A DNA stretch of 50,385 nt. Origin: an uncultured Treponema sp. (GTDB lineage: Bacteria; Spirochaetota; Spirochaetia; Treponematales; Treponemataceae). Positions within the stretch are counted from its first letter, which is position 1. Each line of letters opens with the position of its first letter. Below are positions 1-50,385 of the stretch, piece after piece. Below the pieces are notes generated by a model. The model was not told where the DNA came from, ran no database searches, and was given only the letters and a program-made list of their open reading frames with translations. The position numbers were made by a program, and so were the translations under genes. The DNA lies in contig CAZLNE010000001.1 in NCBI GenBank assembly GCA_964560975.1, forward strand, positions 5,545-55,929. Direction: 5' to 3'.

Positions 1-1449
1 TAGGTTAATTTCCATATTACCTGTTCCCTTAAACTCTTCGAAAATAACTTCGTCCATACGGCTTCCTGTTTCAATCAACGCAGTTGATATGATAGTTAAG
101 CTTCCGCCCTCTTCAACATTTCGTGCAGCACCAAAAAATCTCTTTGGTTTGTGCAGGGCATTAGAATCAACACCGCCTGACAATACCTTACCAGATGTAG
201 GAACAGTCTGATTATATGCACGTGCAAGCCTTGTAATTGAATCAAGGAAGATAACAACATCCATCTTATGTTCAACAAGGCGTTTTGCTTTTTCCAATAC
301 CATTTCTGCTACCTGTACGTGGCGCGTTGCCTGCTCATCGAAGGTTGAAGAAATAACCTCAGCATTGATCGAACGCTCCATCTCAGTAACTTCTTCAGGA
401 CGTTCATCTATCAACAATACTATTAAATAGACTTCCGGATGGTTCTTTGTTATTGCGTTTGCAATTCTCTGCATTAAAATTGTTTTACCGGCCTTTGGAG
501 GAGCAACAATGAGGGCTCGCTGCCCCTTACCAATCGGAGAAAATAGATTCATTATTCTTGTTGATAATTCTTCAGTATTGGTTTCAAGATTAAGTTTCTC
601 ATCAGGATATAAAGGTGTTAAATTTTCAAAAGGAATTCTTGTCTGAGCAGCACGAGTGTCACCCATGTTGACGGTTTCTATCCGTAATAATGCAAAAAAC
701 CTTTCACCCTCTTTCGGAGAACGTATCTGTCCGTAAATTGTATCGCCTGTTTTTAAATTAAAAAGCCTAATCTGACTTGGAGAAATATAAATATCATCAG
801 GACCGGGAAGGTAGCTGTTTTGAGGAGATCTAAGAAATCCATATCCATCAGGCAGAATTTCCAAGGCTCCCGAGGCAAAAATAATGCCGCCATGCTCTGT
901 ATGAGCTTTAAGAATAACAAAGATCAGCTCCTGCTTTTTCATGGGTGCAAGATCATCACGTGATATACCGTATCTTCCAGCTAAGTCTCGAAGATCATGC
1001 ATACCCATCTTTGTTAAATCATTTATGCTTAACCTAGGCTTTGAGTCACGATTTTGTGTTTCCTCTTCTGTTCCTGTATCTGTCTGGTCGGAAAAAGGAA
1101 TAGAGCTTTGCGGATTAAGTGAACCGGTAGGATTATTAAAACCGCCCTTAGGTGAATCAGGGCGATGGTTGATTCTTTTTTTAATTTTTGGCCGAACAAC
1201 AACCCTTTCTCTAGAGTTTCTTTTTCTTACTTCATTATTATCTGAGTTTACAGACTCATTTTCGCTTTCTTCATTTTTTTCACAGTCCTCGGTTCTTTCA
1301 TAATAAGGAATATCATCAGTCCCCAGTGTTTCAATTTTAGAATCGATTTCAGATTCCAATTTTAAATCCAGCTGTTCCTGATCATCAGATTCCAACGAAG
1401 CTGAAACCTCAGACGTGTCAACAAACCGGCGTCGCTTAATCGGTGCCAT
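1..1449 (-). CDS. rho: Transcription termination factor Rho. The C-terminal end runs off the left window edge. It carries a low-complexity N-terminal extension of about 140 aa.
   Basis: It is absent from the ORF track because no stop codon lies in the window. My reverse-strand translation from ATG 1449 (SD GGAGAA 4 nt upstream) gives [15 protein letters not shown]... It then reads ...[23 protein letters not shown] (Rho N-terminal domain) and [20 protein letters not shown] (P-loop). At the window edge it reads [20 protein letters not shown]. The frame is intact over 483 codons. Confidence 0.93.
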
Positions 1450-1526
1450 TAAATTCTCCATGTAGATTGATTGTTTCTATTTAAAAAGATAATTTCTTTG
1501 AATTGCTTATAAGAATTAATAGTATA

Positions 1527-1556
1527 ATTATACTGTGTAGTATTATAAACTGTCAA
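1527..1556 (-). promoter_or_regulatory. Putative sigma70-type promoter for rho
   Basis: The minus strand reads TTGACA (1556-1551), an 18-nt spacer, then TATAAT (1532-1527). This lies about 75 nt upstream of the rho ATG. The -10 box sits inside a perfect 14-bp palindrome AGTATAATTATACT (1521-1534). Confidence 0.5.
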
Positions 1557-1592
1557 GTAAAAGTCGATACTGTTCATTAAGATTTATTTTAC

Positions 1593-2000
1593 TTACGACA
1601 TTAAAGATTCTTTGTACTCTACAGTATTCATAGAAAACAAATCATTTTCATTAGGTGAATCAAGCATACTTACCTTACCCTGAAAATCAACATTATCTTC
1701 TATCCTTATTTTTCGTGCAGTAACATTTCCAATAATTCTACTGCCGCTTTTCATTTCTACCCTATCCTGGGCTTCTAAATTACCAGTAACTTGACCAGAA
1801 ACAATTATTGAGTGTGCTAATATAGAATCAACCGAACATTGAGCCTTTTTATCAACTTCCAAATTACCTTCTGCTTCTATTGTTCCATCAAATTTTCCTG
1901 TTATAACAAGTTCATCCTTAAACTGCATTATTCCAATAAATTGAGTCTCGCTTCCTAGCACTGTAACGTTTTTTGATTTTTGCTGAAAATTACGAGCCAT
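1593..2000 (-). CDS. Bactofilin-family polymer-forming cytoskeletal protein
   Basis: 135 aa with the repetitive beta-helix pattern typical of bactofilins (VITGKFDGTIEAEGNLEVD..., VSGQVTGNLEAQDRVEMKSGSRIIGNVTARKIRIEDNVDFQGKVSM). An SD-like AAGGCAGG lies upstream of the ATG. Confidence 0.85.
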   Translation of the reverse strand: MARNFQQKSKNVTVLGSETQFIGIMQFKDELVITGKFDGTIEAEGNLEVDKKAQCSVDSILAHSIIVSGQVTGNLEAQDRVEMKSGSRIIGNVTARKIRIEDNVDFQGKVSMLDSPNENDLFSMNTVEYKESLMS

Positions 2001-2012
2001 AAAAAACCTGCC

Positions 2013-3644
2013 TTACTTCTTTTTTTTCTTAGATGCTTGAATTATAGCACAAAGTATTGCTGCAGCATACCCGAATCCTGCAGCCCACACAAAAAATTTA
2101 CCAAGATAATCACCAAAGCGCGTGTAGAGAGTCTTGTTAGTATTTGTATTAATCGGAAAGGACCCGACCAAATATGTTTCTGCAAATGGTTCTATCATTG
2201 CGATGATCTTTCCATTGGGATCTATAATACAGGTTTGACCAGAGGCCGTTGCTCTCACTGTCGACACCCTATTCTCAACGGATCGAAAAATAGCCATCGA
2301 CAAATGCTGATACTGGCAAGCGAGGCTTTTCGACCATGCATCATTAGAAAGATTTACAATAGCCTGTGCCCCATTATTAACAAATCTTCTGCCTATATAG
2401 CCAAATGTATCTTCAAAACAAATTGGTGTACCAAATGAAAAGTCACCAAGGGTAAAAACCTCAGCCGTAGTACCCGGTTCCCACATATGAGTGTCGCCAT
2501 TGAGAAGCAGCTCATAAATTTTTGGAAAATACTTTTCATATGGGAAAAATTCTGTAAAGGGAACAAGATGCATTTTTAAGTATTTATCCGGCTTGGGAGG
2601 TAAAACATTTTCACCAGGCTTAAAGAGAAGTACTGCATTGTAATCAACAATATCGTAGGTACCGCTTCTGGTGTATCCATCAATACCGTAATCACTGCCA
2701 ATTACATGAGGAACACTCGCAGTGTCCAAGTATTCTAACAGTCTGTTAACCAGAGAAAATGTATCCTGGTTGTACCTATGCTTATAATGCCATTCAATTC
2801 GGGGTACAAATGCGGTTTCTGGCCATACAACAAAATCTAGATCCGGGTTATTGCTAATAGCATCATTTGATAGTTTGATTAAAGTACTTAAATCTCGCTT
2901 ATAAGCCTCATAGCCCCCTACCCAGGGGTCAGTATTTGTTTGAAGTAATGCAGCCTTTTTAGTTTCATACGCTGTGTAATCTTTTTGCACCACAAGCCCG
3001 TAGATAATTGCACTTACAAAAAAACAAGCCCATAGGGATATTGGGATGAAGGACTTTTTAAAAAAAGAAATAAAGTTAACAGCCTTAAAATCAGGTGTGT
3101 TCCCTTCAAAAGCGGGTACAAAAAAGGAAGATATCCATGCAGAAGGAAAGGTGATAAGTGCATTTAAAAGCCATACACCTCCAATATCAGCGCATTGTAT
3201 TAAAACTGTCCATCTCCAGTGTGTGTAGGCTGTTAAACCGTAGTGGAAGCCTGCAAACCCGGTTGTTTTAAGATACTCGTATGCACAAAGAACGAGCCAT
3301 TGTAAAAGCCATCCCCGTTTTTTTCCAAGAAGTGCGGCACCTTTTAAAAGCGGAAACACAATTAAAAATTGGAATCCATATAATGCTGATATTACACTTA
3401 TTCCCATTGGATGAAATGTTGCTAGCCAATAGGTAAACAAGCAATAACAGCCTACTCCGCACAAAAATCCATAAAGCCAGACGGTTTTCCAAGGAAGGCG
3501 TCTGACAAGTAGAAAAAGAGGGAGATAGATAAAATATGCGAGTATAGGCATACCTTGCACAGATAGTATATTTGGTTGTGATAAGGAAAATAATATAATT
3601 ATAAGAAATAATAGTGAAATATCAGTAAGAAGTTTTTTTACCAT
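2013..3644 (-). CDS. lnt: Apolipoprotein N-acyltransferase
   Basis: 543 aa with a multi-pass membrane N-terminal half and a C-terminal CN-hydrolase domain (VVWPETAF..., PICFEDTFGYIGRRFVNNGAQAIVNLSNDAWS). Confidence 0.9.
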   Translation of the reverse strand: MVKKLLTDISLLFLIIILFSLSQPNILSVQGMPILAYFIYLPLFLLVRRLPWKTVWLYGFLCGVGCYCLFTYWLATFHPMGISVISALYGFQFLIVFPLLKGAALLGKKRGWLLQWLVLCAYEYLKTTGFAGFHYGLTAYTHWRWTVLIQCADIGGVWLLNALITFPSAWISSFFVPAFEGNTPDFKAVNFISFFKKSFIPISLWACFFVSAIIYGLVVQKDYTAYETKKAALLQTNTDPWVGGYEAYKRDLSTLIKLSNDAISNNPDLDFVVWPETAFVPRIEWHYKHRYNQDTFSLVNRLLEYLDTASVPHVIGSDYGIDGYTRSGTYDIVDYNAVLLFKPGENVLPPKPDKYLKMHLVPFTEFFPYEKYFPKIYELLLNGDTHMWEPGTTAEVFTLGDFSFGTPICFEDTFGYIGRRFVNNGAQAIVNLSNDAWSKSLACQYQHLSMAIFRSVENRVSTVRATASGQTCIIDPNGKIIAMIEPFAETYLVGSFPINTNTNKTLYTRFGDYLGKFFVWAAGFGYAAAILCAIIQASKKKKK

Positions 3645-3656
3645 GAAAAAACCATA

Positions 3657-3974
3657 TTAGTCAGCATCTTTTATTTCAGGTAAGGACCATAATGCGTTTT
3701 TTAATTCCTGCCCAGATCTAAAGGCTGCCACATAATGCGGCTCAACAGATACATGTTCACCTGTTTTAGGATTTCTAGCAGAAGCCTTTCCTTTACGAAG
3801 ACGAAGCTCAAAAGTTCCAAAACCTCTAAGTTCAATGGTAGAAGATTGTTTTAATGAGTCTTTAATTTGTTCTAACAAGGATTCAATTACGGTTTGTACA
3901 ACTTTCTTATCACATTTTGTCTGTAAGTATACAGACTCAACTAGATCATATTTTGTAACTTTTTTTCCGGCCAT
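3657..3974 (-). CDS. HU/IHF-family DNA-binding protein (spirochete Hbb-like)
   Basis: Contains the motif LRGFGTFELRLRKGKASARNPKTGEHVSVEPHYVAAFRSGQELK. The ORF track starts at GTG 3980. ATG 3974 (MAGKK...) with GAGG 5 nt upstream is the more likely start. Confidence 0.88.
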   Translation of the reverse strand: MAGKKVTKYDLVESVYLQTKCDKKVVQTVIESLLEQIKDSLKQSSTIELRGFGTFELRLRKGKASARNPKTGEHVSVEPHYVAAFRSGQELKNALWSLPEIKDAD

Positions 3975-4082
3975 ATCCACCTCATAGAAACAGGACTATA
4001 CAGTATTTGTAAATAAAAATGGCTGCAGCCGGTATCCGCTTAGCTACATGTAATGGAACCCCGGTCTGCAACCCTCAATTAC

Positions 4083-4367
4083 TTATTTCGCTGCTGCAGC
4101 AACAAATGATGTGTTATATAGCTTCATCATTCGTGACTTTTTGCGCGAAACTGCATTCTTTGTCAAAATTCCTTTATTTGCTGCTGTATCCAGCTCTTTA
4201 ACAAGAATTTTGAGCTTTTCAGAAGCAAGAGTTGAATCTTTTGCGTGTACAGCTTCTACAAATTTCTTTGCACTTGTTCTTGTAGAACTTTTTACTGCTT
4301 TATTACGTAACCGACGATCTTCACTCTGCTTATGTCTTTTTTCCGCAGAAGATTTTTTTACTGCCAA
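4083..4367 (-). CDS. rpsT: 30S ribosomal protein S20
   Basis: Reads AVKKSSAEKRHKQSEDRRLRNKAVKSSTRT... The track ORF starts at TTG 4385. A second in-frame TTG at 4367 has GGGGG 6 nt upstream and gives the usual S20 N-terminus (M)AVKKS. The exact start is uncertain. Confidence 0.88.
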   Translation of the reverse strand: MAVKKSSAEKRHKQSEDRRLRNKAVKSSTRTSAKKFVEAVHAKDSTLASEKLKILVKELDTAANKGILTKNAVSRKKSRMMKLYNTSFVAAAAK

Positions 4368-4397
4368 AGGAGAACCCCCAAACAAAAACTGTTTAAT

Positions 4398-4426
4398 ATG
4401 TTACCAAACACAAAGGCATTAGTCAA
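4398..4426 (-). promoter_or_regulatory. Putative rpsT promoter
   Basis: The minus strand reads TTGACT (4426-4421), a 17-nt spacer, then TGG-TAACAT (extended -10, 4403-4398). Confidence 0.45.
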
Positions 4427-4459
4427 GTACCTTTAATTTCAATGTACATCATCAACTTA

Positions 4460-4488
4460 TTGACATCCGGACGGATATTGTATATTAT
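4460..4488 (+). promoter_or_regulatory. Putative sigma70-type promoter for the small zinc-ribbon gene
   Basis: TTGACA (4460-4465), a 17-nt spacer, then TATTAT (4483-4488). It diverges from the rpsT promoter. Confidence 0.55.
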
Positions 4489-4519
4489 TTTATGATAATT
4501 GAATTTCCGGAGGCTTAAT

Positions 4520-4690
4520 ATGGCAGGAGCCAGTAAAAACTCGCGTACAACCGTTACAACTCACAAGTTTCTTTGTTCATGCGGTGGTGAAGTTGTGATG
4601 AAAACATTATTTGAAAGCGGCAAACTTAAGAACGTTGCTGAATGTACAAAATGCAAGCGTCTAGAACGCCGTCCTAAGGACTTCAAATAA
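4520..4690 (+). CDS. Small (56 aa) zinc-ribbon protein of unknown function
   Basis: ATG 4520 has GGAGG 7 nt upstream (4509-4513). The track's TTG 4499 start overlaps that SD and is less likely. Cys pairs CSC...CTKC form a CxC-x22-CxxC knuckle arrangement. The gene has its own promoter and terminator. Confidence 0.6.
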   Translation: MAGASKNSRTTVTTHKFLCSCGGEVVMKTLFESGKLKNVAECTKCKRLERRPKDFK

Positions 4691-4707
4691 CATAGTTTCA
4701 CGCTATT

Positions 4708-4736
4708 AAAGCCGGTTATTTACCGGCTTTTTTTTA
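4708..4736 (+). terminator. Rho-independent terminator after the zinc-ribbon gene
   Basis: Stem AAAGCCGG (4708-4715), loop TTATTTA, stem CCGGCTTT (4723-4730), then a T-run to about 4735. Confidence 0.75.
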
Positions 4737-4746
4737 TACCTAAGCA

Positions 4747-5493
4747 TTAGCCGCTTCGCCATGCAGATAATTGCTCTTCTATAAGTATTTTTCCCTCATC
4801 TAAAATCCGAATTTGCTCAGTTTTTGTCCTAGGTGTATCATAAACCTTTAATACCTTAACTCTAAAGGCACCATCTTCCATTTTACGTAAAAAGGCTCCA
4901 AGAGTTGCAAATTTATATCCGCCATCGAGAGCTATAACAACAACAGGCATCGGTGCCTTATCGAGAATACGGCGGAATCCTGCAGCATAAAATTTACCGA
5001 CCGATCCATCCCGGCTTCTTGTTCCTTCAGGAAAGACCACAGGTATCCACCCTCTTTCAATAACTCTATGGGAAAAACTATCAAGAACTTTCATCATACT
5101 AGAAGGACTTCCTGAGCGAGGCATTAAGGCATGTTCTTGAGAGCGGAGTATTTCAGATACTACAGGAACATGTCTCTGAAGTTCTTCTTTTGCAACAAAA
5201 CGTAGAAGGCGTTCTTTAAAAAATTGAGAAAGCAAGGGTATATCTAAAATACTTTGATGATTACAAATTATTAAAAACTGGTCAGGTAAATTTTTAGTAT
5301 TATCTCTGTATTTAATACATCTAAATTTTTTATATACACTTAATAATGAAAATAAATTTGATGAACAGTAATCAGTAAGGAAGGTTGAAAACTTGGCACT
5401 TACTCTTTTACTAATAGGGTACATAAGTATGTTAAGTACCCCAAAAGGAACGAGTAAAACAATAATGCATGCAATGGTAAGTATTGAAGTCAT
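4747..5493 (-). CDS. plsC: 1-acyl-sn-glycerol-3-phosphate acyltransferase family protein
   Basis: HX4D motif NHQSILD, FPEGTRSRDG motif, and an N-terminal TM helix. The track start ATG 5589 overlaps the upstream helicase by 50 nt. The internal ATG 5493 (MTSILTIACIIV...) avoids the overlap. The start is uncertain. Confidence 0.82.
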   Translation of the reverse strand: MTSILTIACIIVLLVPFGVLNILMYPISKRVSAKFSTFLTDYCSSNLFSLLSVYKKFRCIKYRDNTKNLPDQFLIICNHQSILDIPLLSQFFKERLLRFVAKEELQRHVPVVSEILRSQEHALMPRSGSPSSMMKVLDSFSHRVIERGWIPVVFPEGTRSRDGSVGKFYAAGFRRILDKAPMPVVVIALDGGYKFATLGAFLRKMEDGAFRVKVLKVYDTPRTKTEQIRILDEGKILIEEQLSAWRSG

Positions 5494-5539
5494 AATTTTA
5501 TTATTGTATAGTACAACAAAAATATCCCTACTACAAGCC

Positions 5540-8017
5540 TTACGATAAAAATCTTTCAATTCTACTGTAAGTTTCCTGCATAGTTTCATAGCAGGTCTTT
5601 GTTTGAGGTATACTATCTAAAAAAAGTTTGCCATACATTTTAACTAAAATTCTTTTATCAAGCACTGTTACAACGCCCTTGTCGCTTCCCCGCCGTAAAA
5701 GACGGCCAAAACCCTGTCTGAACGATATAATTGCATCCGGCACACTTAATTCCATAAATGAATTTCCCCCTGCTCTTTCTAAGGCTTCACAGCGTGCAGC
5801 AAAAACAGGATCATTCGGGACGCAAAAAGGAAGTTTTATTATTATAACATGAGAAAGCGATTCCCCCGGAACATCAACACCTTCCCAAAACGAGGAAGTC
5901 GCAAAAAGTACGCTAGTAGTATCTTCTTTAAAAGCTTGCAATAGGCGGAAACGGTCATCCTCGCCTTGTTTTAAAACGGTAATACCATCCGATTGAAGAT
6001 TGAGCCGTGCATAGTCACATGCACTTCTTAGTGAATCATAGGAGGTAAAAAGTACGAGGGCTCGTCCAGAGGAAGCTTTAATATACTTTACGATTGCATC
6101 TTCGATTATCTGCTGAAATTGCGGACTGTCTGGAAGAGGAATATCTGTAGGTATTGCGAGCATAACATTGGTTTTGTACGAAAATGGAGATGGAAAATCT
6201 TCACACATAAGTCTTTCTTCATCAACTAGAGATGCTCCTGATCTTTTTAACCAAAATGAAAACGAAGCCGAAGTTTTTAAGGTTGCAGAAGTACAAACGA
6301 CTGTGGATAAGGGCTCAAAAACTCCCTTGTTCATAGTATGAGCTATAGAAAGGGGTGTTTGGACAAAAACAGGATACATGCTTTGTTTTCCGCCTGCATT
6401 TCCTTTAAAAGCAGAAGTAGAAAGCCTCTTTTTTTCAATCCAAAATATAGTATCCCGCCTTTCATCCCATTCATTAAAATTTTTACACAAGGATCCAGTA
6501 CTCTCAATTCGGCGAAGCACCTGCTTGGTTTCCCAGACTGCTGGTAATTCCTTGTCGTCTTCGTTTATGCCTTCAATTATCTTTCTAACTAAACCACAGA
6601 ACTCAGCAATTTTTTTTTGCAAAACGCGCAGCTTGCTAAGTACATCGGTAACCCTGCATACACTGGCATCATTAAGCCTAAAATTTGAATCATACCCCAT
6701 CATTTCTAAAGTTTTTTCTTCGAGGTCATCAAGAACATTTTTAATTTCTTCAATACCAGAAACCACTTCTCCGAGAGCGGTTCCCTCAGTCGAAAGTGGT
6801 TCAATGGTATATATTAATCCAGAAGAAGCCCCCCTTCTAGACCGGTAAAGCAAGTTCAGCTGTTTAATAATTTTATAGCGTGTAATAGTTTCAGAAAAAA
6901 AACTTGTTGCTGCGCTTTCTATACTATGAGCTTCATCAAAAATAAGTCGTCTAAAAGGAGGAAGCACTCCCGTTTCATCATAGCCAAGCCCGGCAAGTCT
7001 CGTCTCAATATCAGCAAAAAGCAGGTGATGATTTACAATTATAATATTTGCATCTGCAGCCTCTTTACGCAGCTGCATAACAAAGCATGTATCATGATAA
7101 ATACAGCGCATTCCCATACACGCATCCGATTCAGAATTAATACGCTGCCATACATTTTCAGAAGGTAAAAAACTAAGATCGGACTTATTACCGGTGGTAC
7201 TTGTATCTGCCCATTTTGATATGAGTTCAAGTTCATCTGCTTCATCAGAAAATAAATCCTTTTCCTGCTTTGCATCATGCAGTCTGCGCTTGCAAATAAA
7301 ATTCTGCCTTCCCTTTAAAAGTACCGTTTTAACATCCTTACCCGTTATTTTTTGAGCAAGCGGAATATCTTTTTCATACAGCTGTTGTTGAAGATTAATA
7401 GTTCCTGTAGATATAACGACTCTCTCTTTATTGTTTAAAGCCCAAAAAATGGATGGTATTAAATATGCAAAGGATTTACCAACACCAGTTCCTGCTTCAT
7501 AAATACCAATTGAATTCTTATTAAAACTAAGCGAGATGCTTTTTAATAATTCAATTTGAGAATCCCGCTGTTCGAAATATTCTGACTGCTTATCTAAGGG
7601 ACCGCCGGAACTGATATATAAAGACAATTCGTCTTCGTCAAGTTTTTGTGAAGGTTTGGCCTTTACAGGTTCTACGACAACGTACAAATCATTGACATCA
7701 TTGTTTATAATATAAAAACCTTGAGCACTTTGAGCAGCTTTTGAGGCAATAGCAAGATCTGCATCTGAGGGTTTTAGTCTGCCGGACGGGTGATTATGAA
7801 TTAAAACTTGAGCCATTGAGATCTCGAGAGGAACAACAGGAACGGCACTTTCGTGCCCGCGTGAATGTACAGATGCCTGTACTACGCACGAATGTGCATC
7901 GAGCCTTCCTGTAAAAAAAACCTCATTACCATGAGCATCTTTAATTTCATTCCTAAGAAAGAGAATTACTTCTTGTGAGAAACGTTCCTGTACATCCACC
8001 CTAACCCCAGAATACAA
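5540..8017 (-). CDS. dinG: RadC-type JAB/JAMM domain fused to a DinG/XPD-family (Rad3-like) ATP-dependent DNA helicase
   Basis: The N-terminus carries VLIHNHPSGRLKPSDAD, an intact HxHP-x6-S-xx-D JAMM motif. It is followed by Walker A GTGVGKSFAYLIPS and DEAH box FDEAHSIE. Four Cys (FICKRR, DACMG, MRCIY, DTCF) are positioned like the XPD Fe-S cluster. A helicase C-terminal domain follows. The start is either TTG 8017, which lies inside the tRNA terminator T-tract, or GTG 7999. Confidence 0.85.
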   Translation of the reverse strand: MYSGVRVDVQERFSQEVILFLRNEIKDAHGNEVFFTGRLDAHSCVVQASVHSRGHESAVPVVPLEISMAQVLIHNHPSGRLKPSDADLAIASKAAQSAQGFYIINNDVNDLYVVVEPVKAKPSQKLDEDELSLYISSGGPLDKQSEYFEQRDSQIELLKSISLSFNKNSIGIYEAGTGVGKSFAYLIPSIFWALNNKERVVISTGTINLQQQLYEKDIPLAQKITGKDVKTVLLKGRQNFICKRRLHDAKQEKDLFSDEADELELISKWADTSTTGNKSDLSFLPSENVWQRINSESDACMGMRCIYHDTCFVMQLRKEAADANIIIVNHHLLFADIETRLAGLGYDETGVLPPFRRLIFDEAHSIESAATSFFSETITRYKIIKQLNLLYRSRRGASSGLIYTIEPLSTEGTALGEVVSGIEEIKNVLDDLEEKTLEMMGYDSNFRLNDASVCRVTDVLSKLRVLQKKIAEFCGLVRKIIEGINEDDKELPAVWETKQVLRRIESTGSLCKNFNEWDERRDTIFWIEKKRLSTSAFKGNAGGKQSMYPVFVQTPLSIAHTMNKGVFEPLSTVVCTSATLKTSASFSFWLKRSGASLVDEERLMCEDFPSPFSYKTNVMLAIPTDIPLPDSPQFQQIIEDAIVKYIKASSGRALVLFTSYDSLRSACDYARLNLQSDGITVLKQGEDDRFRLLQAFKEDTTSVLFATSSFWEGVDVPGESLSHVIIIKLPFCVPNDPVFAARCEALERAGGNSFMELSVPDAIISFRQGFGRLLRRGSDKGVVTVLDKRILVKMYGKLFLDSIPQTKTCYETMQETYSRIERFLS

Positions 8018-8059
8018 AAAAAAAGACTGATTCTTAAGATAACTCTTAGAATCAGTCTT
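8016..8059 (-). terminator. Rho-independent terminator downstream of tRNA-Glu
   Basis: A 15-bp stem with one bulge: 8023-8038 pairs with 8045-8059, loop ATAACT. On the minus strand it is followed by a T9 run (plus-strand A-run 8016-8024). Confidence 0.7.
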
Positions 8060-8062
8060 TTA

Positions 8063-8134
8063 CATCTCCTAGGGGAATTGAACCCCTGTTGTCGGGATGA
8101 AAACCCGATGTCCTAACCACTAGACGAAGGAGAC
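8063..8134 (-). tRNA. tRNA-Glu (anticodon UUC), CCA not encoded
   Basis: The reverse complement is GTCTCCTTCGTCTAGTGGTTAGGACATCGGGTTTTCATCCCGACAACAGGGGTTCAATTCCCCTAGGAGATG. It folds as a 72-nt cloverleaf with a 7-bp acceptor stem, a 4-bp D stem, a 5-bp anticodon stem with loop TTTTCAT, and a 5-bp T stem with loop TTCAATT. The next bases are TA, not CCA. Confidence 0.93.
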
Positions 8135-8152
8135 ATCAACCTTACGTTCTGC

Positions 8153-8181
8153 AATATAACAAATTGAGAAAAAAATGTCAA
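8153..8181 (-). promoter_or_regulatory. Putative sigma70-type promoter for tRNA-Glu
   Basis: The minus strand reads TTGACA (8181-8176), a 17-nt spacer, then TATATT (8158-8153), about 18 nt upstream of the mature tRNA 5' end. Confidence 0.6.
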
Positions 8182-8217
8182 TATGCATCCAATAACTAAT
8201 TCTCGTAGTCAATAAAA

Positions 8218-9468
8218 CTAATTCATTCCCATTCCTAATTTTGAAACTAATGTTTCCTTAAGCTTAATATAATCATCATCACTTAGGCCAAGCTGAGAAG
8301 CCCTGGTAAGCTCACTCATAGAAGCGGCATAATCACCCAAATGATAGTTCGACAGGGCTTTTCTATAATATACATGAGACTGATATTCATTAATTTGAAG
8401 AGACTTGTTAAAATACTTAAGCGCTTCCCGATGATCATTAAGAACACTTAACACAATACCAACGTAATAAAATGAACGGAAATTTGACGGATCGTATTCT
8501 GTACTCTTTATATAATCATGTAATGCAGACTCAAAATTATTTTGGGCAAAATAAGCCATTCCTCTATGTTTATAAATAACAGATAATACCACAGAGTTAG
8601 GAGCCGGCTCTGCATTAATAATTTGTGTGTAAATTTGTACAGCTTTACCTAAATCACCAGTGTTATGTGCATGAATTGCTTCCAAAATCATGTCGTCAAT
8701 TGTGCCGTGAACATAAGGCGATACTGCTTCTAAATTAGCAGCAGGTTTCTCTGCAGATTTGAAATCAACACTAGTTCTTGAAAGTTTATCGGCCTGTTCA
8801 TAAAAGGCTCCGCGTCTGTAATCTAACTCGCGGTTCAGTTTATTTTGATAATCTCTGATTTCTTGAAATACAATATCTGCAAGACTCAAGCTTGCATTCA
8901 TAGAAGCGAGTTTTCTGCGTAAAGGTAAGTCGAAGGGTGAAAACTCAGATTTATAGACAAGCTCGTGTTCAACTTCTGCCCACGCATCTTGAAGAATGGT
9001 GCGTATTTGAATTTCACATACAAGATTTTTCGGAACATCAACCTTTTCTGAACGAAATTCTTCAGGAATATCAACTAAGATATGAATTGATTCATATCCA
9101 AACTCACGAAAGGTACGATCAGCTCCCTTTCTTTCAATTTCTTTTATTTCAAAAATCTCAACAATCTGTTTTTCTATAGAAGTTAAATCTTCTAGAAAGG
9201 CACAAATAACTCTAATACCCAAAAGGTCAGTTAATGTTGGAAAGTTTTCTTCTCCCAATGCAGGTGGTCTTACTCGCAGAAGTTTTCTATAGTAACTATT
9301 AAAATCTTTTACACGAGCCTTAAAGGTAGGTTTTGACGGGAGGGTTAAATTCTTTTTAAGCTTCTGTTCAATGCTGAATAGGATAGCAGATAAAACGGGT
9401 CTATATAGTTCATATGATTCTTTGAGTTCTTCTTTATTAGGAAATGATCGTATACTGGATTGTGTCAT
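8218..9468 (-). CDS. Small alarmone synthetase (RelA/SpoT-type (p)ppGpp synthetase domain) fused to C-terminal TPR repeats
   Basis: Synthetase-domain motifs GIRVICAFLEDL, ESIHILVD and CEIQIRTILQDAWAEVEHELVYK. The C-terminal ~150 aa contain TPR-like repeats (GKAVQIYTQII..., YKHRGMAYFAQNNFESALHDYIKSTEYDP...). The track start at 9528 runs through the flaA terminator, so ATG 9468 (MTQSSIRS...) is preferred. Confidence 0.85.
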   Translation of the reverse strand: MTQSSIRSFPNKEELKESYELYRPVLSAILFSIEQKLKKNLTLPSKPTFKARVKDFNSYYRKLLRVRPPALGEENFPTLTDLLGIRVICAFLEDLTSIEKQIVEIFEIKEIERKGADRTFREFGYESIHILVDIPEEFRSEKVDVPKNLVCEIQIRTILQDAWAEVEHELVYKSEFSPFDLPLRRKLASMNASLSLADIVFQEIRDYQNKLNRELDYRRGAFYEQADKLSRTSVDFKSAEKPAANLEAVSPYVHGTIDDMILEAIHAHNTGDLGKAVQIYTQIINAEPAPNSVVLSVIYKHRGMAYFAQNNFESALHDYIKSTEYDPSNFRSFYYVGIVLSVLNDHREALKYFNKSLQINEYQSHVYYRKALSNYHLGDYAASMSELTRASQLGLSDDDYIKLKETLVSKLGMGMN

Positions 9469-9473
9469 ACTCA

Positions 9474-9502
9474 ATAGTACCACGGAAAAAATGATTTGAC
9501 AA
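9474..9502 (-). promoter_or_regulatory. Putative promoter for the SAS-TPR gene, with leaderless geometry
   Basis: The minus strand reads TTGTCA (9502-9497), a 17-nt spacer, then TACTAT (9479-9474). Only 5 nt (TGAGT) separate it from ATG 9468, and there is no SD. Confidence 0.4.
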
Positions 9503-9525
9503 TTAAAACAATCCGACGAAAAGCA

Positions 9526-9556
9526 CAAAAAAAAGAGAGCAGAAAATCTGCCCTCT
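9526..9556 (-). terminator. Rho-independent terminator after flaA
   Basis: The minus strand reads AGAGGGCAG-ATTTT-CTGCTCTCT (9-bp stem with one mismatch) followed by a T-run of at least 8. Confidence 0.6.
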
Positions 9557-9581
9557 TTATCAAGATAAAACTAAGTTATTT

Positions 9582-10622
9582 CTATTCTGCTTCAAGTGAA
9601 GAAGTAAAAGCTTCTTCTTGAGCCATCTTGTCTTTTTCTAAGAAACGAAGAACCTGTTTATCACCGAATTTTGCCATTTCATAATTCTGTTTAGAAGTTT
9701 CTTTAGCATTAATAATACCCCAAAGATCTTCATCAGCAATGTCGCGTTCTGTTGAAAGTACAGCCTTATCAAAGATAATTTTTACGTCTTTGAAATAACC
9801 AATGAAATCATCGCCATTATGCATTGCATCACGTGTAATCTGGAAACCTATGAACTTTACAAAAGGAAGTCCGCGTGGATAAATTGGAACAATGCGAATT
9901 TCTCTCTGGCGGATTTCTGTAACATACTGTGGGTTATTCCACTTAAGTTCTCTCCAGCCGTCAAAACCAAGGTAACCCATGAAATAACGTCTTTCAGTAT
10001 TATCTGTGTCTTTTAACACAACATATAAACCATGGGGGTAGTTCATTCCCATTGTTGTTACAGAAAGAGCTTTAACAGTACCTACATTCTTTACAATTCC
10101 ATAACCATCTTCAAAACGTGTCTTACCGCTTGCTTTTTCTTCAGCAGTCTGAGGCTGAATTTGACCATTTTCATCAGCAGTAGCCATTGGCTCATAGGCA
10201 GGGATTTCAAAAGCAGGCTTAATGAACGCATTGGAATTAACCATAGCATTGGGGAAAAGTATTCTTACACCCATTACATTTTTACCAGCAAAAGGTACCT
10301 TAGCAGTGTCCCTTACAGGTGCCGGCACAACAGTTGATGTTGCTATACTTACTACAGTTTTTGCAGAAGAGTTAAGCTCTACTTCCCAGTTTGGCAGGCT
10401 GAGAGATGTTTTCATCAAAGCCTTCTGTTCCTCTGTAAAAGTAGCCCCTGCAGCGATACCGTAATTCATTACAGATCGTCTGTTTTGGGTGGGATTTTCG
10501 TTTTCATCAGCAATAATATCAGCATCCAAAATCGTAAAATCAATAATTGTTGCTTCTTCTGCAACCATAAAAGATCCAATAAGCAAAAACGCCATTACAA
10601 CTAAAATGAAAGTCCTTTTCAT
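9582..10622 (-). CDS. flaA: Periplasmic flagellar filament outer-layer (sheath) protein FlaA
   Basis: Signal peptide MKRTFILVVMAFLLIGSFMVA. Long collinear resemblance to treponemal FlaA as I remember it (IIDFT.L.ADI.AD, EEQKALM.SL....WEV.LNSSA, EEKASGK.RFEDGYG.VKNVG, MNYPHGLYV, YFMGYL.FD.W.EL.WNNP.Y, GYFKDVKII.DKAVLST.RD.ADEDLWGI). SD GGAG lies 6 nt upstream of the ATG. Confidence 0.9.
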   Translation of the reverse strand: MKRTFILVVMAFLLIGSFMVAEEATIIDFTILDADIIADENENPTQNRRSVMNYGIAAGATFTEEQKALMKTSLSLPNWEVELNSSAKTVVSIATSTVVPAPVRDTAKVPFAGKNVMGVRILFPNAMVNSNAFIKPAFEIPAYEPMATADENGQIQPQTAEEKASGKTRFEDGYGIVKNVGTVKALSVTTMGMNYPHGLYVVLKDTDNTERRYFMGYLGFDGWRELKWNNPQYVTEIRQREIRIVPIYPRGLPFVKFIGFQITRDAMHNGDDFIGYFKDVKIIFDKAVLSTERDIADEDLWGIINAKETSKQNYEMAKFGDKQVLRFLEKDKMAQEEAFTSSLEAE

Positions 10623-10666
10623 TCAAAGCTCCTTTTTATACACGTGATGTAGCCCTGTTTTATACA

Positions 10667-10694
10667 AGTATACGCATGATAAACGTTTTGTCAA
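10667..10694 (-). promoter_or_regulatory. Putative sigma70-type flaA promoter
   Basis: The minus strand reads TTGACA (10694-10689), a 16-nt spacer, then TATACT (10672-10667). Confidence 0.5.
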
Positions 10695-10720
10695 TTCTTT
10701 TTTTAAAGAAATGCTTCCGT

Positions 10721-11212
10721 TTAGTAATCGTATATTTTACTACTTCCAATGTACAAGTTTATTATATCAATATTTCTGAAATTTCGAAACACATTTTTTC
10801 TAAAAATTTCAGCTCCTTCCTTGTTATTTGAAGAATCATTACCTGTAATATACAGTGCTTCTTCAGATAAGGTCACGTATAAGGTTTTATCTGCTACAAA
10901 ACAGGATAAAACCTTTGTTCCCCGAGGGAACAGCAGTCTATAACGATCTCCTATAGGTCCAAGTACAATATCTTCTATAAACTTCCGAAGGGTATTATCT
11001 TTAGCTACCTCAGGAAGAAACCTGGATTCTACATATAGACCGTCTTTATTCATATGCTCAAAACACACTATATAACGATTTTTCGAGTCATTTACAATCC
11101 ACAAAACAATCGAACAAATGCTGATGCATACAAGTAAAATAGCTAAAATACGGATTCTTACGTCTTTTAAGGTTTTCACCAAGTCTTCAAATACTTTTAA
11201 TACTATGCTCAT
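10721..11212 (-). CDS. GerMN-domain-like membrane-anchored protein
   Basis: N-terminal TM helix (ILAILLVCISICSIVLWIV) and a GerMN-like pattern (FIEDIVLGPIGDRYRLLFPRGTKVLSCFVADKTLYVTLSEEAL). A 4-nt overlap with the upstream amidase stop is the common amidase-GerMN pairing. Confidence 0.55.
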   Translation of the reverse strand: MSIVLKVFEDLVKTLKDVRIRILAILLVCISICSIVLWIVNDSKNRYIVCFEHMNKDGLYVESRFLPEVAKDNTLRKFIEDIVLGPIGDRYRLLFPRGTKVLSCFVADKTLYVTLSEEALYITGNDSSNNKEGAEIFRKNVFRNFRNIDIINLYIGSSKIYDY

Positions 11213-12246
11213 CGTGTCCCCGTAAAACCTCTAGACTGCTCAAAATGGGTTATAAAAGCTCCCAGTCCATTATATATCCCAAGGGCAATTTTGCGCAAGT
11301 ATATTTTATCATTTAATAGGCTTGCATCCTGCAAATTTGTGATAAATCCTAGTTCTATAAGTACACTCGGCATGTGAGCGTTTCGAACAACAAACCATTC
11401 CTCTTCCTTTATTCCTCTATTTGACATTTTCTGTCCAATTTGGTCATCCATTCCTTCGAGTATAAATTTAGCAATAAGTATACTTTCAGTGGTATATTCC
11501 TCTTCCATCATAGAATTAAGTATAGGAAGCAGATCCTTATCTACTCCGGAATCAGATAAAACACTTCTTCTGTAGCCCGGACTAAGATACCATACCTCGT
11601 AGCCTCCGGCTTTTTTATCAAAGGCTGCATTCACATGAACAGAAACATAGAGTATCGCCTCGTTGTCCTCCAGTTTTACTGAATTGGCAATATCTACACG
11701 CTGTTCGAGAGTTAAATAGGTGTCTGTTGAGCGGGTTAAAAGTATTTTTTTATCAGGATAGGTTTTTGATAAAAGCGAATGTAATTCAAGCGCTGTGGTT
11801 AGTGCAACATCTTTTTCTTGTATAGTCACTTTTTTACCATCGATAGTATGAGTATCAACTGCACCAGGATCCTTTCCGCCATGGCCTGGATCTATGAGTA
11901 TGGCTCCTACCCTGAACTCTGTATCACCAGTAAAGGTTGTGAAAAGATCTTCTGCAGTCTTGAGAAGTGAATTCGAAAGATACAGACTATTGCTGCTTAC
12001 TAGAGGAGGATCAATTATAAGGAGTTTTTTATAATCCAGAAGAGCAATGCTTTCTCCAGATATAAAACGTATAGTATGTCCATTTTTTTGTAAAACTCCG
12101 CTTCCTGTAAGAGGGTCCCAATAAACATAGGCATCAAGGCTTTCTACGGCAGTTACTGCATTGGTATAGCCGGAAGGTACCGTATCTGCAAAAAGAAGAG
12201 TTAAAGAGAAAACTGTAAGCAAACTAAAAAATAGCCCTTTTTTCAT
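11209..12246 (-). CDS. N-acetylmuramoyl-L-alanine amidase (Amidase_3 / AmiC-like)
   Basis: Signal peptide, then ILIDPGHGGKDPGA, LYVSVHVNA, and PSVLIELGFITN (zinc-ligand and fold motifs of Amidase_3). Confidence 0.88.
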   Translation of the reverse strand: MKKGLFFSLLTVFSLTLLFADTVPSGYTNAVTAVESLDAYVYWDPLTGSGVLQKNGHTIRFISGESIALLDYKKLLIIDPPLVSSNSLYLSNSLLKTAEDLFTTFTGDTEFRVGAILIDPGHGGKDPGAVDTHTIDGKKVTIQEKDVALTTALELHSLLSKTYPDKKILLTRSTDTYLTLEQRVDIANSVKLEDNEAILYVSVHVNAAFDKKAGGYEVWYLSPGYRRSVLSDSGVDKDLLPILNSMMEEEYTTESILIAKFILEGMDDQIGQKMSNRGIKEEEWFVVRNAHMPSVLIELGFITNLQDASLLNDKIYLRKIALGIYNGLGAFITHFEQSRGFTGTR

Positions 12247-13844
12247 CTCTGTTCCTCATCGAGCATATATAGAATTCCCTGTAAACCGCCGCGTATAAAA
12301 TAATGCCAAAACCGTTGTAAACAAACAGATTTTGATAGTTTTTCTTCTTTTTCTGCAATAGAAAAAAACTGTGTAAGCGAAAAATATGCCGACCTGTGAT
12401 TCCAATCAAGCATTCTTTCGTCATCTCTAAAGAATGGTTTTTTGATCACAAGATGTTGTAAAAAAATCTGCTTGAGATCCTTTATACTTACTGTAGCACC
12501 TTTTTCACCTGATATGAGTTCATCGTATTGTTTTTTGCTAATTTGATAGGCTGAAGGCGGAAATTCTGTAAAAACGTCTTCTTCTAAAAAATCCTTTGTG
12601 CTTTTTTGCTCAGGCGTAAGTCTTAAAACTATGGTTTTTACAGCGAGTTCTGCACTCTTCACCGCCTCTTCCCTGGTTTGGGCACAGCTTATAATATTGC
12701 CGCATTTTTCTACGTTGTTAACCGGAAAACTTACAAAATCTCCTTCTTTAGCCCTTGGAAAGATATCTTTTACTTGCGCACTGTTTTTTGCTTCGTCAAA
12801 TCCTTGTATAGATGCTATTTTTCCTGGAATGGAAATCCAGGCTCTCTCTGCGCTTACTTGATGAGACTCCAGAGAAATGCCTGTGAGCGGAATATAAGGC
12901 TCATCGCCGAGCGCTATTTGTAAGGCAAGTTTTGTCAGGTTTACACCAGAAGCATAGGGATAGGTCCAGCCTGACATGTATCCGCCTGAAAGACGGGCTG
13001 CTATTTCACCAATTTTAGGGCCGTCTTTTGTAAGTTTTACGTCGCCCTTTGCGGCACCGCAGTGTAAGCCAAGCGCAAAAACACCTTTTTTAAACTCATC
13101 AATGAGAAGATTTTTCTCGTTTATGGAAAATTTCGTCGGCATGGTGTGACCCATTTCTATAAAATACGGCGGATAATAAATATGTCTGTCTGCAAAACCG
13201 GTTATGTTTATTGTACCATTAAAAACGAGGGAATCTATAGAAAACTCAGGACCATCCATGTATTCTTCTATGATTGCTCTCTTGGAGCGGGAATATGAAA
13301 TCGCGGTTTTTACAGCACTTACTAATTCGTCAAAATTCCTGGCCATTCTGCATCCGCGGGCGCCCATGTTATCGACAGGTTTTACGACAAGGGGAAAGTT
13401 ATTAGATTCAAATCCATTTGTGTGAAGAAGGCCTTCCAGTGTTTCTGTTCCGTTGTCTGCTTCCGAGACTTCAAAAAATTTTGGTGAATTTACTCCGTGC
13501 GAGGAAAAACACTTTCTCATACGGATTTTATCGCTTGCATTTAATGAAGCTTCATATGAGTGTGAGAATAAACCGCACACTTCAGCAATTTTTGCGACTG
13601 CGGCAGAAAAGTCTGTTCCGGCAGTAAAAACGGCATCAATACCTGTGGTTTTTTTTAGATGTAAGGCATATTCACACAAGGCGCTGGTGTCTTTAAGATC
13701 AATGAGTGTAAATTCATCACATAAAGGAACACAATAGGCATCTTTATTTCCATCTGCTACTGTAACGCGGCAGCCGAGTTCTTTTGCAGTCATAATGGCA
13801 GGTTTTTGCATAAATCCTGCACCAAGGATAAAAACATTTCTCAT
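12243..13844 (-). CDS. ATP-grasp family carboxylate-amine ligase-like enzyme with an uncharacterised C-terminal extension of about 120 aa
   Basis: Rossmann-like pre-ATP-grasp N-terminus (MRNVFILGAGFMQKPAI...), FPLVVKPVDNMGARGCRMA, AIIEEYMDGPEFSIDSLV. The substrate is unknown. Confidence 0.78.
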   Translation of the reverse strand: MRNVFILGAGFMQKPAIMTAKELGCRVTVADGNKDAYCVPLCDEFTLIDLKDTSALCEYALHLKKTTGIDAVFTAGTDFSAAVAKIAEVCGLFSHSYEASLNASDKIRMRKCFSSHGVNSPKFFEVSEADNGTETLEGLLHTNGFESNNFPLVVKPVDNMGARGCRMARNFDELVSAVKTAISYSRSKRAIIEEYMDGPEFSIDSLVFNGTINITGFADRHIYYPPYFIEMGHTMPTKFSINEKNLLIDEFKKGVFALGLHCGAAKGDVKLTKDGPKIGEIAARLSGGYMSGWTYPYASGVNLTKLALQIALGDEPYIPLTGISLESHQVSAERAWISIPGKIASIQGFDEAKNSAQVKDIFPRAKEGDFVSFPVNNVEKCGNIISCAQTREEAVKSAELAVKTIVLRLTPEQKSTKDFLEEDVFTEFPPSAYQISKKQYDELISGEKGATVSIKDLKQIFLQHLVIKKPFFRDDERMLDWNHRSAYFSLTQFFSIAEKEEKLSKSVCLQRFWHYFIRGGLQGILYMLDEEQR

Positions 13845-13854
13845 ACGTAATTAA

Positions 13855-16419
13855 CTATAATTTATTGGGGATTTTAATACAATAGACTTCAAAGGTATCT
13901 CCTAATGAAAACATTTTGCTGATAACTGTACATAACGAAAACAAAAGGCTTCCCTTTTTTGCTCCTGTTTTTTGAATTATGGGAAAGCGTTCGCTATGAT
14001 GCCCTGTACAAACAATTTTTTTTACCTTAAAACCATTGTTGTGTAAGATTTTTTTGCAATTTTTTAATTCCCATAAGGTAAAGTGGTCCAAGGGGCTTTG
14101 CAAAAAAAACTTTTTTTCTGAAAATGTGCGCGATACGCCGCAAGCATTCGGCGTTGAAAATGCAAAGACTCCTTGATCAGTAAGAATATCATGTGTTTTT
14201 ACTAATACATCGTGCAGATTTTGAAAGTGTTCTATAACAAACCACATAGTAACTGCATCAAATTTTGTAAGGTTAAACTCTTTTTTAATATCTATTTTTG
14301 GATACTGTGCTGTGCAGGACTGAATTTTCAATTCATCCCTTACATAGCTGATTGCATCCGAGGAAATATCTGTTCCATAAGGAATAAACCCAGCATCCTT
14401 CGCTGCCGATAAAAAAGGTCCATAGGCACAGCCTACATCGAGAATGGTTCTTTTTACAGAAGTGTTCAATATTTTTTTTATTGTATGTACCCGGACGATG
14501 CCCATTTGTTTTATCTGCTCAAAGTCTTCAAGATACGTTTTTCCATACTGCTTTTTGTATTCTGTGAAAAAATACGATTTTGTATACGCAAGAGCACCGC
14601 CAGAAGTCCATGAAGGATAAAGCATTGTACAGTTTCTGCACCGTCTGATAGTTTTATTTTCAGCCCGTTCTATTACGCTATCTATGCTGTCTCGTTTTCC
14701 GCAAAGAGGACAATAATGTTCGCTTCCCTCAGAAAGGGACCGGATCAAATCAGGCAAGTTTTCTTCGTCTTCCGGCCCTGCATTATACAAGGGAGCAAAA
14801 TCAGGGTGCAGAGTTTTTAATCGTTCAGGTTTTTTGAGTACTCTTATAAAACTCTTTACTGATAGGTTTTTATTTGAAATATATGAAAATCCATATTTTT
14901 TTGCTAAGATTCGGTGCAGCGTTGTTGTTTCTAAAAGAATGAGAGGTATACCCAAAGAAACCGTTTCAAAGGCAGTAAGACCATAGTGGGTTATAACCAA
15001 ATCATATTCATGCAGTTTTCTAGATAACTGTAATATAGGCTTACGATAATTTATGCTGCTGCTAAGCTCCGGTGCTTCGTTTTGAAGGTTAGTACTATAC
15101 AAATCTGGAACTGTTGTTATTACATCGATTGAAAAAGAAGGAAAAATCTCTGATGCTGCCTTTGCACTCAAAAGAGAAGCCTTGTATGAAAGTTTTGCCG
15201 GGTCCTCCCCTCCCAAGCAAACTAGAATCTTCGCTTGATTTTTAGTATAAAAACTATCTGATAGCGGAACGAATTTTTCTCTTTTAGGCACATCCAAAAG
15301 ACGTATATTTTTATGATTTACCCTCTTTTGTTCTAGAGAAGGAATAATTTCAATGAGATACTGCATGGAATCTGTGTGAGAAGAACCGTCATCAATCGAC
15401 ACAACTGGGCCCAGGGAACTAAACAGCAGAGCATCTTCTTCTTTCATACTGAAAAAGTCGGCTGCGACAAGACTATAAGACTTTCTACGCTGAAAACTTT
15501 CAAGATTGCTTATGATTTGGGTATCAAATAATTCATTACTGTTAAGAGCGTCATCAATAAGAGCTCTTACACTCTGAGAACAGTCCGGAGGAATGTATAA
15601 ATCTGCTGATAACTTGGATGCTAAGGCTATCATGCGTTTGGCGTGTCCTGTTCCAAAACCCGGTTTTGTCTGCGGGATGCAAAGAACAGGGTGCCGAATA
15701 TGACTCTGAGAGAGAGCGTAAATTATCTGAGCAGCAGTATAGGGTTCTATAGATATGTTCATAGTATCAGCTGGTGTAATAAAATCTGCAATCCGCAAGG
15801 CTCTCCGGTAATCTGCATAGGTGTCGATGGTAGTTCGTAATTCAGGATGCGCCCATTGAGGAGGAGACGGCAGAAACGCACAATTCCACGTATCAGTGTG
15901 GTTATACAGCGCGGGACCTACATGCTCAGTATCGTAGGGGTCAGAGGTCAGCGTCTGAGACTTCAAGAGTGATTGAGCATTAAGTATTTCGACACCGCTT
16001 CCATGAGGGAGACCAGTATAAGTGCAATAATCGTATTGGTTGTTGCTGGCCTCCATTTGAAGAACTTCCTGTAAAAGACCTTGAGCTGCCTCGTAAAATA
16101 TAAAGGGGTTATCTCCTGTTGCTCTAACTATCCAGGAAACTTTTTTTCCTTGCTCCTGCTCTATCAGCCGTATAAGTGAGCAAAAGCGGTCAAGTACGTC
16201 ATTTTCGCTGCCGGCAAAGCATTTCCAAAGGTGTTTTTGTGCTATTGGTGCAAGCGTCTTATATGATGAAATATCAGTGGCAAGATAAAACTCATCACAT
16301 TCGAGTTTTTTCATTGCGCACAGAGTCCACTCTATACAGGTTTGCGAACCCAAAGGAAGCAAAGCCTTTGAAGGAAGCCTTGTTGAACCGAGGCGGCACT
16401 GAATAATGACTACGTTCAT
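13855..16419 (-). CDS. Three-domain protein: SpsF/acylneuraminate-type cytidylyltransferase, PseG/SpsG-like (GT28 C-terminal type) domain, and zinc-ribbon plus class I SAM methyltransferase
   Basis: The N-terminus reads MNVVIIQCRLGSTRLPSKALLPLG (cytidylyltransferase signature). The middle has GFGTGHAKRMIALASKL, ILVCLGGEDP and YDLVITHYGLTAFETVSLGIPLILL (PseG/MurG-like). The C-terminus has CPLCG...CRNC followed by ILDVGCAYGPFLSAAKDAGFIPYGTDIS (SAM motif I). Confidence 0.75.
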   Translation of the reverse strand: MNVVIIQCRLGSTRLPSKALLPLGSQTCIEWTLCAMKKLECDEFYLATDISSYKTLAPIAQKHLWKCFAGSENDVLDRFCSLIRLIEQEQGKKVSWIVRATGDNPFIFYEAAQGLLQEVLQMEASNNQYDYCTYTGLPHGSGVEILNAQSLLKSQTLTSDPYDTEHVGPALYNHTDTWNCAFLPSPPQWAHPELRTTIDTYADYRRALRIADFITPADTMNISIEPYTAAQIIYALSQSHIRHPVLCIPQTKPGFGTGHAKRMIALASKLSADLYIPPDCSQSVRALIDDALNSNELFDTQIISNLESFQRRKSYSLVAADFFSMKEEDALLFSSLGPVVSIDDGSSHTDSMQYLIEIIPSLEQKRVNHKNIRLLDVPKREKFVPLSDSFYTKNQAKILVCLGGEDPAKLSYKASLLSAKAASEIFPSFSIDVITTVPDLYSTNLQNEAPELSSSINYRKPILQLSRKLHEYDLVITHYGLTAFETVSLGIPLILLETTTLHRILAKKYGFSYISNKNLSVKSFIRVLKKPERLKTLHPDFAPLYNAGPEDEENLPDLIRSLSEGSEHYCPLCGKRDSIDSVIERAENKTIRRCRNCTMLYPSWTSGGALAYTKSYFFTEYKKQYGKTYLEDFEQIKQMGIVRVHTIKKILNTSVKRTILDVGCAYGPFLSAAKDAGFIPYGTDISSDAISYVRDELKIQSCTAQYPKIDIKKEFNLTKFDAVTMWFVIEHFQNLHDVLVKTHDILTDQGVFAFSTPNACGVSRTFSEKKFFLQSPLDHFTLWELKNCKKILHNNGFKVKKIVCTGHHSERFPIIQKTGAKKGSLLFSLCTVISKMFSLGDTFEVYCIKIPNKL

Positions 16420-17399
16420 ACGGTTTTATCATCCCATTGAGAAATCAGGTTTGCTGCATCTATTTTGAACCGGTACTTATTTGCTTCTACCCATAATCGG
16501 GCAGCTTTAAACATAGAAATTGAGTTAAAAAAAGAAGAAGAACGTCGCGCAAATCCGAAAAAAGAACTTATTGGAATATAGGCATAGTCACTGTTATAAA
16601 GCGGAAGCAGATTTTTCAAGTAAAAACGTAAATACGAGGTATCTACCGTTGTATCTTCTATAGGCGTACTATCTTCATAGGAAAGACGAAATAAGGGTGA
16701 ACAAAGTATTTTTTCGCCCCAAAGCCAGCTTCGCATGCAAAAATCGAGATTTTGCCAATATGGCGAGCAGATAGTATAGTCAAAACCGCCAAGGTGAATA
16801 AATCTTTTTCGATCGTAAATACCGATGAAATCGAAATTGTAAAGACTTGGACTTAAATCATATAACACCTGAGCCGGACTTACAGAAAACGCTGATTTTT
16901 CAATGAGAGGCTTCATTTTAACCAAAACGTTCTGCATCTGATCTGTTAACAGAACTGGTGCGGTACACAGGGCCTCTGCTTCTTGAAGCCGCTGCAGAAG
17001 CAGGTCAGAAAGCATATTTACTCGGGTTTTTATGTCGTCCCAAAGAACAAGAACATAGGGACTTTCCAGCTCACTCATGCTGATATTTATTTTTTCACCG
17101 GTAGTAATCTTTTCATGCGGAATAATAAATTTAACACAAGGATAGGTCCGGCTCAGTTCATCGATACTGTAATTATCACTGTGATGTTCAACTGATATAA
17201 TCGATTCAAACCCGTTTTTCATGAGCGATTCGAAAATCTGATTTTTATAATGACTTATCTCGCGGGTCAACACAACCACAGAAACAGGGTGTGACGCATA
17301 GGGATTCTTCTCTGTTCCCCCGAGGATAGTTCTCTCTATCTGCTTTTCGTTAAAAGTTAAAGGTATAGTATTCATCACACTTCCCGCATTTTTCACCAT
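16416..17399 (-). CDS. GT-A / family-2-like glycosyltransferase (tentative)
   Basis: VSVVVLTRE start of a GT-A fold, a possible DxD-like LVLWDD, and GGFDYTICSPYWQNLDFCMRSWLWGEKI, which resembles the GT2 (E/D)DxDFCxR segment. The start is either 17399 or ATG 17375. Both overlap the upstream stop. Confidence 0.5.
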   Translation of the reverse strand: MVKNAGSVMNTIPLTFNEKQIERTILGGTEKNPYASHPVSVVVLTREISHYKNQIFESLMKNGFESIISVEHHSDNYSIDELSRTYPCVKFIIPHEKITTGEKINISMSELESPYVLVLWDDIKTRVNMLSDLLLQRLQEAEALCTAPVLLTDQMQNVLVKMKPLIEKSAFSVSPAQVLYDLSPSLYNFDFIGIYDRKRFIHLGGFDYTICSPYWQNLDFCMRSWLWGEKILCSPLFRLSYEDSTPIEDTTVDTSYLRFYLKNLLPLYNSDYAYIPISSFFGFARRSSSFFNSISMFKAARLWVEANKYRFKIDAANLISQWDDKTV

Positions 17400-18924
17400 A
17401 GTTGTTAATACAATGGTTTTCCAGTTCTTTAGTTACATTATTCCATATTTTTTCTAAAGAATCAGTATATATAGTACCCATTACAAAATGCGAGTCCAAG
17501 GCCGCTGACGGAAGAACAGCTCTGCACATCGGCACAGTACCATCTATAAATATGGACACATCATTTCGTAAGTGCCAGCAGGGATTTCGAGTGACAGGAC
17601 TCAAGTCTGCAACTTTTTTATCAGAAAGCCCGCCTGCAAAATTATCGTACTTTTGGATGATTAATTCGCCGCTTTCCTGGGCCTTCCAGTACCGATAAAA
17701 GGCTTCCAGTTCTGCTTCGTTCTCCTTAAGTCTCATAAATTGCGGATACACAGCACCTGGAAAGTACTTTCTTAGTAATTCAACATTTTTTACTGCCTTG
17801 TTAAGTGTAAATTCATCGCGATGAAGAGATGTATACATTGCTTCAGTTGAAGCATCGACGCTTACAATCCAATATATGCTCTTTTGTCCATTTGTACGTT
17901 CACCGCTTTTCTTAACAAGTGCACTGATTCGTTCTACCTGTGCTTCTGTAAACTCAAACGAACACGTTTCAATAATGAGCGAGAGTTCTTTTTTGGCTAA
18001 AACAAGACTAATAAAGTCTTCTATTTCAGGGTGAAGTAAGGCCTCTCCCCACAAAGATAAGGAGATAACGGCATCTTCACTGTACAAGGAAATTTTTTCA
18101 ATGATATGCGAGAACTTTTCCTTTGATAAAAACTTATCAAGCTGCCTTTCTTGTTTTCCGTTCTGAACTTGATTTAAAAAGGCCGGATACGGACAATATG
18201 TACACGATGAACTGCAGGGTAAAGAAATTTGAATAGCATAAAATGACGGCAATGTTTTAAGAATTTCTGGTGAACTGCAAATTTTTTCAAAACTTTCTTT
18301 GTTTTCTTGCAAGCGGGAAAACATCCTCGTACATGACAGAGTAGTTCTTTTAGTTCCGCAGTGAAACTGCAGGCGTAAGTAACGCAAATCATAAGGTGCT
18401 ATATAGGTTTCAATTTCAAACGAGTTAATATCAGTCTTTAATAGGTCAAAGAAAGTCTCTCTGTGAACTTTTTCTTCGTTTTTTTTACAAATATTCTTAA
18501 GTATACGCACTGTACCGGCATCAATAATTTCTGGAGTTATGCCGTAAGGAAAGCCTTCTGCAAAGGTGTATTCACAGTGATAGGTGTGATGAAGCGAAAC
18601 AATTTCCTTTGTGTATGAGGGATTAAGAAAAGGGCAATCGGCCCAGGCATAGACAGTAGTGGTGAATCCTTCTTTCTGCATGAGTGCATCAATATGATCG
18701 AGCAGCAGGCCGGTATTCCATGAAGGCTCTATGATCTGTTCAATAGGAATTAGAGAAGATACACTTATAGTAAGGTTTTCTTTTGAAAAAACTATAACCT
18801 TCTCTGCTCCTTCTAGGCCAGCAGCCCACTCAACTGATACATCAAAGGCTGATTTTCCATCAAACTCTTTTTTCAACGCATATCCGGTTAAATTTCCGGC
18901 AAATAGTATTACACAGGTTTTCAT
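17350..18924 (-). CDS. Radical SAM enzyme with a C-terminal SPASM-type Cys-rich domain and an N-terminal nucleotidyltransferase-like domain (spiro-SPASM-like)
   Basis: CX3CX2C motif LPCSSSCTYCPYP (18193-18216). C-terminal Cys clusters NPCWHLRNDVSIFIDGTVPMC and CINNYGEKCGKCDEY. The N-terminus MKTCVILFAGNLTGYALKKEFDGKSAF resembles MobA/cytidylyltransferase-type folds. ATG 18924 is preferred over the track start 19020, which would overlap the divergent gene. Confidence 0.8.
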   Translation of the reverse strand: MKTCVILFAGNLTGYALKKEFDGKSAFDVSVEWAAGLEGAEKVIVFSKENLTISVSSLIPIEQIIEPSWNTGLLLDHIDALMQKEGFTTTVYAWADCPFLNPSYTKEIVSLHHTYHCEYTFAEGFPYGITPEIIDAGTVRILKNICKKNEEKVHRETFFDLLKTDINSFEIETYIAPYDLRYLRLQFHCGTKRTTLSCTRMFSRLQENKESFEKICSSPEILKTLPSFYAIQISLPCSSSCTYCPYPAFLNQVQNGKQERQLDKFLSKEKFSHIIEKISLYSEDAVISLSLWGEALLHPEIEDFISLVLAKKELSLIIETCSFEFTEAQVERISALVKKSGERTNGQKSIYWIVSVDASTEAMYTSLHRDEFTLNKAVKNVELLRKYFPGAVYPQFMRLKENEAELEAFYRYWKAQESGELIIQKYDNFAGGLSDKKVADLSPVTRNPCWHLRNDVSIFIDGTVPMCRAVLPSAALDSHFVMGTIYTDSLEKIWNNVTKELENHCINNYGEKCGKCDEYYTFNF

Positions 18925-18949
18925 AGTATGAGTATCGGCAAAAAAAAGC

Positions 18950-18978
18950 TTGCGCAACAGAAAACAGTGAGATACACT
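18950..18978 (+). promoter_or_regulatory. Possible promoter for the alpha-glucosidase/transporter pair
   Basis: TTGCGC (18950-18955), a 17-nt spacer, then TACACT (18973-18978). SD GGAGGGG precedes ATG 19013. Confidence 0.3.
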
Positions 18979-19012
18979 AAAATGAAGTTTTTTTTCACGG
19001 AGGGGAAAAGCT

Positions 19013-20719
19013 ATGACCAAAAACGAAAGTACTTGGTGGAAAGAAAAGGCTGTTTATCAGATTTATCCTAGAAGCTTTTGCGACAGCAATGGTGACGGTA
19101 TAGGTGATATTCCAGGTATTATTTCGAAACTTGATTACTTACAAGATCTAGGCATTGGGGTTATTTGGCTCTCACCGGTGTATTGTTCTCCAAACGACGA
19201 CAACGGATACGACATAAGTAATTATTGTGACATTCAAAAAGAATTCGGCTCACTTAAAGATATGAAAAAGCTTATAAGTGAAGCAAAAAAAAGGGATATC
19301 CGCATTATTATGGATCTAGTAATAAATCATACATCGGATGAACACCCCTGGTTTATCGAAAGCCGCAAAAGTACCGATAACCCCTACCGTGACTATTATA
19401 TTTGGCGGAAAGGAAAAAAAAATCTCAAAAATTCGTCTAAGGTTCATCAAAAACCGCCAAATAACTGGTCAAGTTTTTTTTCGGGTCCTGCCTGGGAATA
19501 CGATGGAACCACAGGAGAATACTATCTCCATCTTTTTTCTAGAAAACAACCCGACTTAAACTACCAAAATCCTAAAGTTCTTGCTGAAATTAAGGAAATA
19601 CTCAAATTCTGGCTAGATATGGGTATTAGCGGTTTCAGATGCGATGTTATAAATGTAATTTATAAAACAAGTCTTGAAGATGGAAAAAGACGGCTTGCGT
19701 TGACAGGCCGTGAACATTATGTTTCTCAGGAAGGTTGCCATAAAATTTTACAAGAACTCAAACGCAGTGTTTTTAGCGGTTATAACTGTTTTACGGTAGG
19801 AGAAACAGTACTGGTCGATACTTCAATGGCCAATGATCTGTGTTCTTCTGAGCGCGGGGAACTCGATATGGTCTTCAGTTTTGAACATATGGATACTGAT
19901 CATATTAATAATAAGTGGTTTAAAATAAAGTTTAAGCCTGATAAATTTACCAAAGTATTAACAAAATGGCAGTCCTGTCTTGACTGGAATGCAAATTATC
20001 TTGAAAACCACGACCAAATTAGAAGTGTTTCCCGTTTTGGAAATGACTCCAAGTATCATCTAGTTTCTGCGAAAATGCTCGCAACACTCCTGTTAACTCT
20101 GAGAGGGACTCCTTTTATTTATCAGGGTGAAGAAATTGGAATGACAAATGCCTATTTTTCAGACATGAGTGAAATTAAGGATGTAGAATCACATTATGTT
20201 TATAACTTAGCTAAAAAAATGCATTTTCCGTCAAGCATCAGATGGAAGATGATTCAAAAATCTACTCGTGATCATGCGCGCACTCCCATGCAGTGGAACA
20301 GCCAGGAAAACGCAGGTTTTTCTCTCAAAGGAAAAGCAGAACCATGGCTTAGAATAAACAGCAACTTTAGAACAATAAATGTAGAAAGACAAACAGCAGA
20401 CGAAAACTCTATTTTATCCTGCTACAAAAAGTTGTTAGTATTGCGTAATAGTAAAAAATCACTTTTGAACGGAAGTTTTTTTGCACTTCCTGCACCAAAA
20501 AATACGTATTGTTTTGAAAGAGAATTAGATAATGAACGATGCCTTGTACTTTGCAACCTATCAGACAGTCAAGTAAAACTTACTAAGCTGCTGCAGACAC
20601 ACATAAAAAACGGCTCAATTCTTTACTCTAATTATTATAGAACCACAGTAAAGGATCTTTCCTGTTTAGACCCTTATGAGGCGGTCATACTAGAATCTAA
20701 TAAAGGAGATGCAAAATGA
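19013..20719 (+). CDS. GH13 alpha-glucosidase (oligo-1,6-glucosidase / trehalose-6-phosphate hydrolase type)
   Basis: WWKEKAVYQIYPRSFCDSNGDGIGDIPGI, DLVINHTSDEH, GFRCDVINV, VGETV and ENHDQIR match GH13 conserved regions I-IV. Confidence 0.9.
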   Translation: MTKNESTWWKEKAVYQIYPRSFCDSNGDGIGDIPGIISKLDYLQDLGIGVIWLSPVYCSPNDDNGYDISNYCDIQKEFGSLKDMKKLISEAKKRDIRIIMDLVINHTSDEHPWFIESRKSTDNPYRDYYIWRKGKKNLKNSSKVHQKPPNNWSSFFSGPAWEYDGTTGEYYLHLFSRKQPDLNYQNPKVLAEIKEILKFWLDMGISGFRCDVINVIYKTSLEDGKRRLALTGREHYVSQEGCHKILQELKRSVFSGYNCFTVGETVLVDTSMANDLCSSERGELDMVFSFEHMDTDHINNKWFKIKFKPDKFTKVLTKWQSCLDWNANYLENHDQIRSVSRFGNDSKYHLVSAKMLATLLLTLRGTPFIYQGEEIGMTNAYFSDMSEIKDVESHYVYNLAKKMHFPSSIRWKMIQKSTRDHARTPMQWNSQENAGFSLKGKAEPWLRINSNFRTINVERQTADENSILSCYKKLLVLRNSKKSLLNGSFFALPAPKNTYCFERELDNERCLVLCNLSDSQVKLTKLLQTHIKNGSILYSNYYRTTVKDLSCLDPYEAVILESNKGDAK

Positions 20720-22089
20720 ACGAAAAGATAATTAAGAAAAACCGATACACCTTCGGAATGGGAACTATTGGACGCGATATGGTCTATTCGATGGTAAGCA
20801 TGTACCTCATCTTTTACCTAACTGATATTTTAAAGCTTAACGACACAGCAATCCTGTATTGTACAAACATAATGCTTGGGGCACGAATTTTTGATGCATT
20901 GAATGATCCAATTATGGGCACCATTGTTGATAATACAAAAACACGCTTCGGCAAATTTAAACCATGGATAGTCTTTGGAGCAATCTTCAGCAGTATTATT
21001 ACAGTTCTCCTTTTCACAGATATGGGTTTAACCGGGAGTAAATACATTGTTGTATTTGGGTTTCTTTATGTTTTCTGGGGCATGGCATTCACCACAAACG
21101 ATATTTCATATTGGTCAATGATGCCGTCGCTCAGTACTTCACAAAAGGAACGTGAAAAAATAGGCGCTATTGCTAGAATCTGTGCAAATATCGGCTTGTT
21201 TTTTGTCGTAAGCGCCATTGTCCCCATTACAAACACTCTTGGTGAAGTTTTCGGCAGTATGAGAACCGCATATATGGTATTTGCAATCGGCATTGTTTTT
21301 ATTCTTCTTGTATTTCAAGCGGTGACAGTATTTGGAGTTAAAGAAGTTGATACTCCAGTAGTGACAAGCGACAGAAAAGAATCCACAAGCCTAAAAGAAA
21401 TGTTTAAAGTTATTTTTAAAAATGATCAGCTTTGCGTAATAGCAATTTCAATGAGTCTCTTTATGATCGGTTACATGACAACAACAAGTTTTGGATTATA
21501 TTTTTTCAAATATGCATTTAAAAATGAGGGTATGTATTCAATTTTTGCAATCATCTTAGGTGTTGCCCAGCTTTCCGCCCTAAGTGTGTTTCCTCTTTTT
21601 AGTAAAAAATATAACAGAAAACAGCTCTACACTGCATCCATCATTCTCGTTTTAATCGGCTACATAGTATTCTTCTTCTCACCAATGAATATGATTCCCA
21701 TAGGCATAGCAGGATTATGCATCTTTTTCGGCCAAGCCTTTATTCAGCTTTTAATGCTCATGTTCCTAGCAGATACTGTTGAATACGGACAATGGAAGTT
21801 AGGTAAACGAAATGAAGGAGTCACATTCTCACTCCAGCCTTTTATAAATAAACTCGGCGGTGCAGTAGGTGCAGGTATTGTAGGTTACGTTGTAGTGCTT
21901 TCAGGAATTAATAGAGCTATAACGCCGGAAGATGTCACTTCTGAAGGATTATTATTATTGAAAATTGCAATGCTTATACTCCCCCTTATTTCAATTATTG
22001 CAGGTTTTATAGTATACTTAACGAAATTCAAGATTGATTCTGTTTTCTTTGATAAAATTGTATCAGATTTGGAAGCCGCAAAAAAATAG
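20716..22089 (+). CDS. Glycoside-pentoside-hexuronide (GPH/MelB-type) cation symporter
   Basis: 457 aa with about 12 TM helices and a MelB-like N-terminus (YTFGMGTIGRDMVYSMVSMYLIFYLTD, DALNDPIMGTIVDNTKTRFGKFKPW). A 4-nt overlap with the glucosidase stop. Confidence 0.85.
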   Translation: MNEKIIKKNRYTFGMGTIGRDMVYSMVSMYLIFYLTDILKLNDTAILYCTNIMLGARIFDALNDPIMGTIVDNTKTRFGKFKPWIVFGAIFSSIITVLLFTDMGLTGSKYIVVFGFLYVFWGMAFTTNDISYWSMMPSLSTSQKEREKIGAIARICANIGLFFVVSAIVPITNTLGEVFGSMRTAYMVFAIGIVFILLVFQAVTVFGVKEVDTPVVTSDRKESTSLKEMFKVIFKNDQLCVIAISMSLFMIGYMTTTSFGLYFFKYAFKNEGMYSIFAIILGVAQLSALSVFPLFSKKYNRKQLYTASIILVLIGYIVFFFSPMNMIPIGIAGLCIFFGQAFIQLLMLMFLADTVEYGQWKLGKRNEGVTFSLQPFINKLGGAVGAGIVGYVVVLSGINRAITPEDVTSEGLLLLKIAMLILPLISIIAGFIVYLTKFKIDSVFFDKIVSDLEAAKK

Positions 22090-22134
22090 GCGTATAGCGC
22101 AATCGTTTAAGCATACAGATAAGGAGTTCTTTAT

Positions 22135-23358
22135 TTGAGCGAAATAAATTTTCAAGACTTCTCATCAATTACCATGACGGTATCTGATCTAACTGGAATA
22201 ATAAAAGAATTACTCGAAGGATCTTTTCCCCTAGTCAATGTTGAAGGTGAAATCTCTAATTACAGACCTTCAAGTACAGGACATATTTATTTTACTCTAA
22301 AAGATGAGCATGCTTCAATTTCTGCAGTACTTTTTAAAGGAAAGTCCCGTTACCTATCATTCACACCGAAAGACGGTATGAAAGTTAGAGCGAAGGGGGC
22401 TTTATCTGTATATACTCAGCGCGGCTCGTATCAGATTGTCATAGATTCGATGGAGGAAACAGGAAGCGGAGATATTTTAAAACTTCTAGAGCAGAGGAAA
22501 AGAGAACTCGCCGAAGAAGGTTTGTTCGATAGTGCAAAAAAACAAAATATTCCATATTTTCCGCGGTGTATTGGTGTAGTAACGAGCCCTACCGGAGCTG
22601 CATTAAGAGACATTCTTCAAATATTGAATCGAAGGAATCCAAAGGTTTCTGTAATTATATTTCCTTGCTCTGTACAGGGAAGCGATGCTGGAAAAACTAT
22701 TGCAAAACAAATTGATATTGCAAATATACATAAACTTTGCGATGTTCTCATCGTAGGCCGAGGCGGAGGCTCACTGGAAGACCTGCTACCCTTTTCTGAG
22801 GAAGAAGTAGTACGCTCAATTGCTGCATCAGCAATACCGGTTATATCAGCAGTTGGACATGAAATAGACTGGGCTCTATCTGACTATGCAGCAGACGTTA
22901 GAGCTCCAACTCCTTCAGCTGCGGCCGAACTTGCGGTTCCGCCGTTGGATGAAATTGAGCAAGTCATTCAAAACTATAAAGAAAGTTTTGAAAGAATAAT
23001 AACGCATAAACTTGAACACACAAAGGCCCTCGTACGCAGTTTTTCGGCAGATAACCTTGAGTTACGGTTTAGAAGCATTGAGCAGCCCATTTTACAGCGC
23101 TTCGATGATGCAAAAGAGAATCTTCTTGATGCTATGAAAACACTCGTACAGGAACGCAGGCAGGCCTTGGAGATGGCGTATCTTAATCTTAAAGCGCTTA
23201 ATCCGCTTGAAATACTGCAAAGAGGATTTTCTGTGGTAACCGATGCGCAAACAGGTAAGGTAATTACCCGCTCAGATCAAACCAGGGCAGGTACAATTCT
23301 TACTATCAAGCTTTATAAGGGTGAAATTAGTGCACAGGTAACCGATTCGATAACATAA
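22135..23358 (+). CDS. xseA: Exodeoxyribonuclease VII large subunit
   Basis: OB-fold N-terminus (VEGEISNYRPSSTGHIYFTLKD), GVVTSPTGAALRDI, and GRGGGSLEDL. TTG start with AAGGAG 8 nt upstream. Confidence 0.9.
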   Translation: MSEINFQDFSSITMTVSDLTGIIKELLEGSFPLVNVEGEISNYRPSSTGHIYFTLKDEHASISAVLFKGKSRYLSFTPKDGMKVRAKGALSVYTQRGSYQIVIDSMEETGSGDILKLLEQRKRELAEEGLFDSAKKQNIPYFPRCIGVVTSPTGAALRDILQILNRRNPKVSVIIFPCSVQGSDAGKTIAKQIDIANIHKLCDVLIVGRGGGSLEDLLPFSEEEVVRSIAASAIPVISAVGHEIDWALSDYAADVRAPTPSAAAELAVPPLDEIEQVIQNYKESFERIITHKLEHTKALVRSFSADNLELRFRSIEQPILQRFDDAKENLLDAMKTLVQERRQALEMAYLNLKALNPLEILQRGFSVVTDAQTGKVITRSDQTRAGTILTIKLYKGEISAQVTDSIT

Positions 23359-23370
23359 CCGGGAGGATAT

Positions 23371-23607
23371 ATGGAATCATTTGAAAAAAGATTAGAACGA
23401 TTAGAAGATTTAAACAGTGCTATAAAAAAAAGCGATATTCCCATGGAAGATGCCTTAAAATTATTCGAAGAAGGCATAAAACTAGCTAAATCTATGGAAA
23501 AAGACCTCGACAAAATTGAAGGTAAAATACAAATTCTTATGAATCAGCCGGCCTCTGTGCAGGAAAAAGCAGAGCTCGATCTATTTTCTGCAATTGATGA
23601 AGATTAA
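23371..23607 (+). CDS. xseB: Exodeoxyribonuclease VII small subunit
   Basis: 78 aa. Reads FEKRLERLEDL...LFEEGIKLAK. It sits immediately after xseA. Confidence 0.85.
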   Translation: MESFEKRLERLEDLNSAIKKSDIPMEDALKLFEEGIKLAKSMEKDLDKIEGKIQILMNQPASVQEKAELDLFSAIDED

Positions 23608-23609
23608 GT

Positions 23610-25415
23610 ATGACGACGTTTGAAAGTGTAAGAGGAATTATAAGACCCGTAAAAAACCTCCCGCCGGAAGTTGCAAGAAAAATTGCTGCAGGAGAAGTTA
23701 TAGACAGGCCGAATGCCGTCGTTCGAGAACTCATGGATAACGCCATAGATGCTGGCGCCGATTCTATTACTGTAGAAATAGCAGGCGGCGGTATAGACAG
23801 TATTTGTGTATCAGACAATGGAATTGGATTATCTAGAGAAGATTTAGTACATTGCGCAAAACCCCATGCGACAAGCAAGATTGAGAGCGAAACAGATTTA
23901 TTAAAACTTTCTACCCTCGGCTTTAGAGGAGAGGCTCTTGCATCCATTGCCGCCGTGAGCAGGCTCGATATTACGTCTCGAAGAATAGACGAAAAACACG
24001 GCTGGCACCTGCACGCTGAAGTTGCACAAGAAAACTCGATAGAACCGGCCATTCTCGAAAAAGGCACTAAGGTGCAGTCGAGCGGTTTATTTGAAAATTT
24101 TCCTGCCCGCAGAGTTTTTTTAAAAAGACCGGCATCTGAGGGGAATCTATGCAGACAAACCTTTATAGAAAAAGCCCTCCCCTTCCCGGATATTGCATTT
24201 CGTTTTACTATGGATAAGTCAAAAATTTTTCTTCCTGCCGGACAATCAAAAAAAGAACGCTTTACACAGGCAATGTCTTTAGAAAACCAGGCTGCTCTTT
24301 TTACTGAATTATACGCCTCAGATCCATCGCTCAATCCGCAATGGAATATATGTATTGTTATTGGAGACACAGAAGTAAACCGAACCGACAAAAAACTAAT
24401 ATACATCTATGTAAATAACCGTAAAATCAATGAATACAGCCTGATACAGGCAGTTGAGTACGGCTGCGAAGGGTATTTTCCAAATGCGCTGCATCCTATT
24501 TGCAGTGTATTTGTTACTATTAATCCGTCCCTCATAGATTTTAATATACATCCTGCCAAACGAGAAGCAAGATTTAAGGATATTGGACCTATTCATCACG
24601 CAGTTAGTTCAACTCTTCGATCTTTTTTCCGGGGACACGCCCTTTCATCGAGTACAATTAGCATTCAAGAGCAGGATTTCCTCCAAAAAGAAGAATCTTT
24701 TATACCAAGTACTATGTCGTCAATGATACACAAGTCTTATTCCTACTCTTCACTGATGCAAAAAGGATTTAAGCATACCTCAGAATCTGCAACACCAGCT
24801 GCACTGCCTGATCAGCACACATCGGCGTTTTCTCACCCCTCACCTTTATCAAACAATGTACCGTATAAGAAAGACGATTTTACGTTTTTTGGTACCTTTG
24901 AAACGCTCTTTTTGCTCGTGGAAAAAGATGGACAACTTTACATAATCGATCAACATGCAGGCCACGAACGGGTTCTCTTTGACCGCTTTATAAGTACTTA
25001 TGGCAAAAGACAGGAACTGTTAATTCCATATAAAATCGAAACAGCGCGCGACGAAGATGACACCTACCTCGCATCCATTGCACCTGAGCTTGAAAAGGCA
25101 GGATTTTCTATTTTTCAGACTGATAAAGGTGTGTGGGAAATTCACAGCGTTAATTCACATTGGCAGGGAAATGAAAAGGACTTTGAAAAAGATATTTTAG
25201 AAAAAAAAATAGAACCCAAGGATATTATTAGAACAATAGCTGCCTCTACTGCATGCAGAACTGCAGTTAAAGACCAGGATTATATTGATACTGACACTGC
25301 CATACAGCTCATTCGTGACGTTTTTGCACTTAAAGATCCTCATTGTCCGCATGGAAGACCCATTTGGACAATAATTACAAAAGAAGAACTATTCGAGCGG
25401 GTCAAACGAACTTAG
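23610..25415 (+). CDS. mutL: DNA mismatch repair protein MutL
   Basis: GHKL ATPase motifs (VARKIAAGEVIDRPNAVVRELMDNAIDAGA, GFRGEALASI) and a C-terminal dimerisation/endonuclease region (DQHAGHERVLF). Confidence 0.93.
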   Translation: MTTFESVRGIIRPVKNLPPEVARKIAAGEVIDRPNAVVRELMDNAIDAGADSITVEIAGGGIDSICVSDNGIGLSREDLVHCAKPHATSKIESETDLLKLSTLGFRGEALASIAAVSRLDITSRRIDEKHGWHLHAEVAQENSIEPAILEKGTKVQSSGLFENFPARRVFLKRPASEGNLCRQTFIEKALPFPDIAFRFTMDKSKIFLPAGQSKKERFTQAMSLENQAALFTELYASDPSLNPQWNICIVIGDTEVNRTDKKLIYIYVNNRKINEYSLIQAVEYGCEGYFPNALHPICSVFVTINPSLIDFNIHPAKREARFKDIGPIHHAVSSTLRSFFRGHALSSSTISIQEQDFLQKEESFIPSTMSSMIHKSYSYSSLMQKGFKHTSESATPAALPDQHTSAFSHPSPLSNNVPYKKDDFTFFGTFETLFLLVEKDGQLYIIDQHAGHERVLFDRFISTYGKRQELLIPYKIETARDEDDTYLASIAPELEKAGFSIFQTDKGVWEIHSVNSHWQGNEKDFEKDILEKKIEPKDIIRTIAASTACRTAVKDQDYIDTDTAIQLIRDVFALKDPHCPHGRPIWTIITKEELFERVKRT

Positions 25416-25431
25416 AACCTGACTATACATA

Positions 25432-27459
25432 TCATCCTTTTATATTTGATAATAACAGACTCACATCTTTCTCCCTGTAAGAAGGATTTTTACTTTGCAA
25501 GGTGAGTAAATATCCTTCAGCAGTATTTGGATCCTTTAAGGCTATTAATACCTTTGCGATTTCTATATAAGCATCCCAGTAATTGTTGTCTTTTTGCAGA
25601 ATTTCAAGATACATAGTTTTAGCATTTTGCAGCTGTTCGGAGCTTGCATAAGCCTTAGCTAAATTCATCTTTACTAGAAGGTTATTAGGATCTATTTTTA
25701 CTGCTGATACAAAGTTTTCAACAGCATTCTCGTAATCCTGCTTTGCAAGATACGCACCTGCAAGATTGTTAATTGCCTCAAAGCTATTTTTATCTAACGA
25801 CGCAGCTGTTTTTAACAAAGACAGGGCCGTATCTATATTACCTGATTCGAGAAATAGTTTTCCGAGATTGATATTTGCTTTAAGATGTTTTGGATCTATT
25901 TTCAGCGTTTTTGAATAATAGACCATGGCCGAATCTATGTCGCCTGATGTTTCGCACATCAATCCATAATTATACTGGAATGTTGTATTCGAAGTTTGCA
26001 TATCTGCAGCTTTTTTTGCAAATTGTAAGGCTTCGCTTGTTTTTTTCTGGTTAAAAAGTACTGTAGAAAGGTTGTATGAGGTTTGAGCATCATTTGGAGC
26101 AAATGACAGCGCTTTTCTAAAATAATTTTCTGCTTCTTTATCATTTTTCTGCAATGCATAAAGTGCTGCGATTTCCCTCAATGCATTTTCGTTTGTAGAA
26201 TCGAGTGACAGTACCTTTAAGTACGATGTTTGAGCACCTGTAATATCGTTTTTCTTTGATAATAAACGGGCAATCTCAAGATGTGCACGGTCATATGAAG
26301 AATTGATAGAAGCTGCCTTTCTAAACGCTGTCAATGCATCATCTGATCGGTCCAAGGCCTTGTGGGTCATACCTAAATTATAGAAAGCCTGCTCAAAAGA
26401 AGAGTTCAATTTTGTTGAACTTTCAAATGAAGAACGGGCTTCGCTGAATTTCTGCATTGAGTATTGAACCTTTCCCATTTCATAGAAATACATATAGTTA
26501 GAAGTATCATTTTGAACAGCTTTTGTAAGGGCTGCTAGAGCCTTATCGTACTGACGGCCATCACTATACTTTTTTCCAATAATATAGTGAGCTGCTGCAT
26601 CATTGGGATTATAGGTAAGAGCTTTTTCTGCATACGAAACAGCTTCATTCTGCAATAAGGTTTTATTTTTAGCGTCGGTTTGTGTAGCAGACGCATCATA
26701 GAGCGAAGTTGCAACTTCTGCCATTTTTCTTGCATTAAAAACAGCCTGATTGGGCGGAAGAAGGGATTGAATTGATGAAAAATGTTCAAGAGCCTGCGGA
26801 ATATCACCCATACCAAGCTTAGCCTTACCGAGAGAAACCTCATCATTAACTCTCTCTATTTGATCCTGCAAAGCCTTATTTTGTTTTGCGAGTTCATCTT
26901 CATAGGCTTTTTGCTTAGCAGATTCTGCTGCAGCAAGATCTTCACGGCGTTTTGATTCTTCATTATTTCTTAACTGTGCAGATGCAAGTTCTTCTTGCCT
27001 TTTTGCAGTAAGAGAGGCTTGTTCGGCCTGCTCGCTCAGTTTTTGAGCGGTTAAGGCCTGAGATTCCTGCTGCTGACGAAGTGCTTTTTCCAATTTAGAC
27101 AAGGTTTCTTCTAACCCCTGCGTATTAACATCAATTGTCTGCGAGTAGCGGGGAAAATCCTGTAAAGAGGCACCTGCCTTAAGCGCGATAATTTCATCGA
27201 TCATTGCAAGGGCTTCTTCATCTTGTGCATTTTTTATAAGTAGGCTGTCTAAGAGATTCATTGCTCTTTCATACTCGCCTCTTTCGATATACCGCTTAGC
27301 TAATAAAATAGTATTTTCACGTTCACTCAACTGAGCAGTAGGCGGGGTTTCCTTAGAACCAAGATAGCAGCGTACCGGGAAAAACACTGCACACGCTAGT
27401 AGGATTACTACTGCTAAAATAATGAGAATCTTTCTCCAATCAATCCAACTCAGATTCAT
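25432..27459 (-). CDS. Membrane-anchored coiled-coil plus multi-TPR protein
   Basis: Preferred start is ATG 27459 (MNLSWIDWRKILIILAVVILL, SD GGAGT 6 nt upstream). It has one TM helix, a Q/E/A-rich coiled coil, then about 12 TPR-like repeats. Confidence 0.72.
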   Translation of the reverse strand: MNLSWIDWRKILIILAVVILLACAVFFPVRCYLGSKETPPTAQLSERENTILLAKRYIERGEYERAMNLLDSLLIKNAQDEEALAMIDEIIALKAGASLQDFPRYSQTIDVNTQGLEETLSKLEKALRQQQESQALTAQKLSEQAEQASLTAKRQEELASAQLRNNEESKRREDLAAAESAKQKAYEDELAKQNKALQDQIERVNDEVSLGKAKLGMGDIPQALEHFSSIQSLLPPNQAVFNARKMAEVATSLYDASATQTDAKNKTLLQNEAVSYAEKALTYNPNDAAAHYIIGKKYSDGRQYDKALAALTKAVQNDTSNYMYFYEMGKVQYSMQKFSEARSSFESSTKLNSSFEQAFYNLGMTHKALDRSDDALTAFRKAASINSSYDRAHLEIARLLSKKNDITGAQTSYLKVLSLDSTNENALREIAALYALQKNDKEAENYFRKALSFAPNDAQTSYNLSTVLFNQKKTSEALQFAKKAADMQTSNTTFQYNYGLMCETSGDIDSAMVYYSKTLKIDPKHLKANINLGKLFLESGNIDTALSLLKTAASLDKNSFEAINNLAGAYLAKQDYENAVENFVSAVKIDPNNLLVKMNLAKAYASSEQLQNAKTMYLEILQKDNNYWDAYIEIAKVLIALKDPNTAEGYLLTLQSKNPSYREKDVSLLLSNIKG

Positions 27460-28228
27460 ATATATACTCCATAACACCTTCAGAACCAGCTGAAAGATTT
27501 GTAGATTCGTTATTTTGCAAGGATGCTGCAATTTCTTCCATAAGTAAGCGCCTTCTTTCTGCTTCTACCGCTGCCTGTTCAGCAGCTAACCTGTCCTGCT
27601 CTTCTTTTTGGAGAGCAAGTTCCTTAGCAATACGTTCCTCTTCTTCTTTTAAGCGCTGGGCTTCCTGAACAAGCCTTTGCCCTTCAAGTTTTTTAATCTC
27701 AATTTCTTCAGATAAGAGTGTCAAAAGCTTACGAATTTCATCGGCCTGCGGTGACAAGGGATTAAGCCTTAAATACGCAGTATAATCGTCTGAAGCATCT
27801 GTTAACTTTCCCTGTTTTATTCTTGTATTTGCTCTATTTAAAAATACTTGTGCGTTAAACGGATCTGCAATAGAAGAAAGGGTAAAATAGTTCTCTGCTT
27901 CCGGAAGCAGCCCCATTGCAAAAGCTGTATTACCCGCATTATAATAGAGAACCCGTTTATTTGTACCATCTTTTTGAGTTCCGCTTAAAAATATTTCTAA
28001 GGCTTTTTGCATTTGTCCAGTTTGATAATAACTAAGACCAAGATAATTGTATACTAAAGGATTAGGACTTGTAGTTTTAAGAGTCTGTTCAAAAAACACA
28101 ATCGCTTCAGAGGGTTTATTTCTAGTGAATAGGACTTCTCCCTCTGTAAATGAGTCGGCAAAAAGTATGGGTTGTACAATAATGAAGAAAAGTACTATCA
28201 TTAAAAAGTTATTTTTTTTCTGTATCAT
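27440..28228 (-). CDS. Secreted or periplasmic TPR protein with a C-terminal coiled coil
   Basis: Preferred start is ATG 28228 (MIQKKNNFLMIVLFFIIVQPILFA, a signal-peptide-like sequence, with AAGGAA upstream). It has TPR repeats and then an E/R/Q-rich coiled coil. It overlaps the next gene by 20 nt. Confidence 0.7.
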   Translation of the reverse strand: MIQKKNNFLMIVLFFIIVQPILFADSFTEGEVLFTRNKPSEAIVFFEQTLKTTSPNPLVYNYLGLSYYQTGQMQKALEIFLSGTQKDGTNKRVLYYNAGNTAFAMGLLPEAENYFTLSSIADPFNAQVFLNRANTRIKQGKLTDASDDYTAYLRLNPLSPQADEIRKLLTLLSEEIEIKKLEGQRLVQEAQRLKEEEERIAKELALQKEEQDRLAAEQAAVEAERRRLLMEEIAASLQNNESTNLSAGSEGVMEYIYESELD

Positions 28229-28270
28229 AATGTTTCCTTGGCTATGGGAGAGTTTGCAACAAACATTGAT

Positions 28271-28310
28271 TTGACATATTCGTTGAAACATATTACTCTT
28301 TCATTATACT
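28271..28310 (+). promoter_or_regulatory. Putative promoter(s) for the 28324-31273 operon
   Basis: There are two overlapping candidates. One is TTGACA (28271-28276), a 17-nt spacer, then TACTCT (28294-28299). The other is TTGAAA (28283-28288), a 16-nt spacer, then TATACT (28305-28310). SD GGAGG precedes ATG 28324. Confidence 0.45.
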
Positions 28311-28323
28311 TATCGGAGGACTA

Positions 28324-29691
28324 ATGGCGACAATTCAGATAATTATCTTAGCAATAATGACCGCTTTTATAGGATTGTTATGCTATGTGATATTTAAATC
28401 AATCCTCTCTCCTAAAAAAATTGAAGGCATACAAAAGCTCATAAAGCAGGGTAAATACAGCAGTGCTGTAAAACTTGCTAAAAATATGATAACGAAAAAT
28501 CCCCGGGACTTCAAGGCTCATTATTTTTTAGGTAAAGCATACCTTGCAGAAAATAAGAACGAACTTGCTCTCATGGAATATAAAATTGTTAACCAGACAG
28601 CCATATTTGATGAGACTTTCAGTGAACGGGAATTTAGAAGACAAATTGCACAGCTTTACTATAAATTTAATCAGCCGGATGAAGCACTCAAAGAATATAT
28701 TCTTCTCACTAAGCTTGAACCGACTATTTCTGAACACTTTTATAATGCTGGAAAACTTTTTGAAAACAAGCAAAAATCTGATCAAGCACTTACCTTTTAT
28801 CAGCAGGCAATAAAACTTGATAAAAGAAACGTAAAAGCGCATGCGTCTCTTGGATTGCTTCTTTTTAGAGCAAAGCAATTTGCAGAAGCAAAAAAAGAAA
28901 TTGACCTTGCCATTTCTTTAAGTCCTGAAACATATTCTTCCTACTATTATTTGGGAAAAATACTAAAAGAAGGAAAGGATTATTCTGGAGCAATAAATGC
29001 CTTTGAAAAGGCCTTGCGTGATCCTGAGTTTAAGCAAAGATCCTTGATCGAACGGGGTTCCTGCTACATGGCAGTTAATGCGCTTGAAAAAGCAATAATT
29101 GAATTTGACAGGGCTGTCTCTTCTGCGTCTGATGATACAGCACAAGAAACCCTTTATGCACGGTATTTTCTTGCAGCGTGTTATGAAAAAGACCGCAAAA
29201 TTGAATTAGCATTACAGCAATGGGAAAAAATTTATCATCAAAATCACACATTTCGGGACGTACCGGCAAAACTTGCTCAATATAGAGACCTTCAAGCAAA
29301 TGATAACATGAAGGAGTATTTAACCAGCAACACAGATTTTTTTGTTGAAATATGTAAAAAAATAGCCCTTTCAGCCTACAAAATGGAAGCAAGGGATATT
29401 CAAATACAAAAATACGGATGTAAATTTATTGCAACCGAAGCTAAGGCAGAAAACTGGCAGAACGTCAGGCAGCAGATATATGTTATGATTTTTTACCGTG
29501 AACCGGACCTCATAGAAGACACCCTGTTGCGTAAGCAGCTTGAAGAAATGAAAAAGCAGAATTATTTTAAATGTATACTATATACTAGTTCAGGTTTCAC
29601 TAGAGCTTCCATAGAATTTGCAGAAAACCGCCCCTTTGAATTAGTCGGAAAAGAAAAATTAGAACAACTGCTTTCAAAGATAAGTTTTTAA
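28324..29691 (+). CDS. Membrane-anchored TPR protein with a C-terminal Mrr-like (restriction-endonuclease-fold) domain that appears catalytically degenerate
   Basis: N-terminal TM helix (IQIIILAIMTAFIGLLCYVIF) and about 6 TPR repeats. The C-terminal ~120 aa (FFVEICKKIALSAYKMEARD...KCILYTSSGFTRASIEFAENRPFELVGKEKLEQLL) are collinear with Mrr_cat-type domains as I remember them. Confidence 0.62.
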   Translation: MATIQIIILAIMTAFIGLLCYVIFKSILSPKKIEGIQKLIKQGKYSSAVKLAKNMITKNPRDFKAHYFLGKAYLAENKNELALMEYKIVNQTAIFDETFSEREFRRQIAQLYYKFNQPDEALKEYILLTKLEPTISEHFYNAGKLFENKQKSDQALTFYQQAIKLDKRNVKAHASLGLLLFRAKQFAEAKKEIDLAISLSPETYSSYYYLGKILKEGKDYSGAINAFEKALRDPEFKQRSLIERGSCYMAVNALEKAIIEFDRAVSSASDDTAQETLYARYFLAACYEKDRKIELALQQWEKIYHQNHTFRDVPAKLAQYRDLQANDNMKEYLTSNTDFFVEICKKIALSAYKMEARDIQIQKYGCKFIATEAKAENWQNVRQQIYVMIFYREPDLIEDTLLRKQLEEMKKQNYFKCILYTSSGFTRASIEFAENRPFELVGKEKLEQLLSKISF

Positions 29692-29701
29692 CAGGTACCA
29701 T

Positions 29702-30358
29702 ATGAAAATCTTATGTATTTCTGATCAAATAGATCCGCTTGTATATAGTAACTCTATAAAAGAACGATTTGCAGATATTGATATTATTTTAAGTGCTGGT
29801 GATCTGCCTATGGAATACATAGATTTCGTAGTCTCATCTTTGAATAAGCCAGCGTATTTTATTTTTGGTAATCATAATCTTAATGAATTTATTCGTTTTC
29901 ACGGAAGTTCACAACAAAGAAGTGATCGAACGGATATAGGAATCGCAACCCATTGTCATGGTGCTGCCTACGCAGGTTTCAAAGTACTTAAAGAAAAAAA
30001 TATTCTCATTGCAGGCACATCCGGTTCTTTACGGTACAACAATGGTCAAAATCAATATACAGATGCACAGATGTTTATGAAGCTTTTAAAAATAGTTCCC
30101 CGCCTTCTGTTAAATAAACTTCAATATGGCCGCTACGTAGATATTTTTTTAACCCATGCACCTCCCCTGGGAATTAACGATAAAGATGATCCGTGTCATA
30201 AGGGATTTAAATGTTATCTTTGGTTTCTTAAAAAATTTAAACCGCAATACCATATACACGGACACATACACCTATATGACCTACAGGATGCCAGAATTAC
30301 AAAATATGAACAAACTACAATTATTAATGCATACAGTCATTATATTCTTGTAATGTAA
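29702..30358 (+). CDS. Calcineurin-like metallophosphoesterase
   Basis: ILCISDQ, SAGDLP, FGNHN, LTHAPP and HGHIH match the metallophosphoesterase motif series. The first motif lacks the usual His. Confidence 0.75.
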   Translation: MKILCISDQIDPLVYSNSIKERFADIDIILSAGDLPMEYIDFVVSSLNKPAYFIFGNHNLNEFIRFHGSSQQRSDRTDIGIATHCHGAAYAGFKVLKEKNILIAGTSGSLRYNNGQNQYTDAQMFMKLLKIVPRLLLNKLQYGRYVDIFLTHAPPLGINDKDDPCHKGFKCYLWFLKKFKPQYHIHGHIHLYDLQDARITKYEQTTIINAYSHYILVM

Positions 30359-30367
30359 GGAAAAGAT

Positions 30368-31273
30368 ATGAATCAATATGTGAGTCAAGCGAGTCATGAA
30401 GATTTTTTTAGAGCACGCAACAAGGCGCTCATTAATGATTTACAACATTTATTAAATCCGGAAGAAGCAAAACTTCTATCATTTAACGATATTAAACAAA
30501 TGCTCAAGCCGAGAAATGAAGTATATCTAGGCATGAAGGTCGTACCCATCGAACTCATTGTTGGAAGCGAAGGGCGTTATCAGGATTTTGATAATAGATT
30601 CTTTCCCAGAAGTGCTCATTTAAAAACCCGCTGGGCCCGCATAGACCAGGCACATCTTTCAGATATCATACTTCCTCCTATAACATTGTATGAAATTGGG
30701 GGATTATACTTTGTAAGAGACGGGAATCACCGTGTTTCAGTAGCCCGCAGCAAGGGTATTGAAAATATTGATGCTGAAGTTATCAGTCTTCAAAGTGAAA
30801 TAAAGCTGAAGCCGAGTACAAGTAAAAAGGGTATTTTAAAGCAGGTTATTCAATATGAAAAAAGAGTCTTCTACTCCCAAACCAATTTTGGAGATATTAC
30901 AGACTGCTGGAATATCGACTTTTCTACCCCTGGTCAGTATGATGTACTGTATCAGCATATTTTAATACATAAATACTACATTAATCAAAATCAAACCGAA
31001 GAAATAAGTATGCAGGAAGCTATAATTTCATGGTATGAAAAGGTTTATCTACCAGTCGTTCAGGCAATAAAAAAGCAAAAACTATTGAGAAAATTCAAAA
31101 ACCGTACATTGAGCGATATGTATGTTTGGCTTATACGCTACTGGGATGAGGTTAAGCAGAAATTCGGTCAGGACATTGGAATTGATAGTGCTGCATCAGA
31201 GTTTAGTAAAAAGTTTTCACAAAACTTTTTTAAGAATTGTATCTCCAAGATAAAAAGTATTGTAAAACCTTGA
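30368..31273 (+). CDS. ParB/sulfiredoxin-fold (ParB-like nuclease domain) protein of unknown function
   Basis: GGLYFVRDGNHRVSVARSKGIENIDAEV carries the DG(N/H/Q)HR signature of the ParB/Srx superfamily (30719-30733). The rest is uncharacterised. Confidence 0.6.
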   Translation: MNQYVSQASHEDFFRARNKALINDLQHLLNPEEAKLLSFNDIKQMLKPRNEVYLGMKVVPIELIVGSEGRYQDFDNRFFPRSAHLKTRWARIDQAHLSDIILPPITLYEIGGLYFVRDGNHRVSVARSKGIENIDAEVISLQSEIKLKPSTSKKGILKQVIQYEKRVFYSQTNFGDITDCWNIDFSTPGQYDVLYQHILIHKYYINQNQTEEISMQEAIISWYEKVYLPVVQAIKKQKLLRKFKNRTLSDMYVWLIRYWDEVKQKFGQDIGIDSAASEFSKKFSQNFFKNCISKIKSIVKP

Positions 31274-31327
31274 CGCCTTGGTTTTTCAATGATAATATAA
31301 TAGGAGCATGATGAAAGAGGTACGATT

Positions 31328-32992
31328 TTGTTCAATATAAGTGATGACTTTGCCTTTATTCCGCTAATAACTTCAGCTTTAGCGGTTCTAATTCTGCTTA
31401 TTTTTCTTATTCGTGCAGCGAAAAGAAATGCAGGGAAAAATACATTTACTCAATTTATTGCATTAGTTATACTTTTGGCAGGTATTGTTTTAACGATTTT
31501 CTATCCTGGAATTATTATACTCTCAGCAGCCATTACATTATCAACACTTATGGTAATTCCACACCTTGTCAGTCTTGAAAAACAAGCTGCTCTTGAGGCT
31601 GAAGAAGAACTTGATACTACTCCCACAGAGCCTGAAAAAGATATTGAAACATTATTGGCAGAGGAATTAGTTAAACGCGAAGAAGAAGATAATGTACTTC
31701 TAGAAGTAAGCCGTGATTTTCTTATTCATGGTGCTGAATCCTTTTCTGAAGAATCCGGCTTACCAAGACTGTTGGACTTTATAAACACAAGCATAGTTCG
31801 CGAGATAAAAGCAGACGGCGGAGCAATCCTTCTTGTTGATGACTTTGATGATGTAATTACTGTGAAATCGTTTTCGGGATCCTTTCCTCCTCCGTATCAG
31901 CTCCCTTCAGATATTCCGCACAAAATTGTACGCGTTGAAACCAATTTTAGATTTGCCTCGTTTCCTCTTAACGAAAACATATTTGGTGAAGTTGCACGAA
32001 CGGGTCGTCCTGAATTTATTACAGATCCTTTATCTGACTCAAGACTCGTTCAAAACGAACCTGAAGATTTCTTAAAACTGGGATCTTACATTTTTATTCC
32101 CCTAAAAATTAAAGGTTCCGTTATTGGTGTTGCAGCATTTGCACGTAAATTTGATAGTATTGCATTTACAGATAAGGAATACAAATCTGCACTGGTTTTA
32201 TCTAACTTTGCAGGTGCAGCTATTAAGAGCGTATTTTCCTTTCAGGAAGTGGTAGAACACTCAGAACTTACTAGAGAAGCAGAAATTGCCTGTAAAATAC
32301 AAACAAAGATGCATCCAAAACTTCTACCTTCTATTCCGTCACTATCTTTGGGACATTACTTTAACACGACAGAAGGTGTCTGCGGTGATTTTTTTGATAT
32401 TATTCCTTCACGAAAGGATAGAATATCTATCGTACTTGCTGACGTTGCCGGTAAGGGAATGAATTCTCTTCTCATAATGGTAATGCTTAGAGCAATACTA
32501 AGACTTGTTGTAAATACAACACAAACAGCTTCAACTATTCTCTCTTGGGCAAACAGAGGAATATCTGTTGAAAGCTCTATTGATCACTTTGCAAGTTTAG
32601 CTCTTATTAATTATGACTCCTTAAAAGGGAAAATTCAGTATTCAACTGCAGGAACAACACCTGTGTATCTTTATAGAGCGTCAACAAAGAAAGTTGAACG
32701 ATTATCCGTGCCTTCAGAACCGATTGGAGTAGAGAAAACATCTGTTTATGTCGATAATGAAACGGACGTTAAATCTGGTGATATAGTAATTACTTTTACA
32801 GATGGAATTATAGAATCCATAAATGCAGGAGGAAATCAATATACCACTCAAAGATTGACTTCAATAATTGAACAAAACAGCAATTTGTCTGGTAAAGAAA
32901 TTGCTGGGATTGTTAAGGAAGACATCAAGAAATTTATTGGATCAGCTCGTCAACATGACGATCAAACACTTCTTGTAATTAAAATCATATAG
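31328..32992 (+). CDS. Membrane-anchored GAF-domain PP2C (SpoIIE/RsbU-type) serine phosphatase
   Basis: Two N-terminal TM segments, an acidic linker, a GAF-like region (ADGGAILLVDD...VIGVAAFARK), then PP2C motifs GDFFDI, DVAGKGMNS, TDGIIES and DDQTLLVIK. TTG start with AAAGAGG 7 nt upstream. Confidence 0.85.
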   Translation: MFNISDDFAFIPLITSALAVLILLIFLIRAAKRNAGKNTFTQFIALVILLAGIVLTIFYPGIIILSAAITLSTLMVIPHLVSLEKQAALEAEEELDTTPTEPEKDIETLLAEELVKREEEDNVLLEVSRDFLIHGAESFSEESGLPRLLDFINTSIVREIKADGGAILLVDDFDDVITVKSFSGSFPPPYQLPSDIPHKIVRVETNFRFASFPLNENIFGEVARTGRPEFITDPLSDSRLVQNEPEDFLKLGSYIFIPLKIKGSVIGVAAFARKFDSIAFTDKEYKSALVLSNFAGAAIKSVFSFQEVVEHSELTREAEIACKIQTKMHPKLLPSIPSLSLGHYFNTTEGVCGDFFDIIPSRKDRISIVLADVAGKGMNSLLIMVMLRAILRLVVNTTQTASTILSWANRGISVESSIDHFASLALINYDSLKGKIQYSTAGTTPVYLYRASTKKVERLSVPSEPIGVEKTSVYVDNETDVKSGDIVITFTDGIIESINAGGNQYTTQRLTSIIEQNSNLSGKEIAGIVKEDIKKFIGSARQHDDQTLLVIKII

Positions 32993-33007
32993 CAAAGGGA
33001 GCTAGCA

Positions 33008-33346
33008 ATGGAACTTAAGATAAGGAAAAATGGAGAAATTTACATCATCGATGTAAACGGTGAAATGGATTTGTATAATTCCTATAAGCTAAAAGAACTT
33101 GTAATGAAAATGCTTGAAAAAAGCGTTAAAAGTTTCATAATTAATTTGGAACAAGTTGATTACATTGACTCTTCTGGAATTGGTGCATTAATATATATTT
33201 GTTCCACAATTAAAAAGATGAACCTGAAATTATCAATTGCTAATATTCATGGTTCTGTTAAGAAGGTTATTGAATTAACAAAGCTCATGGGATACTTTCC
33301 TATAGCAAACAGTGTTGAAGAAGCCCTCTTAATGATATCGGAATAA
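33008..33346 (+). CDS. STAS-domain anti-sigma-factor antagonist (SpoIIAA/RsbV-like)
   Basis: 112 aa. DYIDSSGIGAL contains the conserved phosphorylatable Ser. Confidence 0.88.
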   Translation: MELKIRKNGEIYIIDVNGEMDLYNSYKLKELVMKMLEKSVKSFIINLEQVDYIDSSGIGALIYICSTIKKMNLKLSIANIHGSVKKVIELTKLMGYFPIANSVEEALLMISE

Positions 33347-33369
33347 CATTATAATATAAGGATTTAACT

Positions 33370-33921
33370 ATGAACCAGATTAAAGAATTAAGATCAGATG
33401 AAAATGATGCATTGTTTGACAAGACTAATATGCTTTATAAGGAATTTCCCTCGGATTTTCGTCAAATCCGCTATTTTACACTTTTGATTGTGCAATCAGC
33501 ACCTCTAGAAATAAAGGAAATAAACCTTCTTGAACAGCAAATTTCTGAGGTCATTAAGAACGCAGTAAAGCACGGTAATAACTGTGATATCAATAAAAAA
33601 GTTCGTGTATGGTATTCATTTAGTCCAACTCATGCACATCTTATTGTAGAAGACGAAGGTGATGGCTTTAAAGATCTTGAAAAGTGGAATGATTTTAATC
33701 GAAAAAGATTGGAATGTCTTCATAATCAAAATTTTGAGCAATTAGCTGATTTTGTTTCATTCCGTACAATTAAAAGCGATGACCAGGATGGCGGTAACGC
33801 TCTTTTTGCCGCTTTGGAATACTGGAATGGCGGTTTTGTTTATAACGCCAAGAGAAATGGTGTTGCAATGCTTAAGAAATTCCAGCAGAAACGCCATGGT
33901 GTTTCTGTAGATGGAGAATAA
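33370..33921 (+). CDS. GHKL/HATPase_c serine-kinase-like protein (SpoIIAB/RsbW-like partner-switching kinase)
   Basis: N-box EVIKNAVKHGN and G1 box VEDEGDGF. It sits immediately after the STAS gene. Confidence 0.7.
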   Translation: MNQIKELRSDENDALFDKTNMLYKEFPSDFRQIRYFTLLIVQSAPLEIKEINLLEQQISEVIKNAVKHGNNCDINKKVRVWYSFSPTHAHLIVEDEGDGFKDLEKWNDFNRKRLECLHNQNFEQLADFVSFRTIKSDDQDGGNALFAALEYWNGGFVYNAKRNGVAMLKKFQQKRHGVSVDGE

Positions 33922-33944
33922 TTCTAACAATTCAATAAAAGTAT

Positions 33945-33977
33945 AAAAAAAGACGGGTTAAAGCCCGTCTTTTTTTA
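33945..33977. terminator. Bidirectional rho-independent terminator between convergent operons
   Basis: A6 run, stem AGACGGG (33951-33957), loop TTAAAG, stem CCCGTCT (33964-33970), then a T7 run. Confidence 0.75.
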
Positions 33978-33993
33978 TTTGTGATTAAGAAGC

Positions 33994-36564
33994 TTAAAAA
34001 ACAAGTTTAATTACTTCTTCATAAGTGCTTACAGGATGAAAGATAATATTTTTCTTTACAATATCTGGAATATCATCTAAGTCCCGCACATTAGCCTTAG
34101 GAATAATAATCTGTTTAACCTTATTACGTCGGGCAGCAACTGTTTTTTCTCTTAGACCGCCAATAGGAAGAACTTGCCCTGTTAAAGAAAGTTCTCCGGT
34201 CATTGCTAGGGCTTTTTTAATAGGTTTTTTCATGATGAGAGATAGAAGCGCTGTTGCCATGGTAATACCAGCTGATGGACCGTCTTTTGGAGTTGCACCT
34301 TCGGGTACATGAAGATGTATAAAATTTTTTTCAAACCATTTATCGTCTGTTATATTATTCTGCAATACATATTGCTTAATCCAGCTTAACGCAATAGATG
34401 CAGATTCCTTCATTACATCACCTAGCTGTCCTGTTATCTGCATTCCTTCTTTACCCATATTTGTAATAGCTTCAATGATGAGCGTATCTCCGCCCATGCT
34501 AGTCCATGCCAAACCGAGTGCAGTTCCATACGTATCTGCCTTTTTAATTTCATCTTCATTAAACACAGGTTTACCAAGATATTTTTCTATGTTAGTGCTT
34601 TTTAAGGCTGCAGGTTTAGAAATTAAGGTATTAAAATTGGTTTGCAGTTTCTTTTCTTTTTCACTCACCTGTAGTACAGCCTTTTGAGGCTTTACCTTTT
34701 TCTTAGTTTTTTTTGCATCAACATAGGGGGTCTCTACAATTTGAGAAGCTATCTTTTCATTTTCTATACGAATACGTTCTTCTTCTTTTTCAAACTCTAC
34801 ACGTGCCTTTTTTTGCAGTTCATCAATTTCATCGGAAATCTTTGCTGTTTCAGGATTACTAATGAGTTCTGCTGCAAATTTTCTATGAATTTTGTCAAAG
34901 CACTTCTCAAGATTACGTACTCCAGCTTCGCGCGCATAAGAGTTTGTTATGAAAAGAAGTGAAGATTTATCATATGTAATCTGATTTTTCTTTAATCCAT
35001 TTTTCTCCAAGCTCTTTGGAATAAGATACTTCTTAGCAATTTCTATTTTTTCCTGATCTATGTAGCCAGAAAGGGAAATAATTTCTGCCCTATCTAAAAG
35101 CGGTAATGGAATTGAATCCAATGTATTTGCTGTAAGAATAAAGAGAATATTTGATATATCAAAAGGCAGATCTAAGTAATGATCTCTAAAAGTAATATTC
35201 TGTTCAGGATCTAAGACCTCAAGAAGCGCACTTGATGGATCACCCTGCATGCTTATGCCCATCTTATCTACTTCATCAATCATAAAAACAGGAGATTTAG
35301 ATTTAACAATCTTTAGCCCCTGAATAATTTTTCCTGGCATTGCTCCAATATATGTTCTTCTATGACCCTTTATTTCAGCCTCGTCCCGCATGCCGCCGAC
35401 AGAAAAGCGGAAGAAGGGACGATTCATTGAGCGTGCAATTGAACGGCCTACACTGGTCTTACCAACACCAGGAGGTCCTACAAGTAGAATTATTGAGCCT
35501 TTACTGTCCTTTTTAAGTTTTCGAACAGACAGATATTCAATAATGCGCTTTTTTACATCATCAAGTCCATAATGATCAGCATCAAGAATTTTTTGGGCTT
35601 CTGCAATGCTATACTGAATAGGAGTTTCTTCTTTCCAAGGGAGGTTAGCGATAGTTTCAAGGTAGTTTCTAGTAACTATAAATTCACCAGAATTGGGATC
35701 CATGAGAGCAAATTTTTCCAGCTCACTCTCTACGGCTTCTTTAATCTCACCTTCAAAATTAAACCCATTTAATTTATCTGCAAATTTTTGATAATCTGAA
35801 GTCTTTGCATCGGTCGTCATGCCGAGCTCTTCTTTTATAGTTTTTAATTCTTCCTTTAAAAAATACTCACGCTGACTTTTTTCAATTCTTTCATTAAGTT
35901 CTGATTGAATTTTCTTTTGAATTCTAAGCAATTCCTGTTCTTTTTTTATAAAAACAAGTACTGTTTCCATTCTTTGTCTAACATTGAGCATTTCAAGAAC
36001 ACGCTGTTGATCATCACGCTCTATGTTCAAAATAGAAGCAATGAAGTCTGCTATCTTTCCGGGATGATCTATATTTACCATGTTAAGGCGCATTTCTTCA
36101 GAAAACAAAGGATTATTCTCTGAAATCTCCTTCATTTCACTAATTAACGCTCTTGTAAGCGCCTTTATTTCAAAAACATTTTGATCTTCTTCATCCTCAA
36201 GATAATCTACAATTACTGCCATTGGTTCTTTTTCATTTAGAACTTTGCGTATTTTAAATCTTTTAATTGTAGAGATAAAAACATTAACTCCGCCATCAGG
36301 TAAATTTATCTTTTTAATAATTCTTGCAACAGTTCCAACAGAATGAAGATCTGCAACTGCAGGCGAATCAGTCTCGTTTTTCATCATAACAATGCCAATT
36401 AAACCGTCACCATTGTATGATTCCTCGATGGCCTTTGTATCTTCTGGAGAGTTAATCATTAACGGGGTAAATATCCCGGGAAATATGGGTCTTCCCATGA
36501 GGGGAATTAATAAGAGTTTATTTGACAATGTTTGCTCAACTGGTACAATATTAGGCTCAGCCAT
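33994..36564 (-). CDS. lon: ATP-dependent LonA protease with a Lys/Glu-rich insertion before the protease domain
   Basis: LON N-terminal domain, Walker A GPPGVGKTS, and protease motif PKDGPSAGITMATAL. ATG 36564 (MAEPN...) has GGAGG 5 nt upstream. The track's TTG 36576 overlaps that SD. Confidence 0.93.
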   Translation of the reverse strand: MAEPNIVPVEQTLSNKLLLIPLMGRPIFPGIFTPLMINSPEDTKAIEESYNGDGLIGIVMMKNETDSPAVADLHSVGTVARIIKKINLPDGGVNVFISTIKRFKIRKVLNEKEPMAVIVDYLEDEEDQNVFEIKALTRALISEMKEISENNPLFSEEMRLNMVNIDHPGKIADFIASILNIERDDQQRVLEMLNVRQRMETVLVFIKKEQELLRIQKKIQSELNERIEKSQREYFLKEELKTIKEELGMTTDAKTSDYQKFADKLNGFNFEGEIKEAVESELEKFALMDPNSGEFIVTRNYLETIANLPWKEETPIQYSIAEAQKILDADHYGLDDVKKRIIEYLSVRKLKKDSKGSIILLVGPPGVGKTSVGRSIARSMNRPFFRFSVGGMRDEAEIKGHRRTYIGAMPGKIIQGLKIVKSKSPVFMIDEVDKMGISMQGDPSSALLEVLDPEQNITFRDHYLDLPFDISNILFILTANTLDSIPLPLLDRAEIISLSGYIDQEKIEIAKKYLIPKSLEKNGLKKNQITYDKSSLLFITNSYAREAGVRNLEKCFDKIHRKFAAELISNPETAKISDEIDELQKKARVEFEKEEERIRIENEKIASQIVETPYVDAKKTKKKVKPQKAVLQVSEKEKKLQTNFNTLISKPAALKSTNIEKYLGKPVFNEDEIKKADTYGTALGLAWTSMGGDTLIIEAITNMGKEGMQITGQLGDVMKESASIALSWIKQYVLQNNITDDKWFEKNFIHLHVPEGATPKDGPSAGITMATALLSLIMKKPIKKALAMTGELSLTGQVLPIGGLREKTVAARRNKVKQIIIPKANVRDLDDIPDIVKKNIIFHPVSTYEEVIKLVF

Positions 36565-36646
36565 GATGTCCTCCAAGGGTTTTGATATGTCTATAGTATA
36601 AATATGATAAGAAAAGGTGAAAAAAGCAAGGGAATCAAGAGTTTTT

Positions 36647-37549
36647 TTAGAAAATACTACCCGGCCTCATTGTTTCAGCGTTTTTCATACCGCATTCTAA
36701 ACCCTTATACATGGCTTCCTGCATACCGCCACCCATACTTATGATCGAAGCAAATCCTGCCGTAAAAGCATCACCGCAGCCGGTAGTATTTAATACTTTA
36801 TTTGATGAGTTGATAGAATACGATGAAAAACCCGAGGCGTCATGTACTAAAACAGGATTTTCTCCCTGTGTAATAATACAGCTGCATCCATAGGTTTTGT
36901 ACAGCTGGTCAATGCATCTTTTAATTCCTTCCTCTGTTTCATCACAGGAAAAAGTAGTACATAATTCTTGAGCATTTGGTTTAATGGTGAGTAATTTTGC
37001 CTTCTCCTTTAATGGGAGAATGGCATCGAGTGTTTTTTGTAAATCACTACCTCGATAATCTGCAATGACAGGAATATTAGAAAGCAAACAGGTATACACC
37101 ATGGACGGATAAAGCTCATTAGAAAAACCGGAAGCTTTGGAACCGGAAATGACCACACACGAAGGTTTATTTCGAATATGCTTCATGAATGTACGTATAA
37201 TTTTTTTTTCAATAGAATAATCAACGGTAGAGCCTTCCTCTACAAGTTCAGTAACTGCTCCATCAATAATTGTATAGCAAAATCTAATATTGCTCTTTGT
37301 TTTCACATAGTCAAGTTTTATACCGTCTTTGCAGGCTAGATGCTTAAATTGTTTCGAAAATATTCCGCCAAGTTGTGTTACATGTACCACAGGAAAACCC
37401 ATCTGAACTAATACTCTGCTTACATTTATACCCTTTCCTGAAACATCAAGCCGGTGAGACACAGCCCTATGTATTGAATTTTTTTCTACCGGTTTAGAAA
37501 ATAAAAGTGTCTTTTGCAGTACTGGATTTAAGCAAATAGTAAGTATCAT
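36647..37549 (-). CDS. PfkB-family sugar kinase (1-phosphofructokinase/tagatose-6-phosphate kinase-like)
   Basis: FruK-like N-terminus MILTICLNPVLQKTLLF and C-terminal TGCGDAFTAGF motif. A 4-nt ATGA overlap with the upstream kinase stop. Confidence 0.82.
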   Translation of the reverse strand: MILTICLNPVLQKTLLFSKPVEKNSIHRAVSHRLDVSGKGINVSRVLVQMGFPVVHVTQLGGIFSKQFKHLACKDGIKLDYVKTKSNIRFCYTIIDGAVTELVEEGSTVDYSIEKKIIRTFMKHIRNKPSCVVISGSKASGFSNELYPSMVYTCLLSNIPVIADYRGSDLQKTLDAILPLKEKAKLLTIKPNAQELCTTFSCDETEEGIKRCIDQLYKTYGCSCIITQGENPVLVHDASGFSSYSINSSNKVLNTTGCGDAFTAGFASIISMGGGMQEAMYKGLECGMKNAETMRPGSIF

Positions 37550-39105
37550 TTTTTTCTCATGGCAGATGTAATAAACAATTCATCCTGATACCACTCAACC
37601 TTAAGAGAGTATGCTTCAGTGTCATAACCGGATAACGAGGCTCTAACCTTTATGACCGAACCGCTTTTCAGCTCCCCAAAATTCACTGAAGAGAGGTCAA
37701 CCCAGCCCTTGGAAGTTTGCACAGTAAAATTAACCATACTTGTGAGATTATTTCCAGTTATCGCATCATATGCATAGCAGTGAAGAGTCAAATTTCGTAC
37801 CGCATTTTTTAAAAAGTCTAACTGCATATCTACAGCGGTATCTGATACTTGGAATGACTTCCACCATACATATGAACCTGCAACAACTTTCACCCGATAA
37901 TTTCCAGGACGCAGGTACACTGGTTTTATTGTAAGAGCCTGAGAATTTTTATCAGTACTAAAAGATCTCATAGAATTACTTACTTCAGGAATAGTATTGT
38001 TATCATCTTCAAAAAAGAATGCTCTCATAGGAAGATCAGCAGCTGCTCCGGCATTAGAAGGCAGAAAGAGGGTTACATTAATTGGTTTAAACCAAGGTGA
38101 TAAGATAAAACGATGTATGTATCCTTCCTTCCACGCAAAAAAAGAAGCCGCACCTAAGATAATAAGTATAGATACAGCGAGTAATACAGGACCAAGAGAT
38201 CTTCTTGCTTTGAATACAGGCTGTTCATATTTAGGAGTATTAAGATTTTTTTCAAGTTCCTTTCTTATTTCACCGGTATCGTAGCGTAATAAATATTTGT
38301 CGGTAATTTTCAAAACCTGCTGAATATCCTTAAAACGCTTATCAGGGTTTGGCCGTATCATTTTCTTTATTAGTTTTTTGATGACGAGATCGACCCCTGC
38401 CTCAAGCTTTTCTGGCGGAATATACTTTCCTTTTTGTATTTGCATAATAGTTTCTGGAGAGAATTTTCCTGGAAATGGTTTTTTACCGGTTACCATTTCA
38501 TACAGCATTATTCCCATTGCATAAATATCAGCACGTTTATCTACCTTTTTAGTTTCGGAAAACTGTTCAGGGGGCATGTAGGAAGGAGTTCCCAATGTTG
38601 AGCCGTCTTGTGTAAGACTATCGCCGCCTTCTTTTTCCGTTGAAGCAATACCAAAATCTGCAAGTTTTATTTCGCCGTGAGCAGATATCAGAATGTTGCC
38701 GGGTTTTATGTCGCGATGAACAATACCGTTTTCATGGGCATACTGAAGAGCCTTGCATGCATCACGAAAGATGAGCATGGTCGTTTGATTTTTTAATTTT
38801 TCACATTTTTGTATAAGTTTGTCGAGAGACATTCCATCTACATATTCCAAGGCTATATAGTGTGCAGCATCTTCAACAAAATAATCAAACATATGTACAA
38901 TATTAGGGTGCCTTAAATCCAATAGTATTTGAGCTTCGCGTCTAAATCGTTCTCTTAGTTCCGGATTTCCCCGAATGGTTAGTTTCTTAATAATTATGTA
39001 GCGTTTTAAGGTTGGGTGAATTGCCTTGTAAACTGTTCCCATTCCGCCTTTAGCGATTATAGATACAACCCTGTATTTTCCAATTTTCTCAGGTAAATCA
39101 GACAT
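37546..39105 (-). CDS. Hanks-type Ser/Thr protein kinase with one TM helix and a beta-rich extracytoplasmic domain
   Basis: GKGGMGTVYKA, HRDIKPGNILI, DFGIA, TPSYMPPE. TM helix LGPVLLAVSILIILGAASFFAW. The ~200-aa C-terminal domain has PEGA-like strings (LRPGNYRVKVVAGSY, LKSGSVIKVRASLSGYD) and no PASTA repeats. Confidence 0.9.
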   Translation of the reverse strand: MSDLPEKIGKYRVVSIIAKGGMGTVYKAIHPTLKRYIIIKKLTIRGNPELRERFRREAQILLDLRHPNIVHMFDYFVEDAAHYIALEYVDGMSLDKLIQKCEKLKNQTTMLIFRDACKALQYAHENGIVHRDIKPGNILISAHGEIKLADFGIASTEKEGGDSLTQDGSTLGTPSYMPPEQFSETKKVDKRADIYAMGIMLYEMVTGKKPFPGKFSPETIMQIQKGKYIPPEKLEAGVDLVIKKLIKKMIRPNPDKRFKDIQQVLKITDKYLLRYDTGEIRKELEKNLNTPKYEQPVFKARRSLGPVLLAVSILIILGAASFFAWKEGYIHRFILSPWFKPINVTLFLPSNAGAAADLPMRAFFFEDDNNTIPEVSNSMRSFSTDKNSQALTIKPVYLRPGNYRVKVVAGSYVWWKSFQVSDTAVDMQLDFLKNAVRNLTLHCYAYDAITGNNLTSMVNFTVQTSKGWVDLSSVNFGELKSGSVIKVRASLSGYDTEAYSLKVEWYQDELFITSAMRKK

Positions 39106-39997
39106 CTTTGTCTCCTACTGACAATATATTTTTTTCTGGATCAAAAACAGTTCCACTTTCTAAATATACAATATTTTTAAGGTAAGGATTATGAATCTGT
39201 ACAAATTTTCCCTCTGCACGCAATTCAAATAAATTTCGTACGGGCCTGTGACCGGCAAAGTATAATGCATGAGGATCGTTTTTCTGATACTTTTTAAGCA
39301 TTTTTTTAACCGCTTCGCCTGAGACTGTGTTATTTGCAGTCCACGTTAAACCTTCGCAAAGGTCATGTTCTATTCCAGATTTAATTAATTGCTTTTTTGT
39401 GTACGATGCCGCTGGTTCAGCATGACTTGCAAGAAAACCTTTTCCTATTACAAAAAGAGGTAAAAGTTTTTCAAATGCGGCATAAAGGCTGGTTATACCA
39501 GGACCATAAAAGTAAAGCATGAAATCTTTTACAAGCTGTCCTTCAAGAGCAAATTTTGAAAAAGGATGATTTCCACATCCTTCTTCATTCAGTATATTTT
39601 CATGGTTTCCCTTTAAAAAGTGAAAATGTGAAGGGGAAAGTATTTTAAGCCTCATTATTCTCATCATTAACTGGAGGCTTTCTGTCATTTCTTCATGCAG
39701 ATACTCATTTACAACATTTCCTTTCATGTATTCTTCATAGGCGTGAATCCAGCGCTCCCTAGCCCTTGATTCTGCATGCATGCCGTCTCCTAAGCATATG
39801 AGGCGCAATGTTTGCTCCTGTACACGCTCTAATATGGTTTTACCATTCACACGAGAGTTAAGAATACCTGTAAAAAAGTCATTTCGTGCATGAAGGTCTG
39901 GAACTATGACTGTCGGGATCGTATCTGTAAATTCCAGAAGATAACCAGGGCTGCCGTCGTCTATATACTTTCTATAAGATGAATCCTCATTCACCAA
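39098..39997 (-). CDS. PPP-family (calcineurin-like) Ser/Thr phosphatase. The true start is probably upstream of the listed TTG.
   Basis: VPDLHAR (DxH), LGDGMH (GD), LKGNHEN (GNHE), ASHAEP and AGHRP. The frame stays open for 35 more codons up to 40102 (see findings). An 8-nt overlap with the kinase start. Confidence 0.75.
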   Translation of the reverse strand: MVNEDSSYRKYIDDGSPGYLLEFTDTIPTVIVPDLHARNDFFTGILNSRVNGKTILERVQEQTLRLICLGDGMHAESRARERWIHAYEEYMKGNVVNEYLHEEMTESLQLMMRIMRLKILSPSHFHFLKGNHENILNEEGCGNHPFSKFALEGQLVKDFMLYFYGPGITSLYAAFEKLLPLFVIGKGFLASHAEPAASYTKKQLIKSGIEHDLCEGLTWTANNTVSGEAVKKMLKKYQKNDPHALYFAGHRPVRNLFELRAEGKFVQIHNPYLKNIVYLESGTVFDPEKNILSVGDKDV

Positions 39998-40102
39998 AAC
40001 TGATAGTACTTCGTCCAGTACTCCAGATAATTCTTCTTTAGAAGGAACAGTCTGAGGTGTTTCTTGTGTAATAAGATTTGTAGGAATCAGGAGAAATCTC
40101 CT

Positions 40103-40447
40103 TTATGATATTACTAAGTTTACATTACCTATTGTAATTTTATCCTGAGAATTCAACTTAACATATTTATCTTTAGGAATTAGTTTTCCATTTAAAAAAG
40201 TACCATTTGTACTGCCTGCATCTTTAAGGAAATAGGCATCCTTAATTTTTTGAATAATAGCATGGCGTCTGCTTGCAAGCTTGTTATCTATGACTATATC
40301 ATTTTCTGAATCGCGTCCAATCGTTATCTTAGCGACAAGCTTAACCTTGCTATTATTAAACATTAAATATGAAACCTTATCGGTCTCTGTCAATATTTCG
40401 AGTCTCTGCCCTACGGCACTGCTTGTTATAATTGTTTCGTCCTGCAT
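40103..40447 (-). CDS. FHA-domain protein
   Basis: IGRDSENDIVIDNKLASRRHAIIQ...FLKDAGSTNGTFLNGKLI. The track start TTG 40462 lies on top of a TATAAT box. ATG 40447 (MQDETII...) is preferred. Confidence 0.85.
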   Translation of the reverse strand: MQDETIITSSAVGQRLEILTETDKVSYLMFNNSKVKLVAKITIGRDSENDIVIDNKLASRRHAIIQKIKDAYFLKDAGSTNGTFLNGKLIPKDKYVKLNSQDKITIGNVNLVIS

Positions 40448-40453
40448 AGCTAT

Positions 40454-40482
40454 ATTATACAACCCTAAAGAGATAAACGCAA
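40454..40482 (-). promoter_or_regulatory. Putative promoter for the FHA-phosphatase-kinase operon, with leaderless geometry
   Basis: The minus strand reads TTGCGT (40482-40477), a 17-nt spacer, then TATAAT (40459-40454). Exactly 6 nt separate it from ATG 40447, and there is no SD. Confidence 0.45.
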
Positions 40483-40590
40483 CTTAAAATTCATACCCTC
40501 GTAATAAACCTTTTGGATAATTCACTTAGAACATCAATATGACCAATCATAGTTTCTTCTGTAAAAAGAGAAGATACATCTTTACTATTT

Positions 40591-41934
40591 CTATAAGATG
40601 ACGGTGAATTTTGCCCAGCAGTCTTTTTTCCCTTCGGCATAAATCTTTCCCTTGTGTGCTTCAACAATTGTTCGCGCTATTGCCAGCCCAAGTCCAGATC
40701 CGCCGGTTTCCCTGGTTCGCGAACTGTCAGACCGGTAAAATCGTTCAAAAATTTTTTTTAGATCTTTTGGTTCTATTCCTATACCAGTATTATAGACTGA
40801 AAGTATCTTTTTAGAATTATTTGCCTCCAGTTTTATAAGAACTTCATCGCCTGTATTTGAATTTTTAAGTGCATTATCTAGTAAAATAACTAAAAGCTGT
40901 TTAATTCTATGTTCATCACCTTTATAAAGAACACCTTCTGGAATATCAATTTGAAAGACCTTTCCTTGATCAAATAGTAACGTTTCAAAAGGAAGGGCGG
41001 AACTCATTAATGCACGCGACAAATTAAATTCGGCAAATTCATAGAGGTTCTCTTTACTGTCGTATTTTGCAAGAAGCAGCAGATCTTTAACGAGTAAATT
41101 CATTCTTGAAACTTCACTTTTTATATAACCAAGCCAGGTATTCTTTCCTATTTCACCTTCAAGCACATCAAGGTTCGCAGTAATAACAGCAAGAGGCGTT
41201 TTTAGTTCATGACTTGCATCTCCTATAAACTGCTTTTGTTTAGTAAATGCAGTTTTAACTGGTTTTACAGCCAAATGAGAAAAAAAGAACGCAATAATTG
41301 CTCCAGCAATTATGCAAATAAAGTAGATAAGTAAAGAAATTTGCAAAAGTTGAAATCGTAAATTATCCTCTGTTCTTCGGTCTAGAAAAACAAGTATAAA
41401 ACCATAACTTTTCTTTGCAATAAGATACCTAAGACCTTGAAAGTCGCCCGACTGTTTTTTTAATAAAAATACATTGCCTACAAGGCTGACAATTTCAGAC
41501 TCGGTAAAATGAACAGGATACGGTGAAATAATATCATAAATTTCTCCATACTCAGAAATTTTAACCGAAAAGTAATTTCGTACAGATTGAATGTCATAAG
41601 GCATGGAACGGGTTATATTGTAAAGGCTAAAAATGAAACCTGAATCAGGAGGGGGAACTCCTTTCGGGGGATTGACGTTATTATCCGCTTCGTTTTGTGA
41701 AGTACTATCAAGGTCTTGACTTTTTCCCGGCTGAAAGAAAAACTCTCTGGATATACTAAATGAAGCTTTATTCCCATCATTGACCGCAAGGGTTTCGAGG
41801 ATTAATTTTGATTGCCTGCTTTCAAAATTCGAAAGCAAGGTGTTAATAGAAATAAATATTACTGATAACACAAGAGTTACTACGCACATGACTGTAAGGA
41901 TTATTTTTATTTGCAGCCCTTTTATCATTTTCAT
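40591..41934 (-). CDS. Sensor histidine kinase (HisKA + HATPase_c) with an extracytoplasmic sensor region
   Basis: Two TM helices flank a ~150-aa loop. H-box FIGDASHELKTPLAVI, N/G boxes LLDNALKNS and GGSGLGLAIAR. The start is ATG 41934 or TTG 41961. Confidence 0.88.
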   Translation of the reverse strand: MKMIKGLQIKIILTVMCVVTLVLSVIFISINTLLSNFESRQSKLILETLAVNDGNKASFSISREFFFQPGKSQDLDSTSQNEADNNVNPPKGVPPPDSGFIFSLYNITRSMPYDIQSVRNYFSVKISEYGEIYDIISPYPVHFTESEIVSLVGNVFLLKKQSGDFQGLRYLIAKKSYGFILVFLDRRTEDNLRFQLLQISLLIYFICIIAGAIIAFFFSHLAVKPVKTAFTKQKQFIGDASHELKTPLAVITANLDVLEGEIGKNTWLGYIKSEVSRMNLLVKDLLLLAKYDSKENLYEFAEFNLSRALMSSALPFETLLFDQGKVFQIDIPEGVLYKGDEHRIKQLLVILLDNALKNSNTGDEVLIKLEANNSKKILSVYNTGIGIEPKDLKKIFERFYRSDSSRTRETGGSGLGLAIARTIVEAHKGKIYAEGKKDCWAKFTVIL

Positions 41935-41941
41935 TCTATTG

Positions 41942-42607
41942 TTACTCCAAGGAATAGCCAATGCCGCGAGAAGTCTTTATTTCTGTCGTAGCACCAAGAA
42001 ACTGTATTTTCTTTCTTAAAAACGATATATAGACCTCTACATTATTATATTCTGCTTCTGAATCCCCGCCCCAAATTTTATCTATAATTCGTTCTTTAGT
42101 AATAATCTGCCTTGGATTTTGAAAAAGAATTTCCATTATTAAAAACTCTTTTAATGCAAGTTTTACCACATTAGTTCCACTCGAAATTTCAGCTCTTTTT
42201 AGGTGAAGTGATAAATCTCCATATGAAAGAGTACTGTCTATAACTTCACCCTTTCTTCTAAGAAGACTGCGTATGCGTGCTAATAGTTCATCGGTTGAAA
42301 AGGGTTTCGTTACATAGTCATCTGCACCGCAATCAAGTCCGTTAACTTTGTCCTGTATTTCATCTTTTGCTGTTAATAATAACACAGGTATTGAATTATG
42401 ATTACTTCTAATTTTTTTTAACACTTCTATGCCGTTCATCTTTGGAATCATTATATCGAGAATTACCGCATCATAAACACCGCTTTCTATATATGAAAGC
42501 GCACTTACACCATCATACACAGGATCTACGATATATTTATTTTTAGAAAGTATTTCACACAATGCTTGAGAAAGTCTAATTTCATCCTCTACTAACAACA
42601 GCTTCAT
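41942..42607 (-). CDS. OmpR-family response regulator
   Basis: Receiver domain (MKLLLVEDE..., AVILDIMIPKMNG, LLLTAKD) plus a winged-helix output domain (EVYISFLRKKI, SRGIGYSL). Confidence 0.92.
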   Translation of the reverse strand: MKLLLVEDEIRLSQALCEILSKNKYIVDPVYDGVSALSYIESGVYDAVILDIMIPKMNGIEVLKKIRSNHNSIPVLLLTAKDEIQDKVNGLDCGADDYVTKPFSTDELLARIRSLLRRKGEVIDSTLSYGDLSLHLKRAEISSGTNVVKLALKEFLIMEILFQNPRQIITKERIIDKIWGGDSEAEYNNVEVYISFLRKKIQFLGATTEIKTSRGIGYSLE

Positions 42608-42614
42608 ACGCTAT

Positions 42615-42623
42615 AGTATATCA
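42615..42623 (-). promoter_or_regulatory. Putative extended -10 promoter for the two-component operon, with leaderless geometry
   Basis: The minus strand reads TGA-TATACT (42623-42615). It lies 7 nt upstream of ATG 42607, and there is no SD. Confidence 0.4.
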
Positions 42624-42651
42624 TTGTTGCTTAATATTATCTTAAAATTTC

Positions 42652-42680
42652 TGTACAAATTACATATCATGAAGTATACT
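42652..42680 (+). promoter_or_regulatory. Putative promoter for the TGS-kinase gene, with leaderless geometry
   Basis: TGTACA (42652-42657), a 17-nt spacer, then TATACT (42675-42680). It lies 7 nt upstream of ATG 42688, and there is no SD. Confidence 0.4.
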
Positions 42681-42687
42681 ATCTATC

Positions 42688-44340
42688 ATGAAAACAATTA
42701 CTATTTCAATACTTAATAAATCTCCTTTCACAGCTAATGAGGGCGTTACAACATCTGAGATTCTTAACAAGTTTGAATGCCCCAATGACTCCATTCTGGC
42801 AGTAAAAATTAACAATGAACTTTGCTCTCTTTCCCAGCAAATTGATATTAATTGTACTCTTGAGCCAATTCTCATCGGTACTCATGAAGGCTCAGCAATT
42901 TACCGAAGAACTCTCTGTTTTGTATTGGCAGCAGCAGCACAAGAATTATTTCCGAACAGAAGGCTTGTAGTAGGTCACAGTTTAGGATACGGATATTATT
43001 ACACCTTTGATAACGAAGATTATGTTACAAAAGATGATCTAGAGGCAATTGAGAAAATCATAAAACGTATGATTCAGGAAGATATTACCATACAGCAAAC
43101 ATGTATCTCCTATGAAGATGCGATTAACTTGTTCGAACACCTGAATCTTATTGAAACAAGGAAACAGCTTAAATACATTTGTCCCCCAAAAGTTGCTGTA
43201 AATGCAATGAATTCATTCAGTGACTTATACTTTGCACCTTTACTTGTCTCAACCGGATGCTTAAAATTATTCGAATTACGCCAGTATCAGCAGGGTTTTT
43301 TACTGCGCTTCCCCATGACCCAAAAGCCCGATCAAATTTCAGAATTTGAAGATCTTCCCCAGCTTTTTAATGTTTACAAACGCTACAAGGAATGGGGCAA
43401 GCAGCTCAATGTTACTTCTGCTGCATCTCTCAACGCCCTTATTCATAACCACCATGAAAAAGATTTTATTGATATTGCCGAAACCCTGCAGAATAAATGC
43501 ATAGCTGATATTGCTGATAAAATTAAAGAGAATAAAGAAGTTAAGGTTGTTCTCATTGCAGGCCCTTCCAGTTCAGGAAAAACAACAACCTCGAAGAAGC
43601 TATCTATGCAGCTTCGCGCATTAGGTTATATGCCGAAAGTCATCGAGCTAGATACATATTATATAGGCAGGGACTTAACTCCTAAAGATGAACATGGAGA
43701 CTACGATTATGAATGTCTTGAAGCTCTCGATGTTAAACAATTAAACACAGATCTTGTAGATCTTTTTAAGGGTAAAACCATTAATCTCCCCTCCTACGAT
43801 TTTAAAGAAGGACAAAGATTCTACTCTGGAAAAACAATGTCTCTTAATCCAAACGACATCCTCATTTTGGAAGGGATTCATGGTCTTAACGACAAATTAA
43901 CACCGCTCATCGACAATAAATTTAAATTTAAAGTGTATTTATCTGCATTAACACAGCTTAATCTAGATGATCACAATAGAATATCAACAAGCGATAACCG
44001 CCTGATACGCCGTATTGTCAGGGATTCGCAGTTTAGAGGAAAAACTGCAAGCGATACTATTAAAATGTGGCCGAGCGTACAGCGTGGTGAAAGGCTTCAT
44101 ATTTATCCATTCCAGGACAAGGCAGATGCTATGCTTAATACCGCGCTTGATTACGAACTTGCAGTCCTTAAAATGTATGCGGAACCTCTATTACGATGTG
44201 TTTCACCGCTTCAAAAAGAATACTCTGAAGCATCACGTTTGTTGCGTTTTTTAAGTAATTTTTTACCCATTCCAGTGAACTATGTTCCTGTACAATCATT
44301 GTTAAGAGAATTTATTGGAGGAAGCGAATTTAAGTATTAG
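42688..44340 (+). CDS. Fusion of a TGS domain, a ThrRS-N2-like domain and a P-loop uridine kinase/PRK-family kinase
   Basis: N-terminal beta-grasp-like segment. Then GSAIYRRTLCFVLAAAAQELFPNRRLVVGHSLGYGYYYTF, collinear with the ThrRS second additional domain. Then Walker A IAGPSSSGKTTTSKKL and uridine-kinase-like EGIHGLN and RRIVRD motifs. Confidence 0.78.
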   Translation: MKTITISILNKSPFTANEGVTTSEILNKFECPNDSILAVKINNELCSLSQQIDINCTLEPILIGTHEGSAIYRRTLCFVLAAAAQELFPNRRLVVGHSLGYGYYYTFDNEDYVTKDDLEAIEKIIKRMIQEDITIQQTCISYEDAINLFEHLNLIETRKQLKYICPPKVAVNAMNSFSDLYFAPLLVSTGCLKLFELRQYQQGFLLRFPMTQKPDQISEFEDLPQLFNVYKRYKEWGKQLNVTSAASLNALIHNHHEKDFIDIAETLQNKCIADIADKIKENKEVKVVLIAGPSSSGKTTTSKKLSMQLRALGYMPKVIELDTYYIGRDLTPKDEHGDYDYECLEALDVKQLNTDLVDLFKGKTINLPSYDFKEGQRFYSGKTMSLNPNDILILEGIHGLNDKLTPLIDNKFKFKVYLSALTQLNLDDHNRISTSDNRLIRRIVRDSQFRGKTASDTIKMWPSVQRGERLHIYPFQDKADAMLNTALDYELAVLKMYAEPLLRCVSPLQKEYSEASRLLRFLSNFLPIPVNYVPVQSLLREFIGGSEFKY

Positions 44341-44749
44341 AATTTGCAATATCATCCATAGTTTTTTCTTCATTGAGAAGAACACTGTAGCGGTGTTCTT
44401 CTTTTTTTTTGTCCTTAAGTTTTGTAAGAACCTTTCTATTTTTCATCTTTTCTGCCATGATTGCACGCTTTTCTTCAATAACCAGTTGTGCACGGGTCAA
44501 ATCTTCAAGTAGTTCCTCTGTCCGTAAATCAAGTCTTTGAATAAAATATTCGATTGACTGAAGTGTGATAATATCAGTAGTGAGTGAGCGGGAATAGGAT
44601 TGCTTATGTTTTTGCATTGCAATATCATTTAATTCTGATTGAATAATATCTGCAGCAGAAATAGAGCGGGCCAATTCTATTTGAGCTTCTTTTTCTTCAA
44701 ATTCACGCAGGTTTAATATTTTTTGTAAACTGAAGGTAAACTTTTTCAT
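44330..44749 (-). CDS. fliJ: Flagellar export chaperone-like protein FliJ
   Basis: 139-aa coiled-coil protein directly after fliI (4-nt overlap). C-terminal KLKDKKKEEH...EEKTMDDIA is typical of FliJ. Confidence 0.72.
   Translation of the reverse strand: MKKFTFSLQKILNLREFEEKEAQIELARSISAADIIQSELNDIAMQKHKQSYSRSLTTDIITLQSIEYFIQRLDLRTEELLEDLTRAQLVIEEKRAIMAEKMKNRKVLTKLKDKKKEEHRYSVLLNEEKTMDDIANSNT
44377..44410 (+). terminator. Rho-independent terminator for the plus-strand gene, embedded in the fliJ coding sequence
   Basis: Stem GAAGAACAC (44377-44385), loop TGTAGCG, stem GTGTTCTTC (44393-44401), then a T9 run (44402-44410). It starts 37 nt after the stop at 44340. Confidence 0.7.
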
Positions 44750-46113
44750 TGCTTATCGGCTAAAGGTTCATATTCTTCACTGGGAATTTCAACACCAGAG
44801 ACCTTACCAAGTCTTTTCATAGTATCAAAAATAGGCGAAGGGTCAGTCTCTTCCTGAATTAATAAGTCTTCAATTTCTTTATGTTTATCGATCGCAGCAT
44901 CAATTTGCGGATTACTGCCCTTTTGATACGCTCCGACAGTAATGAGATCTTCGGATTCGGCATACACAGCCATATATTTTCTAATAATTCCGCACGCTTC
45001 CTTTGTTTTAGGACCGCTAACTCTATTTGCCAGACGGCTTATGCTTGCAAGAACATCCACTGCAGGATAATGATAGGCTTGTGCAAGTTTTCTACTCAGT
45101 ACAATATGCCCATCGAGCGTTCCTCGTACCTTATCTGATATTGGTTCATCCATGTCATCACCATCAACAAGAACAGTATAAAAAGCGGTAATGGTTCCTT
45201 TTTGCGATGTACCGCTTCTTTCAAGCAGTTTTGGCAGTAATTCAAATACACTCGGCGGATATCCTCGCTGTGCCGGAGGTTCTCCTGCTGCAAGTCCTAT
45301 TTCTCTTTGTGCATGAGCAAAACGGGTTACAGAATCAAACATGAGCATGACATCTTTACCCTGATCTCGAAAATATTCCGCGACAGCTGTTGCAACGTAG
45401 GCACCCCGCAAGCGTGCTATTGGCGACTGATCAGATGTGGCTGATACTACAACCGAGCGTTTTAGCCCTTCTACACCTAAATCTCTATTAATAAAATCAA
45501 TTACTTCACGGCCACGTTCACCTATAAGAGCAATAACGTTAATATCAGCATTAGTATTTCTGGCAATCATACTTAATAAGGTAGATTTTCCAACACCAGA
45601 ACCTGCAAAAATACCAAGGCGCTGTCCTTTTCCTACTGCAAGTAACGAATCTATGGATCGAACACCCGTTACAATACGTTCAGTTATAGGTCTTCTTTCC
45701 ATGGCAGGAGGAGGAGATGAAACAGCCGGATAAAAATTCTCACATACTATTTCACCCTTGTTGTCGCAGGCCTTCCCGGTAGAATCAATAACTCTTCCTA
45801 ATAGTTCTTCTCCAACACCAACCTGTAAAACAGAACCGCTTGCAATAACTTCGCATCCCAGCTCTATACCCTTTGTTTCACCATAGGCCATAAGTTGTAC
45901 AGTTTTATCATGAAGGCCGACTACTTCAGCAAGAATTGGCGTAAAACCTTTTGGAGACTGCTTATTTGTAACACGAATTGTACAAAGCTCACCCATCACA
46001 GACTGAGGCCCCTTGCTTTCAATAAGCATGCCTCGTACAGCAGTAACCTGTCCTGTATAGTGAATGGTATCTGTTTTTTTTACTGTATTTAAGTACTTCT
46101 GAAGCATTTTCAT
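44746..46113 (-). CDS. fliI: Flagellum-specific type III export ATPase FliI
   Basis: Walker A GSGVGKSTLLSMIA, Walker B MLMFDSVTRFA, F1-ATPase-like fold. Confidence 0.95.
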   Translation of the reverse strand: MKMLQKYLNTVKKTDTIHYTGQVTAVRGMLIESKGPQSVMGELCTIRVTNKQSPKGFTPILAEVVGLHDKTVQLMAYGETKGIELGCEVIASGSVLQVGVGEELLGRVIDSTGKACDNKGEIVCENFYPAVSSPPPAMERRPITERIVTGVRSIDSLLAVGKGQRLGIFAGSGVGKSTLLSMIARNTNADINVIALIGERGREVIDFINRDLGVEGLKRSVVVSATSDQSPIARLRGAYVATAVAEYFRDQGKDVMLMFDSVTRFAHAQREIGLAAGEPPAQRGYPPSVFELLPKLLERSGTSQKGTITAFYTVLVDGDDMDEPISDKVRGTLDGHIVLSRKLAQAYHYPAVDVLASISRLANRVSGPKTKEACGIIRKYMAVYAESEDLITVGAYQKGSNPQIDAAIDKHKEIEDLLIQEETDPSPIFDTMKRLGKVSGVEIPSEEYEPLADKQ

Positions 46114-46116
46114 AGT

Positions 46117-47052
46117 TTACAAATCCGGATTAATGGCTGTAGTCTTTGTAATTGTTTTTATGGGAGATATTTCTAAGATTTTTTGTTCCAATTCTGAAAG
46201 CTGGCTCGAAATTCTAGCATCGATTGCTCCAAAATCTGTTTCTATTATACATCCGCCGCGTTCTACAGTAGTATCTTCTACAATGGAAATATTCTTAATA
46301 TTTTCTACAGAGCTCATAAACTCTTTAGTATGTTCTGTTGCAAGCTGTACATCGGAAAGATTTACACGAATTGTAACATCGCCCCTGCCCTTTACCTTAC
46401 GCAATGCCTGTACGATATTTGTCATAACAACATTTCTCTGACTCTCAGAAATAACCTTAACAACCTTTCTAGTCATGAGTATGACTAATTCAACAATCTG
46501 CTGCTCGGTTTCATCGAGAATTTCCTGTCTTTTATCCAAGATACGTTCAAGGATGGTATGCAGTCTATCAATTAAACGCTGTACCTCATTTTTCCCGCTT
46601 GAATATCCTTCTTCACTTCCCTTGGTCAAACCCTCTTTGTAAGCTTCAGAAATTACTTTATCGCGGTTTTTCTCTGATTCCTGCTGAATTTCTAAAGCCT
46701 TTAGTTCGGCTTCTTTTATAATTTTTTGAGCCTCAAGTTCTGCTTGGGCCTTAATTACATTTGCCTGATCAGTCTTTCTCTTAACTTCGTCAAAGGCAGC
46801 TTTTTCAGCATTCTTAATTATTTGTTCGGCTTCCATTTGAGTTGAATCAAGAAGCTTTTGTTTTTCCACATCCCATTCAGCTTTAAAATGCTCAGCCTCG
46901 CGGCGTAAATCATCTGCTGTTGGACCTATATATTCTGGAATTTCCTCTTCAATTTCTTCTTCTACTTCCGGTGCATAATTTCGCGAAAGTTTGAGCATAA
47001 CCTTATCGTCAGATTTATTTATTTCTGTTGGACGGAATACCGATTTAGCCAT
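46117..47052 (-). CDS. fliH: Flagellar assembly protein FliH
   Basis: 311 aa with a charged coiled-coil N-terminal half and a FliH-like C-terminus (GGCIIETDFGAIDARISSQL). It sits between fliG and fliI. Confidence 0.8.
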   Translation of the reverse strand: MAKSVFRPTEINKSDDKVMLKLSRNYAPEVEEEIEEEIPEYIGPTADDLRREAEHFKAEWDVEKQKLLDSTQMEAEQIIKNAEKAAFDEVKRKTDQANVIKAQAELEAQKIIKEAELKALEIQQESEKNRDKVISEAYKEGLTKGSEEGYSSGKNEVQRLIDRLHTILERILDKRQEILDETEQQIVELVILMTRKVVKVISESQRNVVMTNIVQALRKVKGRGDVTIRVNLSDVQLATEHTKEFMSSVENIKNISIVEDTTVERGGCIIETDFGAIDARISSQLSELEQKILEISPIKTITKTTAINPDL

Positions 47053-47072
47053 ACAATATATCCTCCGTGCAA

Positions 47073-48149
47073 TTATACAACAAGTTCATCTTCTCCTGAG
47101 CGTGCAATAACAATTTCGCCGCTGTCCTCAAGACGTCTGATAGTAGATACAATTTTCTGCTGAGCTTCTTCAACATCCTTAAGACGAACAGGACCCATAA
47201 ATTCCATATCTTCTTTAAGCATACTTGCCGCACGCTTGGACATGTTTCTAAATATCTTATCCTGAACTTCAGTATCAACAGCCTTAAGGGCCTTTGCAAG
47301 TTCCTGGGTGTCAACCTCGCGCATAACTTTTTGTATAGCGCGGTCATCAAGCATAACAATATCTTCGAATACGAACATTCGCTTTTTAATTTCCTCTGCA
47401 AGATCCGGATCATCTTCTTCCAAAGATTCAATAATCGATTTTTCTGATGAACGGTCTACAAGGTTCAATATTTCAACAATGCTTTCAACACCACCGGCTG
47501 CAGTATAGTCTTCGCTAGACAGGGTAGAAAGCTTCTTTTCAAGAACGCGCTCTACTTCGCGAAGAACATCAGGAGAGGTACGATCCATCGTCGCAATGCG
47601 GCGGGCAACTTCACTTTGTATTTCATCTGGAAGATTTTGTAAAATAACCGACGCTTTATTCGGCTCCAAATAAGCTAAAATAAGAGCGATGGTTTGAGGG
47701 TGCTCCTGCTGAATAAAGTTTAACAAGTGTGCAGGATCCGTTCTGCGTATAAAGTCAAAAGGACGAACCTGTAGAGAACTCGTTAATCTATTAATAATAT
47801 CAATTGCTTTTTGACTTCCTAATGATTTTTCAAGAAGTTCCCGTGCATAATCAATACCGCCTGAGGTAATGAAGTTTTGTGCAGCCATTAATTCCTGGAA
47901 TTCTTCAAGAATGGCTTCCTTAAATTCTGCATCAACTGTATCTAATCTGGCTATTTCAAAGGTAAGAGTTTCAATTTCATCTTCACGAAGATGTTTAAAA
48001 ATTTCTGATGATAATTCTGATCCCAAGGCTACTAGGAAGATAGCAGCCTTTTGCCGTCCGGTAAGATTCTTGAAATCCTTTGGTTTTTTACTGCCGCTTG
48101 TACTGCCGGCTGCAACACCGCCGGTTTTTGGTTTTGCCTGTGCTGCCAT
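47073..48149 (-). CDS. fliG: Flagellar motor switch protein FliG
   Basis: LTGRQKAAIFLVALG, EIARL, MFVFEDI, LLKEDMEFMGPVRLKDVEEAQQKIV. Confidence 0.95.
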   Translation of the reverse strand: MAAQAKPKTGGVAAGSTSGSKKPKDFKNLTGRQKAAIFLVALGSELSSEIFKHLREDEIETLTFEIARLDTVDAEFKEAILEEFQELMAAQNFITSGGIDYARELLEKSLGSQKAIDIINRLTSSLQVRPFDFIRRTDPAHLLNFIQQEHPQTIALILAYLEPNKASVILQNLPDEIQSEVARRIATMDRTSPDVLREVERVLEKKLSTLSSEDYTAAGGVESIVEILNLVDRSSEKSIIESLEEDDPDLAEEIKKRMFVFEDIVMLDDRAIQKVMREVDTQELAKALKAVDTEVQDKIFRNMSKRAASMLKEDMEFMGPVRLKDVEEAQQKIVSTIRRLEDSGEIVIARSGEDELVV

Positions 48150-48150
48150 A

Positions 48151-49860
48151 CTATTCCTCCATCAGCCAAGTGCGAATAAGCATTGCAACATCCTCTGGAT
48201 GATCCTTCGCCATCGCTATAGCATTTTCCTGCAGTTCAGCTCGCCTGCGTTCTTCAACAGACATCGTAACTTCCATTCCAGCTTGCTCAGATTCCCAAAG
48301 AATTTTTTCTCTCTCCATACGGTGTTTACGCAAAAGTTCTTCTTCTCTAAGTCTGCGCCTTTTTTCAATTTCTCTACTAATAACCCTGAAAATCATGAAG
48401 GCCAATAACACAGCAACAATACCTGTTAAAACGTAGAATACCGTTCTTCTTGTCTGCTGAGCTCTCAAGAACGCTGCATCTTCAGCCTCAAATTGTGCTG
48501 TACGGTCAAATTGAATGTTTCTAACAGAAACAGAGTCTCCTCTAGTGCGGTTATAACCAATTGCATCCTGTACTAAACTTTCTGCATTTGCCAAGACAGC
48601 TGGATCTATAGATACATACTCTCTGTCGATTGAACCATTCTGCTGAAATACAATCTGCCCTTTTTCATCATATTTTTTACGCCATGTACCGTCGATATTT
48701 ACAGATACCGTAACCCGATCAATACTTGGACTTTTTTCTTCTTGAATCTGCTTTGTGTTGATAACTTCATTCTTTTTCACACCGGATTCCTCAGATAGTC
48801 CATACAAGTTCGACATATCTGAGTACACAGGAGGAGTTTGACCTTCTGCACCCGCAGGCCCTTCTGGATTATATCCGGTTCCTGTCCAGCGTTTTGTTAC
48901 AGTTTCAGACGAAAGGGTTATTGATTCTACTAATTGAGAATCATCGTAAGGTGTATCCGGGTTATCAGATTTAATGGTGATAGGAGAATATTCTGTAGCA
49001 GACACAAGACGCTTTGACATATCCATATCAATCTTAATATTTAAGTCGCGTACCCTGTCTTCACCGAAAATCTGCTGCAGCGCAGTTAGAACCTTAGCCC
49101 TGTACTGTGTTTCAAGAGTAGCAATAAGTTTCTGCTCTTTCGCAATAACATCAACACGTTCAATCTCAGCCATTCCGGCAAAATCGTTGAGAATATTACC
49201 CTGAGAGTCTGCTATGGTTATGTTTTCTTCCTTCAAGCCTTCAACGGCAAAAAGAAGAAGTTTTTGAACACCCTGTATCTTTTTTTTGTTTGTCAAAATA
49301 TCGCTTCCAGGACTCTGATAAATAATAACACTTGCAGTGGCCGGATTTTGATCCGCAGCAAAAAGCGTACGCTCAGGCATTCTAATGACAACGTTTGCCC
49401 TGTCAACTTCTTCAAGTGATTCAATATGCTGTGTTACTTGAGCTGTAATTGAGCGTAATAAGTTAACATTTCGTTCAAAATCCGTTGTTGTCCAGCGTTC
49501 AGTATCAAATAAATTCCATGGACTTACATTTGAAGGTGTTAAATCTTCCCGTACAAGAATTGTTCGAGCCTTTCTTGCAGTAGACTCATCAGGTACGGTA
49601 AGCATTCCTGCAGCACTGACTGAGACAGGAATGTTTTCCTCTGAAAGTCTATACAGTATTTTATCCCGTGCAGCTTCATCAATAATAGCAACATTATAAA
49701 TGGGAACAACAGTCGGCGATGAGGAAAGTGTTAATATGAGGATAATTGCCCCGATAACTAGAAGAATTATACCTATAAAAATGACTTTTTGAATACGTGA
49801 GGTTTTCACCCACAAATCTTTAACTTGAGACATCAGCTTTTTAAGCCATTCGTTCATCAT
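48151..49860 (-). CDS. fliF: Flagellar MS-ring protein FliF
   Basis: YscJ/FliF family pattern with N- and C-terminal TM helices (VIFIGIILLVIGAIILIL, VFYVLTGIVAVLLAFMIF). ATG 49860 or 49857 follows GGGAGGGG. The track's TTG 49881 is less likely. Confidence 0.92.
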   Translation of the reverse strand: MMNEWLKKLMSQVKDLWVKTSRIQKVIFIGIILLVIGAIILILTLSSSPTVVPIYNVAIIDEAARDKILYRLSEENIPVSVSAAGMLTVPDESTARKARTILVREDLTPSNVSPWNLFDTERWTTTDFERNVNLLRSITAQVTQHIESLEEVDRANVVIRMPERTLFAADQNPATASVIIYQSPGSDILTNKKKIQGVQKLLLFAVEGLKEENITIADSQGNILNDFAGMAEIERVDVIAKEQKLIATLETQYRAKVLTALQQIFGEDRVRDLNIKIDMDMSKRLVSATEYSPITIKSDNPDTPYDDSQLVESITLSSETVTKRWTGTGYNPEGPAGAEGQTPPVYSDMSNLYGLSEESGVKKNEVINTKQIQEEKSPSIDRVTVSVNIDGTWRKKYDEKGQIVFQQNGSIDREYVSIDPAVLANAESLVQDAIGYNRTRGDSVSVRNIQFDRTAQFEAEDAAFLRAQQTRRTVFYVLTGIVAVLLAFMIFRVISREIEKRRRLREEELLRKHRMEREKILWESEQAGMEVTMSVEERRRAELQENAIAMAKDHPEDVAMLIRTWLMEE

Positions 49861-49895
49861 GCCCCTCCCGTGAACGAACAATAATCTATTTCACT

Positions 49896-49904
49896 ATTGT
49901 ATCA
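49896..49904 (-). promoter_or_regulatory. Possible internal extended -10 promoter upstream of fliF
   Basis: The minus strand reads TGA-TACAAT (49904-49896), in the unusually long fliE-fliF spacer. Confidence 0.3.
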
Positions 49905-49971
49905 CAGTTTCGGACAACTGAAAAGTATTAAAAGGTGTTTTTTTTATAAAACAGTGAATTACGCTGCATTA

Positions 49972-50304
49972 CTAGCGTGTAGTGGTAATTTCAGACCAGC
50001 CTTTAATCATTCTGTCTATAACTGCTTGTGCAAGAGATAGTGAAAGATTTGCTTCTGCCATGGCAATGGTAACATCGTGAACATCTACTGAATCAGGATC
50101 TACAATGAGCTGTTGTGCTATTGTATCACTCGAAGTCTGTTTACCATTAACATAATCAAGTGCATCAAGAAGATAATTCTCAAAGCTTCCCTGAACTGTT
50201 TGATCTGATCCTATGGTCTGAACCTTTTTACCTGTTAATGGTGTTACAGGGGCCGAACCAATATGATTCTCATCTGAACGCAAAAGCTGAAGTGTACTAA
50301 TCAT
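49972..50304 (-). CDS. fliE: Flagellar hook-basal body complex protein FliE
   Basis: 110 aa, positioned between flgC and fliF. C-terminal helix AEANLSLSLAQAVIDRMIKGWSEI. SD GGGAGGG lies 9 nt upstream. Confidence 0.8.
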   Translation of the reverse strand: MISTLQLLRSDENHIGSAPVTPLTGKKVQTIGSDQTVQGSFENYLLDALDYVNGKQTSSDTIAQQLIVDPDSVDVHDVTIAMAEANLSLSLAQAVIDRMIKGWSEITTTR

Positions 50305-50334
50305 TTTTCAAAGCCCTCCCAAGCATTAAAAACC

Positions 50335-50385
50335 TTATTTACCAATCTGCAGAGCCTGCTGGAACATTTCCTTTGAGCCCTGAAT
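50335..50385 (-). CDS. flgC: Flagellar basal-body rod protein FlgC, C-terminal 16 codons only (the N-terminus lies beyond the right window edge)
   Basis: My translation of the minus strand gives IQGSKEMFQQALQIGK-stop. This is the typical rod-protein C-terminal heptad tail, at the expected position upstream of fliE. Confidence 0.6.
   Translation of the reverse strand: MQGSKEMFQQALQIGK

Follow-up and report, generated by a model that had tools for sequence, protein, structure and literature searches.

The window (the whole 50,385-nt stretch of DNA analyzed here) carries on its minus strand six tightly packed genes followed by flaA, the gene of a periplasmic flagellar sheath protein. In the explanation that we prefer, at a probability of about one half, these six genes are one compact transcription unit composed of two modules that became neighbors early in the evolution of spirochaetes and have remained so. 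Module 1 (spiro-SPASM protein, ORF5, a cytidylyltransferase/PseG-like/methyltransferase triple fusion and an ATP-grasp ligase) would serve the activation, tailoring and transfer of a CMP-sugar. Module 2 would consist of a periplasmic cell-separation amidase and a peptidoglycan-binding GerMN partner; flaA comes next, with its own promoter.

In the scheme that we infer for the substrates and reaction order of module 1, the PseG/MurG-like GT-B domain would process a UDP-sugar, the KdsB/SpsF-type cytidylyltransferase would make a CMP-activated acidic sugar, the methyltransferase would add a methyl group and the L-amino-acid-ligase-type ATP-grasp enzyme would attach an amide-linked substituent. Spiro-SPASM would hold the nucleotide-sugar by its degenerate cytidylyltransferase-like N-domain and, in copies such as this one whose radical-SAM cluster is intact, would edit the sugar in the manner of BtrN, with a single auxiliary cluster. 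The GT-A protein ORF5, whose start codon falls within the final 26 nt of the SPASM gene and which is probably in complex with the SPASM protein, would then transfer the product to an acceptor.

Organization of the unit

All six minus-strand open reading frames of the first-pass annotation are present where it had placed them (Table 1). Its three ATGA overlaps (16416-16419, 12243-12246 and 11209-11212) and single 10-nt gap (13845-13854) are exact, and its overlap of the SPASM stop with ORF5, from 17350 to either 17375 or 17399, is borne out. Conservation favors the ATG at 17375 (protein MNTIPL...) over 17399 as the start of ORF5. With this start the overlap measures exactly 26 nt, as it does in 77 of the 78 related loci, and both of the protein termini that it encodes are nearly invariant among homologues. 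The SPASM start at 18924 (MKT...) agrees with all homologues; the TTG at 19020 is not the start.

Table 1. Features of the six-gene unit and its flanks
Feature	Position	Strand	Basis or remark
Divergent intergenic region, 88 nt	18925..19012	.	between SPASM and alpha-amylase gene
Spiro-SPASM protein, 524 aa	17350..18924	-	TIGR04321, PF04055, PF13186
Dual-coding overlap, 26 nt	17350..17375	-	SPASM C-terminus ...DEYYTFNF(stop) and ORF5 N-terminus MNTIPLTF...
ORF5, soluble GT-A-fold glycosyltransferase-like protein, 319 aa	16416..17375	-	AlphaFold and Foldseek
Triple fusion, 854 aa	13855..16419	-	CTP_transf_3, PseG-like, Methyltransf_23
ATP-grasp ligase, L-amino-acid-ligase type, 533 aa	12243..13844	-	LAL_C2, ATP-grasp_4, ATP-grasp_3
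Secreted Amidase_3 N-acetylmuramoyl-L-alanine amidase, 345 aa, signal peptide	11209..12246	-	PF01520
Membrane-anchored GerMN-domain protein, 163 aa	10721..11212	-	PF10646
flaA promoter, sigma-70-type, TTGACA-16-TATACT	10667..10694	-	best promoter match in 8-19.3 kb region
flaA, periplasmic flagellar sheath protein	9582..10622	-	PF04620, 258 bits
Intrinsic terminator 3' of flaA, 12-bp stem then T-run	9532..9558	-	sequence scan

This gene packing is far beyond chance, and the order and tight junctions recur in about 90 loci. The promoter of the operon presumably lies in the divergent intergenic region, where the promoter scan of the 8-19.3 kb region found no strong consensus. (The divergent neighbor of SPASM, an alpha-amylase gene here, is xseA in most relatives.) A promoter belonging to flaA itself, as first proposed, is confirmed: 55 of 57 loci carry one at the corresponding position, about 42-53 nt ahead of the flaA ATG, and its -35 box is a perfect TTGACA; flaA alone here also has a strong Shine-Dalgarno sequence (AAAGGAG before the ATG). 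This promoter counts against linking module 1 to flaA, and so does the comparison of junctions: module 1 lies closer to the amidase (an ATGA overlap here, from -17 to about +50 nt in most loci) than to flaA.

The spiro-SPASM protein

The product of the first gene scores 537.7 bits against TIGR04321 (cutoff 250). The first-pass statement that this family has no assigned function agrees with the literature, in which no mention of spiro-SPASM was found. The nucleotidyltransferase-like N terminus, which Pfam detects only at E=0.025, is clear in the structure search: this domain of the AlphaFold model (pLDDT 85.3) matches the Leptospira cytidylyltransferase 6OEW, IspD and KdsB in Foldseek. It lacks the catalytic-motif Arg residues that the neighboring true cytidylyltransferase keeps, and is probably non-catalytic. 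The radical-SAM part matches anSME, BtrN, SuiB, DesII and BlsE, and the family profile matches BtrN at 5.6e-9. The C-terminal domain matches the SPASM Pfam model, but with its four conserved Cys (ending CDEYYTFNF) it resembles a BtrN-type twitch domain with one auxiliary cluster and is not a full 7-Cys SPASM domain.

The designation "radical SAM enzyme" suits the window copy, in which the CX3CX2C motif is intact (CSSSCTYC), but not about two thirds of its homologues: 53 of 80 species loci and 90 of 141 cluster representatives have lost the motif, and these losses go back to at least seven independent events. Since most homologues have lost it, the conserved role of the family cannot be radical chemistry. 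Spiro-SPASM can accordingly be thought of, at clearly less than even odds, as a non-catalytic Fe-S and nucleotide-binding partner or regulator of the GT-A protein and the cytidylyltransferase, with radical chemistry an ancestral extra that survives in a minority of lineages, the window copy included. Apart from these losses, the missing Arg residues of the N-domain point in this direction, as does the retention of the four auxiliary-cluster Cys, an SLWGE motif, the N-domain motifs and the 26-nt overlap. On the other hand, the ancestral CX3CX2C state appears to have been intact, intact copies survive in distant lineages (L081, L084, L099 and L100), and the window copy carries all motifs needed for SAM cleavage. 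A scaffold role is compatible with the CMP-sugar pathway that we prefer and does not exclude it.

The other module 1 proteins

ORF5 has no Pfam, NCBIfam or PDB sequence match, even at E<=10, so that its "GT2-like" description stands for the fold and not for a sequence family: the AlphaFold model (pLDDT 88.5) has a GT-A fold, and its top Foldseek matches are polypeptide GalNAc-transferases (best E 5e-13; TM 0.55-0.65). (These matches may just mirror the abundance of such structures in the PDB. Homologues of ORF5 are labeled "GT2 family glycosyltransferase" by some sources.)

The triple fusion begins with a KdsB/SpsF-type cytidylyltransferase (residues 1 to ~210; CTP_transf_3, 88.6 bits) in which the R-x-x-S-x-R-x-P-x-K motif is intact, and it matches PDB 6OEW at 1.1e-15. 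Scores of this domain against KdsB-type models do not exceed 36 bits, which counts against the preferred explanation, and no PseF or LegF model is among its profile matches. A PseG/MurG-like GT-B domain follows (~250-500; motif GTGHAKR), in which G-x-G-H-x-x-R is invariant in 10 distant homologues. Its match to the PseG model TIGR03590 (E 9.4e-12; 45 bits) falls below the cutoff of 153.55, again a point against our explanation, and its likeness to MurG is weak (Glyco_tran_28_C, E 0.25). The remainder (~560-854) is a Zn-ribbon and class I SAM methyltransferase (Methyltransf_23, 69.5 bits). Cytidylyltransferase and methyltransferase are thus upheld as first called, the PseG-like domain only to the extent of a conserved motif and a match below the cutoff. 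Outside Treponema, and in locus L035, the fusion is split into CTP and PseG/MT genes.

ATP-grasp_3/_4 and LAL_C2 (55.7 bits) bear out the ATP-grasp call; the protein matches the L-amino acid ligase PDB 3VOT (1.4e-21) and BacD, and also Ddl and pseudomurein-ligase models. These domain identities and folds support the original view of the first four genes as nucleotide-sugar machinery. No NeuB-type synthase, aminotransferase or dehydratase is found anywhere in the window, which agrees with the earlier judgment that this is not a standard pse/leg locus and counts against the preferred explanation. Signal or anchor sequences are present in the amidase, GerMN protein and FlaA and in none of the four module 1 proteins, which are all predicted to be cytoplasmic.

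Conservation and separability of the modules

The order SPASM, GT-A, cytidylyltransferase/PseG-like/methyltransferase, ATP-grasp, amidase, GerMN, flaA is found in about 80 Treponemataceae genomes, the six-gene unit being tightly packed in about 80 Treponemataceae loci and in more distant spirochaetes. Distant loci L081, L084, L099, L100 and L101 keep gene order and tight junctions, with CTP and PseG/MT as separate genes. PseG/MT is missing in L078 and L059 (which have a CTP-only protein), ATP-grasp in L059 and L086, and ORF5 in L083; L082 and L083 have no adjacent flaA. Such lineage-by-lineage loss of accessory steps looks like what a tailoring pathway would undergo. L086 has SPASM, GT-A, CTP and PseG/MT without amidase, GerMN or flaA, and the Treponema denticola locus L092 is glyoxalase-phosphoglycerate kinase-amidase-GerMN-flaA, with none of the four sugar genes. 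The two modules are therefore separable: the proposed coupling of sugar genes to an amidase is ancient and widespread without being obligatory. Moreover, phosphoglycerate kinase is co-transcribed with amidase and flaA in T. denticola (PMC9481697), so that co-transcription at this locus is not proof of shared function.

For module 2, the Amidase_3 (PF01520, 161 bits) and GerMN (Germane PF10646, 28.1 bits; cutoff 23) calls both hold. The amidase corresponds by position to TDE1714 (identified in L092) and to Borrelia burgdorferi BB_0666, which is listed as a divisome Ami; bb0665-bb0667 has been called an operon "promoting cell division". The GerMN protein is homologous to T. denticola TDE1713 (E 5e-12) and is likely the peptidoglycan-binding partner of the amidase. 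Every spirochaete genome encodes GERMN, and in Halothermothrix it forms a fusion with Amidase_3 (PMC2732212).

Candidate acceptors

The leading candidate for the acceptor, a tentative one at well under even odds, is an acidic O-glycan on the FlaB flagellin core, the docking site of the FlaA sheath. The FlaB glycan of T. denticola is a 2-methoxy-4,5,6-trihydroxyhexanoyl nonulosonic acid that contacts the FlaA sheath (PMC13439194). The methyltransferase domain would suit its O-methyl group, the ATP-grasp enzyme its amide-linked acyl group and the CTP/PseG-like domains its CMP-activated sugar, and the nearest structural neighbors of ORF5 in Foldseek are Ser/Thr protein O-glycosyltransferases. Against this candidate, T. 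denticola, to our knowledge the only spirochaete with a known flagellin glycan, is without module 1 at its flaA locus, and a Maf-type flagellin transferase has been reported for it.

That the CTP domain is closest in sequence to KdsB-type subfamilies and the Leptospira cytidylyltransferase would also suit a CMP-Kdo-like acidic sugar that decorates a glycolipid, lipoprotein or capsule-like polymer, with adjacency to the amidase and flaA reflecting inherited order and no shared function. The two transferase-like domains (one GT-A, one GT-B), the separability of module 1 from module 2 and the patchy loss of tailoring steps, typical of surface-glycan loci, are in keeping with this. We nevertheless find it doubtful: flippase, polymerase, priming transferase and lipid-carrier enzyme are absent in and beside the unit in all loci inspected, module 1 proteins are all soluble, and an order so stable over such distances is unusual for variable surface-glycan loci.

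Least probable, and in our estimate quite unlikely, is that the six genes are one system for peptidoglycan, in which the ATP-grasp enzyme extends the stem peptide by an amino acid or acyl group, the MurG-like and GT-A domains add a sugar in cytoplasmic precursors, and amidase and GerMN protein recognize or process the modified wall. We know of no precedent for CMP-sugar chemistry in peptidoglycan synthesis. Of the links to the genes downstream, none is tighter than the ATP-grasp/amidase junction, which is kept even in L082 and L083 with no flaA alongside; the Ddl and pseudomurein-ligase matches and the weak likeness to MurG also speak for such a route. However, the T. denticola amidase-GerMN pair has no module 1 at its locus, L086 has module 1 without the amidase, L059 is entirely without ATP-grasp, and the T. 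denticola phosphoglycerate kinase shows that unrelated genes ride in this operon (PMC9481697).

Comparison with known systems

The solved structure that best matches the radical-SAM core of spiro-SPASM in sequence is that of BtrN, a twitch-domain radical SAM enzyme (2-deoxy-scyllo-inosamine dehydrogenase), which is likewise a top fold match of this part. The two share a four-Cys auxiliary-cluster pattern, C...C...CX2C, and the carbohydrate-type substrate of BtrN is a further likeness. Spiro-SPASM differs in its extra, roughly 220-aa cytidylyltransferase-like N-domain, in matching the SPASM Pfam model and in the absence of the SAM-cluster Cys from most family members.

ORF5 has its GT-A fold in common with the polypeptide GalNAc-transferases (GT27) and GT2 enzymes (E about 1e-12) at a sequence identity of only 11-15%. 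It differs in having no Pfam GT2 match at E<=10, no lectin domain and a variable DxD position (DD, DS, ND or DT), the last of which counts against the preferred explanation.

PseF/PseG of the pseudaminic acid pathway and SpsF/SpsG of Bacillus subtilis resemble the triple fusion in that a CTP_transf_3 cytidylyltransferase is fused or adjacent to a PseG-like GT-B domain (Helicobacter pylori HP0326 is a PseF-PseG fusion), and the G-x-G-H-x-x-R signature is shared. The triple fusion differs from PseF/PseG in its profile scores and from both pairs in its additional Zn-ribbon methyltransferase, and the window has no PseB, PseC, PseH or PseI genes.

Flagellin glycosylation islands (Campylobacter, Clostridium, T. 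denticola Maf/Pse) also combine cytoplasmic nucleotide-sugar genes with methyltransferase and ATP-grasp tailoring, vary in gene content between lineages and adjoin a flagellar filament gene. In contrast, the window unit lacks a Maf or FlmG transferase as well as a NeuB-type synthase, its neighbor is the sheath gene flaA rather than a flagellin gene, and T. denticola, with its Maf system, does without module 1 at flaA.

The closest counterparts of module 2 are B. burgdorferi bb0665-bb0667 with flaA (bb0668) and T. denticola TDE1716-TDE1712. T. denticola has glyoxalase and phosphoglycerate kinase in place of the four sugar-pathway genes, and its genes upstream of flaA are co-transcribed with flaA (PMC9481697). 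Both loci have Amidase_3, GerMN and flaA in the same order as the window, and all three use sigma-70 promoters.

Organization and conservation of the unit

The six minus-strand ORFs of the first-pass annotation are all located at the coordinates assigned to them, and the junctions between them hold to the nucleotide: ATGA overlaps at 16416-16419, 12243-12246 and 11209-11212, a 10-nt gap at 13845-13854, and a SPASM stop inside the next gene, ORF5, the overlap being 26 nt long when ORF5 starts at ATG 17375 (protein MNTIPL...), the start adopted here. Junctions of the six genes in the window thereby span -26 to +10 nt. The SPASM gene starts at ATG 18924; a TTG at 19020 is ruled out as its start because the homologues all begin MKT or MKN at the position of the ATG. 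Among the genes here, flaA alone has a strong Shine-Dalgarno sequence, and the promoter of its own that had been proposed for it is found, as is a strong terminator. Inside the six genes, the window sequence yielded no strong promoter or terminator comparable with those of flaA. No riboswitch or regulatory RNA was found in the leader (Rfam gave a tRNA only). An anti-phage defence system was rejected, the PADLOC match being to a generic methyltransferase domain only.

Features of the unit and of its surroundings in the window
Feature	Position	Strand	Matches and remarks
Spiro-SPASM protein	17350-18924	-	TIGR04321, 537.7 bits (cutoff 250)
ORF5, GT-A fold	16416-17375	-	
Triple fusion	13855-16419	-	CTP_transf_3, 88.6 bits (cutoff 22.6); Methyltransf_23, 69.5 bits; PseG TIGR03590, 45 bits (cutoff 153.55)
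ATP-grasp	12243-13844	-	ATP-grasp_3/_4 and LAL_C2; nearest solved relative L-amino-acid ligase 3VOT, 1.4e-21
Amidase	11209-12246	-	Amidase_3, 161 bits
GerMN protein	10721-11212	-	Germane, 28.1 bits (cutoff 23)
flaA promoter	10694-10667	-	near-consensus TTGACA-16-TATACT
FlaA	9582-10622	-	FlaA family, 258 bits
flaA terminator	9558-9532	-	strong
RelA/SpoT-TPR	8218-9528	-	small alarmone synthetase-like domain fused to TPR repeats
tRNA-Glu promoter	8153-8181		near-consensus TTGACA-17-TATATT
tRNA-Glu	8062-8135	-	anticodon TTC
DinG-type helicase	5540-8017	-	N-terminal RadC-like JAB domain
Apolipoprotein N-acyltransferase	2013-3644		
Bactofilin	1593-2000	-	
Alpha-amylase and MFS_2 sugar transporter	19013-22089	+	
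xseA	22135-23358		
GAF-SpoIIE phosphatase, then small HATPase_c_2 kinase-like gene	31328-33921	+	likely partner-switching pair
fliF-fliG-fliH-fliI-fliJ	44330-49881	-	flagellar export and rotor block

A scan of species-representative genomes identified at least 584 relatives of this locus (584 of 600 candidate stretches examined), of which the best 80, all Treponema-like, were compared. Every sufficiently long locus among these 80 has the order SPASM, ORF5, CTP/PseG/MT (cytidylyltransferase, PseG-like domain and methyltransferase), ATP-grasp, amidase, GerMN, FlaA, RelA/SpoT-TPR, DinG helicase. SPASM and ORF5 share exactly 26 nt in 77 of the 78 loci. In Treponemataceae loci most other junctions of the unit are about -5 to +50 nt, and the GerMN-flaA gap is 67-187 nt in all cases; in 55 of 57 loci that gap contains a promoter whose -35 box is a perfect TTGACA. 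Beyond Treponema, the distant spirochaete loci L081, L084/85, L099, L100 and L101 carry the same gene set, with CTP and PseG/MT as separate genes and xseA/xseB as divergent upstream neighbour. On this recurrence of gene order in Treponemataceae and in distant loci the arrangement is ancient, not fortuitous, and the proposal of a conserved and undescribed unit stands: hundreds of species of Treponema and related groups carry it, and it has no assigned function.

Several neighbours of the unit deserve mention in their own right. The RelA/SpoT-TPR gene that follows flaA does so in nearly all related loci and is a conserved neighbour; the tRNA-Glu gene, with its own promoter, lies between it and the helicase gene, which is retained downstream in many related loci. 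On the other side, the amylase and MFS_2 genes separate SPASM from xseA. Since xseA, often with xseB, is directly divergent in most relatives, this pair looks inserted; the related locus L001 has both genes and L078 the amylase gene. In L081, L100 and L101, genes for large SpoIIE-domain proteins lie some 5 kb upstream of SPASM, and the window has a SpoIIE phosphatase gene of its own. The bactofilin gene adjoins that of the apolipoprotein N-acyltransferase, and the fli block, at the far end of the window, is unlinked to flaA.

Proteins of the probable sugar-pathway genes

HMM searches matched the spiro-SPASM, CTP_transf_3, Methyltransf_23, ATP-grasp, Amidase_3 and Germane families that the first-pass annotation had anticipated; PseG stayed below threshold and GT2 was unmatched. 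The spiro-SPASM match is full-length (residues 36-556 of the long ORF, aligned to positions 2-510 of the 510 in the model), and the radical-SAM CX3CX2C motif is present in the window's copy as C-SSS-C-TY-C (PF04055, 37 bits). PF13186 is still above threshold (29.4 bits vs 21.5), but a full SPASM domain with two auxiliary clusters is rejected on cysteine count: the seven-cysteine motif CX9-15GX4C ... CX2CX5CX3C ... C is absent from spiro-SPASM proteins, whose C-terminal domain has four conserved cysteines only (CX12GX4C ... terminal CX2C). The AlphaFold model (pLDDT 85.3) has two parts. In structure searches its radical-SAM core resembles anSME, BtrN, SuiB, DesII and BlsE, and its N-terminal domain resembles cytidylyltransferases (Leptospira 6OEW, IspD, KdsB). 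The arginines of the R..S.R.P.K motif, retained by the true cytidylyltransferase of the triple fusion (CRLGSTRLPSK), are missing from the N-terminal domain, which is probably a binding rather than a catalytic domain. The family had been said to have no assigned function, and the term "spiro-SPASM" is indeed in no paper.

ORF5 has no match in Pfam (E<=10), in NCBIfam or in a PDB sequence search, although one homologue, P0165, has a precomputed PF00535 match. Its AlphaFold model (pLDDT 88.5) has a GT-A fold, with 181 PDB matches at E<=0.001; all 50 of the matches listed are polypeptide GalNAc-transferases of that fold, the best at E about 1e-12 and TM 0.55-0.65. "GT2-like" is therefore valid for the fold of ORF5, not for membership of the GT2 family. 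The DxD position reads DD, DS, ND or DT among homologues, with at least one Asp always present and no invariant column. Conservation of this 26-nt stretch, read in two frames, suggests that the SPASM and ORF5 proteins form an obligate complex.

In the triple fusion, the CTP domain has an intact R..S.R.P.K motif, and it matches PDB entry 6OEW (1.1e-15). The PseG-like domain falls below the TIGR03590 equivalog cutoff (45.1 bits, E 9.4e-12, model positions 13-267 of 280), yet it contains GTGHAKR, conforming to G-x-G-H-x-x-R, the N-terminal signature of PseG with its catalytic His; G32, G34, H35 and R38 do not vary among 10 distant homologues. The description "PseG-like" holds for a match below the cutoff together with a conserved signature. 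In its domains, an ATP-grasp core plus LAL_C2, the ATP-grasp protein is of the L-amino acid ligase type (LAL_C2, 55.7 bits; ATP-grasp_4, 46.9 bits). No NeuB-type synthase, PseB/LegB dehydratase or PseC/LegC aminotransferase is encoded in the 50-kb window, in agreement with the earlier judgement that this is not a standard pse/leg locus. (Among the related loci, L084 and L099 only have a gene of the DegT/DnrJ/EryC1 aminotransferase family, to which PseC/LegC belong, at positions 1-634 and extending past the locus edge; it lies about 9.4 kb upstream of SPASM, with housekeeping genes between.)

Loss of the radical-SAM cysteines

The designation "radical SAM enzyme" fits the copy in the window and fails for most of the family. 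CX3CX2C is missing in 53 of 80 species loci, in 31 of 120 close cluster representatives, and in 90 of 141 representatives at 50% identity; the sequences that replace it are numerous and dissimilar. A neighbour-joining tree of 87 taxa has the intact motif as ancestral, with at least 7 independent losses, and the lineages concerned include the cultured T. socranskii, T. porcinum and T. lecithinolyticum. The auxiliary-cluster cysteines, the SLWGE motif, the motifs of the N-terminal domain and the overlap with ORF5 are all retained despite these losses. Repeated loss of CX3CX2C with retention of the rest of the protein argues that SAM cleavage cannot be the conserved role of the family. It looks as if radical editing is one more optional tailoring step; otherwise the protein would serve chiefly as a partner to the GT-A protein and the cytidylyltransferase.

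Composite nature of the unit

The first four genes (SPASM, ORF5, triple fusion and ATP-grasp; module 1) and the amidase and GerMN genes (module 2) part company in some lineages. The T. denticola locus was recovered from a metagenome contig (L092, ODVE01000336.1, 3000-8677) by means of published primers (PMC9481697), of which 11 of the 12 tested match. It encodes a glyoxalase-family protein of 125 aa (TDE1716), phosphoglycerate kinase (TDE1715), the amidase (TDE1714), a GerMN protein (TDE1713; E 5e-12 to that of the window), FlaA (TDE1712; 349 aa, same as published) and the RelA/SpoT-TPR protein (TDE1711). The four sugar-pathway genes are all missing from it, their place being taken by the glyoxalase and phosphoglycerate kinase genes. 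Co-RT-PCR shows TDE1716-1713 to be co-transcribed with flaA (PMC9481697). Functionally unrelated genes therefore ride in the flaA operon, a glycolytic gene thus among them. In the distant locus L086, SPASM and an ORF5 homologue (hhalign probability 100%) precede CTP and PseG/MT, with unrelated genes beyond; L082 and L083 have no adjacent flaA, and L083 additionally lacks ORF5; the fusion is reduced to its CTP part in L078 and in L059, the latter also without ATP-grasp. Two invariant blocks emerge from these gene orders, amidase-GerMN(-flaA) and SPASM-CTP. The functional coupling of the sugar genes to the amidase that the first-pass annotation proposed is not established, and the gene content of some lineages speaks against it.

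Signal or anchor sequences are present in the amidase, GerMN and FlaA, and in none of the first four proteins of the unit. The window amidase does not reach the AmiA/B/C equivalog cutoffs (72-78 bits vs 400-700). It corresponds, by position only, to BB_0666, which is listed as a divisome amidase and whose operon is credited with promoting cell division. All spirochaete genomes encode GERMN domains, and another phylum provides an example of fusion to Amidase_3 (PMC2732212).

Proposed function and relation to known systems

The components are of known families, and the logic of the cluster is that of glycan tailoring; substrates and acceptor, wherever they are spoken of here, are what we infer. 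No published function was found for ORF5 or for the triple-fusion protein. On the favoured reading, module 1 would be a cytoplasmic pathway for the activation of a CMP-sugar, its tailoring and its transfer, and module 2 a periplasmic cell-separation amidase with its GerMN partner; flaA, next in line, has a promoter of its own.

The acceptor may be flagellin. In T. denticola, FlaB carries a 2-methoxy-4,5,6-trihydroxyhexanoyl nonulosonic acid, and this glycan is in contact with the FlaA sheath (PMC13439194). The methyltransferase would suit its O-methyl group, the ATP-grasp protein its amide-linked acyl group, and the CTP/PseG-like domains its CMP-activated nonulosonic sugar; in fold, the GT-A protein has Ser/Thr protein O-glycosyltransferases as its neighbours. 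On the other hand, module 1 is missing from the flaA locus of T. denticola itself, for which a Maf transferase has been reported; genes for a synthase, a dehydratase or an aminotransferase are not found nearby; and module 1 is packed closer to the amidase than to flaA. Peptidoglycan may be the acceptor instead, or another envelope glycoconjugate may be. If module 1 makes or tailors a flagellin-core glycan on which the FlaA sheath docks, its persistence beside flaA would be explained, and a route of flagellin glycosylation without Maf would be at hand; were the wall its target instead, the modification would be of a new kind.

A more far-reaching reading would be a spirochaete-specific glycosylation machine in which a mostly pseudoenzyme radical-SAM/twitch protein holds the nucleotide-sugar for the GT-A transferase encoded in the overlapping frame. 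A CMP-activated acidic sugar would then pass to the flagellin core or the wall, decoration would be tied to cell separation and FlaA sheath assembly, and a Maf/Pse system would have replaced the machine in lineages like T. denticola. As a whole this reading is improbable (roughly 0.15).

Whichever the acceptor, the family clearly exemplifies the change of a radical-SAM enzyme into a pseudoenzyme, its radical-SAM cysteines having been lost repeatedly while the protein is otherwise conserved. In the C-terminal domain, the four cysteines of spiro-SPASM fit the one-cluster pattern of the BtrN twitch domain, and the family profile matches BtrN by sequence (5.6e-9).

What the first reader, a model, noticed from the sequence alone, without database searches (positions are those of the whole stretch)
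17350..18924. Radical-SAM/SPASM protein with an N-terminal nucleotidyltransferase-like domain (spiro-SPASM-like)
Three elements are directly visible. One is a canonical CX3CX2C cluster (LPCSSSCTYCPYP, 18193-18216). Another is a pair of downstream Cys-rich segments (CWHLRNDVSIFIDGTVPMC and CINNYGEKCGKCDEY), as expected for the auxiliary Fe-S clusters of a SPASM/twitch domain. The third is a ~230-aa N-terminal region that begins like MobA/cytidylyltransferase folds (KTCVILFAGNLTGYALKKEFDGKSAF). SPASM enzymes usually mature peptides or cofactors. A fusion to a nucleotidyltransferase-like domain in a sugar-modifying operon instead points to a nucleotide-linked small-molecule substrate. No precursor-peptide ORF is apparent nearby.
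Basis: partly seen in the sequence, partly recalled or inferred. Interest (0 to 1): 0.62.

Follow-up and report, generated by a model that had tools for sequence, protein, structure and literature searches.

The report
Spiro-SPASM radical-SAM sugar-operon enzyme
This gene belongs to a catalogued but never-studied spirochete family: a disabled sugar-activating domain fused to a BtrN-like radical-SAM enzyme, at the head of a conserved sugar-tailoring operon beside the flagellar sheath gene, so it most likely modifies a sugar (probably for the flagellin glycan) rather than a peptide.

Summary
A 524-aa minus-strand ORF (17350-18924) carries CX3CX2C at 18193-18216 and two C-terminal Cys segments. 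It is a full-length member of NCBIfam TIGR04321 'spiro-SPASM protein' (538 bits, cut-off 250), a named family with no assigned function.

- **N-terminal half:** a cytidylyltransferase fold and a paralogue of the SpsF-type domain of the downstream 854-aa protein. The R/S/R/K triphosphate loop is gone family-wide.
- **C-terminal half:** BtrN-like. The 'SPASM' part is truncated to four invariant Cys (twitch type, one auxiliary cluster), and the protein ends 8 residues after CX2C.
- **Operon:** the gene opens a cluster conserved across Spirochaetia: a GT27-like GT-A partner, an SpsF/PseG-like/methyltransferase fusion, an ATP-grasp ligase, an amidase, a GerMN protein and flaA. Metatranscriptome contigs cover it.
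- **Motif loss:** CX3CX2C is missing in about 41-59% of sampled Treponema-type orthologues (at least 13 changes on the tree). It is kept in 96% of other Spirochaetia, and the rest of the protein stays conserved. This copy is intact.

Best reading: a radical-SAM tailoring enzyme for a nucleotide-linked or ulosonic sugar, probably the flagellin nonulosonic-acid glycan. The substrate and the chemical step are inferred, not shown. It is a new member of a known kind, of moderate interest.

The parts
17350..18924 (-). spiro-SPASM gene (524 aa plus stop)
   Evidence: ORF and translation. TIGR04321 at 538 bits against a cut-off of 250, full length. AF2 model pLDDT 88.3, pTM 0.88.
18250..18924 (-). N-terminal domain (about aa 1-225): cytidylyltransferase fold without the triphosphate-binding R/S/R/K loop
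   Evidence: Foldseek 6oew TMt 0.72, plus IspD, KdsB and NeuA. NTP_transf_3 in 19 of 32 and CTP_transf_3 in 4 of 32 homologues. hhalign to the neighbour's SpsF-type domain: probability 94%, E 1.5e-7, from residue 21 onward. Column counts.
17635..18249 (-). radical-SAM core (about aa 226-430)
   Evidence: Pfam PF04055 at residues 237-411. BtrN profile match at 230-342. Foldseek BtrN, anSMEcpe, MoaA, BlsE and DesII.
18193..18216 (-). CX3CX2C (C237, C241, C244), intact in this copy
   Evidence: All 13 members of the window's own clade keep it.
17353..17634 (-). twitch-type auxiliary-cluster domain (about aa 431-524). Conserved Cys are C449 (17578-17580), C467 (17524-17526), C513 (17386-17388) and C516 (17377-17379). 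The C-terminus CDEYYTFNF is near-invariant.
   Evidence: The four Cys are kept in 194, 191, 193 and 186 of 195 homologues, in 146-149 of 151 and in 119 of 119. BtrN's PC and CxxC Cys align to C467, C513 and C516.
16416..17399 (-). translationally coupled partner. The likely start is ATG 17375 (M9 of the ORF), overlapping the spiro-SPASM 3' end by 26 nt. It has a GT-A fold most like polypeptide GalNAc-transferases (GT27).
   Evidence: No Pfam or NCBIfam family. AF2 pLDDT 88.4. The top 50 Foldseek PDB matches are all ppGalNAc-Ts, E about 1e-12, TMq about 0.6. Adjacent in 78 of 80 loci. Kept with spiro-SPASM even in Entomospira.
13855..16419 (-). 854-aa fusion of an SpsF/PseF-type cytidylyltransferase, a PseG-like domain and a SAM methyltransferase
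   Evidence: CTP_transf_3 88.6 bits. Methyltransf_23 69.5 bits. TIGR03590 PseG 45 bits, below its 153.55-bit cut-off. Present in 74 of 80 loci.
12243..13844 (-). ATP-grasp ligase of the L-amino-acid-ligase type
   Evidence: LAL_C2, ATP-grasp_4 and ATP-grasp_3. Present in 68 of 80 loci.
11209..12246 (-). N-acetylmuramoyl-L-alanine amidase (Amidase_3); a second, cell-wall module
   Evidence: PF01520 at 161 bits. Present in 64 of 80 loci.
10721..11212 (-). GerMN (Germane) domain protein
   Evidence: PF10646 at 28.1 bits. Same position in L082.
9582..10622 (-). flaA (flagellar sheath protein), with its own promoter-like site at 10694-10667 and a terminator-like hairpin at 9558-9532
   Evidence: PF04620 at 258 bits. 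TTGACA-16-TATACT and a 12-bp stem followed by a T run. RNA contig depth is 20-200 times that of the upstream genes.

Best explanation
**Architecture (shown).** The gene encodes a three-part spiro-SPASM (TIGR04321) enzyme.
1. A cytidylyltransferase-fold domain, paralogous to the SpsF/PseF-type domain of the downstream 854-aa protein. It has lost the CTP-triphosphate-binding Arg/Ser/Arg/Lys loop.
2. A BtrN-like radical-SAM half-barrel with an intact CX3CX2C.
3. A four-Cys twitch domain that should hold one auxiliary [4Fe-4S] cluster.

**Mechanism (inferred).**
- The N-domain no longer makes CMP-sugars. It keeps the D-x-P and sugar-side motifs, so it may hold a CMP-linked or free 3-deoxy-2-ulosonic sugar and present it to the radical-SAM site.
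- There, 5'-deoxyadenosyl radical would abstract a sugar hydrogen.
- The outcome would be a BtrN-, DesII- or BlsE-type oxidation, dehydration or similar tailoring, with the twitch cluster taking the electron.

**Pathway (inferred).** The protein probably works with the translationally coupled GT27-like GT-A partner. The SpsF/PseG-like/methyltransferase fusion and the ATP-grasp ligase follow. Together they would build or attach a decorated nonulosonic-acid-type glycan, most plausibly the O-glycan of FlaB flagellins. The substrate, the exact reaction and the flagellin link are not shown.
For: **Family.** TIGR04321 at 538 bits against a cut-off of 250, end to end.

**Radical-SAM and twitch parts.**
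- The only PDB sequence-profile hit is BtrN (E 1.8e-8). It covers both the cluster loop and the C-terminal CxxC.
- Foldseek top hits are BtrN (TMt 0.68), anSMEcpe, MoaA, BlsE and DesII. BtrN, BlsE and DesII act on sugars or an aminocyclitol (my own knowledge).
- C449, C467, C513 and C516 are near-invariant.
- The protein ends 8 residues after CX2C.

**N-domain.**
- Cytidylyltransferase fold.
- Homologous to the neighbour's SpsF-type domain (hhalign 94%).
- Loop residues replaced family-wide.
- D96, P98, E118, Y119, G128, N167, D179 and R184 are near-invariant.

**Context.**
- The same gene order is found in up to 78 of 80 Treponema-type loci and in a 4.8-Mb Spirochaetaceae genome, up to flaA.
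- In T. pallidum, TP0284_285, TP0286_287 and TP0288_289 are three adjacent fused genes (PMC3265458). A SPASM annotation for TPASS_0285 and a methyltransferase annotation for TPASS_0289 (PMC4403809) fit the same module; equating the two is my inference.
- No conserved small ORF lies nearby.
- The partner has a protein-O-GalNAc-transferase-like fold.

**Fit to a known glycan.**
- T. denticola FlaBs carry a 450.2-Da 2-methoxy-4,5,6-trihydroxy-hexanoyl nonulosonic acid on Ser/Thr, and it is essential for filament assembly (PMC13439194, PMC9481697).
- PseI (TDE0960) is needed for it (PMC9862357).
- An O-methyltransferase, an amide-forming ATP-grasp and a CMP-activating enzyme are what such a glycan requires (inference).

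**Expression.** Metatranscriptome contigs cover 11206-17021 and 17080-18906. The divergent intergenic region 18907-19043 is uncovered.
Against: - No substrate or product is known for any family member, and no paper mentions the family.
- CX3CX2C is missing in 80 of 195 close homologues and in 89 of 151 cluster representatives, with at least 13 changes on the tree. These include cultured T. socranskii, T. porcinum and T. lecithinolyticum, whose operons are otherwise intact. The family's conserved role therefore cannot everywhere depend on SAM cleavage.
- T. denticola is reported to encode Maf-type flagellin glycosyltransferases (bioRxiv 10.1101/2023.12.03.569772), so the GT-A partner need not be the flagellin transferase.
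- Entomospira keeps only spiro-SPASM and the partner, without the SpsF/PseG/methyltransferase and ATP-grasp genes beside them.
- flaA has its own promoter and far higher RNA depth, so adjacency to flaA may be synteny only.
- The PseG match is below its family cut-off.
- No PseB, PseC, PseH or PseI genes lie in the window. The genome could not be searched because the genome search was shut.
Confidence: 0.55

Rival explanations
1. The family's conserved job does not use radical chemistry. The protein would be mainly a non-catalytic adaptor or scaffold for the GT-A partner, or a sugar-nucleotide-binding subunit. It would keep one structural or redox-sensing Fe-S cluster in the twitch domain. The radical-SAM site, where still present as here, would be an optional or vestigial extra.
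For: - CX3CX2C is lost in 41% of 195 close homologues and 59% of 151 representatives, in at least 13 events.
- Pairwise identity of the core is the same in both groups (0.451 against 0.449). 28 of the 41 core sites conserved at 90% or more stay conserved without the Cys triad. Relaxation is confined mostly to residues 237-247.
- The twitch Cys and the C-terminal CDEYYTFNF are near-invariant in both groups.
- The spiro-SPASM and GT-A pair is the minimal unit kept in Entomospira.
Against: - Outside Treponema, 114 of 119 homologues keep the motif, so radical-SAM activity looks ancestral and selected.
- This copy and all 13 members of its clade keep all three Cys.
- The GGE-like WGE motif is invariant in motif-keeping members.
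Confidence: 0.25
2. The operon modifies peptidoglycan or another cell-wall polymer rather than flagellin. The radical-SAM enzyme would tailor a nucleotide-linked wall precursor.
For: - An Amidase_3 peptidoglycan hydrolase and a GerMN protein are translationally coupled downstream.
- The ATP-grasp protein resembles D-Ala-D-Ala and L-amino-acid ligases.
- PseG-like domains share the MurG fold (my own knowledge).
Against: - Judging by gene numbers and annotations, T. pallidum has the spiro-SPASM / GT-A / SpsF-methyltransferase module apart from the amidase-flaA block (PMC3265458, PMC4403809, partly my recollection of TP0247-TP0249). In T. denticola, flaA has only four co-transcribed upstream genes (PMC9481697). 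Both point to two separable modules.
- The cytidylyltransferase is of the CMP-ulosonic-acid type (CTP_transf_3), not a wall-precursor type.
Confidence: 0.1
3. It is a classical SPASM peptide (RiPP) or protein maturase, like anSME, SuiB or ChlB.
For: - The Pfam SPASM model matches.
- anSMEcpe, SuiB and ChlB appear among the fold matches.
Against: - No precursor-peptide gene is conserved in 80 loci.
- Only four of the seven or eight SPASM cysteines exist, and the chain ends right after CX2C.
- No peptide-recognition (RRE) domain was found: the extra domain has a cytidylyltransferase fold.
- The best matches are small-molecule enzymes.
Confidence: 0.03

Closest known systems
NCBIfam/TIGRFAMs TIGR04321 'spiro-SPASM protein'
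   Same: Full-length match far above the curated cut-off. Homologues carry this name in NCBI and JGI records. Same domain order and same spirochete-labelled genomes.
   Different: Nothing differs; it is a member. The family has a name but no assigned function, and the paper library holds no text on it.
BtrN (butirosin 2-deoxy-scyllo-inosamine dehydrogenase; PDB 4m7t, 4m7s), the twitch-domain radical-SAM dehydrogenase
   Same: Best sequence-profile and fold match. CX3CX2C is followed by a short C-terminal domain whose PC...CxxC cysteines align with C467, C513 and C516. One auxiliary cluster is expected.
   Different: Only about 15% identity. BtrN has no N-terminal cytidylyltransferase-fold domain. 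The substrate is unknown here. The family often loses the SAM cluster.
DesII and BlsE (radical-SAM enzymes acting on TDP-sugar and cytosyl-glucuronic acid)
   Same: Fold matches at E 1.8e-7 to 5.8e-7. They are precedents for radical-SAM chemistry on nucleotide-linked sugars (my own knowledge).
   Different: Weaker matches than BtrN. They have no fused nucleotide-binding domain and a different operon context.
SpsF/PseF/NeuA/KdsB-type cytidylyltransferases (Pfam CTP_transf_3)
   Same: The N-domain has the same fold (6oew TMt 0.72; KdsB, NeuA). It is homologous to the SpsF-type domain encoded 1 kb downstream. It keeps the D-x-P and downstream sugar-side motifs.
   Different: It lacks the invariant Q/R/S/R/K N-terminal signature that the true enzyme next door keeps in 72 of 72 sequences. 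It is probably not a nucleotidyltransferase.
SPASM-domain maturases (anSMEcpe, SuiB, ChlB)
   Same: Pfam SPASM match and fold resemblance. Same CX12GX4C start of the domain.
   Different: The second half of the SPASM motif (CX5CX3C...C) is absent because the protein ends. There is no peptide substrate gene.

Membership tests
TIGR04321 spiro-SPASM | HMM score above the curated cut-off over the full model | tested here: met
   538 bits against a cut-off of 250; model positions 2-510 of 510.
TIGR04321 spiro-SPASM | Occurrence in spirochetes with the family's usual neighbours | tested here: met
   Nearest relatives are Treponemataceae and Spirochaetaceae MAGs. The gene order is shared with 64-78 of 80 loci and with L082.
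Radical SAM superfamily (PF04055) | CX3CX2C motif binding the SAM-cleaving [4Fe-4S] cluster | tested here: met
   C237, C241 and C244 are present. Note that 80 of 195 orthologues lack it.
Radical SAM superfamily (PF04055) | Partial TIM-barrel core fold | tested here: met
   Pfam 37.2 bits, above the 29.5-bit gathering score. AF2 model pLDDT 88 matches BtrN, anSME and MoaA.
Radical SAM superfamily (PF04055) | Reductive cleavage of SAM to 5'-deoxyadenosyl radical | not testable with these tools
   Needs anaerobic reconstitution and a 5'-deoxyadenosine assay.
SPASM domain (two auxiliary clusters) | Seven-Cys motif CX9-15GX4C - gap - CX2CX5CX3C - gap - C | tested here: not met
   Only CX12GX4C (C449...G462...C467) and CX2C (C513, C516) exist. 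The chain ends 8 residues later. The Pfam SPASM model covers just this first part.
Twitch domain (BtrN type, one auxiliary cluster) | Four Cys: two about 18 residues apart plus a C-terminal CX2C, on a beta-hairpin/helix fold after the core | tested here: met
   The four Cys are near-invariant. BtrN's PC and CKNC cysteines align to C467, C513 and C516. BtrN is the top fold match. Cluster occupancy itself was not tested.
CTP_transf_3 / NTP_transf_3 nucleotidyltransferases | Alpha/beta nucleotide-diphospho-sugar-transferase fold | tested here: met
   Foldseek 6oew TMt 0.72, rmsd 3.9 A, plus IspD, KdsB and NeuA. Pfam hits in 19 of 32 and 4 of 32 homologues. The window's own protein does not reach Pfam significance.
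CTP_transf_3 / NTP_transf_3 nucleotidyltransferases | N-terminal basic triphosphate-binding loop (R-x-x-S-x-R-x-x-x-K, or GxGxR...K) | tested here: not met
   The window has A9, G14 and K18. The family has Ala (160 of 195), a variable residue, and Glu/Asp (137 of 195) at these positions. The neighbour's true domain has R9, S12, R14 and K18 in 72 of 72. hhalign aligns only from residue 21.
RiPP / peptide-modifying rSAM-SPASM maturases | Adjacent precursor-peptide gene and a peptide-recognition domain | tested here: not met
   No conserved small ORF in the operon across 80 loci. The neighbours are GT-A, cytidylyltransferase, methyltransferase and ATP-grasp genes.

The most novel reading that the evidence does not exclude
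Spiro-SPASM together with its GT27-like partner is a spirochete-specific glycan machine, and the first radical-SAM enzyme of a nonulosonic-acid pathway. A dead cytidylyltransferase domain, copied from the operon's true enzyme, would hold the CMP-linked (or free) ulosonic sugar. The BtrN-like site would carry out an on-scaffold oxidation or deoxygenation needed for the unusual acyl-decorated sugar of FlaB flagellins. Treponema lineages that lost the Cys triad would make a simpler glycan while keeping the protein as a presenting subunit.
Probability: 0.2. Interest if true: 0.75.

Novelty: new member of a known kind. Interest (0 to 1): 0.4.

Why it matters
- Spirochete flagellins carry an unusual nonulosonic-acid glycan that, in T. 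denticola, is required for filament assembly and motility (PMC9481697, PMC13439194). In the literature I could reach, only PseI (TDE0960) is genetically linked to it (PMC9862357). The genes that add its methoxy-trihydroxy-hexanoyl decoration are not named in any paper I could read.
- This family sits in a conserved operon with exactly the enzyme types such a decoration needs. The module also appears to be kept in the very small T. pallidum genome (PMC3265458).
- Assigning it a function would fill a gap in spirochete motility biology. It would also add a new substrate class to radical-SAM sugar chemistry.
- The repeated loss of only the SAM-cluster cysteines in Treponema is a natural experiment. 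It allows comparison of flagellin glycans between species that keep the motif and species that lost it.

Tried and rejected
- **Literature:** 'spiro-SPASM' and 'TIGR04321' found no paper. The key Kurniyati 2017 paper (PMC5182079) is not held, so the T. denticola gene assignments come from citing papers only.
- **Genome search:** The genome search and the fetch from genomes were shut all session. Co-occurrence with pseB, pseC, pseH, pseI or maf in the window's genome and in relatives could not be tested.
- **Taxonomic reach:** the single genome-contig scan returned only the 80 best loci, all Treponema-type. Presence in Leptospira, Borrelia or Brachyspira was not established.
- **Link between motif loss and the partner:** I looked for a link between CX3CX2C loss and the partner's DXD-like motif (WDD, WND, RDS, QEE or HDD variants). 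There is no clear association: with CX3CX2C kept, 4 have DD and 22 other; with it lost, 8 have DD and 43 other.
- **Link between motif loss and operon content:** I saw no link between motif loss and loss of operon genes.
- **TTG 19020 start:** rejected. It overlaps the divergent glucosidase gene, and homologues start at MK(T/N).
- **RiPP reading:** rejected (see rival explanations).
- **Model coordinates:** not available in the Python box, so the Cys-Cys distances and the interface between the N-domain and the core could not be measured.
Full report
**1. The observation**

The finding's coordinates hold, on the minus strand. ATG 18924 to stop 17350-17352 encodes 524 aa. The ORF can be extended to TTG 19020. 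That start would overlap the divergent glucosidase gene (19013 onward), and homologues begin at MK(T/N).

Every quoted peptide is present. The three Cys of CX3CX2C (C237, C241, C244) map exactly to 18193-18216. The two C-terminal segments are residues 449-467 and 505-519. C505 is not conserved; the conserved cysteines there are C449, C467, C513 and C516.

**2. Identity**

- NCBIfam TIGR04321 'spiro-SPASM protein' matches end to end at 538 bits, against a cut-off of 250.
- Pfam finds Radical_SAM (residues 237-411) and SPASM (449-517).
- More than 600 homologues exist. Many are named 'spiro-SPASM protein' in NCBI and JGI records from Treponema, Treponemataceae and Spirochaetaceae.
- The nearest relatives (61-72% identity) are uncultured Treponemataceae MAGs.
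- The same sequence occurs in bioreactor, pig-gut, manure, wastewater and digester metagenomes.
- The paper library holds nothing on the family. It is catalogued but unstudied.

**3. The C-terminal half**

A profile of 32 homologues finds a single protein, BtrN (two PDB entries), in the whole PDB (E 1.8e-8). The match covers both the cluster loop and the C-terminal CxxC.

The AlphaFold model (pLDDT 88.3, pTM 0.88) matches BtrN best (E 6e-10, TMt 0.68). Next come anSMEcpe, SuiB, MoaA, BlsE and DesII. So a radical-SAM core is present.

The 'SPASM' part is only its first half. It has CX12GX4C (C449, G462, C467) and CX2C (C513, C516), and the chain ends 8 residues later with a near-invariant CDEYYTFNF. 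BtrN's PC and CKNC cysteines align to C467, C513 and C516. Four conserved Cys suggest one auxiliary cluster, which is the twitch pattern rather than a two-cluster SPASM domain.

**4. The N-terminal half**

Foldseek matches residues 1 to about 225 to a Leptospira cytidylyltransferase (6oew, TMt 0.72, rmsd 3.9 A), IspD, CMP-Kdo synthetases and NeuA. Pfam NTP_transf_3 matches 19 of 32 homologues and CTP_transf_3 matches 4 of 32.

hhalign shows the domain is homologous to the SpsF/PseF-type domain at the start of the 854-aa protein encoded about 1 kb downstream (probability 94%, E 1.5e-7). The alignment starts only at residue 21.

The excluded stretch is the catalytic loop. The neighbour keeps Q7, R9, S12, R14 and K18 in 72 of 72 sequences. 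The spiro-SPASM domain has Ala at 9 (160 of 195), a variable residue at 14, and Glu/Asp at 18 (137 of 195).

The domain does have its own near-invariant set (D96-x-P98-F99, E118-Y119, G124, G128, P131-E132, K163, D165-I-N167, E172, D179, R181, R184). Part of this set is shared with the true enzyme (ADcPFL against TaDNPFL; PyG..PEI against PHGSGVEI). I infer a ligand-binding, non-nucleotidyl-transferring module.

**5. Conservation of the Cys motifs**

| Sample | CX3CX2C kept | CX3CX2C lost |
|---|---|---|
| 195 distinct close homologues (all Treponema-type) | 115 | 80 |
| P0001 plus 150 representatives of 50%-identity clusters | 62 | 89 |
| 119 sequences (P0001 plus homologues of P0251, named hits non-Treponema): Spirochaeta, Salinispira, Entomospira, Spirochaetaceae | 114 | 5 |

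- Of the 80 that lost the motif, 39 have no Cys left in that segment.
- They include T. socranskii ATCC 35535, T. porcinum ATCC BAA-908, T. lecithinolyticum ATCC 700332 and strain OMZ 840.
- On a tree built without the motif columns, the state changes at least 13 times.
- The four twitch cysteines are kept in 186-194 of 195, 146-149 of 151 and 119 of 119 sequences.
- Without the triad the rest of the core is equally conserved (mean pairwise identity 0.449 against 0.451). Relaxation is concentrated at residues 237-247, plus S355, K414 and F429.
- The window's protein and its whole 13-member clade keep the motif.

My reading is that radical-SAM activity is ancestral. It is probably functional here, but it has been repeatedly dispensable in Treponema, while some other role of the protein stays under selection.

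**6. Context**

The gene heads a packed minus-strand cluster:

| Gene | Coordinates | Evidence |
|---|---|---|
| spiro-SPASM | 17350-18924 | |
| 327-aa partner (likely start M9 = ATG 17375, 26-nt overlap) | 16416-17399 | |
| 854-aa CTP_transf_3 / PseG-like / methyltransferase fusion | 13855-16419 | |
| ATP-grasp ligase | 12243-13844 | |
| Amidase_3 | 11209-12246 | |
| GerMN protein | 10721-11212 | |
| flaA | 9582-10622 | |

- The first five genes are in this order in 78, 74, 68 and 64 of 80 loci. The shortfalls are mostly contig ends.
- A 4.8-Mb Spirochaetaceae genome has the whole order from xseBA to flaA, with the cytidylyltransferase as a separate gene.
- Entomospira keeps only spiro-SPASM plus the partner.
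- In T. pallidum, resequencing fused TP0284+TP0285, TP0286+TP0287 and TP0288+TP0289 (PMC3265458). With TPASS_0285 annotated SPASM and TPASS_0289 annotated methyltransferase (PMC4403809), this looks like the same three-gene module. That equation is my inference.
- The partner has no Pfam or NCBIfam family. Its model (pLDDT 88.4) matches only polypeptide GalNAc-transferases in the top 50 (GT27; E about 1e-12, TMq about 0.6). Its DXD-like motif varies.

**7. Expression**

flaA has its own near-consensus promoter-like site (TTGACA-16-TATACT, 10694-10667) and a terminator-like hairpin (9558-9532).

Contigs from two metatranscriptomic runs cover the operon. One 5816-nt contig spans 11206-17021 and another spans 17080-18906. 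The divergent intergenic region 18907-19043 is uncovered, and flaA depth is 20-200 times higher. Contig depth is a poor measure and DNA carry-over is possible. The depth steps and the uncovered promoter region argue for real RNA: a weakly expressed polycistronic operon, with flaA transcribed strongly on its own.

In T. denticola, flaA is co-transcribed with four upstream genes from a sigma-70 promoter (PMC9481697).

**8. Mechanism**

*Shown:* the domain architecture, an intact SAM-cluster motif, four twitch cysteines, a disabled cytidylyltransferase paralogue, a conserved sugar-enzyme operon, and transcription.

*Inferred:*
- The N-domain holds a CMP-linked or free 3-deoxy-2-ulosonic sugar. 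The CTP_transf_3 family activates exactly such sugars (my own knowledge).
- The radical-SAM site abstracts a sugar hydrogen for a BtrN-, DesII- or BlsE-type oxidation or dehydration.
- The methyltransferase, the ATP-grasp ligase and the true cytidylyltransferase finish and activate the product.

The known T. denticola FlaB glycan is a 450.2-Da 2-methoxy-4,5,6-trihydroxy-hexanoyl nonulosonic acid (PMC13439194, PMC9481697). It needs an O-methylation, an amide-forming ligation and CMP activation. That is why flagellin glycan tailoring is my leading guess. By my own arithmetic, Pse5Ac7Ac with one acetyl replaced by that acyl group gives 450.19 Da.

Against this:
- Maf-type transferases are reported in T. 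denticola (bioRxiv 10.1101/2023.12.03.569772).
- Entomospira has only the pair.
- The SAM-cluster cysteines are widely lost.
- The amidase/GerMN/flaA block is probably a separate module.

**9. Novelty and score**

This is a new member of a catalogued family, not a new kind. The function is a real open question with a testable link to spirochete flagellin glycosylation, and the pattern of motif loss is unusual. The same family and operon have already been noted several times in this scan. Those notes agree with my independent results but are not independent evidence. Interest 0.4.

Noticed in passing
window 16416-17399 (-): The 327-aa partner matches no Pfam or NCBIfam model, yet it folds confidently into a GT-A domain. 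All of its 50 best PDB matches are eukaryotic polypeptide GalNAc-transferases (GT27). Its DXD-like motif varies between lineages (WDD, WND, RDS, RDT, QEE, HDD).
   Followed up: partly
window 9532-10694 (-): flaA has its own near-consensus promoter-like site and a strong terminator-like hairpin. In two metatranscriptomes its contig depth is 20-200 times that of the upstream operon.
   Followed up: partly
window 19013-22089 (+): An alpha-glucosidase gene and a sugar-transporter gene lie between xseA and the operon. This is so only here and in the closest locus, L001. In 58 other loci xseA is the neighbouring divergent gene, usually directly adjacent.
   Followed up: partly
window 18925-19020 (-): The in-frame upstream stretch (LLRKLFFADTHT) recurs as an N-terminal extension (MLRKLFFAD...) in several called homologues (P0003, P0005, P0007). 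No Shine-Dalgarno sequence precedes ATG 18924, and RNA contigs end at 18906 and 18870. The leader may be very short or absent, with conserved promoter DNA read as protein.
   Followed up: no
L081 10001-12389 (Entomospira entomophila): This small genome keeps only the spiro-SPASM gene and the GT-A partner side by side. The cytidylyltransferase, PseG/methyltransferase, ATP-grasp, amidase and flaA genes are not beside them.
   Followed up: no
window 44746-49881 (-): fliI, fliH and fliG (flagellar export ATPase, its stator and the rotor switch protein) lie about 26 kb from the operon. No pseB, pseC, pseH or pseI-like genes were seen in the window.
   Followed up: partly
window 5540-8017 (-) and 8218-9528 (-): A JAB/RadC-like N-terminus fused to a DinG-type helicase, and a small alarmone synthetase with C-terminal TPR repeats directly downstream of flaA.
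   Followed up: no
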